Below are positions 1 through 64,000 of a stretch of DNA of 64,000 bases, in pieces (positions within the stretch are counted from its first letter, which is position 1; every line of letters begins with the position of its first letter). Position numbers and translations under genes: made by a program. The DNA comes from Pseudomonadota bacterium. Its GTDB lineage: Bacteria; Pseudomonadota; Gammaproteobacteria; Xanthomonadales; SZUA-38. The stretch spans positions 7,249 through 71,248 of the forward strand of contig JBCCVP010000003.1 in the NCBI GenBank assembly GCA_039195135.1. Direction: 5' to 3'. A model generated the notes under the pieces. The model was not told where the DNA came from, searched no databases, and was given only the letters and a program-made list of their open reading frames with translations.

Positions 1-1407
1 GCCGTCACCGTCGAGGTCGGCGTGGGCCAACGCCTGGGTCACCGCTACCTGCGTGTTGAGGGGCAGCAGCGAGGGAGTGCCAAACTCGAGACTGTCGGGC
101 TGCAGCAGCTGATCAGCGCCGTTGTTACCCACCAGCACCGCGGCATCGGGCAGGCGGAGATCGCTGGTGCTGAACGCAAGCTCCGGCGGATCCTCCGGAA
201 GCCCGGAGGCGGCCGGGTCGTATCCATTCAGGATGTTGCCGTTTAAGGTGTATAGGCGCCCGTCGGACCGATAGGCCAGCCACGCCACATTCTCGGCCAG
301 TTGAAATTCGGAAAGGTAACGGCCGTCGCTGTCGAACACCTGAAACCGCGACCCAACCCCCGGGTTTTCTGTGGTCACGATCTGTCCCTGGGGGTTCAAA
401 CCCAGACCGGCAATGCCGGAGAAGCGGCCCGGACCGTCTCCCTGAGAAGAAAAAATGGCCTGCACCTGGCCGGACTGGGATGTCTTGACGATGTCTCCGG
501 TAAACAGGTTGGCAAGCACCAGCTCACCGGACGGGAGAATGTCGATATCGCCCGCGGCAAGGTTGCCGCCGAGCACCGGCGCAATCTCCCGGACGTAGTT
601 TCCGTCCAGGTCAAAAACCTGAATGCGATCGTTACTGTCGCCTACCAGCAGCTCGTCCGCGGCAGTCACGGCAAGGCCGCGAGGGTTTACAAACTCCCCC
701 GGGCCGTTACCGAAAGACCCGAACTCAAGCTCAAATGCGCCCTCGGCGCTGAATCGCTGAATGCGGTCACCACCGTGCGACGCCACATAGATCTGACCGG
801 TTTCGCTCACCAGGGCGGTGGCGATGGTCGTGAACTCTCCCGGCCCGAGGCCCGGGCTGCCGAAGCTGAAATCATAGGTATGGGGCACGGTCGGATCATC
901 GCCGACCGGCGGGACAAACTTGGAGACGCGGGAATTGCCCAGCTCCAGCGCATAAATGGCGTCCAGCCCATCGATAGCGATAAACCGCGGCAGGGAAATT
1001 TCGCCCGGGCCGCTGCCCGCGGAACCGAACTCTGTCAGGTATTCCCCGTTGCTCGTGAACTTCTGGACGCGGTTATTGCTGCGGTCTGCCACGTAGACGT
1101 TGCCGGACGAGTCCACCACCACGCTTTGCGGCGCGGCAAACTCGCCGGGCCCGTCACCGGCGGTGCCCCACTGGGTGATGTACTGCCCCTGCAGGGTGAA
1201 CTTCTGGATCCGCGCGGCGGTGAAATCGGCGAGATAAATAAACCCATCGTCGTCCACCGCCAGGCCGGAGGCGTAGAAATACCAGGGCTGTTGAAGCACC
1301 GGCCACAGCCGTTCGAAACCGTATTGATTGGCACCGGCGGTGGCGGATCCTGAGGCCAACAGCGCCGCGACCGCAAGGCCGGCCACCGCGCGTAAACGCT
1401 GGAGCAT
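1..1407 (-). CDS. Secreted NHL-repeat beta-propeller protein (3' end lies beyond the left window edge)
   Basis: Absent from the ORF track because it runs off the edge. The minus-strand frame is open from the ATG at 1407 down to base 1 (hand-translated at 1407-1150 and 300-1). The product starts MLQRLRAVAGLAVAALLASGSATAG (signal peptide). It is followed by NHL-like units: GFIYLADFTAARIQKF, GNVYVADRSNNRVQKF, GEFAAPQSVVVD. Plus-strand ORF 301-1353 is its antisense shadow. Confidence 0.8.
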   Translation of the reverse strand, partial: MLQRLRAVAGLAVAALLASGSATAGANQYGFERLWPVLQQPWYFYASGLAVDDDGFIYLADFTAARIQKFTLQGQYITQWGTAGDGPGEFAAPQSVVVDSSGNVYVADRSNNRVQKFTSNGEYLTEFGSAGSGPGEISLPRFIAIDGLDAIYALELGNSRVSKFVPPVGDDPTVPHTYDFSFGSPGLGPGEFTTIATALVSETGQIYVASHGGDRIQRFSAEGAFELEFGSFGNGPGEFVNPRGLAVTAADELLVGDSNDRIQVFDLDGNYVREIAPVLGGNLAAGDIDILPSGELVLANLFTGDIVKTSQSGQVQAIFSSQGDGPGRFSGIAGLGLNPQGQIVTTENPGVGSRFQVFDSDGRYLSEFQLAENVAWLAYRSDGRLYTLNGNILNGYDPAASGLPEDPPELAFSTSDLRLPDAAVLVGNNGADQLLQPDSLEFGTPSLLPLNTQVAVTQALAHADLDGDG

Positions 1408-1779
1408 GGATAGTGAGCCTTAAGAGTTTTACTAACCATACGACATCTGCCAGTTTTTGCTGAGCGGGGCTTCAAACGTGGCCAGCGGACCAGCGCTCTG
1501 TGCTGCGGGCTCCGCTCACCCCGGTTGCCGGAACGACGCCCAATTTGTCTTTTGCGCCACGCAGATCAACCAGTGCGCTGCGCCGCCAACGCGGGTGCTC
1601 GAGATCGGCGGTACGTTTTGCGAAGCCTATGAACCCTGCGCCAGCGGCGTCATCAACGTGCTCTGCACTTTCTCCTTTCTCACTGCCCTGAGATCAAACG
1701 ACCAGGCAAGGGCGGCCATCTCCAGGCTGTAGAATCGTGACCACTGGCCCTACGGGGTCGCTGGACCCGGAGACCTGTC

Positions 1780-2532
1780 TTGGAGCTCAGATTATGCACC
1801 TGGCAGGAAGTTGACCGCTACCTGCAAGGCAGCAACGCGATCGTCATGCCCATTGGCTCTACCGAGCAGCACGGTCCCAATGGGCTGATCGGGACCGACG
1901 CCTTGTGTCCCGAGGCACTGGCGCTTGAACTGGGCAAACGAACCGGTGCGTTGATTGCGCCCACCATCTCGGTCGGCATGGCGCAGCACCACCTCGCCTT
2001 TGCGGGCTCCATTACGCTGCGACCGTCCACACTGATCCTGGTCATCCAGGACATGGTGAACTCACTGATCCAGCACGGATTCAAGCGGTTTTACTTTTTG
2101 AACGGCCACGGCGGCAATGTCGCAACGGTCACTGCTGCGTTTTCCGAAATCTACGCCCAGGCCAGCCTGGGTGTGCAGCCGGAGAAGCAAGCCGGTGTCG
2201 CCTGCATCCTGCGAAACTGGTGGGAAGCGGATGGCGTCATGGCGTTGAGCAGGGAGCTGTTCGGCTCCGCCGACGGCAGTCATGCCACCTGCGGCGAAGT
2301 CTCGCTCACCCAATATGCCTATCCCGGCAGCATCAAGTCGGCCGAGCTGGACCCGCCCATCGCGCCCACCGGCCCCATCTACGACGCAGCGGACTACCGG
2401 CGGCGTTTCCCGGACGGGCGCATCGGTTCAAACCCTTCTCTGGCGACTCCCGAAGCCGGTAAAAAACTGTTCGATCTGGCCCTGCGCGGCCTGGCCGCCG
2501 ACTACACGCGGTTCGCAAATGCCGCCCGCTGA
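1780..2532 (+). CDS. Creatininase-family amidohydrolase
   Basis: 250-aa ORF with the family motifs PIGSTEQHGP, TLRPST and FLNGHGGN. No in-frame ATG near the 5' end, so a TTG start at 1780 is assumed. Confidence 0.8.
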   Translation: MELRLCTWQEVDRYLQGSNAIVMPIGSTEQHGPNGLIGTDALCPEALALELGKRTGALIAPTISVGMAQHHLAFAGSITLRPSTLILVIQDMVNSLIQHGFKRFYFLNGHGGNVATVTAAFSEIYAQASLGVQPEKQAGVACILRNWWEADGVMALSRELFGSADGSHATCGEVSLTQYAYPGSIKSAELDPPIAPTGPIYDAADYRRRFPDGRIGSNPSLATPEAGKKLFDLALRGLAADYTRFANAAR

Positions 2533-2620
2533 TGCAACACTCAGAGGGGTGATCAGCGGACCCGGAATTTGTCGATATAAATGAGGAACAGCAGCAAAGC
2601 GTTGAGCAGGAAACTGGCAG

Positions 2621-4048
2621 ATGGATAACTCGAAAGGCCCGGGCTGGTCGATCGACCCGCTCCTGCTGATCTTTTCGTTTGTGATTGCAGCGCAGCTGCT
2701 CACTTACGTTGTCCCTCAGGGCCTCTTTGATCGAGTCCCCTATCCGGAAAACCCGTCCCGGGAGATGGTGGTTGCCGGCACCTATGAGACCGCCACCGAG
2801 GATGCTCAGGTCACCCTTGCGCCCTGGCATTTCCTGCTGGCCGTCCCCCGGGGTCTTGCCGCTGCGCAGGAAATCATTTTTCTGATCTTTCTCGTCGGGG
2901 GTGTGATTGCGGTGCTGCGGGAAACCGGCGCCATCGATGCGGCTTTGCACTCGGCGGTGGATCGGCTCGGCGGCAGCCCGTGGATTTTGATCGGTGGCTG
3001 CCTGCTCATGTTCAGCCTGGGGTCTTACACCATCGGCATGGGCGAGGAGTACGTACCGCTGATACCCATTCTGGTATCGATGTGTCTGGCGATGCGGATG
3101 GACTCCATCGTGGCTATGGGTATGGTCTGGGTGCCCTATGGCATCGGCTGGGCCTGCGCGGGCACCAATCCCTTTGGCGTATTGATTGCGCAGGACATCG
3201 CCGGTGTGCCGCTTACCTCCGGTTGGCAGTTTCGTCTGGTGATGATGGCCGGCTTTCTGCTGGTCGCTTTCCACCACATCTACCGCTACGCGATGCGGGT
3301 GCAGCGCGATCCGTCGCGTTCCCTCGTCTCCCACGTGGATTATTCCGACGGCTTTGCGGCCCCGGAAGATACCCGCCTCACCGGAAGACGCGTCGCCGTA
3401 CTGATTGCGTTTGTGATCACCATCGTCGGCTTTGTTACCGGCGTTGCCACCAAAGGCTGGTATATCGGCGAGCTGAACGCGGCCTTTCTGGCGCTCGGCA
3501 TCCTGGCCGCCGCCATTGTCGGCATGAACCCGGGGCACGCCAGCCAAACGTTCATTCGCGGCGCGTCGGAGATGACTGCAGCTGCTCTGATCATCGGTTT
3601 CGCCCGGACCATCGAAGTTGTGCTGGCCGAGGGCCAGATTATCGATACGGTGGTCCACTCCATTTCCAGCCTGCTGGAGGGCAGCGGCTCCGACGTGGCC
3701 GCCATCGGCATGCTGGTGGTGCAAACCCTGTGCAATATTTTTGTGCCCTCCGGCAGCGGCCAGGCGTTTGTCACCATGCCGATCATGTCGCCGCTGGCGA
3801 CGCTGACCGACGTACCGCAGCAGGTTGCCGTGCTGGCGTACCAGTTTGGTGACGGCTTCACCAACATGATTGTCCCAACCAGCGCGCTCGTGATGGGGAC
3901 CCTGGCCCTGGGCCGCATTCCCTACAGCGCGTGGGCGCGCTTCTGCCTGCCTCTGCTCGGCAAACTGTTCGCGCTGGCCATCTTTTTTCTGCTGCTCGCG
4001 AATCGGTTTGGCGATACGCTGGGCCTGAACGTGGCCGCTGCGGGTTAA
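2621..4048 (+). CDS. YfcC / DcuC-like polytopic membrane transporter
   Basis: 475 aa, strongly hydrophobic throughout, with YfcC-family-like stretches (EIIFLIFLVGGVIAVLRETGAID, GMGEEYVPLIPILV, NPFGVLIAQ). The long minus ORF 2333-4150 is its antisense shadow. Confidence 0.8.
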   Translation: MDNSKGPGWSIDPLLLIFSFVIAAQLLTYVVPQGLFDRVPYPENPSREMVVAGTYETATEDAQVTLAPWHFLLAVPRGLAAAQEIIFLIFLVGGVIAVLRETGAIDAALHSAVDRLGGSPWILIGGCLLMFSLGSYTIGMGEEYVPLIPILVSMCLAMRMDSIVAMGMVWVPYGIGWACAGTNPFGVLIAQDIAGVPLTSGWQFRLVMMAGFLLVAFHHIYRYAMRVQRDPSRSLVSHVDYSDGFAAPEDTRLTGRRVAVLIAFVITIVGFVTGVATKGWYIGELNAAFLALGILAAAIVGMNPGHASQTFIRGASEMTAAALIIGFARTIEVVLAEGQIIDTVVHSISSLLEGSGSDVAAIGMLVVQTLCNIFVPSGSGQAFVTMPIMSPLATLTDVPQQVAVLAYQFGDGFTNMIVPTSALVMGTLALGRIPYSAWARFCLPLLGKLFALAIFFLLLANRFGDTLGLNVAAAG

Positions 4049-4149
4049 CCGGCCGGCAGGCCTTTGGTGACTCCGGGGCCGCCCTCTATACTGGCGCAAA
4101 CTTAAGACCGGCACCGTTAGGGTCGCCGTCACCAACTCGGGTAACCTCA

Positions 4150-7100
4150 ATGAAGATCATCTATTCGGTGGCGAGCCTCATGCTCGCTTCGTGCATTGCG
4201 AGTGTCCCGGCCGCCGAGGCCGAGGACGAGCGGCAGTTTTTCGACGGCATCGAAGCGCGCATGGTCGGGCCGTTCCGCGGCGGCCGGGCCATGGTGGCGG
4301 TGGGGGTGGCCCAGAACCCCCACACTTACTACATGGGCACCACCGGCGGCGTGTGGAAGACCACCAATGCCGGCGCGAGCTGGCAGGCCATCTCCGACGA
4401 TGATTTTGGTACGGCGGCGGTCGGCGCCCTGGCGGTGGCGCCTTCAGATCCCAATGTGCTTTACGTCGGCATGGGTGAGTCGCCCATCCGCAACATCGCG
4501 TCATCCCAGGGTGACGGCGTTTACCGGTCCACGGATGCGGGGGAGAGCTGGACCCACGTGGGTTTCCGAAACGTCAAACAGATCGGCGAGATTCGCGTCC
4601 ATCCGGATGATCCGGACACGGTCTGGGTGGCGGCCCAGGGCAACACTTACCTGCCAGCGGACGACGCGGGGATCTACAAGAGCACTGACGGCGGGGCCAG
4701 CTGGCGCCGCGTGCTCACGCCGGAAAACGAATCGACAGGGGCCGTGGACCTGGCCCTTGATATGCGCAATCCGCGGGTGCTTTTCGCCGCCCTGTGGGAT
4801 AACCAGCGCACCGCCTGGGCGCTGCGCTCCGGCGGGGCCGGCAGCGGAATCTGGCGCTCGGTCGATGAGGGCGAAACGTGGGAGCGCCTCAGCGAAGGCC
4901 TGCCCGACGGGATGGGCAAAATTGGCGTTGCCGCATCGCCGGCCAAACCCGGCCTGGTCTGGGCCATTGTCGAAGCCGAAGGCGACAAGGGCGGTCTTTA
5001 TCGCTCCGACGACGGCGGAGACAGCTGGAAGCAGGTCAACAAAAAGCGCGTGCTTCGCGCCCGCTCCTGGTACTACATGCACATTTTTGCCGACCCCAGC
5101 GACGCAGATACGGTGTATGTACTGAACGCCCCGTTCCTGAAGTCCGTCGACGGGGGCAAGAACTTTGCCAACGTGCCGGTGCCCCACGGCGACAACCACT
5201 ATCTGTGGGTCAGCCCGGACGACTCAAAACGCATGATCAACGCCAATGACGGCGGCGCCAACGTTTCTTTTGACGGCGGCGCGAGCTGGTCACGGCAGGA
5301 CAATCAGCCTACGGCGCAGTTTTATCGGGTCAACACCGACAACCTGTTTGAATATCGCATCTACGGCGGGCAGCAGGACAACTCGACGGTTGCGATCCGC
5401 AGCCGCTCCCGCGACGGCACCATTGGCCGGGACGACTGGGAGATCCACGGGGGCTGCGAAAGCGCGCATATCTCCTTCGACGCCGACGATCCGAGATACA
5501 CCTACGCGGGCTGCTATCTGGGCCTGATCCAGGAGTTTGATACGGTCACGCGCACCGCGCGGTCAATCAAAGCTTACGAAGAGCTGGGCCTGGGTGTGGA
5601 GGCCAAAGATCAGAAGCTGCGCTTCAACTGGAACGCCCCGATCCATGTGTCCGAGCACGACAGTTCGGTGATATACCACGCCGCCAACGTGGTGCTTCGC
5701 TCGACCGATCGCGGCTTTACCTGGCAAACGATCAGCCCGGACCTCACGCGCGACGAGGAAGACAAGCAGGGCGCCGGCTCCGGTCCTTACACCAACGAAA
5801 ATATCGAGGTTTACAACACGATTCTTGCGCTTGAGGAGAGCCCCCACGACGCAGCCACGCTCTGGGCGGGCAGTGACGATGGGCTGCTGCATATCACCCG
5901 CGACGGCGGCGAAAGCTGGGAAGACGTCACGCCGCGGGGTGTTGGTCGGGGCCTGATCAACGCCATCGACGTGTCGCCCCACGACCCGGCCGTCGCCTAC
6001 GTCACGGTCATGAAATACAAAGCCGGTGACAACCAACCCTACGTTTACCGCACCGCCAACTACGGAAACAGCTGGCGCGAAATCAGCCGCGGCCTGCCGC
6101 AGGAGCACTTTGCGCGGGTGGTGCGGGAAGACCCGGCGCAGGCGGGCCTGCTGTTTGCGGGTCTGGAGCGGGGCATCTACGTATCCTTCAACGCCGGCGG
6201 CGACTGGCAGCCGCTGCAGCTGAACGTGCCGGTGGTGCCCATTACCGACCTGATGGTACGTCGCGGCGACCTGGTCCTGGCGACCCAGGGGCGGGGCTTC
6301 TGGGTGGTCGACGACATCACGCCGCTGCGGCAGTACGCCGAAGGCCACGAATCGCAAGTGCGTCTTTACACTCCGCGGCTGGCCCATCGACTCACCCCAA
6401 CCCAGGGCCGCAATGGCGGCGGCGAGAGTTTTGCCCCGAGCGCACCGCGCGGTGCGGTCATCTACTACTCGCTCCCGGAAAAGCTTGATCTCAAGGAGGC
6501 CTCGGTCAAGCTCGAGGTGCTCGATGAGGCGGGCAACGTGATCCGCACCCTGAAAACGGATGCCAAAACCGGCGTTGAAGGGGGCGGCAACGGCGTGAAA
6601 TACCGATTACCCGCGGAGAAAGGGATCAACCGGGCCGTCTGGGATCTGCGTCGCAACCCCACGCCGGAGATTGACTACCGCTTCCTGTTTGGTGCTGCCC
6701 GGGGAGCCAAGTCTTTCAGCGGACACACGGTCGGCCCGGGCAACTATGGGCTGCGCTTGACCACCGGCGATACAACGCTGGAATCGAGTGTGAAAGTGGA
6801 CTGGGATCCGATCAACACCTATGACGCGGATGCAGTGCGCGACCAGCAGGCCCTGTTGTCCGACCTGTACAGCATGCTCGAAGGACTCTACCGGCGCCTG
6901 AATACGCTGCTGGCGATCAAGCAGCAGGTGGAGCTGCGTAAAACGCTGGCGGAAAGGGCCAAAGATAAGGATCAGACCGAAGCCGCCAAGGCACTGCTGA
7001 AAAGCCTGTCGGATTGGCAGAACAGCGTCAGCACGCCGCAGCGTACCAACAATCAGGACGTGCTCAACTTTGCATCAAAGCTGGATGCGTTCCTCGCCAA

Positions 7101-7302
7101 TCTCTACGGCCAGGTCGACAGTGCCGTGCTGGGGGTCACCCAGGGCCAGCGGGATCGTTTTGCGGATCTTCAGCCGCAGTGGCGCGAAGCCATCGCGGCC
7201 TGGGATACGCTGATCGAAACCGAGGTTGCAGCGTACATCAGCCAGGCCGGCCCGGCCGTGGTTGTTCCACAATGGAGCGACGATGGAAACGGGGAGCGTT
7301 AG
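4150..7302 (+). CDS. Secreted sortilin/VPS10-like BNR (Asp-box) repeat protein
   Basis: ATG at 4150 gives the signal peptide MKIIYSVASLMLASCIASVPAAEA. At least 10 Asp-box motifs (S/T-x-D-x-G-x-S/T-W) are present, e.g. STDAGESWTHV, STDGGASWRRV, SVDEGETWERL, SDDGGDSWKQV, STDRGFTWQTI and TRDGGESWEDV. The track ORF starts upstream at 3931 and overlaps the previous gene; that extension is rejected. Confidence 0.85.
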   Translation: MKIIYSVASLMLASCIASVPAAEAEDERQFFDGIEARMVGPFRGGRAMVAVGVAQNPHTYYMGTTGGVWKTTNAGASWQAISDDDFGTAAVGALAVAPSDPNVLYVGMGESPIRNIASSQGDGVYRSTDAGESWTHVGFRNVKQIGEIRVHPDDPDTVWVAAQGNTYLPADDAGIYKSTDGGASWRRVLTPENESTGAVDLALDMRNPRVLFAALWDNQRTAWALRSGGAGSGIWRSVDEGETWERLSEGLPDGMGKIGVAASPAKPGLVWAIVEAEGDKGGLYRSDDGGDSWKQVNKKRVLRARSWYYMHIFADPSDADTVYVLNAPFLKSVDGGKNFANVPVPHGDNHYLWVSPDDSKRMINANDGGANVSFDGGASWSRQDNQPTAQFYRVNTDNLFEYRIYGGQQDNSTVAIRSRSRDGTIGRDDWEIHGGCESAHISFDADDPRYTYAGCYLGLIQEFDTVTRTARSIKAYEELGLGVEAKDQKLRFNWNAPIHVSEHDSSVIYHAANVVLRSTDRGFTWQTISPDLTRDEEDKQGAGSGPYTNENIEVYNTILALEESPHDAATLWAGSDDGLLHITRDGGESWEDVTPRGVGRGLINAIDVSPHDPAVAYVTVMKYKAGDNQPYVYRTANYGNSWREISRGLPQEHFARVVREDPAQAGLLFAGLERGIYVSFNAGGDWQPLQLNVPVVPITDLMVRRGDLVLATQGRGFWVVDDITPLRQYAEGHESQVRLYTPRLAHRLTPTQGRNGGGESFAPSAPRGAVIYYSLPEKLDLKEASVKLEVLDEAGNVIRTLKTDAKTGVEGGGNGVKYRLPAEKGINRAVWDLRRNPTPEIDYRFLFGAARGAKSFSGHTVGPGNYGLRLTTGDTTLESSVKVDWDPINTYDADAVRDQQALLSDLYSMLEGLYRRLNTLLAIKQQVELRKTLAERAKDKDQTEAAKALLKSLSDWQNSVSTPQRTNNQDVLNFASKLDAFLANLYGQVDSAVLGVTQGQRDRFADLQPQWREAIAAWDTLIETEVAAYISQAGPAVVVPQWSDDGNGER

Positions 7303-9698
7303 AAGGACCACTCAAAGGCAACGCCAAAGGACTGCGGCTGTCCCAGCGAACCGGACGAAAGACCCGCCGGATCCGGAGATCTGAAGACGCTCACCAAATA
7401 TTCTTCGTCAAAGATATTTTGCCCATACAGAAACGCGTTCCACCGGCCAAGCTGGTAGCCGAGGCGGATATTGGTGAGAAAGTAGGCATCGGTCTCCAGC
7501 TCCGGGCCGTTTTGCACCTGGCTGAAATAGGCCCCGGAGTAGATATTGTCCACCGTCAGGGAAAAGCCCGACGCCAGGCGATAGGTGCCGCCGAAGGAGG
7601 CGTTCAGGCCCGGCTGAAAAGGAAACTCGTTGCCGTCAAGGTTTGATCCCTGAAACAGAAACTCGCCAAACTCAGAGTCGGCGAGGCCGACGGAGGCATA
7701 CAGCGACAGGTTGTCCGTTGCCCGCCAGAGCGTCTCCAGTTCGAGGCCATAGAGCTCTGACTCGCCAGCGTTGGCGATAAACCGGATAACGGGCGTCGCC
7801 GGATCCGGCGAAAAGCGAATCTTCATATCCGTATATTAGGTAAAAAATGCGTTGGCGCTTACCGACAGTGCACCGTCGAGGAAAAGGCCACGGTAGGCCA
7901 GCTCATAGTTTTTGGTGTATTCCGGAGAAAACTCGATCGCCTCTTGCGTGTCGGGCCGGATATCAGCCCCGCCAGGACGGTAGGCGCGCTGGAAGGTGAA
8001 GCTGAGGGCACTGTTGTCGGTAAAGTGATAGGTCAAACCAACCTTGGGCAGAAACGCATTAAAGCTCGCATCCCCTTCAAAGTTAGTGCTGTTGTTTGGC
8101 AGAAACGGTAGCGGCGGATCGACGATGAACGACGCGTTTTCCTGTCGCGTGGAGTCTTCCACGTCGTAGCGAGCCCCCAGCAACAGCGTCCAGGCGTCCG
8201 CGAATCGATACTCGCCCTCGGCAAACAGCGCGTAGTTGTCAAAGCTGTTGTCGTAGCCGTCGTTCAGCAGAAAACTGGAGCCCGCCAGGGAACCCTGAAC
8301 CGTACGCTGGCTCGCCTCGTCGAACCGGTTGAAATAGAGCCCCGCCAGCCCACGGAACAGCCCGCCGGCATCGTAGTTCAGGCGAAACTCCTGGGTGATC
8401 GTATCGTCCGCCCCGGTCAGCACGGTGCCAGCACCCATGCCACCGATCGTTTCTGCGATGGGATTCAGGGTGTTGGTCAGGTCGGTGTAGGAGGTGACTG
8501 ACGTAAACTGCAGCCGCTCGTTGACGTCGTAGCCGATATTCAGAGCGTATGAGGTGACGTCGGTTTCGGCGACATTGATGACCTCCGTTGCACGGCGCTG
8601 GAAGAAGTCGCTACCGTTGACCGTATTGGGAGCCTCCCGACTGTCAGACCGGGTGATCGACAGCTCGGCGCGCAGGTCGTCGCTGGGCGCAAATAGCAGC
8701 TTGCCACGATACAGATCGCGCTCGGCCCGCCCGATATCGTCCAGCACCTCACCCGCCGCCGTTTCAAACTCGGTGAAGCCGTCGCTGCGGGTCAGATCCG
8801 CCGCTATGCGAAACGCGAGGATGTCGTCAATCAGGGGCCCACCGACAGCCGCCGCATATTGACTGCTGCCAAATTCTCCCACCGCCAGGCGCGCCCGGCC
8901 GGTCCACTCAAAGCTGGGGTCTACCGTATTGACGATGACTGAGCCGCCCAGCGCCGCTCTACCCTGAGTGGTGGTCTGGGCTCCGCGAAACACCTCGACC
9001 TGATCGACATCCCAAGTACTCAGCAGCCCGCCGGCCGCACCGTTTTGCGACTGAATAGCTCCGTCCACGTAAATAGCCGACGTTTGAGCCGTGTCGCCGG
9101 TGCCGCTCCCGACCCCTCGTTCCGGGATACCCCGAATGGCCAGGCTGTTGCCACCGCCGGTGGAGACGTTCGGGATCCGCTGCAACACCTGCTCCATGTC
9201 GGTGATATAGCTGGCGTCTAGCACCACACCTTCCAGTACAGCGACGCTGGAAGTGGTGTCCTGCAGCGTGCGTTCGAACTTTTCGCCAAACACGACAATT
9301 TCATCGAGGGCTTTGACAGGCTCGTCCGGGTTGGCGCGCTCGGGATTTTCATTGGATCTGTCCTCGCCGGCGGGGAGGGCTTCCACCACATAGGCGCCGG
9401 TTGCTGTCCGCTTTGCCCTCAGCCCGGCCTGGCCCAGAGCCCGGCGCAGCGCCTCCTGCACCGTTAGCGACCCCGCGATGCGCGGCGCGGCTTTGTCGGC
9501 TACGAGACTGTCCGCTGCCATCACGTTGACCTGATAGGCCTCTGAGATAGCTCCGAGCGTAGCGCGAAGCTGGCCCGCCGACACATCAATGGTCTGACTG
9601 GCAATGGGCTGAGCGTGGGTCGCGCCTAGCTGCAGTGCACAGATCAGGACAGCAAAGGCGCGTCGAGCCTTCGCCAGGTTAGACAGAGATTTGGCCAT
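7299..9698 (-). pseudogene. FecA-type TonB-dependent transducer (STN signalling domain, plug, barrel) interrupted by one in-frame TAA at 7836-7838
   Basis: ORFs 7836-9725 and 7299-7826 are in the same frame. They are separated only by TAA plus 3 codons (...NAFFT*YTDMKIRF...). The N-terminus has a signal peptide (MAKSLSNLAKARRAFAVLICALQLGATHA) and an STN-like domain (IDVSAGQLRATLGAISEAYQVNVMA...SLTVQEALRRAL). The C-terminus ends FEWSF, the usual terminal aromatic residue of TonB-dependent receptors. ATG 9698 is preferred because AGGA lies 6 nt upstream. Confidence 0.7.
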
Positions 9699-9720
9699 CT
9701 TTTTCCTCGTTAGACATGAG

Positions 9721-9747
9721 GTCACGGGCGCCGATGAGCGGCGTTCC
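9721..9747 (-). promoter_or_regulatory. Candidate ECF-sigma-type promoter (GGAAC-N16-CGTGAC) in front of the FecA-type receptor
   Basis: The minus strand reads GGAAC (9747-9743), a 16-nt spacer, then CGTGAC (9726-9721). It sits between the fecR-like stop (9831) and receptor ATG 9698. This matches the general ECF pattern of an AAC-containing -35 and a CGT-containing -10. Motif match only. Confidence 0.35.
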
Positions 9748-9830
9748 GCGATGCCTCTTTACCCGGTACGACCCCTGAGGGCTCCAAACCCAAACCCGGG
9801 ACGGAAAAAAAAGAGGAGTCGTTGCTGCGC

Positions 9831-10880
9831 CTAGCGCAGCGGGAGGATTTCGATCGCTCCGGAGGGCTTTTTCACCAGCTGGACGGGCAGAATCGCGGGC
9901 AGCGTCTCGATCATGCCCTCAACGTCATTGCCGTCGAAGAAGGCGGTGACCCGGGCGGCAGCAAGCGCATCGCTCTGATCACTGATGGAAATTTGAAGCG
10001 GCAGATACCGCTGCGCATCAGCCACCAGCTCCGCCAGCGTGGCCCCGGCGTATACCAATCGCTTCGACCTCCACCCGGCCACCGACTCCGGGGCCACCGC
10101 CTCGACGCTGCGCAGCCCCTCAGCCATCGTTGCCGCGATGCGGGTTCCCGCGTTCAGCCTGGCGGTATCCCGCAGCGCTGTCGGCTGCCCGGCGATCACC
10201 TGCGGAAAGCGAACGGCAACCTCGCCCTCCGCAACGCCAACGCGCGACACGCCGCCGTTGTGGCGAACGTCGAAGCGGGTTCCAAGCACCGTGACCGCCA
10301 GCACTCCGGCTTCCACCACGAATGCCCGGCCGGCATCGGGCGTGACGTCAAAATAGGCCGCGCCGGACGTCATCCGCACCCGCCGTGTTGCCGGCGTCAA
10401 GGTCACCACAAGCTCGGTTTTTGCGCCCAGCGTCACCACGCTGCCGTCGTCGAGCGTCACGGATCGGATTTCACCAACGCCCGTTGCATGGGTTGACGTC
10501 GCGTGACTCAGTGTCGGCGCGGTCGGCCCGGCATCCTGCGACAGGAGCGCGACGACGCCGAGGCATGCCACCAACGCCAGGGCTGCGGCGCCCAGGCGCA
10601 GGGGGGATAGCTGCCCACCGTCGGCGGCAAAAAAGAAATCTGGCAGACGCTCCCACAGAGAACGGCGCCGCAGCCGGGGCCCCAGGTCATCGGCGTCGAG
10701 CGCACCCAGGGCCTCGAAGAGGGTTTGCGCCCGGTCAAATGCTGCCTCGTGGCGAAGGTCGGCGCTGATCCACGACTGAAACTGCTCCAGATCGGCGGGT
10801 GAAACGTCGGGCCCGGACAGCCGCGTACGCCAATCATGAGCCGCCTGCCGGATGACGTCCTGCTCTTGCGCCTCAATCAT
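9831..10880 (-). CDS. FecR-family transmembrane anti-sigma / sigma regulator
   Basis: MIEAQEQDVIRQAAHDWRTRLSGPDVSPADLEQFQSWISADLRHEAAFDRAQ is a typical FecR N-terminal region. It is followed by one TM segment and a periplasmic FecR domain. ATG 10880 overlaps the upstream sigma-gene stop by 8 nt (ATGATTGA), which implies translational coupling. Confidence 0.85.
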   Translation of the reverse strand: MIEAQEQDVIRQAAHDWRTRLSGPDVSPADLEQFQSWISADLRHEAAFDRAQTLFEALGALDADDLGPRLRRRSLWERLPDFFFAADGGQLSPLRLGAAALALVACLGVVALLSQDAGPTAPTLSHATSTHATGVGEIRSVTLDDGSVVTLGAKTELVVTLTPATRRVRMTSGAAYFDVTPDAGRAFVVEAGVLAVTVLGTRFDVRHNGGVSRVGVAEGEVAVRFPQVIAGQPTALRDTARLNAGTRIAATMAEGLRSVEAVAPESVAGWRSKRLVYAGATLAELVADAQRYLPLQISISDQSDALAAARVTAFFDGNDVEGMIETLPAILPVQLVKKPSGAIEILPLR

Positions 10881-11475
10881 GGTAGTCCGACAGCCGTTGA
10901 TCAATGCTGGCCATGGCGCGAGCAATATGTTTCGCAGCCGCCGTGGCGCTGATTTTCAGTCGCCGGCCGGTTTCGGCGATCGACAGTCCCTCGATTCGAT
11001 GAAGAACAAAAGCTCGACGGCGACGCTCGGGCATAGCTAGAAGGACCTGCCTCACCTGATTTACCTGCTCTTTTGCTATTCCGACCCTTTCGGGATCCAA
11101 ATCACAACCCCGGGAAGGAAAATACAGCTGCTCAAGCTCATAGTCATAGCGGGAACGGACCGCTTTTGCCCGATAGTCTTTGAAGACCAGATTGCGAGCA
11201 GTGCGCCAGAGAAACGCTTCCAGATTCCCAATATCGTCGAGCCGTTTGCGTTCCAGCAGCTTGCGATAGGCCTGCTGGGCAATATCTTCCGGATCTGGAG
11301 GCCCGCTGCCGAAGGATTTGCGCAGAAGCGTCGTTATAGTCCTCAGCATCTCCCGGTAGCTGGCCTCCAGCGCAGGCGGGTCCTCCGCAGAAGCAGTCGG
11401 GTCAGGAACGCCACCGATCCCGGCCGAAGCGTCTTGGTCGCTGGGCGGAGGCTTCGAGGCAGGATCTAAAGACAT
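10873..11475 (-). CDS. ECF RNA polymerase sigma factor (FecI-like)
   Basis: 200 aa with a region-2-like segment (DPEDIAQQAYRKLLER, EAFLWRTARNLVFKDYR) and a region 4 HTH (RRRAFVLHRIEGLSIAETGRRLKISATAAAKHIARA). It is the first gene of a sigma / anti-sigma / receptor array. Confidence 0.85.
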   Translation of the reverse strand: MSLDPASKPPPSDQDASAGIGGVPDPTASAEDPPALEASYREMLRTITTLLRKSFGSGPPDPEDIAQQAYRKLLERKRLDDIGNLEAFLWRTARNLVFKDYRAKAVRSRYDYELEQLYFPSRGCDLDPERVGIAKEQVNQVRQVLLAMPERRRRAFVLHRIEGLSIAETGRRLKISATAAAKHIARAMASIDQRLSDYHD

Positions 11476-11543
11476 AGGCGTAGGTGGACTCAGCGTCGGC
11501 GGCTCGCGGCCCGGATCTGCCAGCGTCCTGCCTCTCAGTGATT

Positions 11544-11562
11544 GCTAATGATTCTTATTTCT
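11544..11562. promoter_or_regulatory. Weak Fur-box-like AT-rich element upstream of the FecI-like sigma gene
   Basis: GCTAATGATTCTTATTTCT matches the 19-bp Fur consensus GATAATGATAATCATTATC at 12 of 19 positions by my hand alignment. It is the only AT-rich stretch in the 11476-11697 divergent intergenic region. Confidence 0.3.
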
Positions 11563-11697
11563 CTCATCGTGGCATGCCGTGTTCCGATAGGCAATCGACG
11601 AAGGAGAAGCGTCCGCCCCACCCTGCCTCGAAGACCTGCTGCTGCCGACGCCGAACCGGTAGAATTGCCGCGGCGCAACCACACGCTGAGAAAGCCT

Positions 11698-12918
11698 ATG
11701 CGACGACCCCCAATGCTGATTTACGCCGCTGCCCTGATGCTGGCCGGCTGCATGCCCCCGCCAACGGCCCCGCCCGGCGTCGTCGAATCGATCCCCGACG
11801 AGGCGGCCATGATCGCCCGTCTTGCCAATGACCGCCTCGGCGACCAGGCCTCCGCACTGCTGTTTTTCAGCACCGCGGAACGTCGGGTGGCTTTCAAGCA
11901 CATGGATAGCATTCTGCCAACGCGACCGGTATCGGCGGGGCCGGCACCTTCCCTGCTGGTGAACAGACCCGCGGAGCTGTCCGCAGTGACCTATGAGGTG
12001 GAAGGCACTACCTACGGGTTGGATGACTTTCTAAACAGGCCGGCGCAGATCGGCCTGATTGTGGTCAAAGACGGCGCGATCGTCCTTGAGCGCTACGCCC
12101 CCGGCAACGACGCAGGCAGCTTGTGGGTGTCGTTCTCCGTCAGCAAGTCGGTCACCTCCATGCTGATTGGTGCTGCCATCCAGGACGGCTTCATCGAGAG
12201 CGTGGATGAACCGATCACCCATTATCTTCCACGCCTGCGCGGCACGGGGTATGAAGGCGCGACGATTCGAAACATTCTGCAGATGTCCTCCGGGGTTGCC
12301 TGGAACGAGGACTACGCCGACCCCCAATCCGATGTGGCCCGCGCTGGCGGCGCGAATGGGATCGAACTGGTCCGCTACCTCGGGCAGCTGGAGCGGGAGC
12401 ACGAGCCGGGCGAAGTATTCAACTACAACACCGGGGAAACCAACCTGGTGGGTGAGGTGCTGCGCGCTGCTATTGGCAACAATGCCGCCACCTACCTTTC
12501 GCACAAGATCTGGCAACCGTTCGGTATGGAAAGTGATGCCAACTGGGTGACCGGCGGACCCGGTTCGGGCGAAACCGGCGGCTGCTGCATCAGCGCCACC
12601 CTGCGGGACTACGTAAGGCTTGGTCTGTTTGCCCTTAACGACGGCGTTTTGCCGGACGGCAAGCGAGTCCTGCCGGAGGGCTGGATGGCGGAATCCATCA
12701 GCCCGTCAAAGGGAGCGCCCTTCTACGGCTACCTCTGGTGGCTTGATGGCGACGGTCGCTACGTCGCCCGAGGCATTTTCGGCCAGCAGATTTACATCGA
12801 CCCGGTCGACAACATCGTCATTGCCGCTCACGGCAATGCCTCCGCCGCGGTTGGCACCGACTATCACGAACATCTCAGCGCAGCCATTCGCGCGATCGCC
12901 GCCGCCATTCGGGACTAG
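11698..12918 (+). CDS. Lipoprotein serine hydrolase, beta-lactamase/transpeptidase-like (SxxK) family
   Basis: ATG 11698 gives MRRPPMLIYAAALMLAGC (LAGC lipobox). The active-site-like motif is FSVSKSVTSMLIG (S-x-x-K). The upstream extension to 11542 in the track is rejected. Confidence 0.8.
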   Translation: MRRPPMLIYAAALMLAGCMPPPTAPPGVVESIPDEAAMIARLANDRLGDQASALLFFSTAERRVAFKHMDSILPTRPVSAGPAPSLLVNRPAELSAVTYEVEGTTYGLDDFLNRPAQIGLIVVKDGAIVLERYAPGNDAGSLWVSFSVSKSVTSMLIGAAIQDGFIESVDEPITHYLPRLRGTGYEGATIRNILQMSSGVAWNEDYADPQSDVARAGGANGIELVRYLGQLEREHEPGEVFNYNTGETNLVGEVLRAAIGNNAATYLSHKIWQPFGMESDANWVTGGPGSGETGGCCISATLRDYVRLGLFALNDGVLPDGKRVLPEGWMAESISPSKGAPFYGYLWWLDGDGRYVARGIFGQQIYIDPVDNIVIAAHGNASAAVGTDYHEHLSAAIRAIAAAIRD

Positions 12919-12934
12919 AACTGGAGCAACAACA

Positions 12935-13924
12935 ATGCGGGCACTGAGGCAAAACGCTTTTGGCGCAGCAGCGGACGTGGTGGAGCTGGTGGAGACCGCC
13001 GACCCAATGCCGGGTCCCGGGGAGGCCCTGCTGCGCGTGGAAGCAGCAGCGATGCACCTGGCAGACGTGAAGTTTGTCAGCGGCGAGGCGGGCTTCCGTT
13101 TTTTTGGCGTGCCTCGCTGGATGGGCGAGGAGGGCGTGGCGCGGATCGAAACTCTTGGCCCCGACGTCGAGGGATTGACAGTGGGTGAGCGGGTGTTTGT
13201 GCCCCGGGGCGTCGGCGCTTTTCGCGACTGCGGCTGCGTTCCCGCCGCTGACCTGATGAAGGCGCCGGAGGGGGACGCCGAGCAGCTTGCGCTGACCATG
13301 GTCAACGGCCTGACCGCGTTTCTCCTGCTGAACGACTACGCGCGCGCCAAACCCGGTGAGTGGATCATTCAGAACGGCGCGAACTCCAGCTGCGGCCGCT
13401 ACCTGGTGGCGCTGGCTCGAAGAAAGGGGGTGCGTACCGTCTCGCTGGTCCGGCGGGCGGAGCTGATCGATGAGCTGCGGCCGCTTGGCGCGGACGTGGT
13501 ACTGGTCGACAGCGGCGACCCCGACGCTATGGCCGAGCAGGTGGGTCGGGCAACGGACGGCGCACCGGTTGTTGCCGGCATTGACTGCGTGGCCGGCGCC
13601 GCCACCGTCACCATCGCCCGCAGCCTGGCCCCCGGTGGCCGGGTCATCAATTATGGCTTCATGACCGGCGAGGCCTGCCACATGGCGTTTCACGACCTGT
13701 TTCTGCGCGAGGTCACCCTGGAAGGGATGAACATGCGCCACGGGTATTCGCCGGGTGCGCTGACGCAGATCTATCAGCAGCTGGCGGACCTGATCGCCAG
13801 CGGCGACCTCAAAGCCGCCATTGCCGGCACCTATTCGCTGGACAATTTCCTCGAAGCCTACGCGCACCAGCAGCGAACCGGCAAAGACCGCAAAGGCAAA
13901 ATCATCATCCGACCGAACGGGTGA
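12935..13924 (+). CDS. Medium-chain (zinc-type/quinone oxidoreductase-like) NAD(P)-dependent dehydrogenase
   Basis: MRALRQNAFGAAADVVELVETADPMPGPGEALLRVEAAAMHLADV resembles a GroES-like MDR N-domain. A Rossmann-like segment IIQNGANSSCGRYLVALARRKG follows. ATG 12935 lies 17 nt after the previous stop. Confidence 0.8.
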   Translation: MRALRQNAFGAAADVVELVETADPMPGPGEALLRVEAAAMHLADVKFVSGEAGFRFFGVPRWMGEEGVARIETLGPDVEGLTVGERVFVPRGVGAFRDCGCVPAADLMKAPEGDAEQLALTMVNGLTAFLLLNDYARAKPGEWIIQNGANSSCGRYLVALARRKGVRTVSLVRRAELIDELRPLGADVVLVDSGDPDAMAEQVGRATDGAPVVAGIDCVAGAATVTIARSLAPGGRVINYGFMTGEACHMAFHDLFLREVTLEGMNMRHGYSPGALTQIYQQLADLIASGDLKAAIAGTYSLDNFLEAYAHQQRTGKDRKGKIIIRPNG

Positions 13925-13931
13925 GCTTAGG

Positions 13932-15362
13932 CTAGAGGCAAAGGGGCGGCACGCACTCGAAGGAATCCTGAAAGATCAGGGTGAACAGCGACTCGAGGAA
14001 TCCCGAATCCAGCTTCCACAGCTCCCGACCGTCAACGCCGTTGTCCGCTTCAAACAGCAGCGCGTTGTTGACCACCCAGGCCTCCCCGCGGGGCGAGCCG
14101 TCGGCCGCGTCGGGATTGATATCGCTGATCAGCGCGACACCGCCGACGCTGCCGTTGGCGGCCCACCACTCAAAGCCATGTTCGGGCGTCTGGGCCCGGA
14201 ATATCAGGTGGTTATCAAACACGATCCACGGTCTGGGAGCCGCTCCGTTAGGGTCGCTGCTGATGGTCGCGACCAGTTCTGCGCTGCTGCCGGCAACCCG
14301 CCAGAGCTGGGGTCCGGTCGGCGACTTTGCGCCGAAATACACGTGGCCGCCAAATTCGACAAACTTTTCTGGGTCTGAGTCGAGGTTACCCGGCGCCACG
14401 TCCGCAATCATGAAGGTGCCCACGCTGGTCCCATCGCTGCGCCACGGCTCGACGCCGTCGTCCTCGGTCTGGCCGGCAAAGTACACCACGCCATTGATGG
14501 CATCGCCGGTAAACAGGAAGGTGCTCGCATAGCCGCTGCCGTTGCCCGGATTGATGTCCTCCACCTGCGAGGCTACATCGCTGCCGTTGGGCAGAAGCCA
14601 GGGTTCATTGCCGTCCGCCTCGCCTTCCGCGCTGGCCATAAACAGCCACCCCCCGCTCACGGGCCAGAAGCCGTTGCTGAAGCTTAAGCGAACGTCATTG
14701 GGGCCGAGGATTTCCGTGGCCACATCGCCAACGAGGCGATGCGGACGGTTGCCGATGGACGGGGGCGTCAGCGGCCGGGCGGTGAGCAGGGCCGAGTTGG
14801 CGTCGACCGGCGTCAGCGTGCTCGCGTTGGAGCTGCCCTGATCTTCGTTAATATCCACGTAGAGCACCGGGCCACTGCCAGCGTTGACCCACCAGATCTC
14901 GCGCTCGCCGGTCTCGTCAGAGGCCGTCACCAGCACGCGGCCACCAACGATCCCAAGCCAGGAAGGACTGGAGCTGGGCTCGCCCGGGCGAATGTCAAAC
15001 ACCGCCGGGATGCCCGGAAACGCGGCCACCGACCAGAGCTCGCTGCCGACAGCGTCATCAAAGGCGTTAAAAAAGGCGGTGCTGTTCAGGCTCCCCCGAA
15101 AGGTGGGAAACGACCCATCCGGTCCCATCCGCAGGTCGCTGAGCTGCTGCGTTCCTGCCGTTGTCCCATCACTGATCCAGGGCTCGGTTCCGTCGGCGCC
15201 GTTGTCGGCGCGGAAAAAGAACTGTCCATCGTTGACGATGCCGTCGAGCTGCGACTGACCATCCGGTCCGGGCCATATGTCCCGCACCATTTCCGGCTGA
15301 GCCAGGGCGGTTCCGGTGGCGATGGAACCAGCAAGCACGACGGCTACGGGGTGAATCTGCAT
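13932..15362 (-). CDS. Secreted ELWxxDGT-repeat protein
   Basis: ATG 15362 is preceded by GGAGG. Signal peptide MQIHPVAVVLAGSIATGTALA. Repeats of the ELWxxDGT type: TEPWISDGTTAGT, VEPWRSDGTSVGT, GSELWSV, GRELWKLDSG, PQLWRVAGSS. The C-terminus is LIFQDSFECVPPLCL. Confidence 0.75.
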   Translation of the reverse strand: MQIHPVAVVLAGSIATGTALAQPEMVRDIWPGPDGQSQLDGIVNDGQFFFRADNGADGTEPWISDGTTAGTQQLSDLRMGPDGSFPTFRGSLNSTAFFNAFDDAVGSELWSVAAFPGIPAVFDIRPGEPSSSPSWLGIVGGRVLVTASDETGEREIWWVNAGSGPVLYVDINEDQGSSNASTLTPVDANSALLTARPLTPPSIGNRPHRLVGDVATEILGPNDVRLSFSNGFWPVSGGWLFMASAEGEADGNEPWLLPNGSDVASQVEDINPGNGSGYASTFLFTGDAINGVVYFAGQTEDDGVEPWRSDGTSVGTFMIADVAPGNLDSDPEKFVEFGGHVYFGAKSPTGPQLWRVAGSSAELVATISSDPNGAAPRPWIVFDNHLIFRAQTPEHGFEWWAANGSVGGVALISDINPDAADGSPRGEAWVVNNALLFEADNGVDGRELWKLDSGFLESLFTLIFQDSFECVPPLCL

Positions 15363-15589
15363 GCAAAACCTCCTTGCTGTTTGGCGATCCGACGACGAGG
15401 ACTTTGCCGCCCTCAGAAGTAGGTAACGCATGCAGCAGGCGGATGCGCACAGTCAAAAGCAAATCATGCCGGGGCTGGAAGCTGTGGGTGTGTTACCACT
15501 CCGTATTAGCCTAGCGGCCAATTGATTGATTGCCAGCAACTGACCATCATGCAGCAATCGACTGAGAACACCCACGTAGGACCAGTACA

Positions 15590-15889
15590 TTGACCGTCAG
15601 AGTTCTTTATCGCTGGCAGGTCCCTTCGGAAGCTTTTGAGGCATTTAAGGAGACCTGGCGAGCAACCACCAACCACATCCATGACACGGTTCCCGGGGCT
15701 CAGGGCAGTTTTCTGCTGCGGTCGAGTGAAAACCCCACCGAGGTTCTGACGATCGCGAAGTGGGACACGCTCGAGTCCTGGAAAAAGTTCTACGGTCAAC
15801 GCAATCCGGAAGCGATGAAGGCGATGCGGGAACTGGCGACGCGTATTTCCGTCGAAGCGTTTGACGAGATTGAGGATCACACCCGCTGA
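15590..15889 (+). CDS. Antibiotic-biosynthesis-monooxygenase (ABM) domain protein
   Basis: 99 aa with an ABM-like pattern (RVLYRWQVPSEAFEAFKETW ... VLTIAKWDTLESWKKF). TTG start with AGGA 8 nt upstream. Confidence 0.65.
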   Translation: MTVRVLYRWQVPSEAFEAFKETWRATTNHIHDTVPGAQGSFLLRSSENPTEVLTIAKWDTLESWKKFYGQRNPEAMKAMRELATRISVEAFDEIEDHTR

Positions 15890-15938
15890 AACCCCAGACG
15901 CTGCTTCGATCTGATCTTTTTGCCAAAGAGGTGCCTGA

Positions 15939-17021
15939 ATGACCGCGACGATGCTGCTGGCCGCCGTTCTGTTGCCGAGCAACGCTGGCTTCCAGCAGGA
16001 GCTGGATCAAACCCGCCTTGCGCAGGACATTCCGGGCGTCAGCGCGGTCGTGTCCCGGGGAGACCAGGTACTCTTTGCCGGCGCCAGCGGGTTCGCCGAT
16101 CTTGAAACCCGGCGGCCAATGACCGCCGAGACGGTCCTCTATTGCGGCTCCCTGAGCAAGGTATTCACAGCGGTCCTTGCGTTGCGGCTCGTCGAGCAGA
16201 AACGACTGACGCTCTCCGACACCGTGGACGGCGTGCTGGGTCAGGACCTCGGCGCGGCGGGCAGCATCTCTGTCCAGCAGCTGCTCACGCACACCTCGGG
16301 GCTGGATCGCGAAGGCTCCTTCGGATATTGGTTCAGCGGCGTATTCCCAAGCGATGGCGAATTGCAGGATTACGTGGGATCGGAAGCGCTGCGGACGGCG
16401 CCGGGCAGTGAGAGTCGCTATTCAAACATCGGTTATGCCACGCTTGGGCTGTTGGCGGCCGCCGCCAGCAACCAAAGCTACGGCGAGGCGCTGGCGTCGA
16501 CGGTGCTGAGGCCGCTCAGCATGAACGCATCCGGCACCGGCAAACCGGCGCCGGAGCTGGCGCGCGGCTACTCCCCCGTGGGCCGCCTGCTGCCGAGTGA
16601 AAATCGGCCATTTGCCGGGGTTGGTCGCCGCGTCGGTGATCGCCACCTGCGCGAATACCATCATGCCAACGCCATGACGCCGGCTTTTGGCATTCAAACC
16701 ACGGCCCTTGATCTGTCGCGCCTGACCCGATTTTTGCTGGGGCACAGGGCCGCCGGGCTATTGTCGCAATCCCTGCTGGAAAAAATACGCCGCAGACAAG
16801 CCGGTGGCCGGGGGTTGGGCTTACGCATTGCGAAAGCCAATGGTGTGACCGTAGCGCGCCACAGCGGGTGGTTTGCCGCGCATCGCTCTCATTTGCTAAT
16901 TGATGAAACCAACGATCTAAGCGTTGTTGTCCTCACCAACAGCGACAACGCTGCGCCCGCGGAGATTGTCGATCGCCTGCACGCCCTGGCGCTGGCGGCT
17001 GTGGGTCTGGCGGGCGGCTAA
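15939..17021 (+). CDS. Serine hydrolase, beta-lactamase-related (SxxK) family
   Basis: Motifs YCGSLSKVFTAVLA (S-x-x-K), YSNIGYATLG (Y-x-N) and HSGW (H/K-S/T-G-like). Confidence 0.85.
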   Translation: MTATMLLAAVLLPSNAGFQQELDQTRLAQDIPGVSAVVSRGDQVLFAGASGFADLETRRPMTAETVLYCGSLSKVFTAVLALRLVEQKRLTLSDTVDGVLGQDLGAAGSISVQQLLTHTSGLDREGSFGYWFSGVFPSDGELQDYVGSEALRTAPGSESRYSNIGYATLGLLAAAASNQSYGEALASTVLRPLSMNASGTGKPAPELARGYSPVGRLLPSENRPFAGVGRRVGDRHLREYHHANAMTPAFGIQTTALDLSRLTRFLLGHRAAGLLSQSLLEKIRRRQAGGRGLGLRIAKANGVTVARHSGWFAAHRSHLLIDETNDLSVVVLTNSDNAAPAEIVDRLHALALAAVGLAGG

Positions 17022-17064
17022 CCCACCCTACCCCGAGCGACGGGCGCCGTGTGCTTCGGCTGGG

Positions 17065-17550
17065 CTAAAGATCGAAGTCTTTACCCACGCTAAGCATCAG
17101 CGCGGCATTACTCAGCACCAGTAGATCTACACCGAGGCCATCTTTCTTGAAACCGATGGCGGGCACAAGGCCGGGCGCAAAGCGGCCAAAGTTGAGGGCA
17201 AGCTCGTCTTCAAACTCGCCCCGGTAGCCGTGGACAATGCCCAGCGCCAGCTTGGCGCGGGCATAGCGATGCAGGCGGGGTAAAGGAAACTCCCAGCCGT
17301 AGTAAACAAACTGGGAAAACTGACCAAACGAATTGTCAAACAACGAAAGGCCGTAGAACCGGTTGCGGGCATTGTGGACTTCGAAGGACACCATCACCGG
17401 CGTACCCCGGAAGTCCTCATCATCGCTGTAGTGCTCGTAGGCGCCGATCTGGGCATAAAGCCAGTGGCCGTCCTTCTCTTCCGCAAGGCCCTGTGCGGAA
17501 ACCAGTATCCCAGCAACCAGGGCGGCGGCGATCAAGGCTATTTTTCTCAT
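17065..17550 (-). CDS. Small exported protein, probably an outer-membrane beta-barrel (family not identified with certainty)
   Basis: ATG 17550 gives the signal peptide MRKIALIAAALVAGILVSAQGLA. The rest is aromatic-rich with an alternating pattern (FYGLSLFDNSFGQFSQFVYYGWEF) and a terminal hydrophobic segment. Confidence 0.55.
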   Translation of the reverse strand: MRKIALIAAALVAGILVSAQGLAEEKDGHWLYAQIGAYEHYSDDEDFRGTPVMVSFEVHNARNRFYGLSLFDNSFGQFSQFVYYGWEFPLPRLHRYARAKLALGIVHGYRGEFEDELALNFGRFAPGLVPAIGFKKDGLGVDLLVLSNAALMLSVGKDFDL

Positions 17551-17626
17551 GGCGCGAAGGCTACCTATGACCTGCCTCGAGTCAAGGACCATTAACCGGC
17601 TGAAGCCGGTCATGCTCCCCGACCCG

Positions 17627-19201
17627 TCATGCTGCGGTCGTCAGGCGACCCATTACTTCCACAGTCTCCCCTTGAGCGCGTGAGCTCAGTAGCTGACCAA
17701 CCTCTTCCCGGATGTGGCGGCGAGCGTCGTCCAGCGCCGTATGGCCCCAGCGATCCAGCGAAGAGGTAGCTACTCCCTGGCGAATCAGATAGCGGACTGT
17801 ATCAACCTGCCCTTCTGACGCCGCAAGGTGAAGCGGCGTCCTCCCATCATAGTCAGCCCGATTGAGATCGTGACCGTGGGCAACCAGGCGCTTCAGATCC
17901 TCGATATCGCCGATGCTCGCAGCATGAATCGCTCGACAGGTTCGGTCATATTCGTCGGCACTGCGAAACCTTCGCGGATCGGTTTTGCTTGTCGAAAGCA
18001 GACTGTCGTAGTTGTGGAAAGCAAAGCGGCCCACAAGCTCTTTGAGAAACGCAACGCCGCGGACGCTATTACCGCAGGCGTCGAGCCTGGGCGACCAGAC
18101 CGCAATACCCATGACGTTGGGGATCACCGCGAGAATTACGCCGGAAACGGCAGACTTTGCCGGAATGCCTACCGAAAACGCGAACTCACCGGAGTAGTCG
18201 TACATGCCGCAGGAGTACATCATCGACAGGCAATTCTTGACCGTTTCTTCTTTGAAAACCCGCACGCCGGTGGTGGGACACACGCCCCCGTTGGCAAGCG
18301 TGGAGCCGATCATTGCCATGGCCTCGGTGTTGATCTCAATCGAACACGCCGAAAAGTAGTAATCAAGCGTTGCTTGAATCTGGGTGTCCGGCAGGAAAGC
18401 ACCTCTCTCGCGCATGTGGTGTGCGAGCGCAAAGTTCCGGTCTGCCGTTTCCCGCTCTGAGTGCCAGATGGCCGTATTGACGTGGCAACGTTGCCCCCCC
18501 GCCATGGCAGAAACCAGATCCGTCAGAAACTCAATGCGATCGGCGGTAGGCGCAGCACGCCGAATCAGGCTGCTGGTCATGATGGCGCCCGCGTTGATCA
18601 TGGGATTGTGCGGCAGCCCGTCTTTGTTGAGCGTCAGTTCGTTAAAGGAAAGACCGCTTGGCTCCCGGCCAACGTGGCGATGCACCGACGCTTCACCCCA
18701 TTCCTCAAGGGCGGCGGCGTAGAGAAACGGCTTGCAGCTGGATTGCAGCGTGAACCCCACATGCGACTCGCCAACCGAGTAGGATTGCCCATCGACAGTG
18801 GTGATGGACACGCCGAACGCCTCCTCTGACACGCGGGCAAGCTGGGGAATGTAGTCGGCCACCTGCCCATCGCGTTGGCCGCTGACCTCATCATGGAGTC
18901 CCGCAATTTCCTCGGCAAAGCGGCCAAACTCGGGGATAGCCAGGTCACCCCTGGCCGCCCGGGACACCAGTTCGCCACTATCTTCCATCAGTTCACCAAA
19001 CGCCTGCGGAGGGAGAGGTTTATCTCCCATCGCAGCGAGGCGCTGGCGCAGGGCCGCTAGGCGGGCGTCGGAGATGCCGATGCCGGATTTGGCCAGACAC
19101 GCAACAAGCTCGCCCTTGCTGATGGTGCCGTCACCATCAGCATCGATGGATCGGAAAATGGCTTCCGCTTTGGTTGTCGCCGCTAACTTGGGGTTTGTCA
19201 C
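17627..19201 (-). CDS. Glutaminase with an N-terminal EF-hand and C-terminal ankyrin repeats
   Basis: Canonical EF-hand loop DADGDGTISKGE. Glutaminase core motifs: DYIPQLA, LQSSCKPFLYAAAL (S-x-x-K), NPMINAGAI, SGVILAV. Ankyrin repeats: DGRTPLHLAASEGQVDTVRYLIRQGV, then WGHTALDDA. GTG 19201 is preferred (AGGAGA 6 nt upstream); the track ORF starts at TTG 19225. Confidence 0.85.
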   Translation of the reverse strand: MTNPKLAATTKAEAIFRSIDADGDGTISKGELVACLAKSGIGISDARLAALRQRLAAMGDKPLPPQAFGELMEDSGELVSRAARGDLAIPEFGRFAEEIAGLHDEVSGQRDGQVADYIPQLARVSEEAFGVSITTVDGQSYSVGESHVGFTLQSSCKPFLYAAALEEWGEASVHRHVGREPSGLSFNELTLNKDGLPHNPMINAGAIMTSSLIRRAAPTADRIEFLTDLVSAMAGGQRCHVNTAIWHSERETADRNFALAHHMRERGAFLPDTQIQATLDYYFSACSIEINTEAMAMIGSTLANGGVCPTTGVRVFKEETVKNCLSMMYSCGMYDYSGEFAFSVGIPAKSAVSGVILAVIPNVMGIAVWSPRLDACGNSVRGVAFLKELVGRFAFHNYDSLLSTSKTDPRRFRSADEYDRTCRAIHAASIGDIEDLKRLVAHGHDLNRADYDGRTPLHLAASEGQVDTVRYLIRQGVATSSLDRWGHTALDDARRHIREEVGQLLSSRAQGETVEVMGRLTTAA

Positions 19202-19363
19202 TCTCGATCTCCTGATTCGACACAAGGGATGCTGGGGCGCCCCAGCGTTCTAAATCAGTCAATCGGATTTGCCGGGCAATTCCGCCACGCTGCGGACGAG
19301 GTCAGGTTACGGCCAAGGCGGCGGTGCTGCAGATCTTAAGACCAGTGCCCGAAGCTCCTGATG

Positions 19364-19882
19364 TCAGATCTGGCCGGACAGCTCGCCCGGCAGGTCCTCG
19401 AGGATCCGCTGCCAGTAACCGATGTCGATCCACCGGTCGAATTTCCGTCCGGTTTGTCGAAAGTGGGCCACCTGGAAAAAACCCAGCTTTTCATGCGTCC
19501 GCACGCTGGCCTCGTTGGGCAGCGCGATGCCCGCCAGCACCGCATGCACGTCCTGCTCGGCGAGACGCTTCAGCAGTGCCAACATCAGCTCAGCGCCCAC
19601 GCCTCTTCCGCAGGCTTCATCCGCCACATACACCGTGCTCTCGACGGTCTGCCCATAGGCGGCCCGGGGTTTCCACGGCGTGGCGTAGGCATAGCCAATC
19701 ACCTTGTCGGCATCTACGTAGACCAGCCACGGATACCTGGCGGTCGTAGCCCGGATGCGTTCCTCCATGTCGGCGGGATCGATGGGAGACACTTCGAACG
19801 TGGCGACCGAGCGCTCCACGTAGTGGTTGTAGATTCCGCAGACCGCCGGCGCTTCATCGACCTCACAATCTCTGATGCCCAT
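19364..19882 (-). CDS. GNAT N-acetyltransferase, phosphinothricin-acetyltransferase-like
   Basis: 172 aa. IYNHYVERSVATFE, RGRGVGAELMLALLKR (acetyl-CoA-binding Q/R-x-x-G-x-G/A) and HEKLGF are typical of PAT-type GNATs. Confidence 0.85.
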   Translation of the reverse strand: MGIRDCEVDEAPAVCGIYNHYVERSVATFEVSPIDPADMEERIRATTARYPWLVYVDADKVIGYAYATPWKPRAAYGQTVESTVYVADEACGRGVGAELMLALLKRLAEQDVHAVLAGIALPNEASVRTHEKLGFFQVAHFRQTGRKFDRWIDIGYWQRILEDLPGELSGQI

Positions 19883-20002
19883 CGCGCAAACCGCTCCGTC
19901 ATTGCGTCAGTCCCACCCTCGCACAGCCCGCTACCGGTGTCATACCGCCAGTGCGCAGGTTTCCGCACGCGGTTTGTAAGAATCTGCCGTGGCGCGCGTG
20001 TC

Positions 20003-20500
20003 ATGGGGCAAATTTCTGAAAAAATAGCCTCGATGTCACAGGAATTCCTGGAAAAATATACGGCGCTCTGCTGGAAAATTGCGCGAGCGTTTGTCGATAG
20101 CCCTGATGATCAACAGGATCTCGTGCAGGAGCTGTTCATCACGCTGTGGCAGGCGATGCCGCGCATGGAAAAGGGCGGCAAAGAATCGACTTTTGTTTAC
20201 CGCGTCGCTTTGAATCGGGCCATCACCTGGCAGCGCCGCCGCCAGACCTATGCCCGGTATCTGGACGCTTTCCGGCGGGAACCGCGCGTTTCTGCCACTG
20301 ATGACTCACCGGAACAGCTGAAGCAGCTTTACGCCGCGATTCGCCGCCTGTCCGACCTGGACCGGTCCCTGGTGCTGATGCATCTGGACCACCTTTCCTA
20401 CCGGGAGATTGCCCGGGTGCTAAACCTCACTGAATCGAACGTGGGCGCGCGACTGACGCGTCTGCGGAAGAAACTGGCCGACGATGTCGCAGGAGACTAA
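20003..20500 (+). CDS. ECF RNA polymerase sigma factor
   Basis: From ATG 20003 (165 aa). Region 2: DQQDLVQELFITLWQAM, FVYRVALNRAITWQRRR. Region 4: LDRSLVLMHLDHLSYREIARVLNLTESNVGARLTRLRKKL. The track ORF's 5' extension (19361-20002) is antisense to the GNAT gene and is rejected. Confidence 0.8.
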   Translation: MGQISEKIASMSQEFLEKYTALCWKIARAFVDSPDDQQDLVQELFITLWQAMPRMEKGGKESTFVYRVALNRAITWQRRRQTYARYLDAFRREPRVSATDDSPEQLKQLYAAIRRLSDLDRSLVLMHLDHLSYREIARVLNLTESNVGARLTRLRKKLADDVAGD

Positions 20501-21109
20501 ATGATGCAAATCAATGACGTGCAAACCCTTTGGGATCAGCAGCCCACCCCGCGGCCGCAGCAAACCGCTACAGAAATTGTTCAGCGAAGCCGTCGCCGCA
20601 GCGCAATTAACGCTGTCGCTATGCTCGCCTTTTTTCTGCTGAGCATGGCGATGGCTGGCCACACCTTCTGGTTCAGTTTTGGGTCCCAGGGCGAGGCGCT
20701 TGGGATTGCCCTGATTCGCTGCAGCCTGTTTGTCATTCTCGCCGGGGTCCAGTATCCGCTCTGGCGCCAGGCTCGGCGGGAAGCGGATCGCCGGGAATCA
20801 TGTCAGCTTGCGCCGGGCGACTGCCTACGGGAAATCCAGGTCGATCTGGAACGTGAAATCGCCAGCTTCTCGCCGCTTCGATCCAGCGTACCGCTGCTCC
20901 TGATCATGGTGTTTATCAGCCTGAATAAGTGGATCGACTATCGGCTCGGCGTCGATACGCTGGCCGAATGCATCGGGATTGTGATTGCTGCGGGTGGCGT
21001 ATTTGGACTGGTCGGCGTGACGTTCTGGCATTACCGCACCCAGTTTCTTGAGCCGCGGCGGAGTCATATTCGCCAAACGCTGGCGGAGCTTGGGACAGCA
21101 AAGCGCTGA
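20501..21109 (+). CDS. Polytopic membrane protein, putative cognate anti-sigma partner
   Basis: Its ATG immediately follows the sigma stop (TAAATG). 202 aa with about 4 hydrophobic segments. No zinc anti-sigma HxxxCxxC motif was seen. The function is inferred from position only. Confidence 0.5.
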   Translation: MMQINDVQTLWDQQPTPRPQQTATEIVQRSRRRSAINAVAMLAFFLLSMAMAGHTFWFSFGSQGEALGIALIRCSLFVILAGVQYPLWRQARREADRRESCQLAPGDCLREIQVDLEREIASFSPLRSSVPLLLIMVFISLNKWIDYRLGVDTLAECIGIVIAAGGVFGLVGVTFWHYRTQFLEPRRSHIRQTLAELGTAKR

Positions 21110-21156
21110 GCCCTGTTGGCCCGCCTAACCCGTTCGAAAAGAAATTCGCACGAAGT

Positions 21157-21177
21157 GACGCCGGCGCTGCCGGCGTC
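21157..21177. terminator. GC-rich hairpin between convergent genes
   Basis: GACGCCGGC-GCT-GCCGGCGTC forms a perfect 9-bp stem. It is flanked by A/T-rich runs (GAAAAGAAATT upstream, GTAAAAATC downstream) and sits between the stops at 21109 (+) and 21189 (-). Confidence 0.45.
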
Positions 21178-21188
21178 GTAAAAATCGA

Positions 21189-21635
21189 TCAGCGGTAGGC
21201 GAGGTTGCCGTTGATGTAGGTAGTCAAAGACTCAATTTCGCTTTCTTTTGCCCTCATTTTGAGCGTGACGAGCTCACCGATACCCAGCACCCCAACCACC
21301 TTACGTCCCTCGACCACCGGGAGATGGCGAATGTTGTGGTGACCCATCACCGCCAGCGCTTCGTCCACCGTGTGATGTTCGTCGACCGTCACCACGTTGG
21401 CCGTCATGATGTCGGAGACTGGCGTATCGCTTGACGCCTTCTGCTGCAGAATCACCTTGCGCGCATAGTCGCGCTCGGAAATCACACCAACCAGATGGTC
21501 CAGGTCATCCAGCACAACGAGGGCGCCGCAATCTTTGTCGGCCATCTCTTCGAGGGCGCTAAACACGGGGGCGTTCTGGCGAACGCTGTAGACTTGGCGG
21601 CCTTTCTGGTCAAGAAACTGACTGATGCTCTGCAT
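21189..21635 (-). CDS. CBS-domain pair protein
   Basis: 148 aa with two CBS-like units (GALVVLDDLDHLVGVISERD and HLPVVEGRKVVGVLGIGELV). Confidence 0.85.
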   Translation of the reverse strand: MQSISQFLDQKGRQVYSVRQNAPVFSALEEMADKDCGALVVLDDLDHLVGVISERDYARKVILQQKASSDTPVSDIMTANVVTVDEHHTVDEALAVMGHHNIRHLPVVEGRKVVGVLGIGELVTLKMRAKESEIESLTTYINGNLAYR

Positions 21636-21801
21636 TGCGAATCCGAAATCCTAAAAAACGGATAACAATTTGTACTCTCGGCGGTGAAGAATGTGTGGAA
21701 ATCGGGCGCACTTTCGGTTGCTCTGGCGTGGCTTAAGCGCTTGGCCGCGAGGGCGGCGTTCATGCCTGCTCAACGTTTGGTCTGCTAAATCCTTCACGGG
21801 T

Positions 21802-22692
21802 ATGGAATTTAGACTCGAAACGCCCGCGGCGTACGACTTCTTTGAAACCACCCGGCTCCTTCGCACCGGCAGCGGCGATCCGACCCTGCGCCGGGAAACG
21901 GATGGCCTGTGGCGCTGCGCTTACATCGAGGGAAACCCCGTTACGGTCCGGGTCCGGGTAGCTGCCGAGGGCGCCATTCATGCTGTCGCATTTGGGCCCG
22001 GCGCCTCCGATGTGCCCAGGGCTCTGCCGCTTTGGCTCGGCCTGCGGGAAAGTGACGATGAACTTCCGCCCCATCCCCTCATTGACCGGCTGCGGAAGAA
22101 GCACGCCGGCCTTAGGCTTTGCAACTCGGTGGACGTCTACGAGGCGTTGCTCGTTACAGTGCTGCAGCAGCGCGTCACCTGGAACGAAGCGGCATTCGCC
22201 TGGCGGCGTCTTTGCGCCGGCCTCGGGGAGCCGGCACCTGGGGCCGCCGGCCTCACGCTGCCGCCGACACCCAAGGCCCTGCGCGGCGCCGGCATTAATC
22301 GGCTCATGCGCTTCGGCATGGCGCGGGCCCAGGCAAAAACGCTGCTGGAGGTGGCGTTTGCTGCGTCTAGGCTGAAACGTGTTGCGCAGCTGCGCACGCC
22401 AGCTGCGCAGGCGTTGCTGCAGTGTGTGCCGGGCGTGGGGCCCTGGACCGCCGCCTCGGCGCTGGGGCTGCGGCTCGGCCGCCCGGATCCGATTATCACC
22501 GGCGATTTACACCTGCCAAACACGGTGTGCTGGGCCCTGGCGGGCGAGGCACGGGGTACGGACGCGCGAATGGTCGAACTGCTCCGTCCCTTTGCCGGCC
22601 AGGCATTTCGCGTAGTCCGCCTGCTGATGGCGGCCCGCATCGAGGCGCCCCGCCGAGGTCCCCGACGACCTGTGGTTTTTGGCTGGCGCTGA
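21802..22692 (+). CDS. HhH-GPD superfamily DNA glycosylase (AlkA-like)
   Basis: From ATG 21802. YEALLVTVLQQRVTWNEA, a helix-hairpin-helix segment LLQCVPGVGPWTAASALG, then a conserved Asp (ITGDLHL). Confidence 0.7.
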   Translation: MEFRLETPAAYDFFETTRLLRTGSGDPTLRRETDGLWRCAYIEGNPVTVRVRVAAEGAIHAVAFGPGASDVPRALPLWLGLRESDDELPPHPLIDRLRKKHAGLRLCNSVDVYEALLVTVLQQRVTWNEAAFAWRRLCAGLGEPAPGAAGLTLPPTPKALRGAGINRLMRFGMARAQAKTLLEVAFAASRLKRVAQLRTPAAQALLQCVPGVGPWTAASALGLRLGRPDPIITGDLHLPNTVCWALAGEARGTDARMVELLRPFAGQAFRVVRLLMAARIEAPRRGPRRPVVFGWR

Positions 22693-22724
22693 CGCCCGCG
22701 CCGAAAACCGCACTTTTCTTTGAT

Positions 22725-22753
22725 TTGACGACGACACATTTGTGTCCTAGGTT
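22725..22753 (+). promoter_or_regulatory. Candidate sigma70 promoter with an embedded 14-bp perfect palindrome
   Basis: TTGACG (22725-22730), a 17-nt spacer, then TAGGTT (22748-22753). The spacer contains GACACA-TT-TGTGTC (22733-22746). It lies about 170 nt upstream of the 1214-aa secreted protein gene. Confidence 0.3.
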
Positions 22754-22924
22754 GAATAGACAGGTTGGCGCAAGGGGTGGCCAACCGGTTTTCGGGAGGG
22801 ATTTAATCGTCACGGATGTCGGGAAGCACGTGCTGGGTTCGCCCGCGCGGACAACCGTTCGATCCTCCTAAGGACAATTCAGGCCGACCCACGTGCCACG
22901 GGCTCACGCTATCGTGGAGGGGTC

Positions 22925-25900
22925 GTGATGATGCCGCAAAAAGCAGCTTTTCGAGTTTCAAGTCATTTTTTTTCCAGCCTGTTGCTGGTTCTGACTTTTA
23001 GTGTTTCCTTTTCAACTTTCGCCCAGGGCGACCTTGATCGCCAGCTTGATACGGGCTGGGGTTTTTCTGTCCGCTATCCCGCGACGTGGTCCCTGCTCGA
23101 CTCCCAGTTCATCAATTCTTACACCCTGGTGAACGTACCGGCCGACCAGCAGGGTCAGCAGCGGATCACCGCCCGCATCAAGGTATACCGGGAGGTGCGG
23201 CGCAGCTACGACGAGGCGGTGGCGCAGATCAGCGCCGCGGCGGTCAGCGTCAAAGCCCCCGCAAGCGGCTTTGTAAGCGTGAGCGGCTGGCCGGCGCTGA
23301 ATTCGCTGCGCCTCGATGAGCGGCCGCAGCCCAACAAGGGAACCCAGTTTGCCGACGATCAGGTGCTGCGGGTCCACACCTGGGTGGCGGCCGGCGACAT
23401 GCTGATCCAGGTGTACGCCACGCTACCGAAGAACGCCAGCGGCGAGCTGGTGGCGCAGGCCCAGGCGGTGGCAGCGAGCATCGTCACCGAGGAGGCCGCC
23501 AAGGCCAGCCAGACGGACGACACGCTGGAAAAACTCCGCGCGGATGCCACCAAAGCGGCCGAAGCCAGCAGCGCCGGCGCCCAGATCAGCCCACCGACGG
23601 CAAGGGACATCGCCTGGGAGAACGCGGCCTTTCCGAAACGTCAGTCGCCGCCTTCCCGCGCAAACCTGCGGGTTTATCCGGACCGCTGGGGTGAGGTGGA
23701 GATAGCGGTCTCCAACAACGGCAATACGCTGGTTGTTGGCCGCCAGTCGGAATGGGTGACCTCCACCGACAGCGGCGCCACTTTCAGCGCCCCACGACGC
23801 ATCAACGCGTTCGACGGCGGCGACCCATCGCTCGGCACTGGCGCCTCCGGTGCCTTCTATTACGCCGGCATTGACCGCAATTGCCACAATTCCGGGTATC
23901 AGAATCCACCGGCGGCGCTTGGCTTTGGCCAGGACTGCACGGGCATGGCCCGGTCCACGGACAACGGCGCCAACTTTACGATCGCCACCGTGAACCCGGC
24001 GGTGGCTTGCCCCCGGGATGATCCGAATAATCCGGGCGCGGTGGCCAATCGATGTTTCCCGGACCAGGAACATATCGCCGCGGACCGCTTTAACGCCGGC
24101 GGTGGCGGCGGCGACCAGGTGTACTCCACCTGGCGCAACTTTGATGCCGCCGGCCAGGACGGTGCTCTGGTGTGCACGCAGGACAGCGGCCTCAACTGGA
24201 CGGCTCCGTTTGACCTCGGCGGCGGTAGCTTTTTTCCCCGCATCACGGTGGGTGGCGACGGTTTTGTCTACGTGGTCGCCTATGGCGGCGGCAATTACCG
24301 GCTGTGGAAATTCAGTTCCTGCAGCAATGGTTTAGCCCTGCAGCCGGGTTTTCCGGTGAACGTTTTTGGGCGGGACCCGGTGGACTGTCCGTTTGCCGGC
24401 CACGACCGCTGCGACCAGAATCCATCCAGTCACACCGTGGCGGTGGACGACACCAACCCCAATCACATTTACTTTGCCGTGGCCGACGCGGACGGCACGG
24501 GCAACCGGGACGGCTCCATCATGGTGCTCGATTCGCTGGACGGCGGCCTGACCTGGCGCGCGCCTGTCCGCGCCCATCCCAATATTCCCGGGCCGCGGAT
24601 CATGCCGTGGGTGTGCGCCACCGGCGGTGACGCCTACGTCACCTGGTTTGATCGCCGCGCCGCATCGCCCTGCCCCGGCGGCAACTGTCCGGGCATCCAG
24701 AATGACCTGACACATTTTTATGCCGCTCAGGTTGGTCTGGACGGCACCGGCGCGCTGGTGGCCAAAGGCGAGTTTCAGGTTTCGGAAGTGGCCCACGCCT
24801 GGTGCGGGCCGCCCAATACAGGCTGGCCGGCGGCCACCCGCCAGGCCACCACTCCGGCACCAGGCGCCTCGGAAGCCTGCTCCCTGCAGCCCCAGCTTGG
24901 TGGCCAGTGCTGTATAGACGCCGACGTGGACGGTGCCTGTGATCAAGGCACCGCCACCGGCGCTCGCTGCGATATCTCCGACAACACACCGGCCGCGGTT
25001 AGCTGCAACGCCGGCGAGGTGTGCCTCGGCGGCGGCGGCATTCCGCGCTACGGCGACTACAACGGCAACGCGTGCATTGCCGGCCGGCTTTACGCCGCCT
25101 GGCCTTCGGCAACTTCTCCGCCGAATGTGGCCCCGGCTGTACCCGGTCAGGAGGGAATCCTGTTCGACAGTTTCCTGGTCGGCGCGGTGCCGTTGCTGAC
25201 CATACCCAGCAGCGTCAATTTTGGCCGGGTCTGCGGCCTGGGCCCGCATACGTCCACGCTGCAGATCTGCAATACCGGTAACGCCAACCTGGTGGTGAGC
25301 TCCATCGACTCGGATGATTCAGACTTTGAGGTCACCACCCCCAGTTCAGGATTTCCGCTGCAGATCAGCCCGGACTTCTGCTTTCCGTTTGAGGTGTCCT
25401 TCAGCTCCGGCTTTGTCGGCAATGACGATGCCGTGCTGACGGTGAACAGCAACGATCCCATTGGACCGGTGGATATACCCGTCAGCGCCGACGTCGGCAC
25501 CGGCGATCTGCAGGTGGCTATCGCCAACTCCGGCGATTTTGGGAACGTTTGCAGCGGCGAAGTGCAGGATCTCAACCTGACCCTGTTCAACCAGGGCAGC
25601 TGTGATCTGGCGATCGACGACATCACCGTTTCCGACCCGCGCTTCGTGCTGCCGGACCAGGTGGAATACCCGCTGGTGCTGAGCCCCGATGCGGACTTCA
25701 ACTTCCCGGTGCGGTTTGCACCGGACTCGTGCGGTGCTATGCCGGTGACGGCTTTGCTGGCGATTAACAACAATGAAACCGAGGTGTTTTCCAGTGGCTT
25801 TGAGCGCATGCTGGACAATAAACTTGCCGCCCTCGACGAAGCGCCGAAGAACGTCATCCTCGACGTGCCGCTCAGCGGCAGTGCCCCCTGTCCTGAGCTG

Positions 25901-26569
25901 ATTATGGATCCGGGCGAGTTTGAGACGTTCCCCACCACCGTGGTCGATGCCGACGGTACCCTCGGGTGTTTTGCAGAGCAGCGCGTCGTGCTGCGCAATG
26001 CCGGCAGCTGTCCGCTCACCATCACCGATATTTCGGCCGGCGGCGCGGACTTCACCGTGCGCGATCCAACCGAGTTCCCGCTGCGGCTGCCACCCGGCGA
26101 GGAAACGCTCACCACCACCGTACGTTTTGCTCCGCTGAGCGATCCCGACCCGCTGACGCCCAACGAGGTGACCAGTGCACTGACGATCACGAGTGAGGAC
26201 CTGCCGCCGTTTGTGAAAGACCTGTGCGGTGAAAGCGCAGCACAAAGCGGCGTTCGAGTTCTGGTGACCGATATCACCTCCGGATCACCGGTCGTCATCG
26301 ACGAGGTCGACAAGATCATTATCCGGGATGCGCCCGGTCACAAAGCTGGTTCTCCCCGGATCAATCTGCTGTATAAGGATGTGCCCGCCAGTATGGCGAG
26401 CATCTGCGGGCAACTTATCGACTATCACGTCAACGAGGAAACCCTCCCGGCGCCGGCGACCTACGACGTCTACGCAAAAGACGATCGAGTGGACGCGGAG
26501 GAGACGGTGGAGCTTGGCCAGTGTGACTTCAAGGAGGTGGAGCTGCAGCTCGATAAGTCCCACTGGTAA
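22925..26569 (+). CDS. Large multidomain secreted protein: N-terminal domain, BNR/Asp-box propeller, Cys-rich region, three ASH/choice-of-anchor-D-like beta-sandwich domains
   Basis: Signal peptide (M)MMPQKAAFRVSSHFFSSLLLVLTFSVSFSTFAQG. Asp-boxes: STDSGATFSAP, STDNGANFTI, TQDSGLNWTAP, SLDGGLTWRAP. Three repeats of the pattern F(G)xVCxG...L.L.N.G...L.I..I...D..F.V.......L.P......V.F.P. SD GGAGG at 22916-22920. The start is GTG 22925 or ATG 22928. Confidence 0.8.
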   Translation: MMMPQKAAFRVSSHFFSSLLLVLTFSVSFSTFAQGDLDRQLDTGWGFSVRYPATWSLLDSQFINSYTLVNVPADQQGQQRITARIKVYREVRRSYDEAVAQISAAAVSVKAPASGFVSVSGWPALNSLRLDERPQPNKGTQFADDQVLRVHTWVAAGDMLIQVYATLPKNASGELVAQAQAVAASIVTEEAAKASQTDDTLEKLRADATKAAEASSAGAQISPPTARDIAWENAAFPKRQSPPSRANLRVYPDRWGEVEIAVSNNGNTLVVGRQSEWVTSTDSGATFSAPRRINAFDGGDPSLGTGASGAFYYAGIDRNCHNSGYQNPPAALGFGQDCTGMARSTDNGANFTIATVNPAVACPRDDPNNPGAVANRCFPDQEHIAADRFNAGGGGGDQVYSTWRNFDAAGQDGALVCTQDSGLNWTAPFDLGGGSFFPRITVGGDGFVYVVAYGGGNYRLWKFSSCSNGLALQPGFPVNVFGRDPVDCPFAGHDRCDQNPSSHTVAVDDTNPNHIYFAVADADGTGNRDGSIMVLDSLDGGLTWRAPVRAHPNIPGPRIMPWVCATGGDAYVTWFDRRAASPCPGGNCPGIQNDLTHFYAAQVGLDGTGALVAKGEFQVSEVAHAWCGPPNTGWPAATRQATTPAPGASEACSLQPQLGGQCCIDADVDGACDQGTATGARCDISDNTPAAVSCNAGEVCLGGGGIPRYGDYNGNACIAGRLYAAWPSATSPPNVAPAVPGQEGILFDSFLVGAVPLLTIPSSVNFGRVCGLGPHTSTLQICNTGNANLVVSSIDSDDSDFEVTTPSSGFPLQISPDFCFPFEVSFSSGFVGNDDAVLTVNSNDPIGPVDIPVSADVGTGDLQVAIANSGDFGNVCSGEVQDLNLTLFNQGSCDLAIDDITVSDPRFVLPDQVEYPLVLSPDADFNFPVRFAPDSCGAMPVTALLAINNNETEVFSSGFERMLDNKLAALDEAPKNVILDVPLSGSAPCPELIMDPGEFETFPTTVVDADGTLGCFAEQRVVLRNAGSCPLTITDISAGGADFTVRDPTEFPLRLPPGEETLTTTVRFAPLSDPDPLTPNEVTSALTITSEDLPPFVKDLCGESAAQSGVRVLVTDITSGSPVVIDEVDKIIIRDAPGHKAGSPRINLLYKDVPASMASICGQLIDYHVNEETLPAPATYDVYAKDDRVDAEETVELGQCDFKEVELQLDKSHW

Positions 26570-26773
26570 CCTGCGGCCCTGATAACATCCCGCCCGGGCA
26601 TCCGCCGGGCGGGATCCGATGCCCCTGCCTTACGCGGCGAATAACCGCTGCCAATCGCTTTTTTGGTGCCTGCTCTGGTACCAATCGGCTGCATTTGTGG
26701 ATAATCCGGCAAGCAAGCCGAACGGGCTGGCGCCGACGTTTGTCGCTGCCGCCGCACTGAGGGGGATGGCTGA

Positions 26774-27925
26774 ATGATGCCGACGCTGATTCGTAATGCG
26801 CACGTCCACGCGCCGGAGCTGCTGGGGCAGCGCGACGTCCTGGTTGCCGGCCACAAGATTGCCGCAGTGGAGCCGTCCATCCAGCTGGAGGGCCCCCACG
26901 TACAGGTTGTCGACGCCGAAGGGCGGTACCTGCTGCCGGGCCTCGTCGACGCCCTAACGCACCCCTGCGGCGGCGGCGGCGAGGGTGGTTTTGGAAATCG
27001 GACCCCGGAGCTTTCGGCCGCAGATTTTGCTCGGGCGGGCATCACGACGCCGGTTGGCGCTCTCGGCACCGACTCGGTGACCCGCAGCCTGGATGTACTC
27101 TTCGGCCATGTCATGGGGCTGCGGGCTCAGGGTGTGGATGCCTACATGTACACCGGCGCTTACCGGGTCCCCCCGGCGACGCTTACCGGCGAGGTGATGC
27201 GCGACCTGGTGATGATCGATCCGGTGATTGGTGTCGGCGAGGTGGCAATCTCGGATCACCGGTCGTCTGCGCCGACGGTAGAGGAGCTGCGCCGCGTCGC
27301 GGCGGACGCTCGCGTCGGGGGCATCGTCGCTGGCAAAGCCGGCACCATTTTGATCCACGTGGGGGACGGCGACGCCGGTCTTTTACCGCTGCGGGCGGCG
27401 CTCCACGGCAGCGACCTGCCGAACACAACGTTCTATCCGACCCACGCCAACCGAAACCAGACGCTGCTCGAAGACGCATTGGGCTTTGCCCGGGCAGGTG
27501 CGGCGGTGGATTTCACCGTCTCGACCACACCGGAGTTTATCGTCGACGGTGAGATTCCGGCCCTTGCGGCTCTGCGCGAAGCACTGGCCAACGACGTGCC
27601 GGCGCAGCAGCTGACGCTCTCGTCCGACGCCGGCGGCTCACTGCCGCACTACAAAGACGGCGAACTGGTAGGTCTGCAGCCGGCGCCGCCGTCTTCCCTG
27701 TTCGAGGCGCTGGGCGAGGCCGCCGGCCAGTCGGATGAACTATTGGCGGCCGCTCTGGCGGCCATGACCAGCAACCCGGCCCGCGTGCTCGGGCTTTCGA
27801 AGAAAGGCCAGGTTGGCCCTGGCCAGGATGCCGATCTGCTGCTGGTAGAGCCCGACACGTTCACACTGACAGACGTAATGTGCCGCGGCCGCTGGTTGCT
27901 GAAGGACAACCAACTACGGTGCTAG
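26774..27925 (+). CDS. iadA: Isoaspartyl dipeptidase (beta-aspartyl peptidase)
   Basis: 383 aa. IRNAHVHAPE..DVLVAGHKIAAV, LPGLVDALTHPCGGGGEGGF, VGEVAISDHRSS and ILIHVGDG are characteristic of IadA-type amidohydrolases. Confidence 0.85.
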   Translation: MMPTLIRNAHVHAPELLGQRDVLVAGHKIAAVEPSIQLEGPHVQVVDAEGRYLLPGLVDALTHPCGGGGEGGFGNRTPELSAADFARAGITTPVGALGTDSVTRSLDVLFGHVMGLRAQGVDAYMYTGAYRVPPATLTGEVMRDLVMIDPVIGVGEVAISDHRSSAPTVEELRRVAADARVGGIVAGKAGTILIHVGDGDAGLLPLRAALHGSDLPNTTFYPTHANRNQTLLEDALGFARAGAAVDFTVSTTPEFIVDGEIPALAALREALANDVPAQQLTLSSDAGGSLPHYKDGELVGLQPAPPSSLFEALGEAAGQSDELLAAALAAMTSNPARVLGLSKKGQVGPGQDADLLLVEPDTFTLTDVMCRGRWLLKDNQLRC

Positions 27926-28010
27926 ACAGCCGGATACTTTTGCGATGCGCCGGGTGATGCTCGATCCCGGCCTCGTGTTCCTGAAACGATTCGAGTAGCT
28001 CCAGGGAGCT

Positions 28011-28700
28011 TTACGGGTTCAGAAACTCCGCCCGGGTGTGAATGTTCTCCCGGAAGCAGCCTCCCAGCGCCGTGGTGCTGGTTTGCGAGTTGCTGTCCTT
28101 GATGCCGCGGGATTTGACGCAGTAGTGCACCGCATCGATGCTCACGCCCACGTTCTCCGTGCCCAGCAGCGTCTGCAGCGCCACCAGAATCTGCCGGGTC
28201 AGCCGCTCCTGCACCTGCGGCCGTTGGCCGAAGAACTGCACGATGCGGTTGATCTTGCTGAGCCCGATGATCCGGTCCGCGGGGATGTACGCCACCTTGG
28301 CCGTGCCATCGATGGTGACAAAGTGATGCTCGCAGGTACTCGTCAGATCAATGTCTCGCACCTTGACCATCTCGTCCGCCCCCATCTTGTTCTCAATGAG
28401 CGAGAGCTTGGGGAAGTGGCGGTAGTCGAGGCCGGAGAAAATCTCGTGCACGTACATCTTGGCAATCCGATGCGGCGTCTCCGCAAGGCTGTCGTCTCTA
28501 AGGTCCAGTCCGAGCGTCTGTACCACTTCGCTCATCAGACCGCGGATGCGCTCATATTTCTGCTTCGGGCTGAGGCCCGTTTCCAGCATGGGGGTCTCAA
28601 GACCCGCTTCCACGAGCGCGTCGCGCACCATAATCGCCTCAGGCGTCAGATGCGCGTCCGCGGTGGCGGCGTCAGACAGGGTAAGCGCGGCAGTGCTCAT
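28011..28700 (-). CDS. folE: GTP cyclohydrolase I (type 1)
   Basis: From ATG 28700 (229 aa). [33 protein letters not shown] and [10 protein letters not shown] are the conserved FolE motifs. Confidence 0.9.
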
Positions 28701-28898
28701 GGCATATCTCCGTTTTTTTCGTATAGGCCCCGTGGTCCAGAAATCTCGCCGCTGCAGGCTTGCCTGCAGGTGAGGAGGGTATGGGGCAGCTAGGGAGCGT
28801 GCATCATGCAATCGGGGCAGTGAGGTCTCCGTCAATGGTCCGTGACGCACCCGTGTAGGGCCTGCCCGTCAACGTCTTATGCCGTAGACATGGGCGCT

Positions 28899-29117
28899 TT
28901 ACCAGGTAATTTCAATCTCCAGGCTTTTCTCGTCGGTCTCGACTTCCAGCTCTACCTCGATTTCGACTTCATCCGCCACTTTGGTGGTGATGCGCATCCC
29001 CCGGCGCATAAACTCCACTTCGTTCTGTCGCGCCAGCCGGTCGGCCAGTTCTCTCAGCAGCTTCGCCGCTTCCTCACGCCGCAGCGTCTGTTTGTCGGAT
29101 AGTTCGATCAGTTTCAT
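28899..29117 (-). CDS. Amphi-Trp domain protein (small, highly charged, ends in Trp)
   Basis: MKLIELSDKQTLRREEAAKLLRELADRLARQNEVEF...EVEIEVELEVETDEKSLEIEITW. The charge pattern and terminal EIEITW fit the amphi-Trp domain family as I remember it. Confidence 0.6.
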   Translation of the reverse strand: MKLIELSDKQTLRREEAAKLLRELADRLARQNEVEFMRRGMRITTKVADEVEIEVELEVETDEKSLEIEITW

Positions 29118-29437
29118 TTCGCGCTCCCGTTGAATTGGAACCAAAGAACTTAACCCACCTTGAGAACCGGCGGAATGCCCAGGGATGTGTGATTTGCCCT
29201 TTCAATCCAACCCCGCAGCGTTTATGCATGGCCGAAACAAGAATCGGCTAGCGACAGCGATCACCGCGGCGGGGGTCGTCCGTTCCGGAATCCAGCGGAA
29301 AATCCTGGCTGACGACAACAAACGGCGCGACCAGGGCGGCAAACAGCGAATAGTGGAGCAGGTACCGAAGCCGTGAGGTGCTGGTGGAAAGATTCATGGC
29401 GCGTTTGATTCCCATTCGGCGCAAGCGGCCGGCCCAG

Positions 29438-30988
29438 TTAAGACTTAGCCAGCATCGGAAACACCGCCGCAAGGGCCCAGGCAAAAGCCACCGCGTTGGC
29501 AATCGCGCCGACCGCGGGGTGCCCCGTGGCGCGGTAGATCCAGCGGCTGAAGCACCCGTAAACCAGGAAATAGATCAAGATCACGGCGGCAATAATCAGC
29601 AGGAAAAACAGCTCCTCCAGGGAGAGGGTTACCGCAATACCCAGCGACAGCAAAAAGCACAGGCGCGTGAACAGGTGTCCGCCAAAGGCGGTGGTTTCAC
29701 CCTGCGCGAGCCATTCGTCGGCGAGAAAATAGCTCAGCGTTCCTGCAAACATCAGGAGCACCAGCGGCAGGCGCGGCGCCGTGACGGCAAAGGAGGCAAC
29801 GAAGGTGTCCAGCACCAGGGCGACCAACCCGGCCACATACAGCGTCGCCAGCGTCGCGCTCAGCAGCAGGCGGGTGACCGGAACCTTCGCGGGGGGCACC
29901 CTCGAGCGCCGCAAAAACCTCACACAGGTGTAGGTGATCAACCCATAAACAAAAAAGTGCACCGCGAGGTAACCGCCAACCAGCACGCCGAAAAAATCCG
30001 CCGGAAACCAAAACAACACCAGGGGCGTGGTAACCGCCGGAATCAGGGCCCCTGGCAGCAGCTGACGCCACGACAGGGCCGCGCCGACGCGGGGCCGGCA
30101 CACCCCGGGCAGCGCCCGCGACAGGGGCCAGGCCAGCAGTACCACACCCAGCAGCAGGAGTACGACCGCCAGACCCCGGCGGTCGGCGTACTCACCCTTG
30201 GTAAGCGCAAATACCTCCGTCAGCCAGTCCCGGGCCTCGCGCATGCTCTCCTGACTGTAGAGCACCCCAACGTGCTCAACGCTGTCGGCGAAGGCGACGC
30301 GCCGGGCGGTGCCGTCCGCGAAGGAACCCACCGTCACCCCCTCGGCCGGCGCCGGCATGACCAGCCCCAGGACCCGCAGCGCCTCCTGTTTCAAAAAGCC
30401 TTCCAGATCACCCCCGATCACCCGGAGGTTCTTTGGCGACGCGGCTTCAACCACCGGAGAAAACATCGACACTGCTACCGTCGCGGCGACCCGCGGATCA
30501 CTTTGCGCATAGCGCACCACGATGTCGGAAGCCATGGAGTGCCCCAGCACCGCCAGGTCGTCCCCGGCGTCCGGTAGGTCTAGAGCAAAGGCCACCACCT
30601 CCCGGGTCTGGGCCACCAGCGCCCGGGTAGCACCTTCAGCGTTGGTGATGTCGCCGGTGAGGGGGGCCAGATTGCGACCATGGCCGAGGTAGTCAAAGGT
30701 GACAGAAAGGAAACCGTTTTTTGCCAGCGTGATGGCAAACGGCTGCATCAGCTGCTGCGACCCGGCAAAGCCGTGGGCGATCACCACCACCGGCCTTGCT
30801 TCGCCCGCCTCGGCGCCAGCCGCGCGGAATACGCTGATCGGTGTGGGCCCAAGCTGCAGCCGCTCCACGTCGACGCCGGCGTTGGCCCGCCACAGCAGAA
30901 ACAGGCCCGTGCAGCACAGGGTGAATGCAATCACGCCCGCCGTCACCAGCGGTGCGGACCCGCGCCGCCTGTAAAAACCATCACTCAT
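29438..30988 (-). CDS. Alpha/beta-hydrolase domain fused to a C-terminal polytopic membrane domain
   Basis: 516 aa. N-terminal TM segment, then VVVIAHGFAGS (oxyanion-like) and a GHSMA nucleophile elbow. The C-terminal half has about 7-8 hydrophobic segments. Plus ORF 29378-30577 is an antisense shadow. Confidence 0.75.
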   Translation of the reverse strand: MSDGFYRRRGSAPLVTAGVIAFTLCCTGLFLLWRANAGVDVERLQLGPTPISVFRAAGAEAGEARPVVVIAHGFAGSQQLMQPFAITLAKNGFLSVTFDYLGHGRNLAPLTGDITNAEGATRALVAQTREVVAFALDLPDAGDDLAVLGHSMASDIVVRYAQSDPRVAATVAVSMFSPVVEAASPKNLRVIGGDLEGFLKQEALRVLGLVMPAPAEGVTVGSFADGTARRVAFADSVEHVGVLYSQESMREARDWLTEVFALTKGEYADRRGLAVVLLLLGVVLLAWPLSRALPGVCRPRVGAALSWRQLLPGALIPAVTTPLVLFWFPADFFGVLVGGYLAVHFFVYGLITYTCVRFLRRSRVPPAKVPVTRLLLSATLATLYVAGLVALVLDTFVASFAVTAPRLPLVLLMFAGTLSYFLADEWLAQGETTAFGGHLFTRLCFLLSLGIAVTLSLEELFFLLIIAAVILIYFLVYGCFSRWIYRATGHPAVGAIANAVAFAWALAAVFPMLAKS

Positions 30989-31100
30989 GCCAGGGCGAGG
31001 TTATAGCGAATTCAGTGCGTCTGATCCAACGGCGACAGGGTTCAGTTCCGCCACCGCTGTCAGGGTCGCGCAGCGGGGGCGCTAATGCGACAATTCTGTC

Positions 31101-32135
31101 ATGCGACGCCTCACGATTACCCGCCCGGATGACTGGCACATTCATCTCCGGGATGGGGACTACCTGCCCGACACCGTTCGCGACGCTGCCCGCTACTTTG
31201 GCCGCGCGATTGTGATGCCCAACCTTGTCCCGCCGGTTGCCGACGTGCGGGCTGCCCGGGTCTATCGGGATGCGATCCTGGCCACCGTGCCCGCCGGCAA
31301 CCGCTTTGACCCGTTGATGACCCTCTACCTGACCGGAGACACCACGCCGGAGACGGTCGTTCAGGCCAAGAAAAGTGGTTTTGTGCACGCCTTCAAACTC
31401 TACCCGGCCGGCGCCACCACCAACTCGGACGCCGGCGTTGACGCCATCGAGGCCATGTATCCGGTCTTTGAGGCCATGCAGGAACATGACGTGGTGCTGG
31501 ACGTGCACGGTGAGGTCACCGACCACCACGTCGACATTTTTGACCGCGAGGCCGCGTTCATCGACCGCTATCTCGCACCGATGTGCGAACACTTCCCGGA
31601 TCTCCGGGTGGTGTTTGAACACATCACCACGCGGGAAGCGGCTGATTTTGTCCGCGGTGCGCGGGATCGGGTTGGGGCAACGATCACCGCACACCACCTG
31701 CTGTTTAATCGCAACGACCTGCTGGTGGGAGGCGTCAAACCCATCTACTACTGCCTGCCCGTGCTGAAGCGGGATATTCATCAGCGGGCGCTGATCGAGG
31801 CCGCTGTCTCCGGCAACCCGCGGTTTTTCCTGGGCACCGACTCGGCGCCCCACCCCCGGCACCACAAGGAAAACGCCTGCGGCTGCGCCGCCGGCTGCTA
31901 CACCGCTCACGCCGCCATCGAGCTTTATGCCGAAGCGTTTGCCGACGCTGATGCCCTGGACCGGCTTGAGGGATTTGCCAGCTTCTTTGGGCCCGACTTC
32001 TATCAGCTGCCGAGACACGAGGACCACATCACGCTGGTGGAACAGGCCTGGGATGTACCCGAAGAGGTGCCGCTGGGGAGCGACACGCAGGTTCCGCTGC
32101 GCGCCGGGGAGCGTCTGTCCTGGCGGGTGGAATAG
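31101..32135 (+). CDS. pyrC: Dihydroorotase (class II, homodimeric type)
   Basis: [35 protein letters not shown] and LGTDSAPH match PyrC. Confidence 0.9.
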
Positions 32136-32162
32136 GCCTCCCGCCAACTTCCGGGACCCGTT

Positions 32163-33011
32163 GTGGAAGACAAGGCTGAGCTGGGATATCGCCTAGGCCT
32201 GCCTGCCTGGGCTTTTCCGGGCTGGGCTGGCCGCTACTGGGAAGGCCGGCCCACCCCGCTGTCCGGCTACAGCCAGGTTTTCAATGCCGTTGAGGGCAAC
32301 ACCACGTTCTACCGCGCACCTGATCCGCGCACCGTCGCAGGCTGGGCAAAAGCGCTGGCGAATCGGGATTTTCGATTCAGTTTCAAACTGCCGCGGGAGT
32401 TTACTCACGAACCCTCCTGCAACCTCACCCGGCTCCGGGAGTTTCTTAAGGGGTTGGCGCCACTGAAGGAACACCTTGGGCCCTGGCTGGTGCAGTTCCC
32501 CGCGTGGGCCGGTCCCGCCGAGGTGTCGCGCATGTCCCAAATTCTGGAGGCGGTTACCGCCTTCGGCCCGGCGGTGCTCGAGGTTCGTCACCCCCAGTTT
32601 TTTGCCGAACCGCAGCAGCTGGATACGCTGGTGGCCCGGTTTCCCGTATCCCGACTCACGCTCGATACGCGGGCGCTCTACGCCGGTGACATGAACCACC
32701 CGGAGGTCCGGTCGGCCCGGCATCACAAACCCCAACTGCCCGTCTCGCCCCACAGTGATCATGGCCGCGTGTACGTGCGGCTGGTGCTGCACCCCGACCC
32801 CGCCACCAACGACAACAGCCTGGACTATTGGGCCAGCTATGCGGCACAGGCGCTTGAGATCGGCCACGAGGTTTATCTCATGATCCACTGTCCCAACAAC
32901 CAGCACTGTCCGCCTTTTGCGCGGGACTTCCACCGCCGACTTGCCACCCGGAGCGCTCGCGCTGGTACGCTGCCTACCTGGCCCCTGCCCGACCAGCCCA
33001 GCCTGCTGTAG
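32163..33011 (+). CDS. DUF72 (YecE/UPF0759) family protein
   Basis: GLPAWAFPGW, FNAVEGNTTFYR and FRFSFKLPREFTHE are typical DUF72 motifs. GTG start. Confidence 0.8.
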   Translation: MEDKAELGYRLGLPAWAFPGWAGRYWEGRPTPLSGYSQVFNAVEGNTTFYRAPDPRTVAGWAKALANRDFRFSFKLPREFTHEPSCNLTRLREFLKGLAPLKEHLGPWLVQFPAWAGPAEVSRMSQILEAVTAFGPAVLEVRHPQFFAEPQQLDTLVARFPVSRLTLDTRALYAGDMNHPEVRSARHHKPQLPVSPHSDHGRVYVRLVLHPDPATNDNSLDYWASYAAQALEIGHEVYLMIHCPNNQHCPPFARDFHRRLATRSARAGTLPTWPLPDQPSLL

Positions 33012-33073
33012 CCGGGTGAAGGCCGCGCCTGATTTCCAAGGGGGCAAGCTCCTGGGCCATAATCGCCCCCGCC

Positions 33074-34027
33074 ATGAGCACCTCTCCCCCCATTTTGCCG
33101 GACCCGGCGGGGGTCTCGCAGGCTGTCCGGGCGCTGGACCAGGGAGAGCTTGTGGGACTGCCCACCGAGACCGTGTACGGGCTGGCCGCTGACGCGCGGA
33201 ACCCGGCCGCCGTGGCAAAAATCTACGCCGCCAAGGGCCGCCCCGCATTTAACCCATTGATTGCCCACCTGAGTGCGCGGGAAGACGCGCAGCAGGAGGG
33301 AAAGCTGGATGACCGGGCGCGGGCGCTGGCCGAGGCGTGGTGGCCCGGTCCACTGACGCTGGTGGTGCCGGTGGGGCCAGCGGGCCGGACCTGCGAACTG
33401 GCGCGGGCCGGGCTGGACACGATCGGCCTGCGCATACCGGCCCACCCCCTCGCCCGGGCGCTGCTGAAATCCTACGGCGCACCGCTGGTGGCGCCCTCCG
33501 CCAATCCGTCCGGCCAGCTGAGTCCCACCCGGGCGCAGGACGTGGCGGCGGCGTTTGGCCCCGAGGTTGCCCTGGTGCTGGATGGAGGACCCTGCGAGGC
33601 GGGCATCGAATCCAGCATCGTTTCACTGCTGCCGGACGAGCCGCCGCGCCTGCTGCGCCCCGGCGCCATCAGCCGCGAGCAGCTGGAGGAGATTGTCGGC
33701 CCGCTTGAGAGTGCAGAAAAAGGGGTGATCTCGGCGCCCGGGCAGCTCGGCTCACACTACGCCCCAAAAGCGGCGGTGCGGCTGAATGCAGAAGCCGCCA
33801 CGGCGGACGAGGTGCTGCTGGGTTTTGGCGCAAACGCGCCGGTCGCCGTTGCCAATCTGTCACCGACCGGCAGCACCGTGGAAGCAGCCGCCAACCTTTA
33901 CCGCCTGCTGCGGGAATTGGATGCCTGCGGCGCGCAAACGATCGCCGTCATGCCTATTCCCGACACGGGTCTTGGGGAGGCGATCAACGACCGACTGCGG
34001 CGCGCGGCAGCGCCAAGGTCTCAATAA
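33074..34027 (+). CDS. L-threonylcarbamoyladenylate synthase, long Sua5/YwlC type
   Basis: GELVGLPTETVYGLAADA, KIYAAKGRP.FNPLIAH, WWPGPLTLV, RIPAHP and APSANPSG. A C-terminal Sua5-like domain is also present. Confidence 0.85.
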   Translation: MSTSPPILPDPAGVSQAVRALDQGELVGLPTETVYGLAADARNPAAVAKIYAAKGRPAFNPLIAHLSAREDAQQEGKLDDRARALAEAWWPGPLTLVVPVGPAGRTCELARAGLDTIGLRIPAHPLARALLKSYGAPLVAPSANPSGQLSPTRAQDVAAAFGPEVALVLDGGPCEAGIESSIVSLLPDEPPRLLRPGAISREQLEEIVGPLESAEKGVISAPGQLGSHYAPKAAVRLNAEAATADEVLLGFGANAPVAVANLSPTGSTVEAAANLYRLLRELDACGAQTIAVMPIPDTGLGEAINDRLRRAAAPRSQ

Positions 34028-34052
34028 ACAGCACCTTAGGGAAGCAGCGCCG

Positions 34053-35504
34053 ATGTCCCGCTCGAAGTTAGATCTGTATCAGAACGCCATGGATCATGCC
34101 CTGAGCTATGAGGAATGGTCCGAGGCGGCGACGGAATATGACCACATCGTCGGGCACGACGCGTGGAAACGGGAAAAGGAATGTCCCCTCTACGACTACC
34201 GGCTGATCGCGGCCCGCACTCGCCTGTTGCGGCGCCTGCGGCGGGAGAACAAAGTCGAGCGGCTCACGTTTTACCTCCGCGAGGAGCTTCACGGAAACCT
34301 GGGCAATATTGCCAACCCGGCGCTCTATCAGGTGGCGCGATTTGGCACCAAAAAACTGATCACCGACTATCTCGACGAGGTGGTCTCCGCCCTTGAACAC
34401 CTGTGTGACGGACGCTTCAAGGATCTTCCGAAGGCCCGCAAGCAAGTGTTTTTCAAACGCGCCGCGCAGAGTTTCGGGCGCTCCGCGCTGGTGCTCAGCG
34501 GCGGGGCCACGCTGGGTCTGTTTCACCTCGGTGTGATCCAGGAGCTGTGGCTGCAGGGGCTGCTGCCACGGGTTATGTCCGGCGCCAGCGTCGGGAGCAT
34601 TATCGCGGGGGTGGTGGCGTGCCACACAGACGATGAGCTGAGCAACATCTTTGATCCGGCGTACCTGGACCTTGAGTGGGCCCGCATGTTGAAGGTGCAG
34701 AGAATCCTGAAGGGTCACGGGGTGCTGGATCCGGCGGTGCTCCAGCGTTCCATCGATCGCAACATGCCTAAGCTCACCTTCGAGGAAGCCTACGCGCGCA
34801 CCAGCCGCAAGCTGAATATTTCGGTTTCCCCCTCAGACCCGCATCAGTTTCCGAGACTGCTGAACTACCTCACGGCGCCACATGTTTTTGTGCGCCGCGC
34901 GGCGCTGGCATCCAGCGCCATCCCCGGCCTGTTTCCGCCGGTGGTGCTGACGGCCCGCAACTTCGGCGGCCGCACGGTACAGTACATGCCCCAGAGCACC
35001 TGGATCGACGGGTCGGTACACAACGACGTGCCCAAAACGCACATCAACCGGATGCATAACGTCAATCACTACATCGTCAGCCAGGCCAACCCGCACGTGG
35101 TGCCGTTTATCGGCGACGATGAAGGCGAACGGGGCGTGGTGCCTTTTCTCAAGCAGCTGCTGATCTCCGGGCCAATCCACCAGATGACCCATATACTGGA
35201 GGCAGCCCGCAAAAACCTGGACGTGCCGGGACTTCAGTCGCTGATCCAGCACGCCCACGCCATCTCCTCCCAGACCTACAGCGGGGACGTGACCATCCAC
35301 CCGCAATCCCAGTGGAAAGACTTTGCCCGCACCTTCACCAACCCGAAACCGCGGCTGTTTCAGCACCTGGTGCTGGCGGGCCGCCGGGCTGTCTGGCCGG
35401 AGATCGAGCGCATCCGCAACACAACCCGCATCAGCCGGACTTTTGATCAGTGCCGGCGGCGCCTTTCGGACGCTGCTGAACGCCGCGGCGGCGCCAGCCG
35501 CTGA
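34053..35504 (+). CDS. Patatin-like phospholipase with an N-terminal DUF3336-like region
   Basis: From ATG 34053. LVLSGGATLGLFHLGV (oxyanion GGxxxG) and the GASVGS nucleophile motif (G-x-S-x-G). The track's upstream extension (33786-34052) overlaps the previous gene and is rejected. Confidence 0.85.
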   Translation: MSRSKLDLYQNAMDHALSYEEWSEAATEYDHIVGHDAWKREKECPLYDYRLIAARTRLLRRLRRENKVERLTFYLREELHGNLGNIANPALYQVARFGTKKLITDYLDEVVSALEHLCDGRFKDLPKARKQVFFKRAAQSFGRSALVLSGGATLGLFHLGVIQELWLQGLLPRVMSGASVGSIIAGVVACHTDDELSNIFDPAYLDLEWARMLKVQRILKGHGVLDPAVLQRSIDRNMPKLTFEEAYARTSRKLNISVSPSDPHQFPRLLNYLTAPHVFVRRAALASSAIPGLFPPVVLTARNFGGRTVQYMPQSTWIDGSVHNDVPKTHINRMHNVNHYIVSQANPHVVPFIGDDEGERGVVPFLKQLLISGPIHQMTHILEAARKNLDVPGLQSLIQHAHAISSQTYSGDVTIHPQSQWKDFARTFTNPKPRLFQHLVLAGRRAVWPEIERIRNTTRISRTFDQCRRRLSDAAERRGGASR

Positions 35505-36285
35505 ACGGCTTCAGCGCGTCGAAATAGGGCTGCAACGGCTCGGTAGCGTAGCGGCGCAGGTTCACGGGGATGTTGCCGAGAAACTGAAACCCCGCCGGCG
35601 ATGGCTCAAACGCCACCGCGCGAAAGTGCACTCCGGCTTCCGCCGCTTCGAAGGCCGCCTCAGCAAAGGTGGGATCGTGCAGCAGGCTGGGTTTGACCGT
35701 TCGCGCGTCATTGCGCTGGATGGTGAACAGCACGCTGCAGCGCGTGTGCTCGTCGAGCGAGGCCATGAGCTCACGCAGGTGCTTGGTGGCCCGTTCGCTG
35801 TGGGAATCGGGAAAGTAGGCAACGCCGTCAGGGTAAACCAGATGGCAGTTTTTCACCTCCACCAGGTGTTTGCGGCGGGAACTGCGGAGCAGCACGTCGA
35901 TGCGAGAGTTTTCCCCGTAAGCCACCTCGGTTTCCAGCGCTTGCCAGCGCCGTAGCCCGGGCACCAGCCGCCGCCGGATTACCTCGGCCGCAAGTCGGTT
36001 GGGCAGCAGCGTGTTTGCGCCGACACAGATGCCGTCAAGCTCGAGCAGCTCCAGCGTCCATTTGAGCTTTCGCTTTTTACCCGGAGCCGGGGAAATCCAG
36101 GCCGGGACGCCGGGTTTGACCAGCCCTTCCATGCGGCCCGTATTGACGCAGTGCGTGCGCACCACCTCGCCGCCCGCCAGCTCCACATCGGCAATAAACC
36201 GGTCGTAGCGCTGCACCAGTCGGCCTTCGACCAGCGGCGTTGTTCGGGGAAGAAATGTGTCGGCGGGATCGCTGATGTCGCCCAT
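35431..36285 (-). CDS. sfsA: Sugar fermentation stimulation protein SfsA homolog
   Basis: From ATG 36285. GRLVQRYDRFIADVEL, HCVNTGRM, EVKNCHLV and ERATKHLRELM match SfsA. It has a C-terminal tail of about 45 aa whose coding region overlaps the convergent patatin gene by 74 nt. Confidence 0.8.
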   Translation of the reverse strand: MGDISDPADTFLPRTTPLVEGRLVQRYDRFIADVELAGGEVVRTHCVNTGRMEGLVKPGVPAWISPAPGKKRKLKWTLELLELDGICVGANTLLPNRLAAEVIRRRLVPGLRRWQALETEVAYGENSRIDVLLRSSRRKHLVEVKNCHLVYPDGVAYFPDSHSERATKHLRELMASLDEHTRCSVLFTIQRNDARTVKPSLLHDPTFAEAAFEAAEAGVHFRAVAFEPSPAGFQFLGNIPVNLRRYATEPLQPYFDALKPFSGWRRRGVQQRPKGAAGTDQKSG

Positions 36286-36452
36286 GGCGGTTCTCACGGC
36301 TGGGTCGGAACGATAGCACGAAGGTTCCGGACCGCAGGGCATCAATAGCTGGCCGCTATAAGGGAAAACCGAAAAAGACCCTCTCGCTCCCTCAACGTAA
36401 AATAGACGCTTTCAGTGCGACGCTTCGCGTCCGAACAATAAGGAGTTTTGCT

Positions 36453-36893
36453 ATGACTCGCGTATTCCTGGCCTTCGCCATGCTCTTGGGGGCGAATGCC
36501 GCTTTTGCACAGTGCAGTTTTGACGTGGAGGTGGGCGACACGCTGGCCTACAACGTCGACGCGATCAACGTTGGCGCGGACTGTGCCGAGGTGACCATTA
36601 ACCTGAAGCACACCGGCAACCTGCCGGCGGCGGCCATGGGTCACAACTGGGTACTGACGAAAACCGGCGACCTGGATGCGGTAGCCACCGCCGGCATGTC
36701 GACGGGCCTGGCCGGCAACTACCTGCCGGCGGACGACGCCCGGGTGCTGGCCGCCAGCAAGATCATCGGTGGTGGGGAGTCAACCACGCTTACATTTTCC
36801 ACCGAAGGCCTGAGCGCCGGCGAAGCCTACAGTTTTTTCTGCTCCTTCCCCGGCCACTGGTCCGTGATGAAGGGCACCTTCTCTATCGGCTGA
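36453..36893 (+). CDS. azu: Azurin (type 1 blue copper protein)
   Basis: Signal peptide, then QCSFDVEVGD..., NLPAAAMGHNWVL and FFCSFPGHWSVMKGT. The Cu ligands (His, Cys, His, Met) sit in the canonical azurin positions. Confidence 0.9.
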   Translation: MTRVFLAFAMLLGANAAFAQCSFDVEVGDTLAYNVDAINVGADCAEVTINLKHTGNLPAAAMGHNWVLTKTGDLDAVATAGMSTGLAGNYLPADDARVLAASKIIGGGESTTLTFSTEGLSAGEAYSFFCSFPGHWSVMKGTFSIG

Positions 36894-36918
36894 TCAGCCG
36901 ACGGCTTTTCAGCACTGC

Positions 36919-36937
36919 GCGGGCGGCAACCGCCCGC
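36919..36937. terminator. GC-rich hairpin between the convergent azurin and propeller genes
   Basis: GCGGGCGG-CAA-CCGCCCGC, a perfect 8-bp stem with no adjacent U-tract. It is a structural observation only. Confidence 0.3.
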
Positions 36938-36962
36938 CCGCGCACTCCCCTCGCCGCAGTCC

Positions 36963-39167
36963 CTACTCGAACCCGCTGGCGAAGATCGTCTCCAGCCGAA
37001 GCGTGAAGGCACCAATATTCTCTGACCACACGCTGCCGGCCTGATCGAAGATGCCGCCGACATACACGGTACTGCCATCCAGAAACAGTGTTCGACCGGC
37101 GGAACCGGTGATGTCGTCGTGGAGACCGGCACCCAGCGGATACCAGGTTGTGCCGTCAAAATAGGCCAGCCGATTGACCGCCGTCGTACCCGAGGTACTA
37201 AACCAGCCGGTTGCCACCACCGCATCATCCGCAATAATCAGATCCTCGACGCCGAAAATATTGGCCTGCAGGCCCTCGCCGAGCTGGCCCCAGGTGTCAC
37301 CGTCGAAGCGGAACACCTGGCCGTCGAACGAGCCGCCCACGTAAAGGTTGTCACCCTGCGCCTTGAGCACCTCAATTTCGCCAAAGAAGGTGGGAGTATC
37401 CTGGTCAAACGTCTCCCAGTCAGTGCCATTCCAGCGCACGATGGTGGCCACACTGCCGGGCCGGTAGGCAGCGATAAGATCACCGTTGTACACCGCCAGC
37501 GCCGTCGGCGTGGAGAACGTGTTGGGCAGATCAGTAAACTCCGTCAGGGTGGCCCCATCCCAGGACAGAATCGGGCCAGCGCCCGATAGGAAGTTACCCG
37601 TCAGGATGAGCTGATCGTTCCAGACCACCATCTGGCTGCCGGGGACGTTAACCCCCTCACCGACTGCGCTCCAGGCCTGGCCGTCCCAGCGGGCCAGGCC
37701 AGATATCTGCTGGCCTCCCGCTTCGTTGAACAGGCCCATGACGTAAAGTTCACCCTGAAACTCGGCCATCACCTGGACCGATGGCGCCTGGCTGGTGGGT
37801 CCGTTAAAAGCCAGACCTGCGCCCAGCCCGTGCCAGGCCCCTTCCCGGTACTCAGCAATCAGGCCAACCAGCTGATCACCGGCCCCGGTGAACTCACCGC
37901 CGGCCACGACGGCACCGTTGTAGCGGGTGATATCCAGCACATCGTTGTTGATGCCCTGGGCCAGGCCGCGCCAGCGGGTACCATTGTTACAGGCAACGCC
38001 CCGGCTGAAAAACTGCTGATCAACAGCGGTGCCTTGCTGCACGCCGCAGATCTCTCCGCCCAGGGAAAACAGGTCCAGGAACTCGGCGTTACCCAGCGTT
38101 TCGGCGTCGGGCACCGCCTCCCACTCCTGCGCCGCGTTCAGGCGGGCAATGCCGCGGGCGTCCGGGTCAATGTCGGTAAAGTTACCCGTGGCGTGGAAGA
38201 ATCCGTTGGCCACAGCCAGGGCACCAAACCCCGTGTTGACGCCCGAGCTGCTGCCCACGGCGCTCCATTCCATCGAGCCGGCGTCGTACTCGGAAACTGC
38301 TCCCGCCGGCCGGCCGCCCCACTGGGTGGAGATGCTCGACGTGGCAGCGACGCGCGTGGCGTTGATGTCGATATCCCGAATCGGGTTGAGCGTGTTGCTG
38401 CTGCCCAGGTCCATCCATTTGTCGTTTGCGCCCGAAGACCAGCGGCGAACGCTTGAACCCACCCCGGCGTAAACGAACGATACGTCCGGCAGGATCGCGG
38501 TCACGGTGCCGTTGACGCCGTTGCTGGTGCCGACGTTGTCTGTATCCAGCGGCTCCCAGCTGAATCCGCCGGTACGCACAATGCGGTTCGCTGACACGGG
38601 CGTCATCATCGCGTTGTCGACAAAGGTAAAGCTGCCGCCCAGGTAAACCCGCGTCCCGTCCCAGGCCAGCGCATACACCGGTCCGTTGGGCCCGTTGCCC
38701 GGCCCGTTGATCTGCAGCCAGCTGCCCGAGGTGGTGTAGCACGCGAAGTAGTTCAGGTCTTCCGGGCCGAGGCTGGTGAAATCGCCGCCGATGCAAATGC
38801 TGGTGCCAAAAGGCGTAACGTCCCGAACGGGGAACGATCCCGACAGAAAACCGCAGTTATCGCCGCCGGGCTCCGTGGGGCCTATATCACCGGTGGTGCT
38901 CCACTCGCCATTTTCGTAGCGAATGAGCATGTGGCACTCAATGGAGCCGTCCGGCGCCCGAAATCGCATCGGTATGCTGCGGGTACCGGTAGATCCGACA
39001 AACCCGTTAGCCGACGGCGCCGCGTTGCGCAGCACGCTCTCAGGAAAGCCGGCAAACTGGTTCAACCACGTGAATGCCGGGGCCTGCGCCGCGGCGCTGC
39101 CGGCCCCCAATATTCCCCCAACAACTCCCCCAATCAGCGCGCTGCGCATTCCTTTCCTGACGTTCAT
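36963..39167 (-). CDS. Secreted beta-propeller-like repeat protein ending in ...IFASGFE
   Basis: ATG 39167 is preceded by AAGGAG. Signal peptide MNVRKGMRSALIGGVVGGILGAGSAAAQA. Many repeats of the form G-G-x-F-x-x-x-G......[IL]A-x-[WF]-D-G-x-x-W-x-x-[LV]-G, e.g. GLFNEAGGQQISGLARWDGQAWSAVG, GWFSTSGTTAVNRLAYFDGTTWYPLG. Confidence 0.75.
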   Translation of the reverse strand: MNVRKGMRSALIGGVVGGILGAGSAAAQAPAFTWLNQFAGFPESVLRNAAPSANGFVGSTGTRSIPMRFRAPDGSIECHMLIRYENGEWSTTGDIGPTEPGGDNCGFLSGSFPVRDVTPFGTSICIGGDFTSLGPEDLNYFACYTTSGSWLQINGPGNGPNGPVYALAWDGTRVYLGGSFTFVDNAMMTPVSANRIVRTGGFSWEPLDTDNVGTSNGVNGTVTAILPDVSFVYAGVGSSVRRWSSGANDKWMDLGSSNTLNPIRDIDINATRVAATSSISTQWGGRPAGAVSEYDAGSMEWSAVGSSSGVNTGFGALAVANGFFHATGNFTDIDPDARGIARLNAAQEWEAVPDAETLGNAEFLDLFSLGGEICGVQQGTAVDQQFFSRGVACNNGTRWRGLAQGINNDVLDITRYNGAVVAGGEFTGAGDQLVGLIAEYREGAWHGLGAGLAFNGPTSQAPSVQVMAEFQGELYVMGLFNEAGGQQISGLARWDGQAWSAVGEGVNVPGSQMVVWNDQLILTGNFLSGAGPILSWDGATLTEFTDLPNTFSTPTALAVYNGDLIAAYRPGSVATIVRWNGTDWETFDQDTPTFFGEIEVLKAQGDNLYVGGSFDGQVFRFDGDTWGQLGEGLQANIFGVEDLIIADDAVVATGWFSTSGTTAVNRLAYFDGTTWYPLGAGLHDDITGSAGRTLFLDGSTVYVGGIFDQAGSVWSENIGAFTLRLETIFASGFE

Positions 39168-39260
39168 CCTGCTCTCCTTTGCATGGTGGTCTTTTACACA
39201 TGCGCAGGGTCTCCGCAGAACGCGCCAGGTTTTTTTCACGACACATGCTGTCGTGTCGGA

Positions 39261-42200
39261 TTAGCGCCAGCTGGGCGCCCCCGCCTCCGTCAGGGTGGCT
39301 TCCAGTTCCTTGAGCTCGCCCGCCAGGAGCGCCTCAAGGTCCGCGCTGAAGGCCGTAAACGCCTCGCTGGCGATCTCATAGTCGGTCCGCTGGGTCGCCG
39401 TGGGCAGCTGCGTGGTGTTCCAGCTGTTGGACGTGTTGAAAGCACGTCCACCGATCGACGGCGAAACAGACTCATCCAGGCCCCGGCGCACCCGATCGCC
39501 GGACAGACGGGTCTGCAGCCGGCCCAGCTCAACGCCTAAGGCATCAAGGCGCACCAGCAGTTCGGGCGAAGCAGCGGGAGCCCGCACGGCCGCCGCCTTC
39601 ATATGGGACAGGAGGTCCCGGGTACGCTTAATCTCCTCGCCGGCATTAACCACCTGTCGCAGCAGCTCCGCCGATTGCTGCTGAAAGGCGGCCACCGCCG
39701 CATAATCGGTGCCGTCGGCTGCCTGCCGCACCGGCTTAACGCGAAAGGACTGGGCTGCCCCGAGCGGTGCAGCCGTGCCATCGCTTAACCCGTAAAGCTG
39801 CACTGAATACTCACCCGGGGCAGCGAGCGGCCCCTGGGGATCACTGACCCAAGGCGGCGTGAACTCTGGCACGGACAGGTCCACCGCGTCCGGCGCCGGC
39901 CGGCGCAGGTCCCAGGTCACCCGGCTCGTGCCCTTTTTGTTGGCGGCCTTCAGCCAGCGCACCGGCTGGTCGTTTGCGTCGCTCACCAGCAGCAGCACCT
40001 GCGGCTTGGTCGCTTCGGCCTCCTCGGTCAGCGTGTCCCAGCCTGGAAAGGCCACGTCCTCCCCGTCCTCGCGCAGCGACTTCTCGCGCTCCCGGCGAAT
40101 CTGTTTTTTCGTCTGAAAAGCTTCCGGCAGATAGTAGCTAATGGCGGCGCCAAATTCCGGATTGGGTGTGCGGAAGCTGTCGCTGCCCATGGTCGGCATG
40201 CCTTTGGCCTGGGTCGGCACCGACGGGATGTACCACCAGGCGTCCCGCACCGGGAACACGGTGGCTGCGTCGCCAAAATCGTCCGCCGCCATCGTCCGCA
40301 GCGCCGAGTAGTCGTCGAGGATGTAGATGCCCCGGCCAAAGGTGGCACCGACCAGATCGTTGTCCCGGCGCTGCAGCTTGATATCGCGAAAAGCGATCGT
40401 GGGCGCCCCCGCCAGCTTGTGCCAGTTGGTGCCGCCATTGAGGCTGAAATAGAGTCCATATTCTGCGCCGAGAAACAGCAGGTTTGCGTTGTCCTCATCC
40501 TGCTGAATGGCCCAGACGATGGTGCCGTCGGGCAGATCGCCGGCGATGGACCGCCAGCTCTGGCCGCGGTTGCTGCTGACAAAGACGTAGGGAGAGAAAT
40601 CGCCCAGCTTGTGGCCATCCGCCACCGCAAACACGGTGTCAGCGTCATGCTGGGACGCCTCGACGTCGTTGATGAACAGCGGGCTTACGTCGCCGGGCAG
40701 GGTGCGTGCGCGCTGCCACTGCTCTCCTCCGTCCGCGGTGGCGTGAAGCAGACCGTCGTCGGTGCCGGCGTAAAGGACGCCTTCGCGCACCGGCGACTCA
40801 GAGATGGCGGTGATGGTGGCGTATTTCGACATGGCGCCATTGTCGTGCAGCGCATCAACGCTGAAGACGCGGCCCTGATAGGTGCGCGCATAGCGATTTT
40901 CGTTGCTGGTGAGATCGCCGCTGACGGCCTGCCAGGCGTCGCCCCGGTTGTCGCTGCGCCAGACCCGCTGCGAGCCGACGTACACCCGGGCCGGGTTGTG
41001 CGGGCTGACCACGATGGGCGTGTCCCAGTTCCAGCGCTCCGGCGGTTCGCCGGGGGCCGGTTGGGGCTGAATATGCACCAGCTCATTCGTATCCCGGCGA
41101 TGCCGGAACATGTAGCCCTGCTGAAACTCCATATACGAAATGTTGTTATCGCTCGGATCGAACACCACGCTGTAGCCGTCCGCCCCCAGAGGCACGTACC
41201 AGTCCTGATTGCGAACGCCTTCGGTAATCATCGTTCGGGACGGGCCGAAGAGGGTGCCCAGATCCTGCGCGCCCACGAGGACGTTGTAGAACGGTTCCGT
41301 GTTGTCGACGGCAATCTTGTAAAACTGGGAGATGGGCAGGTTGGGAAAGTGGCGCCAGCTTACGCCCTGGTCAAAGCTCTCATACAACCCCGCATCCGTG
41401 CCCGCCAGCAGGTGCAGGTCGTTGTCCGGATCGATCCACAGCGCGTGGTTGTCGCTATGTTTCTCCCGTCCGGTACCCAGCACGGAGAAATTGTTGCCTC
41501 CGTCCCGGGTAACCCGGAAGAACACGTCCATCTGAAACACAAGATCGGCGGTCTGCTGCGAGGCGGTCAGCTCCTGATAGTAATGGGGTCCGGTACCACC
41601 CGAGATGTAGGGGTTCTGGTGGCTCCAGCTCTCACCTTCGTCCGCCGAGCGGTAGAAGCCCTTGCTGTCGTCGTCCGCTTCGATCGTCGCGTAGACCAAC
41701 CGCGGATCAGCGGCGGTGACGGCCAGGCCGATTTTTCCCACATCGCCCTCCGGCAGTCCCCGCGACTTCTTGTCCCAGGTGGCGCCGGCGTCAGTGGATT
41801 TATAAATCCCGCCGTTCGGCCCGCCGGCGAGGAGCCCCCAAACGTGGCGCCGGCGCTCATAGGCGGCGGCATAAATCACATCCGGATCGGTCGGGTGGAA
41901 TACCAGGTCAGCAACGCCGGTGTTCTCGTCAATCTCGAGCACCGCGTCCCAGCTCGCGCCGCCGTCGGTGGACTTGTAGACCCCACGTTCCCCACCCGGC
42001 GCCCAAAGCGGCCCTTCCGCGGCCGCGTAGACCACCGCGCTGTTCCGGGGATCGATCAGAATTTTTGAGATGTGCTCAGATCGTGCCAGCCCAAGGTTGG
42101 TCCAGGTTTTCCCGCCGTCGTTGCTCCTGTACACGCCACTGCCCCAGCCCACGTGGCGGCCGCTCACGTTCTCGCCGGTGCCCACCCAAACCACGTTGGG

Positions 42201-42557
42201 ATTGTTCGGATCGACGGTCACATCGCCGATGGAATAGGAAGCCTGATCGTCAAAAATTGGCGTCCACGTGGTGCCCGCGTTGGTGGTTTTCCACACGCCG
42301 CCGGAGCCCACCGCCACGTACCAGAGATTTCGGTGATCCGGATGAATGGCAATGTCAGCAATGCGCCCGCCCATAAAAGCCGGCCCGATGCTCCGCAGCT
42401 TGAGGCCCTTTGCCGCCTCAGCGACGGTCTCCTGGCTGGCGGCAAACACCGTTACTGAGCCTGCCGAAAGGCACATCAAAGCGATCCCGGCTAGCGCTCG
42501 GCGCTGAAACTTCGAGGCAAACATTCCCATTCGGTTGGTCAATTTCACGATCATCAT
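39261..42557 (-). CDS. Secreted sortilin/VPS10-like BNR (Asp-box) repeat protein, paralog of 4150-7302
   Basis: Asp-boxes: KTTNAGTTWTPI, RSNDGGKTWTNL, KSTDGGASWDAV, KSTDAGATWDKK, RSADEGESWSHQ, ATADGGEQWQRA, SSNRGQSWRSI. It shares GGVWKTTNAG and other blocks with the 4150 gene. The start is ATG 42557 or 42527; the track's extension to 42848 would overlap truC and is rejected. Confidence 0.85.
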   Translation of the reverse strand: MMIVKLTNRMGMFASKFQRRALAGIALMCLSAGSVTVFAASQETVAEAAKGLKLRSIGPAFMGGRIADIAIHPDHRNLWYVAVGSGGVWKTTNAGTTWTPIFDDQASYSIGDVTVDPNNPNVVWVGTGENVSGRHVGWGSGVYRSNDGGKTWTNLGLARSEHISKILIDPRNSAVVYAAAEGPLWAPGGERGVYKSTDGGASWDAVLEIDENTGVADLVFHPTDPDVIYAAAYERRRHVWGLLAGGPNGGIYKSTDAGATWDKKSRGLPEGDVGKIGLAVTAADPRLVYATIEADDDSKGFYRSADEGESWSHQNPYISGGTGPHYYQELTASQQTADLVFQMDVFFRVTRDGGNNFSVLGTGREKHSDNHALWIDPDNDLHLLAGTDAGLYESFDQGVSWRHFPNLPISQFYKIAVDNTEPFYNVLVGAQDLGTLFGPSRTMITEGVRNQDWYVPLGADGYSVVFDPSDNNISYMEFQQGYMFRHRRDTNELVHIQPQPAPGEPPERWNWDTPIVVSPHNPARVYVGSQRVWRSDNRGDAWQAVSGDLTSNENRYARTYQGRVFSVDALHDNGAMSKYATITAISESPVREGVLYAGTDDGLLHATADGGEQWQRARTLPGDVSPLFINDVEASQHDADTVFAVADGHKLGDFSPYVFVSSNRGQSWRSIAGDLPDGTIVWAIQQDEDNANLLFLGAEYGLYFSLNGGTNWHKLAGAPTIAFRDIKLQRRDNDLVGATFGRGIYILDDYSALRTMAADDFGDAATVFPVRDAWWYIPSVPTQAKGMPTMGSDSFRTPNPEFGAAISYYLPEAFQTKKQIRREREKSLREDGEDVAFPGWDTLTEEAEATKPQVLLLVSDANDQPVRWLKAANKKGTSRVTWDLRRPAPDAVDLSVPEFTPPWVSDPQGPLAAPGEYSVQLYGLSDGTAAPLGAAQSFRVKPVRQAADGTDYAAVAAFQQQSAELLRQVVNAGEEIKRTRDLLSHMKAAAVRAPAASPELLVRLDALGVELGRLQTRLSGDRVRRGLDESVSPSIGGRAFNTSNSWNTTQLPTATQRTDYEIASEAFTAFSADLEALLAGELKELEATLTEAGAPSWR

Positions 42558-42638
42558 TTCCTGGTTTCTGGACTTGTCCTGCAGTCCGCTGGCGGGTCGC
42601 GAGGACCGGAGCGGCGGTCTATCGTACACTCCCCCGCT

Positions 42639-43445
42639 GTGATGATCCTGCGCCGCGCCGCGGCCACGCCCTTGGCAGAATCTACCGAAAGCGCCCGCCT
42701 CGAAGTGATCTACGCCGACGATCAACTGGCGGCAATCAACAAGCCACCGGGGCTGCTGACGCACCGCAGCGCCATCGCCCGGCAGGAGTCGCTTTACGCG
42801 CTTCAGCTGCTTCGGGATCAGCTCGGCCAGCACGTTTTTCCTGTCCATCGACTGGATAGACCAACCTCCGGTGTCCTGCTGTTCGCGCTGAACCGGGACT
42901 GCGCCCGGCGCTTATCCGCGCAGTTTTCCGACGGACTGGTGAGCAAAGACTATCTCGCCGTGGTTCGGGGCTACTGTCCCGTTCTGGGCACCATCGATCA
43001 TCCGCTCAAGGAACAGCTGGACCCAACAACCGACCGCCGGGCGCGGGCTGACAAGCCGCCGCAGGATGCGCAAACGACGTACAAGCGGCTGGCGACCGTC
43101 GAGCTGCCGGTGCAGGTGGATCGGTATCCGCAAACCCGCTATTCGCTGGTCCACCTCAAGCCGCAGACCGGCCGCAAGCATCAGCTGCGCCGGCACATGA
43201 AGCACCTGGGCCACCCGATCATCGGCGACAGCACGCACGGCAAAGGGATTCACAACCGATTTTTTGCCCGCGAGCTTGCCTGCCCTCGTTTGCTGCTGGC
43301 GTGCGTTGGGCTGCAGTTGCAGCATCCGGTCAGCGGCGAGGCCCTGTCGCTTACCGCCGGTCCAGGTGGAGATTTTTTAAACGTGCTGACGCGGTTTGGC
43401 TGGACCGATCAGGCTGCAGGGCGGTTGGATGGACTTAAAGCGTAA
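42639..43445 (+). CDS. truC: tRNA pseudouridine synthase C (RluA family)
   Basis: AINKPPGLLTHRS, the catalytic HRLDRPTSGVLLFAL, TGRKHQLRRHMKHLGHPIIGDS and a LTRFGW C-terminus closely parallel E. coli TruC as I recall it. Confidence 0.85.
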   Translation: MMILRRAAATPLAESTESARLEVIYADDQLAAINKPPGLLTHRSAIARQESLYALQLLRDQLGQHVFPVHRLDRPTSGVLLFALNRDCARRLSAQFSDGLVSKDYLAVVRGYCPVLGTIDHPLKEQLDPTTDRRARADKPPQDAQTTYKRLATVELPVQVDRYPQTRYSLVHLKPQTGRKHQLRRHMKHLGHPIIGDSTHGKGIHNRFFARELACPRLLLACVGLQLQHPVSGEALSLTAGPGGDFLNVLTRFGWTDQAAGRLDGLKA

Positions 43446-43585
43446 CCGGGGACTGCTAGTCATGTGGTTTGCCCGGCGACCAGAACCGGTTAGTGCACCG
43501 ACAGCAGCGCAGCCGGCTCCGCGGGTTTGACCGGTACCTGGGCAAACCTTTCCGAAACTGAGACAAGCCCGACGAGGGGTATACT

Positions 43586-43984
43586 TTGTCGATGGCGACT
43601 TCTGCGCTGACACGATCACAACCGCTGGTGGCGTCGGGCACCCGGCGACGGGGCCTGCTTGCGTTCGGCGCTGCACTGGTCCTGACCCTGGGATTGATCA
43701 CGCTGCCCGGCGAGCGTGCGGCTATGGAGCCGGCGCTGCTCAACCTGATGAAGTTCATGGCAGCCATCAAAGCCGGCACCGCGCTGCTGGCGCTCGCGCT
43801 CTCGGGCTGGCGCCTGGGTCGCCCCGCCTCACCCGCTCTCCTGACAGCCCTCTACGCCGGCCCGATCGGCATGACCGGCGCCGCCTTGACCATCTGGCAG
43901 CTCCAATACCTGCTGCCCGCCATGGCCGTGTTCTACGGCTCCCTGGCGCTCCTGATCTGGGCGGCGATTGTGGACTCCGACTAA
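43586..43984 (+). CDS. Small membrane protein (about 4 TM), unknown function
   Basis: 132 aa, hydrophobic (LLAFGAALVLTLGLITL, AGTALLALALSGW, GPIGMTGAALTIW, AMAVFYGSLALLIWAAI). GC3-rich codons. The start is TTG 43586 or ATG 43592. Confidence 0.5.
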   Translation: MSMATSALTRSQPLVASGTRRRGLLAFGAALVLTLGLITLPGERAAMEPALLNLMKFMAAIKAGTALLALALSGWRLGRPASPALLTALYAGPIGMTGAALTIWQLQYLLPAMAVFYGSLALLIWAAIVDSD

Positions 43985-44059
43985 CCGGGCGCCCTCCCCC
44001 TGGACGACTGTGGATCTCCGTCTAGACTGACGAGACGGAAGACAAAAGGGAGCCCTCAC

Positions 44060-44596
44060 ATGAAATCACTGTTGTTGGCAGCAGCCCTGCTGCTGGGCAC
44101 CGGCTCCGCCGCTGCAGACATCTTCCTGTGTACCGGGGGCGGCATCGCAGGAAGCGTGCAGGACCCGGATTTTGTGCGCTGTATAGCTATCACCTCCTAT
44201 CAGGCTGGCATTTCAACGCCCGAATCCGGCCAGATCGGCAGCGGCCGCACCCGTGGAAATGCGGAGTTCACTGACTTCGTGCTGAGCAAAGCGTTTGATC
44301 TGTCTACCCTTGGCCTGCGCCGGGCCGCGATCCAGGGCGAAGCGTTTCAGGAATGGTCTATCCATTTCCTGACCACCGGCTGCGGCAATCAGCGACTGGA
44401 ATACCAGCGCATCAACGTTAGCAACGTGGTGGTCAGTTCGATAAACGAGACCGCCACGGACGAAGGCACGGCGGCGGAAGTGCTGACGCTCAACTTCGAA
44501 GAGGTGGAGTGGATTCAAACCACCTATGACGACACCTGTCAGGTTTCGGGAACCGAAACCTTCGCCTGGAACGTAGGCGACGCCGCACCGCCCTGA
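44060..44596 (+). CDS. Hcp/TssD-family (T6SS tube protein fold) homolog carrying a Sec signal peptide
   Basis: AAGGGAG lies 7 nt upstream of ATG 44060. MKSLLLAAALLLGTGSAAA precedes DIFL, the point where canonical Hcp proteins begin. Hcp-like blocks run the whole length: IAITSYQAGIS, AEFTDFVLSKAFDLSTLGL, LEYQRINVSNVVVSSI, EVLTLNFEEVEW, FAWNV. The mature region has four Cys and no in-frame Met. Confidence 0.8.
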   Translation: MKSLLLAAALLLGTGSAAADIFLCTGGGIAGSVQDPDFVRCIAITSYQAGISTPESGQIGSGRTRGNAEFTDFVLSKAFDLSTLGLRRAAIQGEAFQEWSIHFLTTGCGNQRLEYQRINVSNVVVSSINETATDEGTAAEVLTLNFEEVEWIQTTYDDTCQVSGTETFAWNVGDAAPP

Positions 44597-44979
44597 TGAG
44601 CGTCGCCGCACTGCTGATATTGGCTGCTGCCGCAGCACCGGCGCAGCCGGTCTGGCCCGAGGCGCCGGTGGTCTATGCCGCAGCTTCAGACCTGACCAGC
44701 GCGCAGCTGGTGCAGACGAAGCTGCTGCGCGATGGCCAGCGGATACTCAGCACCAACGTCCGCCTGGCCTGCCGCGAGGCACTGCTGCGCAGTCCCGAGT
44801 TTCTCGCTTTCGATCCGCGGGCCGGCACCTGTCGCGGCGTCAGTTCCACACCGGTGCCGGTGGAAGGCTCCCTGGTGGTTTTGGAGCCGCCGCCGCTGGA
44901 GCTGGTCTGCGTCTGCCCGCCGGACGCATTCTTCATCTTTTTAGACGGGTTTGAAGCTGCCACGCCTCAGCGATTCTGA
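44596..44979 (+). CDS. Small secreted Cys-containing protein, translationally coupled to the Hcp-like gene
   Basis: Its ATG overlaps the upstream TGA (TGATG at 44594-44598). 127 aa with a hydrophobic N-terminus (MSVAALLILAAAAAPAQP), four Cys (LACRE, GTCRG, LVCVCPP) and the C-terminus FFIFLDGFEAATPQRF. GC3-rich codon usage. Confidence 0.6.
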   Translation: MSVAALLILAAAAAPAQPVWPEAPVVYAAASDLTSAQLVQTKLLRDGQRILSTNVRLACREALLRSPEFLAFDPRAGTCRGVSSTPVPVEGSLVVLEPPPLELVCVCPPDAFFIFLDGFEAATPQRF

Positions 44980-44994
44980 TTCGACCACAGACCG

Positions 44995-45711
44995 TTAGCC
45001 CTCGGAGCGACGCCCGCCGGCCAGCCAGAGACTGGCCCCCAGGACGACAGGCGCAACAAACACAACGCCGCCGGCCAGCATGCCGGTCACAACACCCGCA
45101 AAGCTCAACCCTGCGGCCAGCACAAAAGCCAGTAGCAGGCAGATCAGGGCGGCTCGTGGAACCCGTCCCCGGGCGGGTAGACCTTCGCCAACGGTGAGCG
45201 CCAGCAAACCAACGACAGCGACCATGATGCCCCACCGATAGAGGCCGGCCACGGCCCCCCGTACCGTCGCAAAAAGCTCCGGCTGTGTGTCCAGCAGTTC
45301 CAGGGCCACGGGGTAAGCGTTGAGCGAGACCGCGTAGCCCGCCGTTGCCAGCAGCGCGCCGATGGCCACAACAGACCAGACCACTTTTCCTGGCCAGCCG
45401 AAGGCTCCGCGGTCATCGGAGAGCAGTAGCAGTGCGGCACCGGCAATCAGAGCTACCGCCACCATCTGAACGGTCCAGAGCGTGCTGAGGGTGGGCCAGA
45501 GTTCGGCGATAACGACGCCCACGGGAATGTCCGGATCGCGATCAAGCCAGCCCGCCCGCGCTTCAAGAGCAATGGTGCCCACAAAAAGCACGCCGCCGGC
45601 AAGCAACATCGCACCACCCGCCTTCAATCGTCCCTCAGAGTTTTCCAACAGCGATCCCACCACGTCTATCGAAGCTTCGGCGATCGTACTCGCTGGATCG
45701 CCGACAAACAA
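44995..45711 (-). CDS. Polytopic membrane protein, unknown function
   Basis: 238 aa with about 6 hydrophobic segments. The start is uncertain: TTG at 45711, with an internal Met further in. Confidence 0.5.
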   Translation of the reverse strand: MFVGDPASTIAEASIDVVGSLLENSEGRLKAGGAMLLAGGVLFVGTIALEARAGWLDRDPDIPVGVVIAELWPTLSTLWTVQMVAVALIAGAALLLLSDDRGAFGWPGKVVWSVVAIGALLATAGYAVSLNAYPVALELLDTQPELFATVRGAVAGLYRWGIMVAVVGLLALTVGEGLPARGRVPRAALICLLLAFVLAAGLSFAGVVTGMLAGGVVFVAPVVLGASLWLAGGRRSEG

Positions 45712-45782
45712 AAAGAAACCGGGTTGCCCGAAAAATGAAGTTGGTCTCAGTCCCGCTCACCGGGTTTCACTACACTGCAGCG

Positions 45783-46244
45783 ATGACTCGATTACTGATC
45801 ATTTTTCTCTTACCAGCGCTATTTGTGATGGCCGGCGCAAACGCGGCGGCGCTGAAGCTGCGGGATGGCACCGTGGTGCGCGGCACCATCGTGAAGCTCG
45901 AAGACGGCGTCTATCACGTCGACAGCACCACGCTCGGCGAGATCAAAGTGCGCCAGGCGGACGTGGAGACCGTGCAGTACGGGCGCAGTCAGGCGGGGGA
46001 GAACGCCAATGCCAGCGCCCAGATCCGCCAGCTCCAGCGGGACCTCGCCAGCGACGGATCGATCATGTCGATGATCACGGCACTTCAAGACAATCCGCAG
46101 CTAAAAGAAATCCTGGCGGACCCAGCACTGATGCGAGCGGTAAACAGCGGCGACCTGGCCACGCTGATGGCCAGCGAAAAGTTCATGGCGCTGCTGAACC
46201 AGCCGGACATCAAAGCCATCACCCGGAAAGCAACCGGGCAATAA
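45783..46244 (+). CDS. Small secreted protein with a C-terminal STI1-like helical motif
   Basis: ATG 45783 gives the signal peptide MTRLLIIFLLPALFVMAGANA. An N-terminal beta-rich segment (LKLRDGTVVRGTIVKLEDGVYHV) is followed by DNPQLKEILADPALMRAVNSGDLATLMASEKFMALLNQPDIKAI. Confidence 0.55.
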   Translation: MTRLLIIFLLPALFVMAGANAAALKLRDGTVVRGTIVKLEDGVYHVDSTTLGEIKVRQADVETVQYGRSQAGENANASAQIRQLQRDLASDGSIMSMITALQDNPQLKEILADPALMRAVNSGDLATLMASEKFMALLNQPDIKAITRKATGQ

Positions 46245-46267
46245 AACGCCGCCGTGCGCGAGGGGAT

Positions 46268-47116
46268 TTACTTCTCGACGAACGCCCGCTCGATTACGTA
46301 GTCGCCCGCCACGCCGCTGCTGGGTGACGCCTCAAAGCCGAGATCATCCAGCGCCTTTTGCGTGTCTGCCAGCATCGGAATCGAGCCGCACAGCATGGCG
46401 CGGTCTGTGGCGGGATCAAGCGGCGCAATACCCAGCAGCTCGCAGAGCCTGCCGCTGTTGATCAGGTCGGGGATGTGACCGCTGGTGGGAAACGGCTCCC
46501 GGGTCACCAGCGGAAGGTAGCGCAGCTGGGCCGAGATCATGTCGCCCAGATATTCATGATTGGGTAACTGCGTTTCGATCAGGTTCCGATACGCCAGATC
46601 GCACACCCGGCGAACGCCGTGCACCAAGATCACATCGTCAAAGCGCTCGTAGGCTTCCAGATCCTGGATCGTACTCAGAAACGGGGCGAGGCCGGTGCCG
46701 GTGGCAAACAAGAACAGGCGCTTACCCGGCTTCAGGTCGGTCAGTATCAGGGTACCCACCGGTTTCCGGCTGATCAGCAGCGTGTCGCCGACCTTGACCT
46801 TCTGCAGCCGCGAGGTCAGCGCGCCGTCCGGCACCTTGATCGAGAAAAACTCAAGGTGTTCAGCGTAGTTGGGGCTGGCAATAGAGTAGGCGCGCAGCAG
46901 CGGGCGGTCGTTTACCTCCATCCCCAGCATGACAAACTGCCCGTTCTCAAAGCGCAGCGAATCCGGTCGGGTCGTGCGCAGGCTGAATAGCTTGTCACTC
47001 CAGTGATGGACGTGGGTGACCGTCTCAAGGTACTGCCCTTTGGACGGACGTCGCGGCGCAGGTTTGTCTTCTCCGCCGGTTGGCGCAACCGGCGGCTCAT
47101 GAGTTTCAAAAGTCAT
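46268..47116 (-). CDS. fpr: Ferredoxin-NADP+ reductase
   Basis: RAYSIAS (FAD-binding R-x-Y-S), GTGLAPF (NADP-binding), the LCGS motif and a C-terminal aromatic-containing tail. Typical bacterial Fpr. Confidence 0.9.
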   Translation of the reverse strand: MTFETHEPPVAPTGGEDKPAPRRPSKGQYLETVTHVHHWSDKLFSLRTTRPDSLRFENGQFVMLGMEVNDRPLLRAYSIASPNYAEHLEFFSIKVPDGALTSRLQKVKVGDTLLISRKPVGTLILTDLKPGKRLFLFATGTGLAPFLSTIQDLEAYERFDDVILVHGVRRVCDLAYRNLIETQLPNHEYLGDMISAQLRYLPLVTREPFPTSGHIPDLINSGRLCELLGIAPLDPATDRAMLCGSIPMLADTQKALDDLGFEASPSSGVAGDYVIERAFVEK

Positions 47117-47182
47117 GGGGCCAGCGTAGTGGATCTGAACCCCACCAAAATCGGGAGATGTACCTAGTGTTTGCGGCGCCGG

Positions 47183-48088
47183 TTATTCCCGATAGTCGTC
47201 AATGATGGTGGCGTCCACCCACATGAGATCTTCGCCCTGGGTGAAGTAGAAGTATTTACCGTCCGGGGTCACCATCGGGCAGTAGTCGGAATCTGCCGAA
47301 TTGATGCCCTCGCCCATGTGGATGCCCTTGCCCCAGGACCCATCTTCCTGCCGAAAACTCACGTAGAGATCGCCATTGCCGAGGCTGTCGGACCGGTTTG
47401 CCGATACGTGGATGATGTAGGACTCATCCGGGCTGACGTAGATGTCGCCCTCGTCGGTGGGACCATTGATACCAGGCCCCAGATTGACCGGGTTTTCGAA
47501 CTCGCCGTCGCGGTACTGGGCGCGATAGCTGTCGCGCGCGCCGAGACTGTCTTCCCGCGCCGCCGAGAAGTACAGGCTGCCGTCGGCAACCAGCAGCGGA
47601 TAGAGCTCGTGGTCGGGACCATTAATGTGCGCCCCGAGCGGTTCCGGGTCGACGAGCCCAAAGCCGGTCACCCGACTGCGCCAGATGTTGTAGCGCTCCA
47701 GCGAATAGCCGGCCAGCGGGCGATCGGAGATAAAGTACAGCCATCGTCCATCCGGGGAAAACGCCATATCCGCATCCCGGTGATTGGGATAGGTCTTGGA
47801 CAGCGGTGTCATGCGCGGTTCCTGCCAGGTGCCGTCGTCCCGGCGGTAGCTGAAAAACATCTTGAACGCGCCGTTGATCTCCCGGGTAAACAGAAAGATC
47901 CGCCCGTTCGGCGAGTAAACCGCGTTCAGCTCCCGTTCCCCGGGCAGGGAAACCAGGCCCGGCATAAACACCTTGGGAGTCCGTCCGGGCGGTTCCTGGC
48001 CGAGGTAGTCACCCGAGAGGGTTGGCCACGTTTCCTGACCGGCAGCCGGCAGGGCAATCAGCAAAGCAAGTAAAAAGACACCGCGCAC
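47183..48088 (-). CDS. Secreted PD40/TolB-like beta-propeller repeat protein
   Basis: GTG 48088 with AGGAG 7 nt upstream. Signal peptide (M)RGVFLLALLIALPAAGQ. PD40-like units: YSPNGRIFLFT, FSPDGRWLYFISDR, VSPDESYIIHVSAN, VTPDGKYFYFT. Confidence 0.8.
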   Translation of the reverse strand: MRGVFLLALLIALPAAGQETWPTLSGDYLGQEPPGRTPKVFMPGLVSLPGERELNAVYSPNGRIFLFTREINGAFKMFFSYRRDDGTWQEPRMTPLSKTYPNHRDADMAFSPDGRWLYFISDRPLAGYSLERYNIWRSRVTGFGLVDPEPLGAHINGPDHELYPLLVADGSLYFSAAREDSLGARDSYRAQYRDGEFENPVNLGPGINGPTDEGDIYVSPDESYIIHVSANRSDSLGNGDLYVSFRQEDGSWGKGIHMGEGINSADSDYCPMVTPDGKYFYFTQGEDLMWVDATIIDDYRE

Positions 48089-48194
48089 GGCAAGGCTCCT
48101 CGTGACAAGCCCATCAACCTACCAACTGCCGGGCTAAAAAACTATTTCGGCGCCGCCTCAAAGCCGTCGGCAAATAATGAGGCAGTACGTAACA

Positions 48195-48608
48195 TCATGA
48201 ACTCCTTTCAGTCGGTTGGTTGATAGGCGGCGTCCGCAGCCGCCACAGTCTTCGGGGGCCTTCCCAGGCCAGCTCCACCGCCCTGCGCGGGCCCGCGGTT
48301 CGATAGTTGGCGTAGCGCCGCTCGCTCGGGCGAATGCTGATCTCGGCAAACAGGGGCGTCGCCGCCAGGCCCGAGGGGTCAAACCACACGGCAAACTGGC
48401 CAGCAGTGATGGACACACGCTGGAAAGAACGCTCGGCAAGCACCGGCCCGCCGGAAGGCTCAGCAAAAAACTGCACCTTGAGATCAACCTGCAGCGAGCC
48501 GACCGCTTCATAGCCGGAAAACTGGCCGGTCAGGAGGGCAGAAAAATCCGGATTCGCGCTGGCCGCCAGCGAAGCAAGTCCCCATAGGAAAGGCATTAGC
48601 CATTTCAT
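48195..48608 (-). CDS. Hypothetical small secreted protein
   Basis: From ATG 48608: MKWLMPFLWGLASLAASA signal peptide and 137 aa in total. No recognisable family. It is divergent from the wHTH-TPR regulator. Coding status is uncertain. Confidence 0.4.
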   Translation of the reverse strand: MKWLMPFLWGLASLAASANPDFSALLTGQFSGYEAVGSLQVDLKVQFFAEPSGGPVLAERSFQRVSITAGQFAVWFDPSGLAATPLFAEISIRPSERRYANYRTAGPRRAVELAWEGPRRLWRLRTPPINQPTERSS

Positions 48609-48712
48609 GCCTTTATCTATAGGTGGCGTCGCTTTTCCGGGTCTTGAGGAGACCCTGACGAACTCCTGACGAACCCCGGCAAACGGTTTGTGCTGCGATA
48701 CACTGAGGCGGA

Positions 48713-51100
48713 ATGGACGCGCACGAAAGCGAAACTGTGGGCACACCACCCGCTGCCGGCAATCTTCGTCTGAGCTGTGATCGGATCGAGCTCGATGTCG
48801 CCAACCGTGAGCTCCGCATCGACGGTGAAGCGACGCCGGTGGAACGGCGCGCCTTTGACCTGATTGCCTATTTGATGGCCAACAGCGGTCGGGTGGTGGA
48901 CAAAGATGAGCTCCTGGATGAGGTCTGGGCTGGACGACCCGTATCTGAGTCCACGGTTGCCCAGGCCGTCAGTCGCGCCCGCAAGACGCTCGGCGGCGAT
49001 GGGCCAGAGGCCTATATCGCCAACGTCTACGGCGTCGGTTATCGATTTGCTCAAGCGGTGCAGGAAGTTGCGCCGGCTACTGCTTCAGCTCCCGCGCCGG
49101 TAACGGCCTCGGCAGATCGGAACGGATGGCTGCTTTGGGCGGTCGCCTGTACCGCACTGATCGCGGCCGGCCTGGCGGTCTGGCGACCCTGGGAAAGCGC
49201 ACGGCAGGCGGAGCCGATCCGCATTGCGGTACTTCCGGTGCGCAATGACACGGGAGACCCGGAGCTCGACTGGGTGCGGCTGGGCGTCCTCCCGATGATG
49301 GTGGAAACGCTGAACGAGCGGGGCGTCCCCAGCGTCCGCCCCGGCACGGTGCTGGCAACGCTCCGCCGCTACCCCGACGCCGAGGAAGCGGTGGAGCAGG
49401 CCCGCATCCTGCAGCTGAGCACCGGCGCGGACAGCGTGCTGGCGCCGCGGCTGTCCCGGGATGCAACGGGTCTGCGACTGGACGTCAGCGAGGTTGGTGA
49501 GCAAGACGGGGGGCAAAACCGTCAGCTGGGGATGACCCTCTACGGCGAAGATATTCCCATGCTTGCGGTAGCGTCGGCGGTCACTTTGTCCGAGCGGCTG
49601 GCGCGCTGGCAGGGCGCCCAACGGGCTCAGAGTAGCCTGGTGACGGAGGACCCGTTTGTAAATGAGGCTTTTGCGCGGGGCCTCGACGCCCGGCTGCGCG
49701 GACGGTTTGAACAGGCGGCAAACTACTTCGATACGGCACTCGCCGCTGCGCCGGATCTGCTGGAGGCGAAATACCACCTCAGCCTCGTCACCCGCCGCAT
49801 GGGGGACTACGAATACACGGACCAGCTCAACCGCGAACTCCTCGCCAGCGCCCAGGCTTCGGGAAACCAGAACATGCTGGCAGCGGTGCAGTCCGTCTCC
49901 GGCACCCTTGCCTGGCGCCGCGGCGACCGCGAGGCTGCTCTTAGCTGGTATGAGCAGGCGCTCGCCAACTACCAGGCCATGAACAACCTGGACTACATCG
50001 CCAGTGTGACAGGAAACCTGGGCATTCTGGCTGCCACCGGCAGTGACTACCAAACCGCAGAAGCGCGTTTTCTGGCCACGCTGGGGCACTACGAGCAGAC
50101 CGGTGATCAATTCAACGAGGCAACGGTCCTCAAGAACCTGGGGCACCTGTACAACGACCAGGGCCGCTATGGCGACGCCGAATCCTATCTGCTTCGATCG
50201 CTTTCTCTGCGCCAGACGCTGGAGCTGCCACTGCAGGTGGCGCAAACCATGAGCACCCTGGCGGATATCAAAATGGCGCGAGGGCGGTGGGACGAGGCAG
50301 CGGCGTATCAGGAACGGGTGCGGGAAGCGGCGCAGAAGTATGAAAATCCGCGGCTGGAGGCGCAGGCCAGCGCCGACCTGGCCGCAGCCCTGCTTCGCCT
50401 GGGACGCCTGAGCGAAGCCCGGGGGCTGGCGGCGCGGGCGCGCGGCATTGCGGCGGAGCTGGGCAACCCGAGCACCGAGGCTTTTGCGCTGCTGCAGCAG
50501 GGCCGCGTCGAGCTGGCCGGGGCGGACCCGGCCGAGGCGGCAGCGCGCTTCACCGAGGCGGCCGAGATTTATGCCCGGATAGAGGAGCCGCTGGGCCAGG
50601 CGAACAGCCAGGTAGCGCTGGCGGAAGCGCTGGTCGAGCTGGGCGATACCGAGCAGGCTGCCAACCGCCTTGAGGATGCGCAGGGCCAGATTGATGCGCT
50701 GGCGCTGGACACCCTGCGTGTCAGTCTGCTGTCAGCCCAGGCAGCCCTCGCTGCGCGATCCGGCGACAGTGCCGCCGCCATCAGTGGGCTGAGCGACGCT
50801 TATCAGCTGGCGCAGAATCAGGAGGCAACGGTGGAGGTGCTTGCAGCCGGCGGTCGCCTCGGACTGCTGCTGCTGGAACAGGCGTCGCCGGACAACCGCC
50901 TGCCCACGCTGGCGCAGCAGCTGGGAACGGCCCCCCAGGCCAGCGTTGAAGCGCTCGCTTTTCTGAGTCGCTACTACCAGCGCAAAGACCCGGTCCGGGC
51001 ACTGGACTTTGCCATGCAAAGACGCCGCCTGCTCGGCGAAGGCTGGCGCGCCGCCGACGAGCAGGCGCTGCGCTCGCTGCAAGGACAGGTGCCGCCTTAG
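48713..51100 (+). CDS. Membrane-bound ToxR/CadC-like regulator: OmpR/PhoB-type winged-helix DNA-binding domain, TM segment, periplasmic TPR array
   Basis: wHTH: RRAFDLIAYLMANSGRVVDKDELLDEVWAGRPVSESTVAQAVSRARKTL...YGVGYRF. TM: GWLLWAVACTALIAAGLAVW. Numerous TPR-like units follow (YFDTALAAAPDLLEAKYHL, ALSWYEQALANYQAM, AESYLLRSLSLRQ and others). Confidence 0.8.
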   Translation: MDAHESETVGTPPAAGNLRLSCDRIELDVANRELRIDGEATPVERRAFDLIAYLMANSGRVVDKDELLDEVWAGRPVSESTVAQAVSRARKTLGGDGPEAYIANVYGVGYRFAQAVQEVAPATASAPAPVTASADRNGWLLWAVACTALIAAGLAVWRPWESARQAEPIRIAVLPVRNDTGDPELDWVRLGVLPMMVETLNERGVPSVRPGTVLATLRRYPDAEEAVEQARILQLSTGADSVLAPRLSRDATGLRLDVSEVGEQDGGQNRQLGMTLYGEDIPMLAVASAVTLSERLARWQGAQRAQSSLVTEDPFVNEAFARGLDARLRGRFEQAANYFDTALAAAPDLLEAKYHLSLVTRRMGDYEYTDQLNRELLASAQASGNQNMLAAVQSVSGTLAWRRGDREAALSWYEQALANYQAMNNLDYIASVTGNLGILAATGSDYQTAEARFLATLGHYEQTGDQFNEATVLKNLGHLYNDQGRYGDAESYLLRSLSLRQTLELPLQVAQTMSTLADIKMARGRWDEAAAYQERVREAAQKYENPRLEAQASADLAAALLRLGRLSEARGLAARARGIAAELGNPSTEAFALLQQGRVELAGADPAEAAARFTEAAEIYARIEEPLGQANSQVALAEALVELGDTEQAANRLEDAQGQIDALALDTLRVSLLSAQAALAARSGDSAAAISGLSDAYQLAQNQEATVEVLAAGGRLGLLLLEQASPDNRLPTLAQQLGTAPQASVEALAFLSRYYQRKDPVRALDFAMQRRRLLGEGWRAADEQALRSLQGQVPP

Positions 51101-51110
51101 GCGGGGTTCG

Positions 51111-53258
51111 ATGCCTGGACCCGCGCTTAAGAAATGGCGGACGGCCGCAACGGCGCTAACCGGCAGCCTGCTCTGTGCCTTTACTGCCGCCGCCGCAGGG
51201 CCGGCCAGCCTTCCGGAATGCTTGAGCACCGGCACTCAGGACCCCAGGCCTGCGGTCCTGAGCTGCGAACGCTGGCTTGAAGACACCGAGCTTCCGGTCG
51301 CTGAGCGCACCAAGCTCTACATTCACCTCGCCATGCTGCACGCCCAGTGGAACGAGCTGGTTAAGGCCCGTCAGTATCTGGACACGGCGCTGCTGCGCAA
51401 TTCGGCGCTTTTGGAAGACAACCTGTATCGCTACAACTGGCTGCGGCAGCGGGGCATCATCGAGCTGCGACGGGAAGACTACCGGGCGGCGCTACCCCAT
51501 TTTGAGGAATCGCTGCGCATTGTTCGTCTGCTGGGCCGGGACCTGCTGGCCGCCACGGTGCATAACGATCTCGGCACCATCTACCGCGAACTGGGGGATT
51601 ACACCGCGGCCCTGGGCGCCTTTGAGCGGGCCCTTGAGCTGCGCAAAGCGGAAGCCGAAGCGGGCGATTACAGCGCAGGCCTGATGCTGGCCAATATCGC
51701 CGGTGTTTACCGCGATCTTGGAAACCTGGATGAAGCGCGGCTTTATCTGAACCGGGCCCTTACCGTGCACCAGTTAGCACAACAGGAAAATCCGGCGCTC
51801 CAGGACTACGTGGAGAACTTTGTTGCCCACGTGCATGAAGACCTCGGTGCAACCGAACTGGACGCGGGCAATCTCGCTGCCGCGGCCGTCCATCTTGATG
51901 AAGCCAACAGTCGCTATGCCGCGCTTGGCCGCAGCGCCGAACGCGCCCGGGTACTGGTTCTGCGCGGCCGGCTTGCCAACCGCCGCGAGCAGCCTGCCCC
52001 GGCGCTTCAGTTTCTGGCTCAGGCCAACCGGCTGCTGGCGGAACTGGACCAGCAGAGCCTGCTGGAACTTAAGCCCGAGCTCGCCGCGGTCTATCTGCAG
52101 CTGGGGGAACTTGAGGCCGCCGAGACAGTAGCCCGGTCAGCGCTGACGCTGGCGGAGGAAAAGCGCCATGCGCGCGTCAGCATGCTGCTCAAAAAGACGC
52201 TGGCGGATATCTACACGGCGCAGGGCAGACCCGAGCCGGCGCTTGCATCCATGAGGGAACACATGGCCGCCTACGAAAAGCTTCTCGACGAAAAATACGC
52301 CGAGGACTTTTCGATTCTCAAAGCCAATATCGAAATCGACGAGCAGCGCAAAGCCAATGCCCTGCTGGAAAAGGACAATCAGATCGCAGCGCTGACGGTG
52401 ACTCGCCAGCGCCTGGCGCTGGCGGTTGGTGGGGTGCTGGCGCTGCTGCTGTTGACCATCCTGGCCTGGATCTGGCGCAGCAGACAGCAGGATGCCCGGC
52501 GGCTTGAGGAGGAACGGGCCGCACATCAGGCGGAGCTGAGCGCCCTGTCTCGCTACAGCGAGCGACTGCTGGACCTGCTCGACAGCACACCCTATCCGCT
52601 GATCTGTATCGATGAAGGCGGGCGCCTGCTGCACGCAAATGCCCCGTTCCGAACCTGGTGTGGGAAGGACTTTGCCGAACAGGCCCGTCTGGCTGACGTG
52701 TTGCCAGACCTGCAGGCGCAGCTGATGCAGCTGGACCTCGATGGGAACGAGCCGGTTGAGGCAGAGCATGGCTCGGCCGCTGGCCAGGAACGCTACCGCA
52801 TCACTGTTCGTTCGCTCGACCACAGCGATGGGTACCTGCTGGTGCTGCTGCAGCCGCTTTCCGATGTCGGCAACGATGACTCGGCGCTGGCCCAGGTGAA
52901 TGCACGCTCGAGCCAGGCGCGGCAGGAAAACCTGGCCACCTATCGCCAGGCTCTGGTGGACCTGATGCTGGGGTGCGTTGAAGTCTGGGAAGCGGCTACC
53001 GGTGACGACCGGATCGCCCTGGCGGAACGCAGCAGCATCTGGCAGGTTGCGATCGACGACGGACGGGTGCGTACCCGAACCATGGAGAAGTATCTTTCGG
53101 TGCAGCGGTTGCCGGGGCGGCCCCGCTGGCGGCAGGTGGTACGCACCTGCCGCTACATTCTGATTAACTGCCCGCTGTCAGCCTCTCAGCGAGGCCGCCT
53201 GGAGCAGCTGCTGAATCAGTTCATGTCTCTGGAGCGAGCCCGGGCGCTCGAGGCCTAG
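51111..53258 (+). CDS. TPR-repeat sensor-like membrane protein: exported TPR array, coiled coil, TM segment, cytoplasmic PAS-like segment, unidentified C-terminal domain
   Basis: ATG 51111 lies 10 nt after the previous stop. N-terminal signal/anchor segment. TPR units: LGTIYRELGDYTAALGAFERALELRK, IAGVYRDLGNLDEARLYLNRAL. TM: LALAVGGVLALLLLTILAWIW. Next comes LLDSTPYPLICIDEGGRLLHANAPF (PAS-like). I could not assign the last roughly 130 aa to any output domain. Confidence 0.75.
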   Translation: MPGPALKKWRTAATALTGSLLCAFTAAAAGPASLPECLSTGTQDPRPAVLSCERWLEDTELPVAERTKLYIHLAMLHAQWNELVKARQYLDTALLRNSALLEDNLYRYNWLRQRGIIELRREDYRAALPHFEESLRIVRLLGRDLLAATVHNDLGTIYRELGDYTAALGAFERALELRKAEAEAGDYSAGLMLANIAGVYRDLGNLDEARLYLNRALTVHQLAQQENPALQDYVENFVAHVHEDLGATELDAGNLAAAAVHLDEANSRYAALGRSAERARVLVLRGRLANRREQPAPALQFLAQANRLLAELDQQSLLELKPELAAVYLQLGELEAAETVARSALTLAEEKRHARVSMLLKKTLADIYTAQGRPEPALASMREHMAAYEKLLDEKYAEDFSILKANIEIDEQRKANALLEKDNQIAALTVTRQRLALAVGGVLALLLLTILAWIWRSRQQDARRLEEERAAHQAELSALSRYSERLLDLLDSTPYPLICIDEGGRLLHANAPFRTWCGKDFAEQARLADVLPDLQAQLMQLDLDGNEPVEAEHGSAAGQERYRITVRSLDHSDGYLLVLLQPLSDVGNDDSALAQVNARSSQARQENLATYRQALVDLMLGCVEVWEAATGDDRIALAERSSIWQVAIDDGRVRTRTMEKYLSVQRLPGRPRWRQVVRTCRYILINCPLSASQRGRLEQLLNQFMSLERARALEA

Positions 53259-53263
53259 TCAGG

Positions 53264-53761
53264 CTAGGCGCCGACCTGGGCACGAATTTTTGCTTCCAGA
53301 GCACGGTACCGATCCAGATTCCCAACCCGCAGCAGCCGCGGCAAGGCAAAGTAGTCCTGGTCGATGAGACGGCGCAGGCGGGCCCGGTCGTCCGCGCTGC
53401 CGGACTGAAGCAGCCGCCCCAGCTCATATTCGGTGCGGTCGATGCGGTCGTCCAGCTGCTGGCGGATTCGGGTCACGATGGCGGCGTAGTGTTTTTCATT
53501 GCCGACGGTCACCGAGTTATTCAGCAGGCTTTCAAGAGCTGCTACGGAGGCCGCCAGCGCCGCCGATTCGAAAGGTCGCGGGGCATCACCTTTCGCCAGC
53601 CGCTTATAGCCTTCGTGGGCATCCACAAGGATTTCGCTGTGGCGATCCAGCAGCTGCCTTTCATCCACTTCGCCGGCTTCCCAGGCCCACCGGGCATGCG
53701 ACGGCTCCGCGGCTCCCAGAGTTACCAGCAGCACTCCGGCTGCGAACCATCGATTCATCAT
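53264..53761 (-). CDS. Secreted protein of unknown function, paralogous to the N-terminal domain of 53758-54729
   Basis: ATG 53761 overlaps the upstream stop (ATGA). Signal peptide MMNRWFAAGVLLVTLGAAEPSHA. It shares the block EY-E-x(n)-DYFALPRLL with its neighbour (HYFALPLLL). Confidence 0.55.
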   Translation of the reverse strand: MMNRWFAAGVLLVTLGAAEPSHARWAWEAGEVDERQLLDRHSEILVDAHEGYKRLAKGDAPRPFESAALAASVAALESLLNNSVTVGNEKHYAAIVTRIRQQLDDRIDRTEYELGRLLQSGSADDRARLRRLIDQDYFALPRLLRVGNLDRYRALEAKIRAQVGA

Positions 53762-54729
53762 GACGACTCCTTGTCTTTGAGTTTGAGAGGAGCGAGCTTC
53801 TGCGTGGCCAGCTCTCGGGAACGTTGCGCGAGGGCGGCGGGAATGAGGCCCCGGCGGTAGGCGAAAAAGCCGCCACTCCCCAGCACCAGCAGCAGCACCA
53901 GCCAGAAGAAACCGGAGCCCGAAGCGTCCGCCCGGGCATTGTCCATCGCGGTGGCCGTAAGCTCCTGAGCCCGGGCTAGTTCTGCCGCGACCTCCGCCTG
54001 GGCGGCAGCCTGCGCGGCCGCCACCTCCGTGGCGATGTCCGCCTGGCGGGCTGCGTTTTCCCGCTCGATTTGCGCCGTTTGCGCCGCCCGTCGAGCCTGC
54101 CTGGCAGCTTCCTCCCGGCGCCGGCTTTCGCTGATGGAGACCACTTCCGTGGATCCAAGGTCCGCCGTGCGCACCGATGGCCACTGGATGCCGGTGAGAT
54201 CCAGATCAGGCCGAGCTCCGCCCGCCTGAACATGCAGCGCCAGGGCGTCGCGATACATCTCCTGGTAGGGCGTGGATCCTTCGTAGAGCAGCAGCGGCAG
54301 CGCGAAGTAGTGCCACTGAACCATCTCCTTGAGGCGCTCCCGGCGAAATTCGTAGTTGGTGGCGTCAGCGGAGCGGCCCGCCGCCAGCACCTCGCCGGTC
54401 TTTTTCAGGCGCTCGCGAACAACGGGGTATTGGGACACAAAGCCGGCCACCACCATCTGCTCAAACTCATCGCGCAGTCTGGGCTCATGCTCGGATTGGT
54501 GGTCATCATGAAAGGCCGCGTAAACCTGTGCGACGGCTGTGGCCAGCGCAGCAACGTCCTGCGGCGGCGCTAGATTGGGTTTGGCTGGGAACTTTGACAG
54601 GTAAGACTGCCAACTGTTGATCAGTGACAGGTTGTCGACCAGTCGGTCCTCGTAGTCTGAGGTCTGGGCCCGGACGGGCGCGCTCAGCCAAGCGCCGAGC
54701 AGGAGCCCCAGAACGATCCATCGTGTCAT
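53758..54729 (-). CDS. Exported, C-terminally anchored protein of unknown function (periplasmic domain, Ala/Gln-rich coiled coil, TM segment)
   Basis: Signal peptide MTRWIVLGLLLGAWLSAPVRA. A domain of about 190 aa is followed by the coiled-coil-like stretch REEAARQARRAAQTAQIERENAARQADIATEVAAAQAAAQAEVAAELARAQE. The TM segment is GFFWLVLLLVLGSGGFFAY, followed by a basic tail. Confidence 0.6.
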   Translation of the reverse strand: MTRWIVLGLLLGAWLSAPVRAQTSDYEDRLVDNLSLINSWQSYLSKFPAKPNLAPPQDVAALATAVAQVYAAFHDDHQSEHEPRLRDEFEQMVVAGFVSQYPVVRERLKKTGEVLAAGRSADATNYEFRRERLKEMVQWHYFALPLLLYEGSTPYQEMYRDALALHVQAGGARPDLDLTGIQWPSVRTADLGSTEVVSISESRRREEAARQARRAAQTAQIERENAARQADIATEVAAAQAAAQAEVAAELARAQELTATAMDNARADASGSGFFWLVLLLVLGSGGFFAYRRGLIPAALAQRSRELATQKLAPLKLKDKESS

Positions 54730-54911
54730 GTCGCTATTCCTTCAGTTTGGACGGGCCCGGCTCGCCACTTTCGGACGGCATCGAGCACCTGCCAATAGAG
54801 TTGGCCAAAGCCGTGGCGCCGACAACCAATAGCGCAGACAAAACCGGGAACCGACGGGGTGTTTTCGGGAAATTGCGAGCGTAAGGCGTTGATCGCTATG
54901 ACGTTAGGGCG

Positions 54912-56807
54912 CTAAGCCCAGAGCCTGAAGGGCAACATGGTATTGGCGGCGAGCACCGCACTCCATTGCAGCACAAGGCCGGCCGCGATGCCGTGCAGCA
55001 GATCGATACGGGACCTTTTGCGCGCCTTGCGAACCGCAAACACGGTGGCAAGCATTCCCAGTGGCAGGAGCAGCGTAACGAAGGCCAGGGAGAAACTGGC
55101 CGGCGTGCGATCGCCGAGGGCCATAAAGGACTGGGTCAAAAACAGCGGCACCGGCGCCAGCAGAAACATCGATGCCAGCGCAGCCGGAGCCAGCGGTTTT
55201 TTAAAAAATCGGGAGCGATAGCGCAGCAGTGAAACGATGCCCGCCACCAGCACCCACAGCAGGCCGGCAAGCCCCAGCAGCATGCTGAACCAATGTGCGC
55301 CCAGATAGGCGGGAGAGACTTTTTCATAGGTGAGAAAGCCGTCGCTGATCAGCCGCTCTCCCTGCGCACCCCTTAAGAAAACGTGGGAGGTGGTTGACCG
55401 GTCATTAGCGGAAAAAAGGTACGGGCCAACCGGGCGCAGCTGCCGGGGGTCCGCCTGCAGGGAAGACATCGTGAGCGCGTCGCCCGCCGGTGCCACACGA
55501 AGGGCACCAAAAACAACGTCGAGGTACTCAAACATCTGAAACCGATTCGGGCTGAGCACGTACCAGCCGTGCCAGCCCGCCAGGTCCCCGGCGGGCGTCG
55601 CGGTGGTCGGCGGCGTGACCTCGGTAATCCCCAGCGCTTCGATCAGCAGCTTGTCGAGAACGCCATAGTTTGCGGTCTCACTGTCCGTATTCACACTGTA
55701 GGCAAACGCTTTCCCCTCGCCGGGAAAGAGGCAGAGCATGGCAACAAACCCGATGGTGTTGCCGCCGTGACAGTAGGCAACCACGCCGTGACGATCCCGC
55801 CGGGCCAGACCCAGGCCGTAGCCCGCGACGAGTCCGTTTGCGGCCGCTTCCGTTCCCAGCGGCTTGCCCCGCTTCCCCATCAACGATGCATCGATAAACG
55901 GTTGCCGGTCGACCCGCCCATCGCTGAGCAGGAACCGAGCGATTCGACCGAGATCCCCTGCGGTGGTCGTGAACTGGCCCGCCGGTCGTAGAAACATGGC
56001 CGAAGCCGCAAAGTGGGACCCGTCATCGATATGGCCCCAGGCTAGATCCGGGTCGGCATTGGCACCGGATTGCGTGGTGAACCCAAACGTACTGCTTTCC
56101 ATGTGAAGCGGAGCAAGCAAGCGCTGATCCAGGTAGTTTTCGTAGGGTTCGCCCACGACAGCTTCAATCACCATGCCGAGCAGCGCGTAGCCCATGTTGG
56201 AGTAGGAGAACCGCGCGCCGGGCGTTGACCGGATTTTTAACTGGGATGTCGGGTCCGGGAAAGCGTCCTGCAGGGGTGCCGCGGGAGCCGCGTGCTCGCT
56301 GAAGATCTGCCACAGGTGGGCGTCGTTAAGCCCGGAAGTGTGATCGAGAAGATGGCGAATGGTGACCTCAGAAAATCCGGCCGGCACTTTGTCCGGGAAC
56401 AGATCCGGAAGGTATCGGGTTACAGCAGCATCCAGATCAAGGTGCCCTTCCGTCGCCAGCCGGAGCACTCCCGTAGCAAGTAGCACCTTGGCCAGCGAAC
56501 CGACATGAAACCGGGTTTCGGCGGTAAAGGGGATTTGCGCCGGCCCGTCGCGCATTCCGGCGGTGCCAACCGTGGCCTCGCCGGATTCATCCAGCAATAC
56601 CCACGCGGCGCCCTGCAGCTCCTGCTCGGCAAGCATCAACTCCACGCGCTGCTGAAGGCCGGGGCTTGCGGCGTAAGCGCTGTCGGATCCAGCCAGGGCT
56701 GTCAGCAGTAAAATGGGAATCCCTGTTTTGACCCGCGCAAGCTTCACCTTCAACCAGCGCAGTCGTGCAGCCTTCCCTTGGCGGAGTTGTCGGTCTGTTT
56801 TTGACAA
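54912..56807 (-). CDS. Serine hydrolase (beta-lactamase-related, SxxK) fused to a C-terminal polytopic membrane domain
   Basis: Motifs FHVGSLAKVLLATG (S-x-x-K), YSNMGYALLG (Y-x-N) and CHGGNTIGF. The last roughly 170 aa contain about 4-5 hydrophobic segments. TTG start at 56807; the exact start is uncertain. Confidence 0.8.
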   Translation of the reverse strand: MSKTDRQLRQGKAARLRWLKVKLARVKTGIPILLLTALAGSDSAYAASPGLQQRVELMLAEQELQGAAWVLLDESGEATVGTAGMRDGPAQIPFTAETRFHVGSLAKVLLATGVLRLATEGHLDLDAAVTRYLPDLFPDKVPAGFSEVTIRHLLDHTSGLNDAHLWQIFSEHAAPAAPLQDAFPDPTSQLKIRSTPGARFSYSNMGYALLGMVIEAVVGEPYENYLDQRLLAPLHMESSTFGFTTQSGANADPDLAWGHIDDGSHFAASAMFLRPAGQFTTTAGDLGRIARFLLSDGRVDRQPFIDASLMGKRGKPLGTEAAANGLVAGYGLGLARRDRHGVVAYCHGGNTIGFVAMLCLFPGEGKAFAYSVNTDSETANYGVLDKLLIEALGITEVTPPTTATPAGDLAGWHGWYVLSPNRFQMFEYLDVVFGALRVAPAGDALTMSSLQADPRQLRPVGPYLFSANDRSTTSHVFLRGAQGERLISDGFLTYEKVSPAYLGAHWFSMLLGLAGLLWVLVAGIVSLLRYRSRFFKKPLAPAALASMFLLAPVPLFLTQSFMALGDRTPASFSLAFVTLLLPLGMLATVFAVRKARKRSRIDLLHGIAAGLVLQWSAVLAANTMLPFRLWA

Positions 56808-56845
56808 TGGAGTGTCAGATACCCGTTAGATGCTACGCCGCCCGA

Positions 56846-57487
56846 CTAGTAAGCAACCGTAAAACGCTGTTGATGGTGGCGTGGGTTTTCGGCTTCGTCA
56901 ATCAACGCCACGGCCAGGTCTTCGATGGAAATCACTGACTTACCCTCCGAGTCCAGCAACAGTTCGTTACCACCCAGACGGTAGCGTCCCGTGCGGTCAC
57001 CGGGCACCAGGTTCGCCGGCGGACTGAGGTAAGCCCAGTCTACCCGCCGTTCTTCGCGGCAGGCTTCATGCTGATCCGCGCTGGCTCTTCCAATGGGTCG
57101 GGCAGAAACCGGCAGATAGCTGGCGTCTTCGAGCACCGTTTTACCCGCGGGGCCCGGCACGGTCAGCGTGGCAGCGCCGCCGACGATGATCAGGCGCACG
57201 CCACTGGCGGCGACGCCGTCCAGCAACGATCGAGTGAATCGGGTCACCCTGGCCGTGTCACCGGCAGGCGGCCGCGTCGTATTGATCACCACATCCTGGC
57301 GCTCGGTCAGCCGTGCGACATCGGCTCGATCGGTAGCGTCGCCGATCTGCACGCTGGCTGCGGCGGGGAAACCCGCCGGCAGCGCCGCACTGCGCACGAT
57401 AGCGGTCACTTCATGGCCTCGAGCCACGGCCTCAGCCACGACCCGGCGACCGACATTGCCCGCTGCTCCCAGTATCGTAATGTTCAT
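56846..57487 (-). CDS. NAD(P)H-binding (NmrA/atypical SDR-like) oxidoreductase
   Basis: MNITILGAAGNVGRRVV Rossmann motif, 213 aa. Confidence 0.85.
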   Translation of the reverse strand: MNITILGAAGNVGRRVVAEAVARGHEVTAIVRSAALPAGFPAAASVQIGDATDRADVARLTERQDVVINTTRPPAGDTARVTRFTRSLLDGVAASGVRLIIVGGAATLTVPGPAGKTVLEDASYLPVSARPIGRASADQHEACREERRVDWAYLSPPANLVPGDRTGRYRLGGNELLLDSEGKSVISIEDLAVALIDEAENPRHHQQRFTVAY

Positions 57488-57502
57488 TATTGCTACTCCT
57501 TC

Positions 57503-58495
57503 TCAGCTTTTTGCGACGGCGCGGCGCGGCTGGTCAGGCATCGCCGACCTCTGACGATGTGCTGCCGCGCTACGCAGGGAAAATCGGTGACCGGCATCCT
57601 CTCGACCCAGCAGCAGCGCGATGGCGAGCAGCACGGTCAGGCTGCCCGGCAACCAGTGGCCGCCGATGCGGTCACTGTCTTCGGCGAAAAGCCACACCAT
57701 GGACACAAGGGGCACCAGGTAGCTGTACGCGGTAATGACGCCCGGCGTCAGGACGGCGGCGGCTCGCTGGGTGAGCCAGAACGTCAAACCGCTGGAAAAC
57801 AACCCGAGATAAACCACGATGGAGGTATCGAGGGTGGTCATGCGGGCCAGTCGAGCCGGGTTTTCGAAGATAAACCCCAGCAGCCCCACCAGAATGCTGC
57901 CGCTCACCAGACTCCAGAACGTGCGGACCTCCGCGCGATCCGACAGCCAGCCTTTAGCGAGGCCCCACTTGCTCAGCACCGGATAGGTGGCCGAAGCCAT
58001 GCAGCCAAAAAAATACACCGCTTCGCCGAGGCCAAAACTGAGCCGGTCAGCTCGCCCTTCAGCACCCGCCCAGACGAGGCCAAGCGCCCCCGCTGCCCCC
58101 AACGCCAACACGCCCAGCAACGAGCCGGCGGGTTGTTCAACCGCCAACATTCGGCCGAAGAAATAGGCAAGAAGCGGCACGCTTACATAGATCGCCGACA
58201 TCGACAGCGGCGTGCTTCGGTGGGCGGCCCAGAACATCGCACCAAAGAAGAAAGCGAGCGCAACGCCCAGCACGGTATACAGGGCAAAACCGATACCGCC
58301 GGGCCAGAAATCCGAACTGCGTAGCATCAGCGGCGCAATTGCGGCGGCCGCGACTGAAAATCGGATGGCCGTCAGCAGCATCGGTGGCAGACCCTCGCTG
58401 AGCAGTGCGACGGCGGGGAAGGACAAGCCAACAATCACGGCCCAAAGCAGCATCCCCAGCTGTGCATCTCTTGCGGTTGGTAATGGGTCGTTCAT
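57503..58495 (-). CDS. DMT-superfamily (EamA-like) transporter
   Basis: About 10 hydrophobic segments with an internal duplication typical of EamA proteins. It is divergent from a LysR regulator. Confidence 0.8.
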   Translation of the reverse strand: MNDPLPTARDAQLGMLLWAVIVGLSFPAVALLSEGLPPMLLTAIRFSVAAAAIAPLMLRSSDFWPGGIGFALYTVLGVALAFFFGAMFWAAHRSTPLSMSAIYVSVPLLAYFFGRMLAVEQPAGSLLGVLALGAAGALGLVWAGAEGRADRLSFGLGEAVYFFGCMASATYPVLSKWGLAKGWLSDRAEVRTFWSLVSGSILVGLLGFIFENPARLARMTTLDTSIVVYLGLFSSGLTFWLTQRAAAVLTPGVITAYSYLVPLVSMVWLFAEDSDRIGGHWLPGSLTVLLAIALLLGREDAGHRFSLRSAAAHRQRSAMPDQPRRAVAKS

Positions 58496-58653
58496 CGATC
58501 AAGGCTCCAACTATTGCCAGGTGCCGACGGTTTCCTTCGATCGGCAGTACGCACGGCTCAAAACGTTGGATAAGACTCTATCTATTTCTCGAAAATTGAT
58601 AATCAGGCAAAATAGAAAATTACTATTGAGAAAAATAGAATAATCTCGTCAAC

Positions 58654-59592
58654 ATGAGCGGACTTAGTGCGATTCCGGCGTTTGTCGCGGTGGTGGAAAA
58701 CGGCGGCTTTTCTGCCGCCGCACGCGCCCTGGGCGTTTCCACGTCAGCTGTCAGTAAGCGAATCAACGACTTGGAGCGAGATCTTGGCGTACGCTTGCTA
58801 TTCCGCACAACGCGCCGCCAGAGTCTGACGGAAGCCGGCGAGCGGTATTTCGAGCACGCGGCGCAGGCGCTGGCCGCAGCCCGCCGAGCGGAAGATGCGG
58901 TTGCCGAACTACAGGGCGAGCCGCGGGGCAAGCTGAAGATCAGCAGCCCCATGTCCTTCGGACGGCTTCACGTCGCCCCCCTGATTCCAAAAATGCTCCG
59001 ACGTTATCCCCAGCTCGATATTGAATTGCTGATGGACGACCGACCCGTTGACCTTATTGCCGAAGGCGTCGACGTGGCTATTCGAAGCAGCTCCGGTGAG
59101 CTTCCCGATTCTGGACTTGTCGCCCGCCGACTGGCACCGCTTCGCCAGGGCATCTTCGTCTCGCCGGGTTACAAAGGTGCCCACCAGCTTCCGGACACGC
59201 CCGCCGATCTGGTCTCCCACAATTGTGTTTTGTTCAGCTACTCGAGCGACGCTAACCGCTGGACCTTCGAGCGAGACGGACACGAGCAGACGGTGGAGGT
59301 ATCCGGCACCTACCGGGTGAACAACAGCGAAGCCATCTTGCTTGCAGTGCGCGAAGGGATCGGCGTGGGCCGGCTGCCCACCTTCGTGGCGGGTCCCCAC
59401 GTTAGATCAGGCAAATTGATCGATCTGTTTCCCGATTACCGGATACCCGACCACGCGTTCCATGCCATATTTCCCGCGCGGCAATACCTGCCGGCAAAGG
59501 TACGAGTATTTCTGGACTTTGCCGTGCAATATTTCGGCGGCGACGCACCCTACTGGGACGTGGGTGCAGCCCAGGAGCCGGCGGGCGGCTAG
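58654..59592 (+). CDS. LysR-family transcriptional regulator
   Basis: HTH: FVAVVENGGFSAAARALGVSTSAVSKRINDLERDLGVRLLFRTTRRQSLTEAG. A LysR substrate-binding domain follows. Confidence 0.9.
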   Translation: MSGLSAIPAFVAVVENGGFSAAARALGVSTSAVSKRINDLERDLGVRLLFRTTRRQSLTEAGERYFEHAAQALAAARRAEDAVAELQGEPRGKLKISSPMSFGRLHVAPLIPKMLRRYPQLDIELLMDDRPVDLIAEGVDVAIRSSSGELPDSGLVARRLAPLRQGIFVSPGYKGAHQLPDTPADLVSHNCVLFSYSSDANRWTFERDGHEQTVEVSGTYRVNNSEAILLAVREGIGVGRLPTFVAGPHVRSGKLIDLFPDYRIPDHAFHAIFPARQYLPAKVRVFLDFAVQYFGGDAPYWDVGAAQEPAGG

Positions 59593-60566
59593 GCAGGCTC
59601 CAGCCCGGCCAGCTCCCGCAGCCGGTCAAGCAGACGGCCCCGATCTTCCAGGCTGGTCTGGGTGCCCGGCAGCACGTTGGTCGGTCGCGCCTTTCGATCC
59701 AGCCAGAACCCGCCGGTCGTCTGACCACCATCGGCGGCGGCGGCCAGCCACACGATCGTGTCCGCCCCTTCCGCGGGGGAGCGCAGGACGCGTTTGGTCA
59801 CCTTGAAAAAGCCCGGCAGCGAGTTGCGTACACCCGGCGTGTCGGCCCAGCCCGGATGCATGGCGTGCACCGCCACCTGCTTAGCCGCCATTTCCTTTGC
59901 CCAGCGCTCGGTCATGATCACCTGTCCTCGCTTTGCCTGCGCGTAGGCCGCCGGACCGTTGTAGCGCCGGGATTCCCACTGCAGATCGTCAAGGTCGATC
60001 GCCTGGGTGTACATGCCGCCGGACGACACGTTGATCACCCGCGCCGGGGCGGACGCCACTAACCTGTCTTTCAGCAGCTCGGTGAGCAGGAACGGCGATA
60101 GCAGGTTCACTGCCAGCGACTGTTCATTGCCTTCGCTGGTCACGGACCGCCGGTTAAACAGCGCCCCGGCGTTGTTGATCAAAACGTGGATCGGCGCCGG
60201 GCCTGCCAGCAGCCGCTCAGCGAGCTTTCGCACCTCGGCCAGTTCAGCCAGCTCCGCCACCTCAACCTCCGGCGGCGGACAGTGCTCGGTGTTGAGGTCC
60301 GCCACCACCTGCTTGAGCTTGACCTCGTCGCGACCCACCAGCACCAGCGTGGCGCCGAGCCGCGCCAGCTCGTTCGCCGTGGCAAGACCGAGGCCAGAGG
60401 TGGGCCCGGTCAGCACCACGCGCCGGCCGTCCAGCCGCTCTTCCACCGGCTTCGAACAGCGACCCATCACGTAGCCCAGCCGGGTGAAGGTCATCATGCC
60501 GGGCACCACGGACTGATCCAGCAGGCGGGTCAGGGGTGAGATCTTTGGAGCGGTCAATTCATTCAC
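59589..60566 (-). CDS. Short-chain dehydrogenase/reductase (SDR) family oxidoreductase
   Basis: VLTGPTSGLGLATA (T-G-x3-G-x-G), NNAG, and YAQAKRG (Y-x3-K). Confidence 0.85.
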   Translation of the reverse strand: MNELTAPKISPLTRLLDQSVVPGMMTFTRLGYVMGRCSKPVEERLDGRRVVLTGPTSGLGLATANELARLGATLVLVGRDEVKLKQVVADLNTEHCPPPEVEVAELAELAEVRKLAERLLAGPAPIHVLINNAGALFNRRSVTSEGNEQSLAVNLLSPFLLTELLKDRLVASAPARVINVSSGGMYTQAIDLDDLQWESRRYNGPAAYAQAKRGQVIMTERWAKEMAAKQVAVHAMHPGWADTPGVRNSLPGFFKVTKRVLRSPAEGADTIVWLAAAADGGQTTGGFWLDRKARPTNVLPGTQTSLEDRGRLLDRLRELAGLEPA

Positions 60567-60671
60567 GGCAGCAGGTTAGTCCAACGGAGATCAAAAGCCA
60601 TGATCCAGGAGCCACGTGAGTGGGGCGTTACGATGTCGCGAAACGCCGTTTTCAAGGGACACGACGTTCTC

Positions 60672-60700
60672 AAAAAAAAAGCCCCGCCAGGTGGCGGGGC
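60672..60700 (-). terminator. Rho-independent terminator of the TonB-dependent receptor gene
   Basis: The minus strand reads GCCCCGCC-ACCT-GGCGGGGC followed by TTTTTTTTT. It begins 58 nt downstream of the stop at 60758. Confidence 0.8.
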
Positions 60701-60757
60701 CGATTTTACCTTGGGGGCAAAACCCGCAGTAGGTCTGCGGGAGTCACCCAGCTGGCA

Positions 60758-63172
60758 TTATTCCCAGTTCATCCGGAAGCGGATACCCCAGTTGCGCGGG
60801 AACAGAAAGCCGGTCTGCACGTTGTCCACGCTGCCGTTGTTACCCCGGGCCAGCACCGCCTCGTCTTCGATGTTCTCGATGAACGCCATGACGAAGTACT
60901 TCCCATCCACGGAGTTCCAGGTGAGCCGGAGATCCGTCTTGGTGAAGTTGTCCTGCGCGTGGTTGGGATCAACACCCCACAGGTTCGACGTGTTGTAGCC
61001 GTCGCTGTTGAAGTGCATCAGTGAGGGGGTGAGGACGCCGTTCGCGCCCAAATCAAAGTCATAGGCTGCCGACAGCAGGAACGTGTAGTCCGGCGACCAC
61101 GGGGTGGTTTCGCCTTCCACATCAATGAACCCGGAAGCCGGCTGACCGTTGAACAGCTGGTAGGGATACTGCTGGCCGAAGGGACCGTACTCGGAATCGA
61201 GAATCGAGACGTTCAGGCCGAGCTGCAGATTTTCCGTGGGCACCCAGACGGTTTCGATTTCGATGCCCTGGGCGTCGATCTCGCCGCCGTTCGTGGTCCG
61301 AGTGACCGTACCGCCAACGGGCGTGACGGTCTGGAACTGGGCGACGAGGTTCGAGTAGTCCGTCAGGTGAGCGGCAGCGTTGAACAGCAGCGTACCGTCG
61401 AGCAGCGTACTCTTGATGCCCACCTCAAAGATCTCCGACTCCTGCTGGTCGGTAAATGACCCGTTTGTCGGGTTGCTTGCGCCCGACAGGAATCCGGTGC
61501 CAGCAGTGAAGTAGAGCATCGCGTCGTCCGACACATCCCACTCAAAGCCAAGCCGCCAGTCGACGTTGTCCCAGGAATCGGAGCCGACGATCGTGCCCGG
61601 CGCGTTGATGTTGTAGCCAAAAACGTCACCGGCAACGGTGGGAACCGGCAGGCTCGTGGGACCGGAAGGTACCAGCACCGAAACCGGGCCATTGGCGGTA
61701 AAGTTGCTGCCGCCGCGGGTGTCCTTTTCTTCATCGCTGTAGCGGATGCCCGCAATCAGGCGAAACTCATCGCTAAACGAATACTCGCCCTGCGTGTACA
61801 CCCCCAGCGCCGTGGTGTCGGTGACGCCGATGTCACCGAAGAACCCGCCGAACGACGTATCCGTGCTGGCGATGGGCGTACCGGTAAGCTGCGGCAGCTG
61901 CGTGCCGTCCGGCAGCGTCACAATCGGGCGGTTGGTGACCTCCGCCGTGTGGTCGAGGATCCAGAAAGCGAACGTCGACTCCTCGTCGGCGTAGTACAGA
62001 CCGCTGGTGAACTGGAACGGACCGTCAAAATCGGACGTGAGCTGGAATTCCTGCGAGAAAGTCTCCGCCGCTTCGTCGAAGCCGCCGCGCTGGTGCGGCG
62101 AGGAGCTGTAGTCGAAGTCGAACCCGATTTCGTTAGTAAAATCTGTGTACGCCGTGATCGACCGGACGGAGAAGCTCTCCAGGGCCCAGTTGAGATCGAG
62201 CGTGACGTTGAAGTCGCTGAGATCCAGGTCAGGAACAAAATCCTGAGAGGCATCCCAGGGACCAAGCTCGTTGAGCGGCGTGGTGCCGCCCACGCCCAGG
62301 ACGCCGGCAGAACCGTTGCTGGGCTCGGTGCAGTCGCGAGCCGTGCCCAGACCATCGGTCAGCCCCTGCGGGGTGACGAACCGGCACACATTTTTGTAAC
62401 CGAACAGGCCGGCCGCTGTGCCCTGCTCCTCGACATTGGTGATCCGAAGCGTCGCGTCGAACGTGTCCGAGACTTCCCACAACGCGCTGACGCGCAATCC
62501 CAGATCGTCGAGCTGACCCATGTTGGGGCCCGCGTTGTTCTCAACGTACCCGTCGCTGTTCTCATAGAGGCCAGCAAAGCGGATGGCGAAGTTGTCGGAG
62601 ATCGGCATGTTGTAGTGGCCTTCAACGCGTAGCGCGCTGAATTCGCCGTAGCCAAGATCCAGGCTGGCGGTGGTGCTCTCAAGATCCGGCGCCGCCGTAT
62701 ACAGGTTCAGGGCGCCGGCAAAAGTGTTGCGGCCGTAAAGGGTTCCTTGCGGACCCTTCAGAAACTCAACCCGCTCAACGTCGAAAAACGACCGCGCCTG
62801 CTGCGAGGCCCGCGGCTTGTAGACGCCGTCGACGTAGGCGCCAACAACGGAAGCGTTATCGCGGAAGGTATTGGTAGAGTTCGCGCCGCGAACGTTGAAT
62901 TTGACGTCGTTGCCGGCAAACGCAAAGTTGACGCCGGGGACCACAAGCTCGAGCCGCGATACGTCGGTGATCCCGCGCGATGCCAGTCCCTCGGAATCAA
63001 ACGCCGATACCGACAAGCCAACGTCCTGCAGACTCTCAGCGCGGCGTTCCGCCGTCACTACGATCTCTTCCAGCGGCGATCCGTCCTGCGCGAGGGCCGT
63101 CGAGACCGTGCCAGTCCCGGCAGCAAGCGCGCACACGATGGCGGCATGCAATGTATGTTTAGCAATTCTCAC
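60758..63172 (-). CDS. TonB-dependent outer-membrane receptor
   Basis: GTG 63172 with GGAG upstream. Signal peptide, TonB-box-like EEIVVTAERR, plug motifs (VERVEFLKGPQGTLYGRNTFAGALN) and a large barrel of 804 aa. Confidence 0.9.
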   Translation of the reverse strand: MRIAKHTLHAAIVCALAAGTGTVSTALAQDGSPLEEIVVTAERRAESLQDVGLSVSAFDSEGLASRGITDVSRLELVVPGVNFAFAGNDVKFNVRGANSTNTFRDNASVVGAYVDGVYKPRASQQARSFFDVERVEFLKGPQGTLYGRNTFAGALNLYTAAPDLESTTASLDLGYGEFSALRVEGHYNMPISDNFAIRFAGLYENSDGYVENNAGPNMGQLDDLGLRVSALWEVSDTFDATLRITNVEEQGTAAGLFGYKNVCRFVTPQGLTDGLGTARDCTEPSNGSAGVLGVGGTTPLNELGPWDASQDFVPDLDLSDFNVTLDLNWALESFSVRSITAYTDFTNEIGFDFDYSSSPHQRGGFDEAAETFSQEFQLTSDFDGPFQFTSGLYYADEESTFAFWILDHTAEVTNRPIVTLPDGTQLPQLTGTPIASTDTSFGGFFGDIGVTDTTALGVYTQGEYSFSDEFRLIAGIRYSDEEKDTRGGSNFTANGPVSVLVPSGPTSLPVPTVAGDVFGYNINAPGTIVGSDSWDNVDWRLGFEWDVSDDAMLYFTAGTGFLSGASNPTNGSFTDQQESEIFEVGIKSTLLDGTLLFNAAAHLTDYSNLVAQFQTVTPVGGTVTRTTNGGEIDAQGIEIETVWVPTENLQLGLNVSILDSEYGPFGQQYPYQLFNGQPASGFIDVEGETTPWSPDYTFLLSAAYDFDLGANGVLTPSLMHFNSDGYNTSNLWGVDPNHAQDNFTKTDLRLTWNSVDGKYFVMAFIENIEDEAVLARGNNGSVDNVQTGFLFPRNWGIRFRMNWE

Positions 63173-63226
63173 GATTAAACTCCGGTCAGCTTGGATTGAA
63201 ATTCAGGCATGAAAGCCCCCGAAATT

Positions 63227-63271
63227 TGCATTCGGATGCAGAAACATAACCCAACTTTGCATGCGAATGCA
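63227..63271. promoter_or_regulatory. Two tandem palindromic operator-like sites, TGCAT-N4-ATGCA
   Basis: TGCATTCGGATGCA (63227-63240) and TGCATGCGAATGCA (63258-63271). Both are preceded by TT, and their centres are 31 bp apart. They lie 55-99 nt upstream of the receptor start codon. Confidence 0.4.
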
Positions 63272-63731
63272 TCACCTTTCTTTCACGGTGGGTGGTTTTC
63301 CGCCACTTGTCGCATGTAACGCTTTCTAAATTGTAAAGTCAAGTTTGTGGCTCGGAATCTCGCCGGCATTTCCCAGCATCAAAGAAAAATAGTTATAAAT
63401 TACTGTTTTGATTAATTTTTTATCTAGCGTAAGTCGTCTATTTGTCAAACCACGGCCGGCGTCTCGGGAGGAGTAAGTTTCTGTTTTTATGGAAATTCTG
63501 CGCGCACTTGTCCTACAACTTTAGTATCGATACTCGGCTGCGATCCTGTTTTTGGCGGCGGACCGGCGGCTCCCAGCCTTTTGCCTGATCCCGTTGGTCT
63601 AGCCTCGCTTGTACTTCGCAATCGGGCCGTCCCGCTTACACGTTCGACCGCTTTCTCCTGGACGCCGGCAAACTTCACGGGATCGTCAAACCTGGCTGCT
63701 ACACTGCGTTGAATATCCTGAGGATTTTCCT

Positions 63732-64000
63732 ATGCGCTCCTCCTGTGTGCTGCTGCTGACCGCGCTGGTTACGGCCGCCTGCGACAACGCGACGATCGAC
63801 GCCACTGGTCCGGGCGACCGGCCGGCGCGCAGCGTTGCCGTGATCGTCGAGCCGGTGCAGTTTGATCGGCAGCGCTCGCGGCTGTCTGCGGTGGGCACGT
63901 CCCGGGCATCCCGTTCCGTGGAGCTGTTTCCGGAGACCGCCGGCGAGGTGATTGAGGTCTCGCTGGCACCGGGGCAGGCAGTGAACCAGGGCGACGTCCT
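63732..64000 (+). CDS. RND/MFP efflux periplasmic adaptor lipoprotein (5' part; continues beyond the right edge)
   Basis: Not in the ORF track because of edge truncation. GAGGA lies upstream of ATG 63732. The product is MRSSCVLLLTALVTAAC (lipobox) ...VAVIVEPVQFDRQRSRLSAVGTSRASRSVELFPETAGEVIEVSLAPGQAVNQGDVL, the usual start of HlyD/AcrA-type adaptors. Confidence 0.7.
   Translation, partial: MRSSCVLLLTALVTAACDNATIDATGPGDRPARSVAVIVEPVQFDRQRSRLSAVGTSRASRSVELFPETAGEVIEVSLAPGQAVNQGDV

Follow-up and report, generated by a model that had tools for sequence, protein, structure and literature searches.

An Hcp-fold protein with a Sec-type leader and its coupled, predicted exported partner: a candidate extracytoplasmic ring module

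The tube protein Hcp (TssD) is regarded as a hallmark of type VI secretion systems (T6SS) and serves as a marker in annotation as well as in secretion assays. Hcp rings tend intrinsically to stack into tubes, and Hcp binds toxic effectors of the T6SS, many of which act in the periplasm; Hcp is reportedly both receptor and chaperone for effectors bound in its lumen. Orphan hcp genes situated away from T6SS clusters are common, and Hcp rings are already used as scaffolds in protein engineering. Canonical Hcp is leaderless and cytoplasmic and is expelled by the T6SS, whereas the Hcp-like protein encoded in the 64-kb window described here (the whole stretch of DNA that was analyzed) bears a leader.

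The Hcp-fold protein and its leader

The gene at 44060..44596 (+) encodes a 178-aa protein that is a true Hcp-fold protein. It matches the Pfam T6SS_HCP model (PF05638) with E 5.4e-22 and 78.9 bits (cut-off 23.5), with residues 27-151 aligned to positions 5-127 of the 129 in the profile; the NCBIfam TssD model TIGR03344 gives 33.5 bits, under its curated cut-off of 58.9. The best PDB sequence match is Hcp1 4w64 (E 9e-13), and Foldseek with the AF2 model (pLDDT 92.3, pTM 0.85) recovers the Hcp1 structures 4w64 and 1y12 with E about 1e-15 and TM 0.80-0.90, at 24-26% identity to solved Hcp1 structures. The homology to Hcp proposed in the initial annotation of this DNA is thus borne out by HMM search and structure prediction alike. 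PDB 7FCF, to which its depositors gave the name ‘Fimbrial protein’, is simply a crystal structure of a T6SS Hcp.

Codons 1-19 (MKSLLLAAALLLGTGSAAA; 44060..44116, +) read as a signal peptide with predicted cleavage at AAA|DIF. By inspection, the leader divides into an n-region (MK), an h-region of 11 residues, and a c-region (TGSAAA|D) with Ala at −3 and −1, and so displays the features of a Sec/SPase I substrate: a positive n-region, an h-region within the range of 7-15 residues, small residues at −3 and −1, and no lipobox Cys. AF2 models the leader with low pLDDT and no secondary structure. These 19 residues stand in place of the first three residues of an ordinary Hcp, and the alignment with P. 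aeruginosa Hcp1 begins at D20 of the query, equivalent to D4 of Hcp1.

The start codon is preceded at a distance of 7 nt by the Shine-Dalgarno sequence AAGGGAG (44046..44052, +), which had been reported ahead of ATG 44060 and is kept in the related locus L001. The mature part of the protein contains no Met, and the only other in-frame starts are TTG codons 5 and 6, within the leader, and GTG codon 33, use of which would entail the loss of strand beta-1 and of the invariant Cys24. Because every alternative start either lies inside the leader or costs strand beta-1, re-assigning the start cannot do away with the leader; the initial annotation was right to hold that it cannot be annotated away. 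A local mis-start is likewise at odds with the orthologs, all of which carry the leader, as do P0001, P0002, and P0005. A tblastn search against plasmids returned canonical leaderless Hcps only, with alignments starting at residue 20 or 29. As judged from these sequence features, the Hcp-like protein appears to be made with a conserved, cleavable Sec-type leader, and would be exported and processed.

The mature Hcp-fold domain (residues 20-178; 44117..44593, +) contains the four Cys residues noted earlier, at positions 24, 41, 108, and 159. Across a 16-member subgroup, Cys24 and Cys41 are invariant, and Cys108 and Cys159 are either both present or both absent; the Cys24/Cys41 pair is found in leader-bearing homologs only. 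Cys counts are even in 39 and odd in 17 members of the leader class, compared with 8 and 12, respectively, in the leaderless class (Fisher p = 0.03). The conserved Cys pairs fit an oxidizing compartment, and two disulfides are probable on the basis of this pattern.

The partner gene and its C-terminal tag

The gene for a predicted exported partner of 127 aa (44596..44979, +) begins within the stop codon of the Hcp-like gene: in the TGATG overlap at 44594..44598 (+), the TGA that ends one gene (44594-44596) and the ATG that opens the next (44596-44598) have one base in common (an ATGA overlap), which suggests translational coupling of the two genes. In loci L001, L002, and L011, the Hcp-like and partner genes either overlap in this way or lie a very short distance apart. 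The coordinates and lengths of both ORFs, together with their overlap, agree with those first reported. Both genes are under purifying selection, with dN/dS of about 0.1: comparison of the window with L001, a relative of 84% identity, gives 0.09 for the Hcp-like gene and 0.11 for the partner gene. The partner values range over 0.11-0.17. An upstream 132-aa membrane ORF was rejected as a part of the module, since a TIR/FGE-sulfatase gene occupies its place in L001, and a phage tail tube gene was rejected as a reading because the window has no phage genes. PADLOC returned no match for the Hcp-like protein, the partner, or their neighbors.

The partner has a probable leader of its own (MSVAALLILAAAAAPA; 44596..44643, +), with cleavage placed by inspection at approximately APA|QP. 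Its n-region is uncharged, with no positive residue; leaders of the classical kind occur on the partner homologs of L008 (MRFLSILGLLLTSLAQAA) and L014. A Tat-type leader incorporating an upstream RRRRR was rejected, as it requires a CTG start and is absent from the homologs, and a lipoprotein reading was rejected for want of a lipobox Cys. The length, hydrophobic leader, and four Cys residues given for this protein in the initial annotation all stand; the Cys residues are at positions 59, 79, 105, and 107, and FIFLDGFE occupies residues 113-120.

No Pfam or NCBIfam model matches the partner, a PDB profile search gave no match, and its structural model has a pLDDT of 55, with Foldseek matches that are noise. 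Membership of the partner N-domain family was defined by synteny. An HMM built from the partner N-domains of other loci ranks the window partner best among 545 window ORFs (E 0.0027, with the next ORF at 0.51), and hhalign also supports homology (P 0.007). Pairwise BLAST alone is not significant between short and long partners, so the homology claim rests on these profile tests together with Cys spacing, the tag, and gene position. The partner signature comprises a Cys-x19/20-Cys spacing, a CxC motif, and a C-terminal IFxDGFE. The N-domain spans roughly 100 residues and is followed in relatives by an Ig-like domain; the long partners (240-276 aa) have Ig-like domains of the He_PIG or PKD type, characteristic of proteins at the surface or outside the cell. 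When the PKD domain of L009 was left in the partner alignment used as query, the search retrieved generic PKD proteins only.

The tag itself (IFLDGFE; 44935..44955, +) lies 7 residues ahead of the stop codon, and all full-length homologs of the partner have it at a distance of 0-7 residues from the stop, with no downstream transmembrane helix or basic tail. The motif was first described as a feature of the partner, where it is indeed present, but it is not exclusive to that protein: it also occurs on unrelated exported proteins of the genome, encoded in the window at 36963-39239(−) and 13932-15431(−), and on the product of an upstream gene in L005/L006. The occurrence of IFxDGFE on unrelated proteins suggests a sorting route. 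The tag matches no NCBIfam model at E ≤ 10, and no description of a DGFE tag was found in the searchable literature.

Recurrence of the module and a proposed role

The two-gene module occurs in about ten independent loci (window/L003, L001, L002, L004/5, L006, L007, L008, L010, L011, and L014; L009 has a variant partner), in which the Hcp-like proteins range from 90% down to about 28% identity and all have the leader. A scan of species-representative genomes with the single protein gave no match, whereas a search with a 4-sequence alignment gave two MAG loci; of two metagenome scans, the first gave none and the second gave one locus. In every locus of the clade the partner gene is directly downstream of the Hcp-like gene, and the neighborhoods otherwise consist of unrelated housekeeping genes. 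Among about 47 likely window genes scanned with Pfam, none matched a T6SS core family, in agreement with the initial annotation, and about ten related loci were likewise free of T6SS genes to a distance of 8-10 kb.

Leader-bearing Hcp-like proteins extend well beyond this clade. A leader is present in at least 97 separate clusters (50% identity) of Hcp homologs with a single domain, as called by a crude hydrophobicity rule that flags 97 of 124 homologs as well as the window protein; the leader-bearing Hcp is therefore not the one-off that it had first seemed. One cluster (P0005) is named ‘type VI secretion system tube protein Hcp’ by the NCBI pipeline. The co-occurrence of leader and partner, a question raised in the initial annotation, is constant within the clade and breaks down outside it: P0025 and P0033 are leader-bearing, monocistronic, and without a partner, which indicates that the partner belongs to a single clade and that partner binding is not the general role of the leader-bearing class. 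Among multidomain relatives, 11 complete proteins contain exactly six tandem Hcp domains and 9 contain two. The six-domain relatives are planctomycete proteins with secretion-type N-termini, additional Big_13 domains, and no contractile-system neighbors; the occurrence of exactly six domains suggests six-membered rings for exported Hcp-like proteins. No description of a Sec-exported Hcp was found in the searchable literature, and the leader-bearing proteins apparently constitute a large, undescribed class.

For the window module, the reading that we favor, while rating it at somewhat less than an even chance, is a two-gene operon in which an exported Hcp-like ring binds its partner and stabilizes, escorts, or presents it, independently of any T6SS. 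The Hcp-like protein would be exported via Sec and its leader cut at AAA|D, after which Cys24-Cys41 and Cys108-Cys159 disulfides would stabilize it in the oxidizing periplasm. The mature protein would most likely assemble into a six-membered ring, as does cytoplasmic Hcp. The partner, translationally coupled to the first gene, would also be exported, and its N-domain would acquire two disulfides. In a stoichiometric complex, the ring would then bind this N-domain in or on its lumen, and the partner would be stabilized, escorted, or presented by it, whether in the periplasm or at the surface of the cell. The binding step is proposed by analogy with T6SS Hcp rings, which bind small effectors in the lumen, and a chaperone or carrier role for the ring is a plausible hypothesis. 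The long partners (240-276 aa) would not fit wholly within one ring.

A broader proposal, which we regard as possible but rather doubtful, is that leader-bearing Hcp-like proteins are widespread T6SS-independent extracytoplasmic rings, built as single-domain hexamers, two-domain trimers, or six-domain single chains. In the window clade, the ring would be a dedicated periplasmic or surface chaperone/carrier of a co-translated, disulfide-bonded partner routed by a previously unrecognized IFxDGFE tag, and the tube fold of contractile tails would have been recruited beyond the inner membrane.

Alternative explanations and comparison with known systems

An extracytoplasmic tube or fiber is the alternative that survives best, although we consider it unlikely: exported rings would stack, and the partner would serve as cap, tip adhesin, or anchor and not as cargo. 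This would exploit the stacking tendency of Hcp rings, and it would account for the Ig-like He_PIG/PKD domains of the long partners, which are typical of surface structures, and for the six-domain single chains and Big_13 domains, which resemble structural extracellular proteins. In addition, T6SS_HCP-domain proteins have been detected among the abundant extracellular proteins of granular biofilm and interpreted as tubular subunits (PMC12019908). However, the gene order and ATGA coupling suggest a 1:1 output of the two proteins and not that of major and minor subunits, passage of an Hcp-like protein across the outer membrane would be hypothetical, and no usher, secretin, or sortase-like gene is conserved beside the module.

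It is distinctly improbable that the Cys-rich partner is a small secreted toxin and the ring its carrier or neutralizer, acting as export escort or in self-protection. A tight, coupled two-gene module with a patchy spread over unrelated contexts would suit such a role, as would a small, fast-diverging partner with two predicted disulfides and no known family, and T6SS Hcp provides a precedent in its binding of toxic effectors. Nevertheless, the partner lacks a toxin-domain signature as well as any PADLOC, Pfam, or PDB match, dN/dS of 0.11-0.17 gives no sign of diversifying selection, there is no separate conserved immunity gene, and the Ig domains of the long versions are adhesin-like. We attach very little weight to a periplasmic decoy, whereby the ring would sequester Hcp-loaded effectors injected by the T6SS of competitors. 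Such a function follows in logic only from the binding of effectors, many of them active in the periplasm, by Hcp lumens, and it would accord with the lack of an own T6SS nearby, but it offers no account of the tag at the C-terminus, of the six-domain planctomycete relatives, or of why an exported partner is strictly conserved, and no immunity-island context was seen at the loci.

Least credible, to the point of being nearly negligible, is an ordinary cytoplasmic tube protein whose start has been mis-called, or whose gene is a decayed orphan, working for a T6SS encoded at some other site of the genome. In favor of this are the NCBI label of the P0005 cluster, the commonness of orphan hcp genes far from T6SS clusters, and the confinement of the T6SS scan to the window, but these are outweighed by the lack of any alternative start that retains strand beta-1, a leader present in all orthologs and under purifying selection, the sub-cut-off TssD score (33.5 bits against 58.9), Cys pairs that fit an oxidizing compartment, a conserved exported partner, and the inability of a Sec-exported protein to feed a tube assembled in the cytoplasm.

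If the leader-bearing proteins are exported as predicted, the tube/ring fold of contractile injection systems would have been put to use a second time, in the periplasm or beyond the cell, and the Hcp-like fold may represent a new type of extracytoplasmic chaperone, carrier, or scaffold. Given the large leader-bearing class, the label ‘T6SS tube protein Hcp’ would be wrong for many environmental genomes. Natural versions that are disulfide-stapled or consist of six domains in a single chain are of practical interest, and the conserved partner and common C-terminal tag offer direct experimental handles.

Among described systems, Hcp/TssD itself (P. aeruginosa Hcp1, 1Y12; A. baumannii Hcp1, 4W64) is closest, sharing the beta-barrel fold and PF05638 and, by prediction, the ring, as well as a small protein encoded next door, as with Hcp-dependent effectors. 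The window protein differs in its Sec-type leader, two probable disulfides, and sub-cut-off TssD score, in the lack of T6SS genes nearby in the window and about ten related loci, and in a neighbor that is itself predicted to be Sec-exported and belongs to no known effector family. As in an Hcp-effector pair, a cargo-like gene adjoins the Hcp-like gene and is co-conserved across the clade. In Hcp-ET and orphan hcp-effector islands, too, an Hcp module away from the main T6SS cluster is linked to a cargo-like protein that lies downstream and varies, but those are leaderless, cytoplasmic, and T6SS-dependent, and the module described here, unlike Hcp-ET, comprises two separate proteins, each with its own leader, and no fusion. 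The six- and two-domain relatives recall the six-fold rings formed from fused tube domains in the gp27-like module of VgrG and in phage tail tube and tube-initiator proteins, although these pseudo-hexamers are parts of contractile machines assembled in the cytoplasm. Finally, as a short C-terminal motif on several unrelated exported proteins of one genome, the tag resembles those of the PEP-CTERM/exosortase, GlyGly-CTERM/rhombosortase, and MYXO-CTERM systems, from which it is set apart by an IFxDGFE motif followed by only 0-7 residues, with neither a transmembrane helix nor a basic tail, and by the lack of an NCBIfam match.

The Hcp fold and its N-terminal leader

The initial annotation had aligned the 178-aa product of the ORF at 44060-44596 (+) by eye with Hcp, and profile and structure comparisons bear this homology out. 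The protein matches Pfam T6SS_HCP with an E value of 5.4e-22, well over the gathering score, and solved Hcp1 proteins with E values down to 9e-13. With 124 homologs as input, AlphaFold2 gives a confident model of the Hcp fold (pLDDT 92.3, pTM 0.85), weak only in the leader, that superposes on Hcp1 structures in Foldseek (TM 0.80-0.90). The leader, assessed by inspection alone, has the classical three regions of a Sec-type signal peptide (MK/SLLLAAALLLG/TGSAAA, followed by D), with Ala at -3 and -1. Asp20 aligns on Asp4 of Pseudomonas aeruginosa Hcp1; thus, the 19 N-terminal residues stand in place of just three at the start of an ordinary Hcp. A Shine-Dalgarno sequence (AAGGGAG; 44046-44052, +) precedes the ORF, the mature part is indeed free of Met, and the in-frame alternative starts are TTG at codons 5 and 6 (within the leader) and then GTG at codon 33. 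The leader cannot be removed by re-annotation, since every in-frame start without it also loses strand beta-1. The Hcp fold carries a Sec-type leader that is conserved in homologs, and annotation error does not explain it. An inverted repeat with 7-bp arms (TCCGTCT ... AGACGGA; 9-nt loop; 44017-44039, +) lies in a conserved upstream (leader) region, 20-40 nt ahead of the start. The related locus L001 keeps it except for a single mismatched base in the 3' arm, and it may serve as an operator or a regulatory hairpin.

The mature protein contains four Cys, as does the partner encoded downstream, both as initially counted. Cys24 and Cys41 are invariant across the subgroup of the protein and occur as a pair only in leader-bearing proteins, Cys108 and Cys159 are either both present or both absent throughout the subgroup, and even Cys counts are favored in the leader class (Fisher p = 0.03). 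These patterns fit disulfide formation outside the cytoplasm, but are no proof of it. Two disulfides would be formed. Because Cys24 ends beta-1 and Cys41 begins beta-2 in the model (DSSP strands 20-24 and 42-44), a disulfide between them would clamp the 25-40 loop at its base; Cys108 and Cys159 are at the tips of two hairpins.

An exhaustive search with the protein retrieved 1096 proteins at E <= 1e-3. Among the 150 best cluster representatives, 124 are single-domain proteins. In 97 of these, the Hcp domain is preceded by an N-terminal extension containing a hydrophobic core (26 have no extension), a proportion that is no estimate for the whole family because the query's own leader biases the ranking. 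The leader-bearing class comprises at least ~97 distinct 50%-identity clusters. A rough neighbor-joining tree places the protein within an all-leader clade of 14, recovers a second all-leader clade of 26, and is poorly resolved elsewhere. Eleven complete proteins of 1048-2164 aa (P0003, P0004, P0006-P0009, P0011, P0012, P0034, P0043, and P0142) each contain exactly six Hcp domains in tandem, joined by linkers of ~20 residues, and nine other long proteins have exactly two; the domain counts of P0003 (six) and P0010 (two) are borne out by Pfam. Many multi-domain proteins start with a recurrent N-terminal motif ('...LE.R.LL[AS]...'), and no T6SS genes were identified at the P0003 locus (L016). 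The six fused domains may form a single-chain six-membered (pseudo-hexameric) ring, and these relatives are the main, albeit indirect, reason for thinking that exported Hcp-like proteins keep the ring architecture. Judged by these homologs, the protein belongs to a far larger class and is no singular oddity.

A co-conserved partner gene

The partner gene (44596-44979, +; 127 aa) starts within the stop codon of the Hcp gene (TGATG), and both reading frames are located as first described. The partner is co-conserved with the Hcp-fold protein, translationally coupled to it, and predicted to be exported. Both genes are under purifying selection, with dN/dS of 0.09 (Hcp gene) and 0.11 (partner) between the window and L001, and 0.105 and 0.17, respectively, between the related loci L005 and L006.

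In a word-indexed search, close homologs were limited to P0001 (90% identity) and P0002 (57%). Each has a similar leader, and the partner gene follows directly downstream, overlapping as in the window. More distant members were reached by exhaustive phmmer search and locus look-ups: an exported protein is encoded directly downstream of P0005 (42% identity; L004/L005, L006 from a Lysobacterales MAG, and L007), P0015 (31%; L008), P0026 (30%; L010), P0021 (29%; L011), and a P0117-like gene (L014). The flanks vary by locus (GlnD/DapD/ClpB, GlyRS/TatABC, an ECF sigma/kinase pair, or a phytoene-desaturase-like gene), and no T6SS genes are among them. The consistent co-occurrence of leader and partner, raised for checking in the initial annotation, holds for these module loci and fails for leader-bearing P0025 and P0033, which on longer contigs are monocistronic, without such a partner; no T6SS genes lie beside them.

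In L001, the module sits at the chromosomal position that it has in the window, on the downstream side of rluA. The stretch that separates it from rluA holds an 872-aa gene in L001 (376-2994), whose product contains TIR_2 and FGE-sulfatase domains and gives weak matches to ThsB-like TIR proteins in PADLOC; in the window, this stretch (43457-43956) holds a 132-aa membrane ORF instead. The spot is variable, possibly through insertion of a defense gene. DNA homology restarts ~100 nt upstream of the Hcp start, and the module therefore consists of just the two genes and this upstream region.

Common to the distant partners are a leader, an N-domain in which two Cys are spaced by exactly 20 residues (19 in L011), and a C-terminal [ILV]Fx[DN][GS]FE motif <=7 residues from the stop; most also contain a CxC motif. 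Long forms have an inserted Ig-like He_PIG domain, and the L009 (P0022) partner is a variant with a PKD domain. Short and long partners do not match significantly in pairwise BLAST; profile-profile comparison of the partners gives P 0.007. With an HMM of N-domains from the other loci only, leaders and tags removed, the window partner ranks first among 545 window ORFs (E 0.0027; runner-up 0.51). Given these profile and HMM results, the fixed gene position, and the Cys spacing, the partners are taken to be one family.

The C-terminal tag and window gene content

The FIFLDGFE motif of the partner was correctly noted at the outset; its last seven residues are encoded at 44935-44955 (+). Similar C-termini occur on leader-bearing proteins unrelated to the partner: a 758-aa beta-propeller protein (36963-39239, -; ...TIFASGFE*), a 499-aa protein (13932-15431, -; ...LIFQDSFECVPPLCL*), and, in L005/L006, the product of the gene that immediately precedes the Hcp gene (about 9201-9929; ...VFSDGFE*). 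Across all of these, the motif is [ILV]Fx[DNS][GS]FE, 0-7 residues before the stop codon; it is not followed by a transmembrane helix, and neither NCBIfam nor Pfam has a matching model. From its recurrence on unrelated proteins, it looks like an unrecognized C-terminal sorting or recognition tag.

About 47 likely window genes were called from length and third-position GC and scanned with Pfam; TssA-M, VgrG, PAAR, and ClpV families are absent among them, in agreement with the initial reading. The window encodes TonB-dependent receptors, FecR/ECF-sigma pairs, beta-lactamase-fold proteins, an RluA-type pseudouridine synthase (42639-43445), a ferredoxin-NADP reductase-type protein (46268-47116), two large TPR regulators, and miscellaneous others. 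The direct neighbors of the module all lack a family assignment: the 132-aa membrane ORF on its upstream side, a downstream, convergently oriented membrane ORF of 238 aa, and a gene for an exported protein of 169 aa. Two large paralogous Sortilin-Vps10/BNR-repeat proteins of ~1100 aa (3931-7302, +; 39261-42848, -) are each encoded near genes for TonB receptors or exported proteins. One TonB-dependent receptor gene (7299-9725, -) has a single in-frame TAA at 7836-7838 (...NAFFT*YTDMKIRF...), with the Plug domain and first barrel part encoded before this codon and the final 120 barrel positions after it; either the gene is a pseudogene or the stop reflects an assembly error. A 532-aa glutaminase (17627-19225, -) has EF-hand matches N-terminally and ankyrin repeats C-terminally, an architecture that recalls eukaryotic kidney-type glutaminase and is unusual in a bacterium.

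Proposed function and relation to T6SS Hcp

The initial proposal, that the Hcp ring would be a periplasmic or extracellular chaperone or carrier of the small partner, is a reasonable hypothesis. Silverman et al. reportedly described T6SS Hcp in 2013 as receptor and chaperone for lumen-bound effectors. We tentatively propose, as the likeliest of the readings considered, that the Hcp-fold protein would be exported, cleaved between AAA and D, and assembled into a hexameric ring, in or on which the partner N-domain would be bound by analogy with this role. The mature partner of ~110 residues could fit the 40-Å Hcp lumen; the Ig-like domain of long partners would need to protrude from the ring. An extracytoplasmic tube or fiber, with the partner as cap or adhesin, seems unlikely, and a carrier or neutralizer of small toxins less likely still. 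A role as decoy for incoming T6SS effectors is very improbable, and an ordinary, mis-annotated Hcp is scarcely credible.

The finding itself is real and recurs reproducibly from locus to locus. The full-text literature searched, in which subscription journals are thinly covered, contains no description of Hcp homologs that are Sec-exported or periplasmic, of six-domain Hcp proteins, or of the DGFE tag; an earlier description may exist. In one metaproteomic study, T6SS_HCP-domain proteins are named among the extracellular proteins of a biofilm and not analyzed further (PMC12019908). In the NCBI pipeline, the P0005 cluster is named 'type VI secretion system tube protein Hcp' and its partner 'hypothetical protein'. 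By fold and Pfam, the 178-aa protein belongs to the Hcp superfamily. We do not classify it with the T6SS tube proteins, because two defining TssD properties fail and the NCBIfam TssD cut-off is missed (33.5 vs 58.9 bits): TssD is leaderless, cytoplasmic, and associated with a T6SS, whereas this protein has a leader and, as far as seen, no association with a T6SS.
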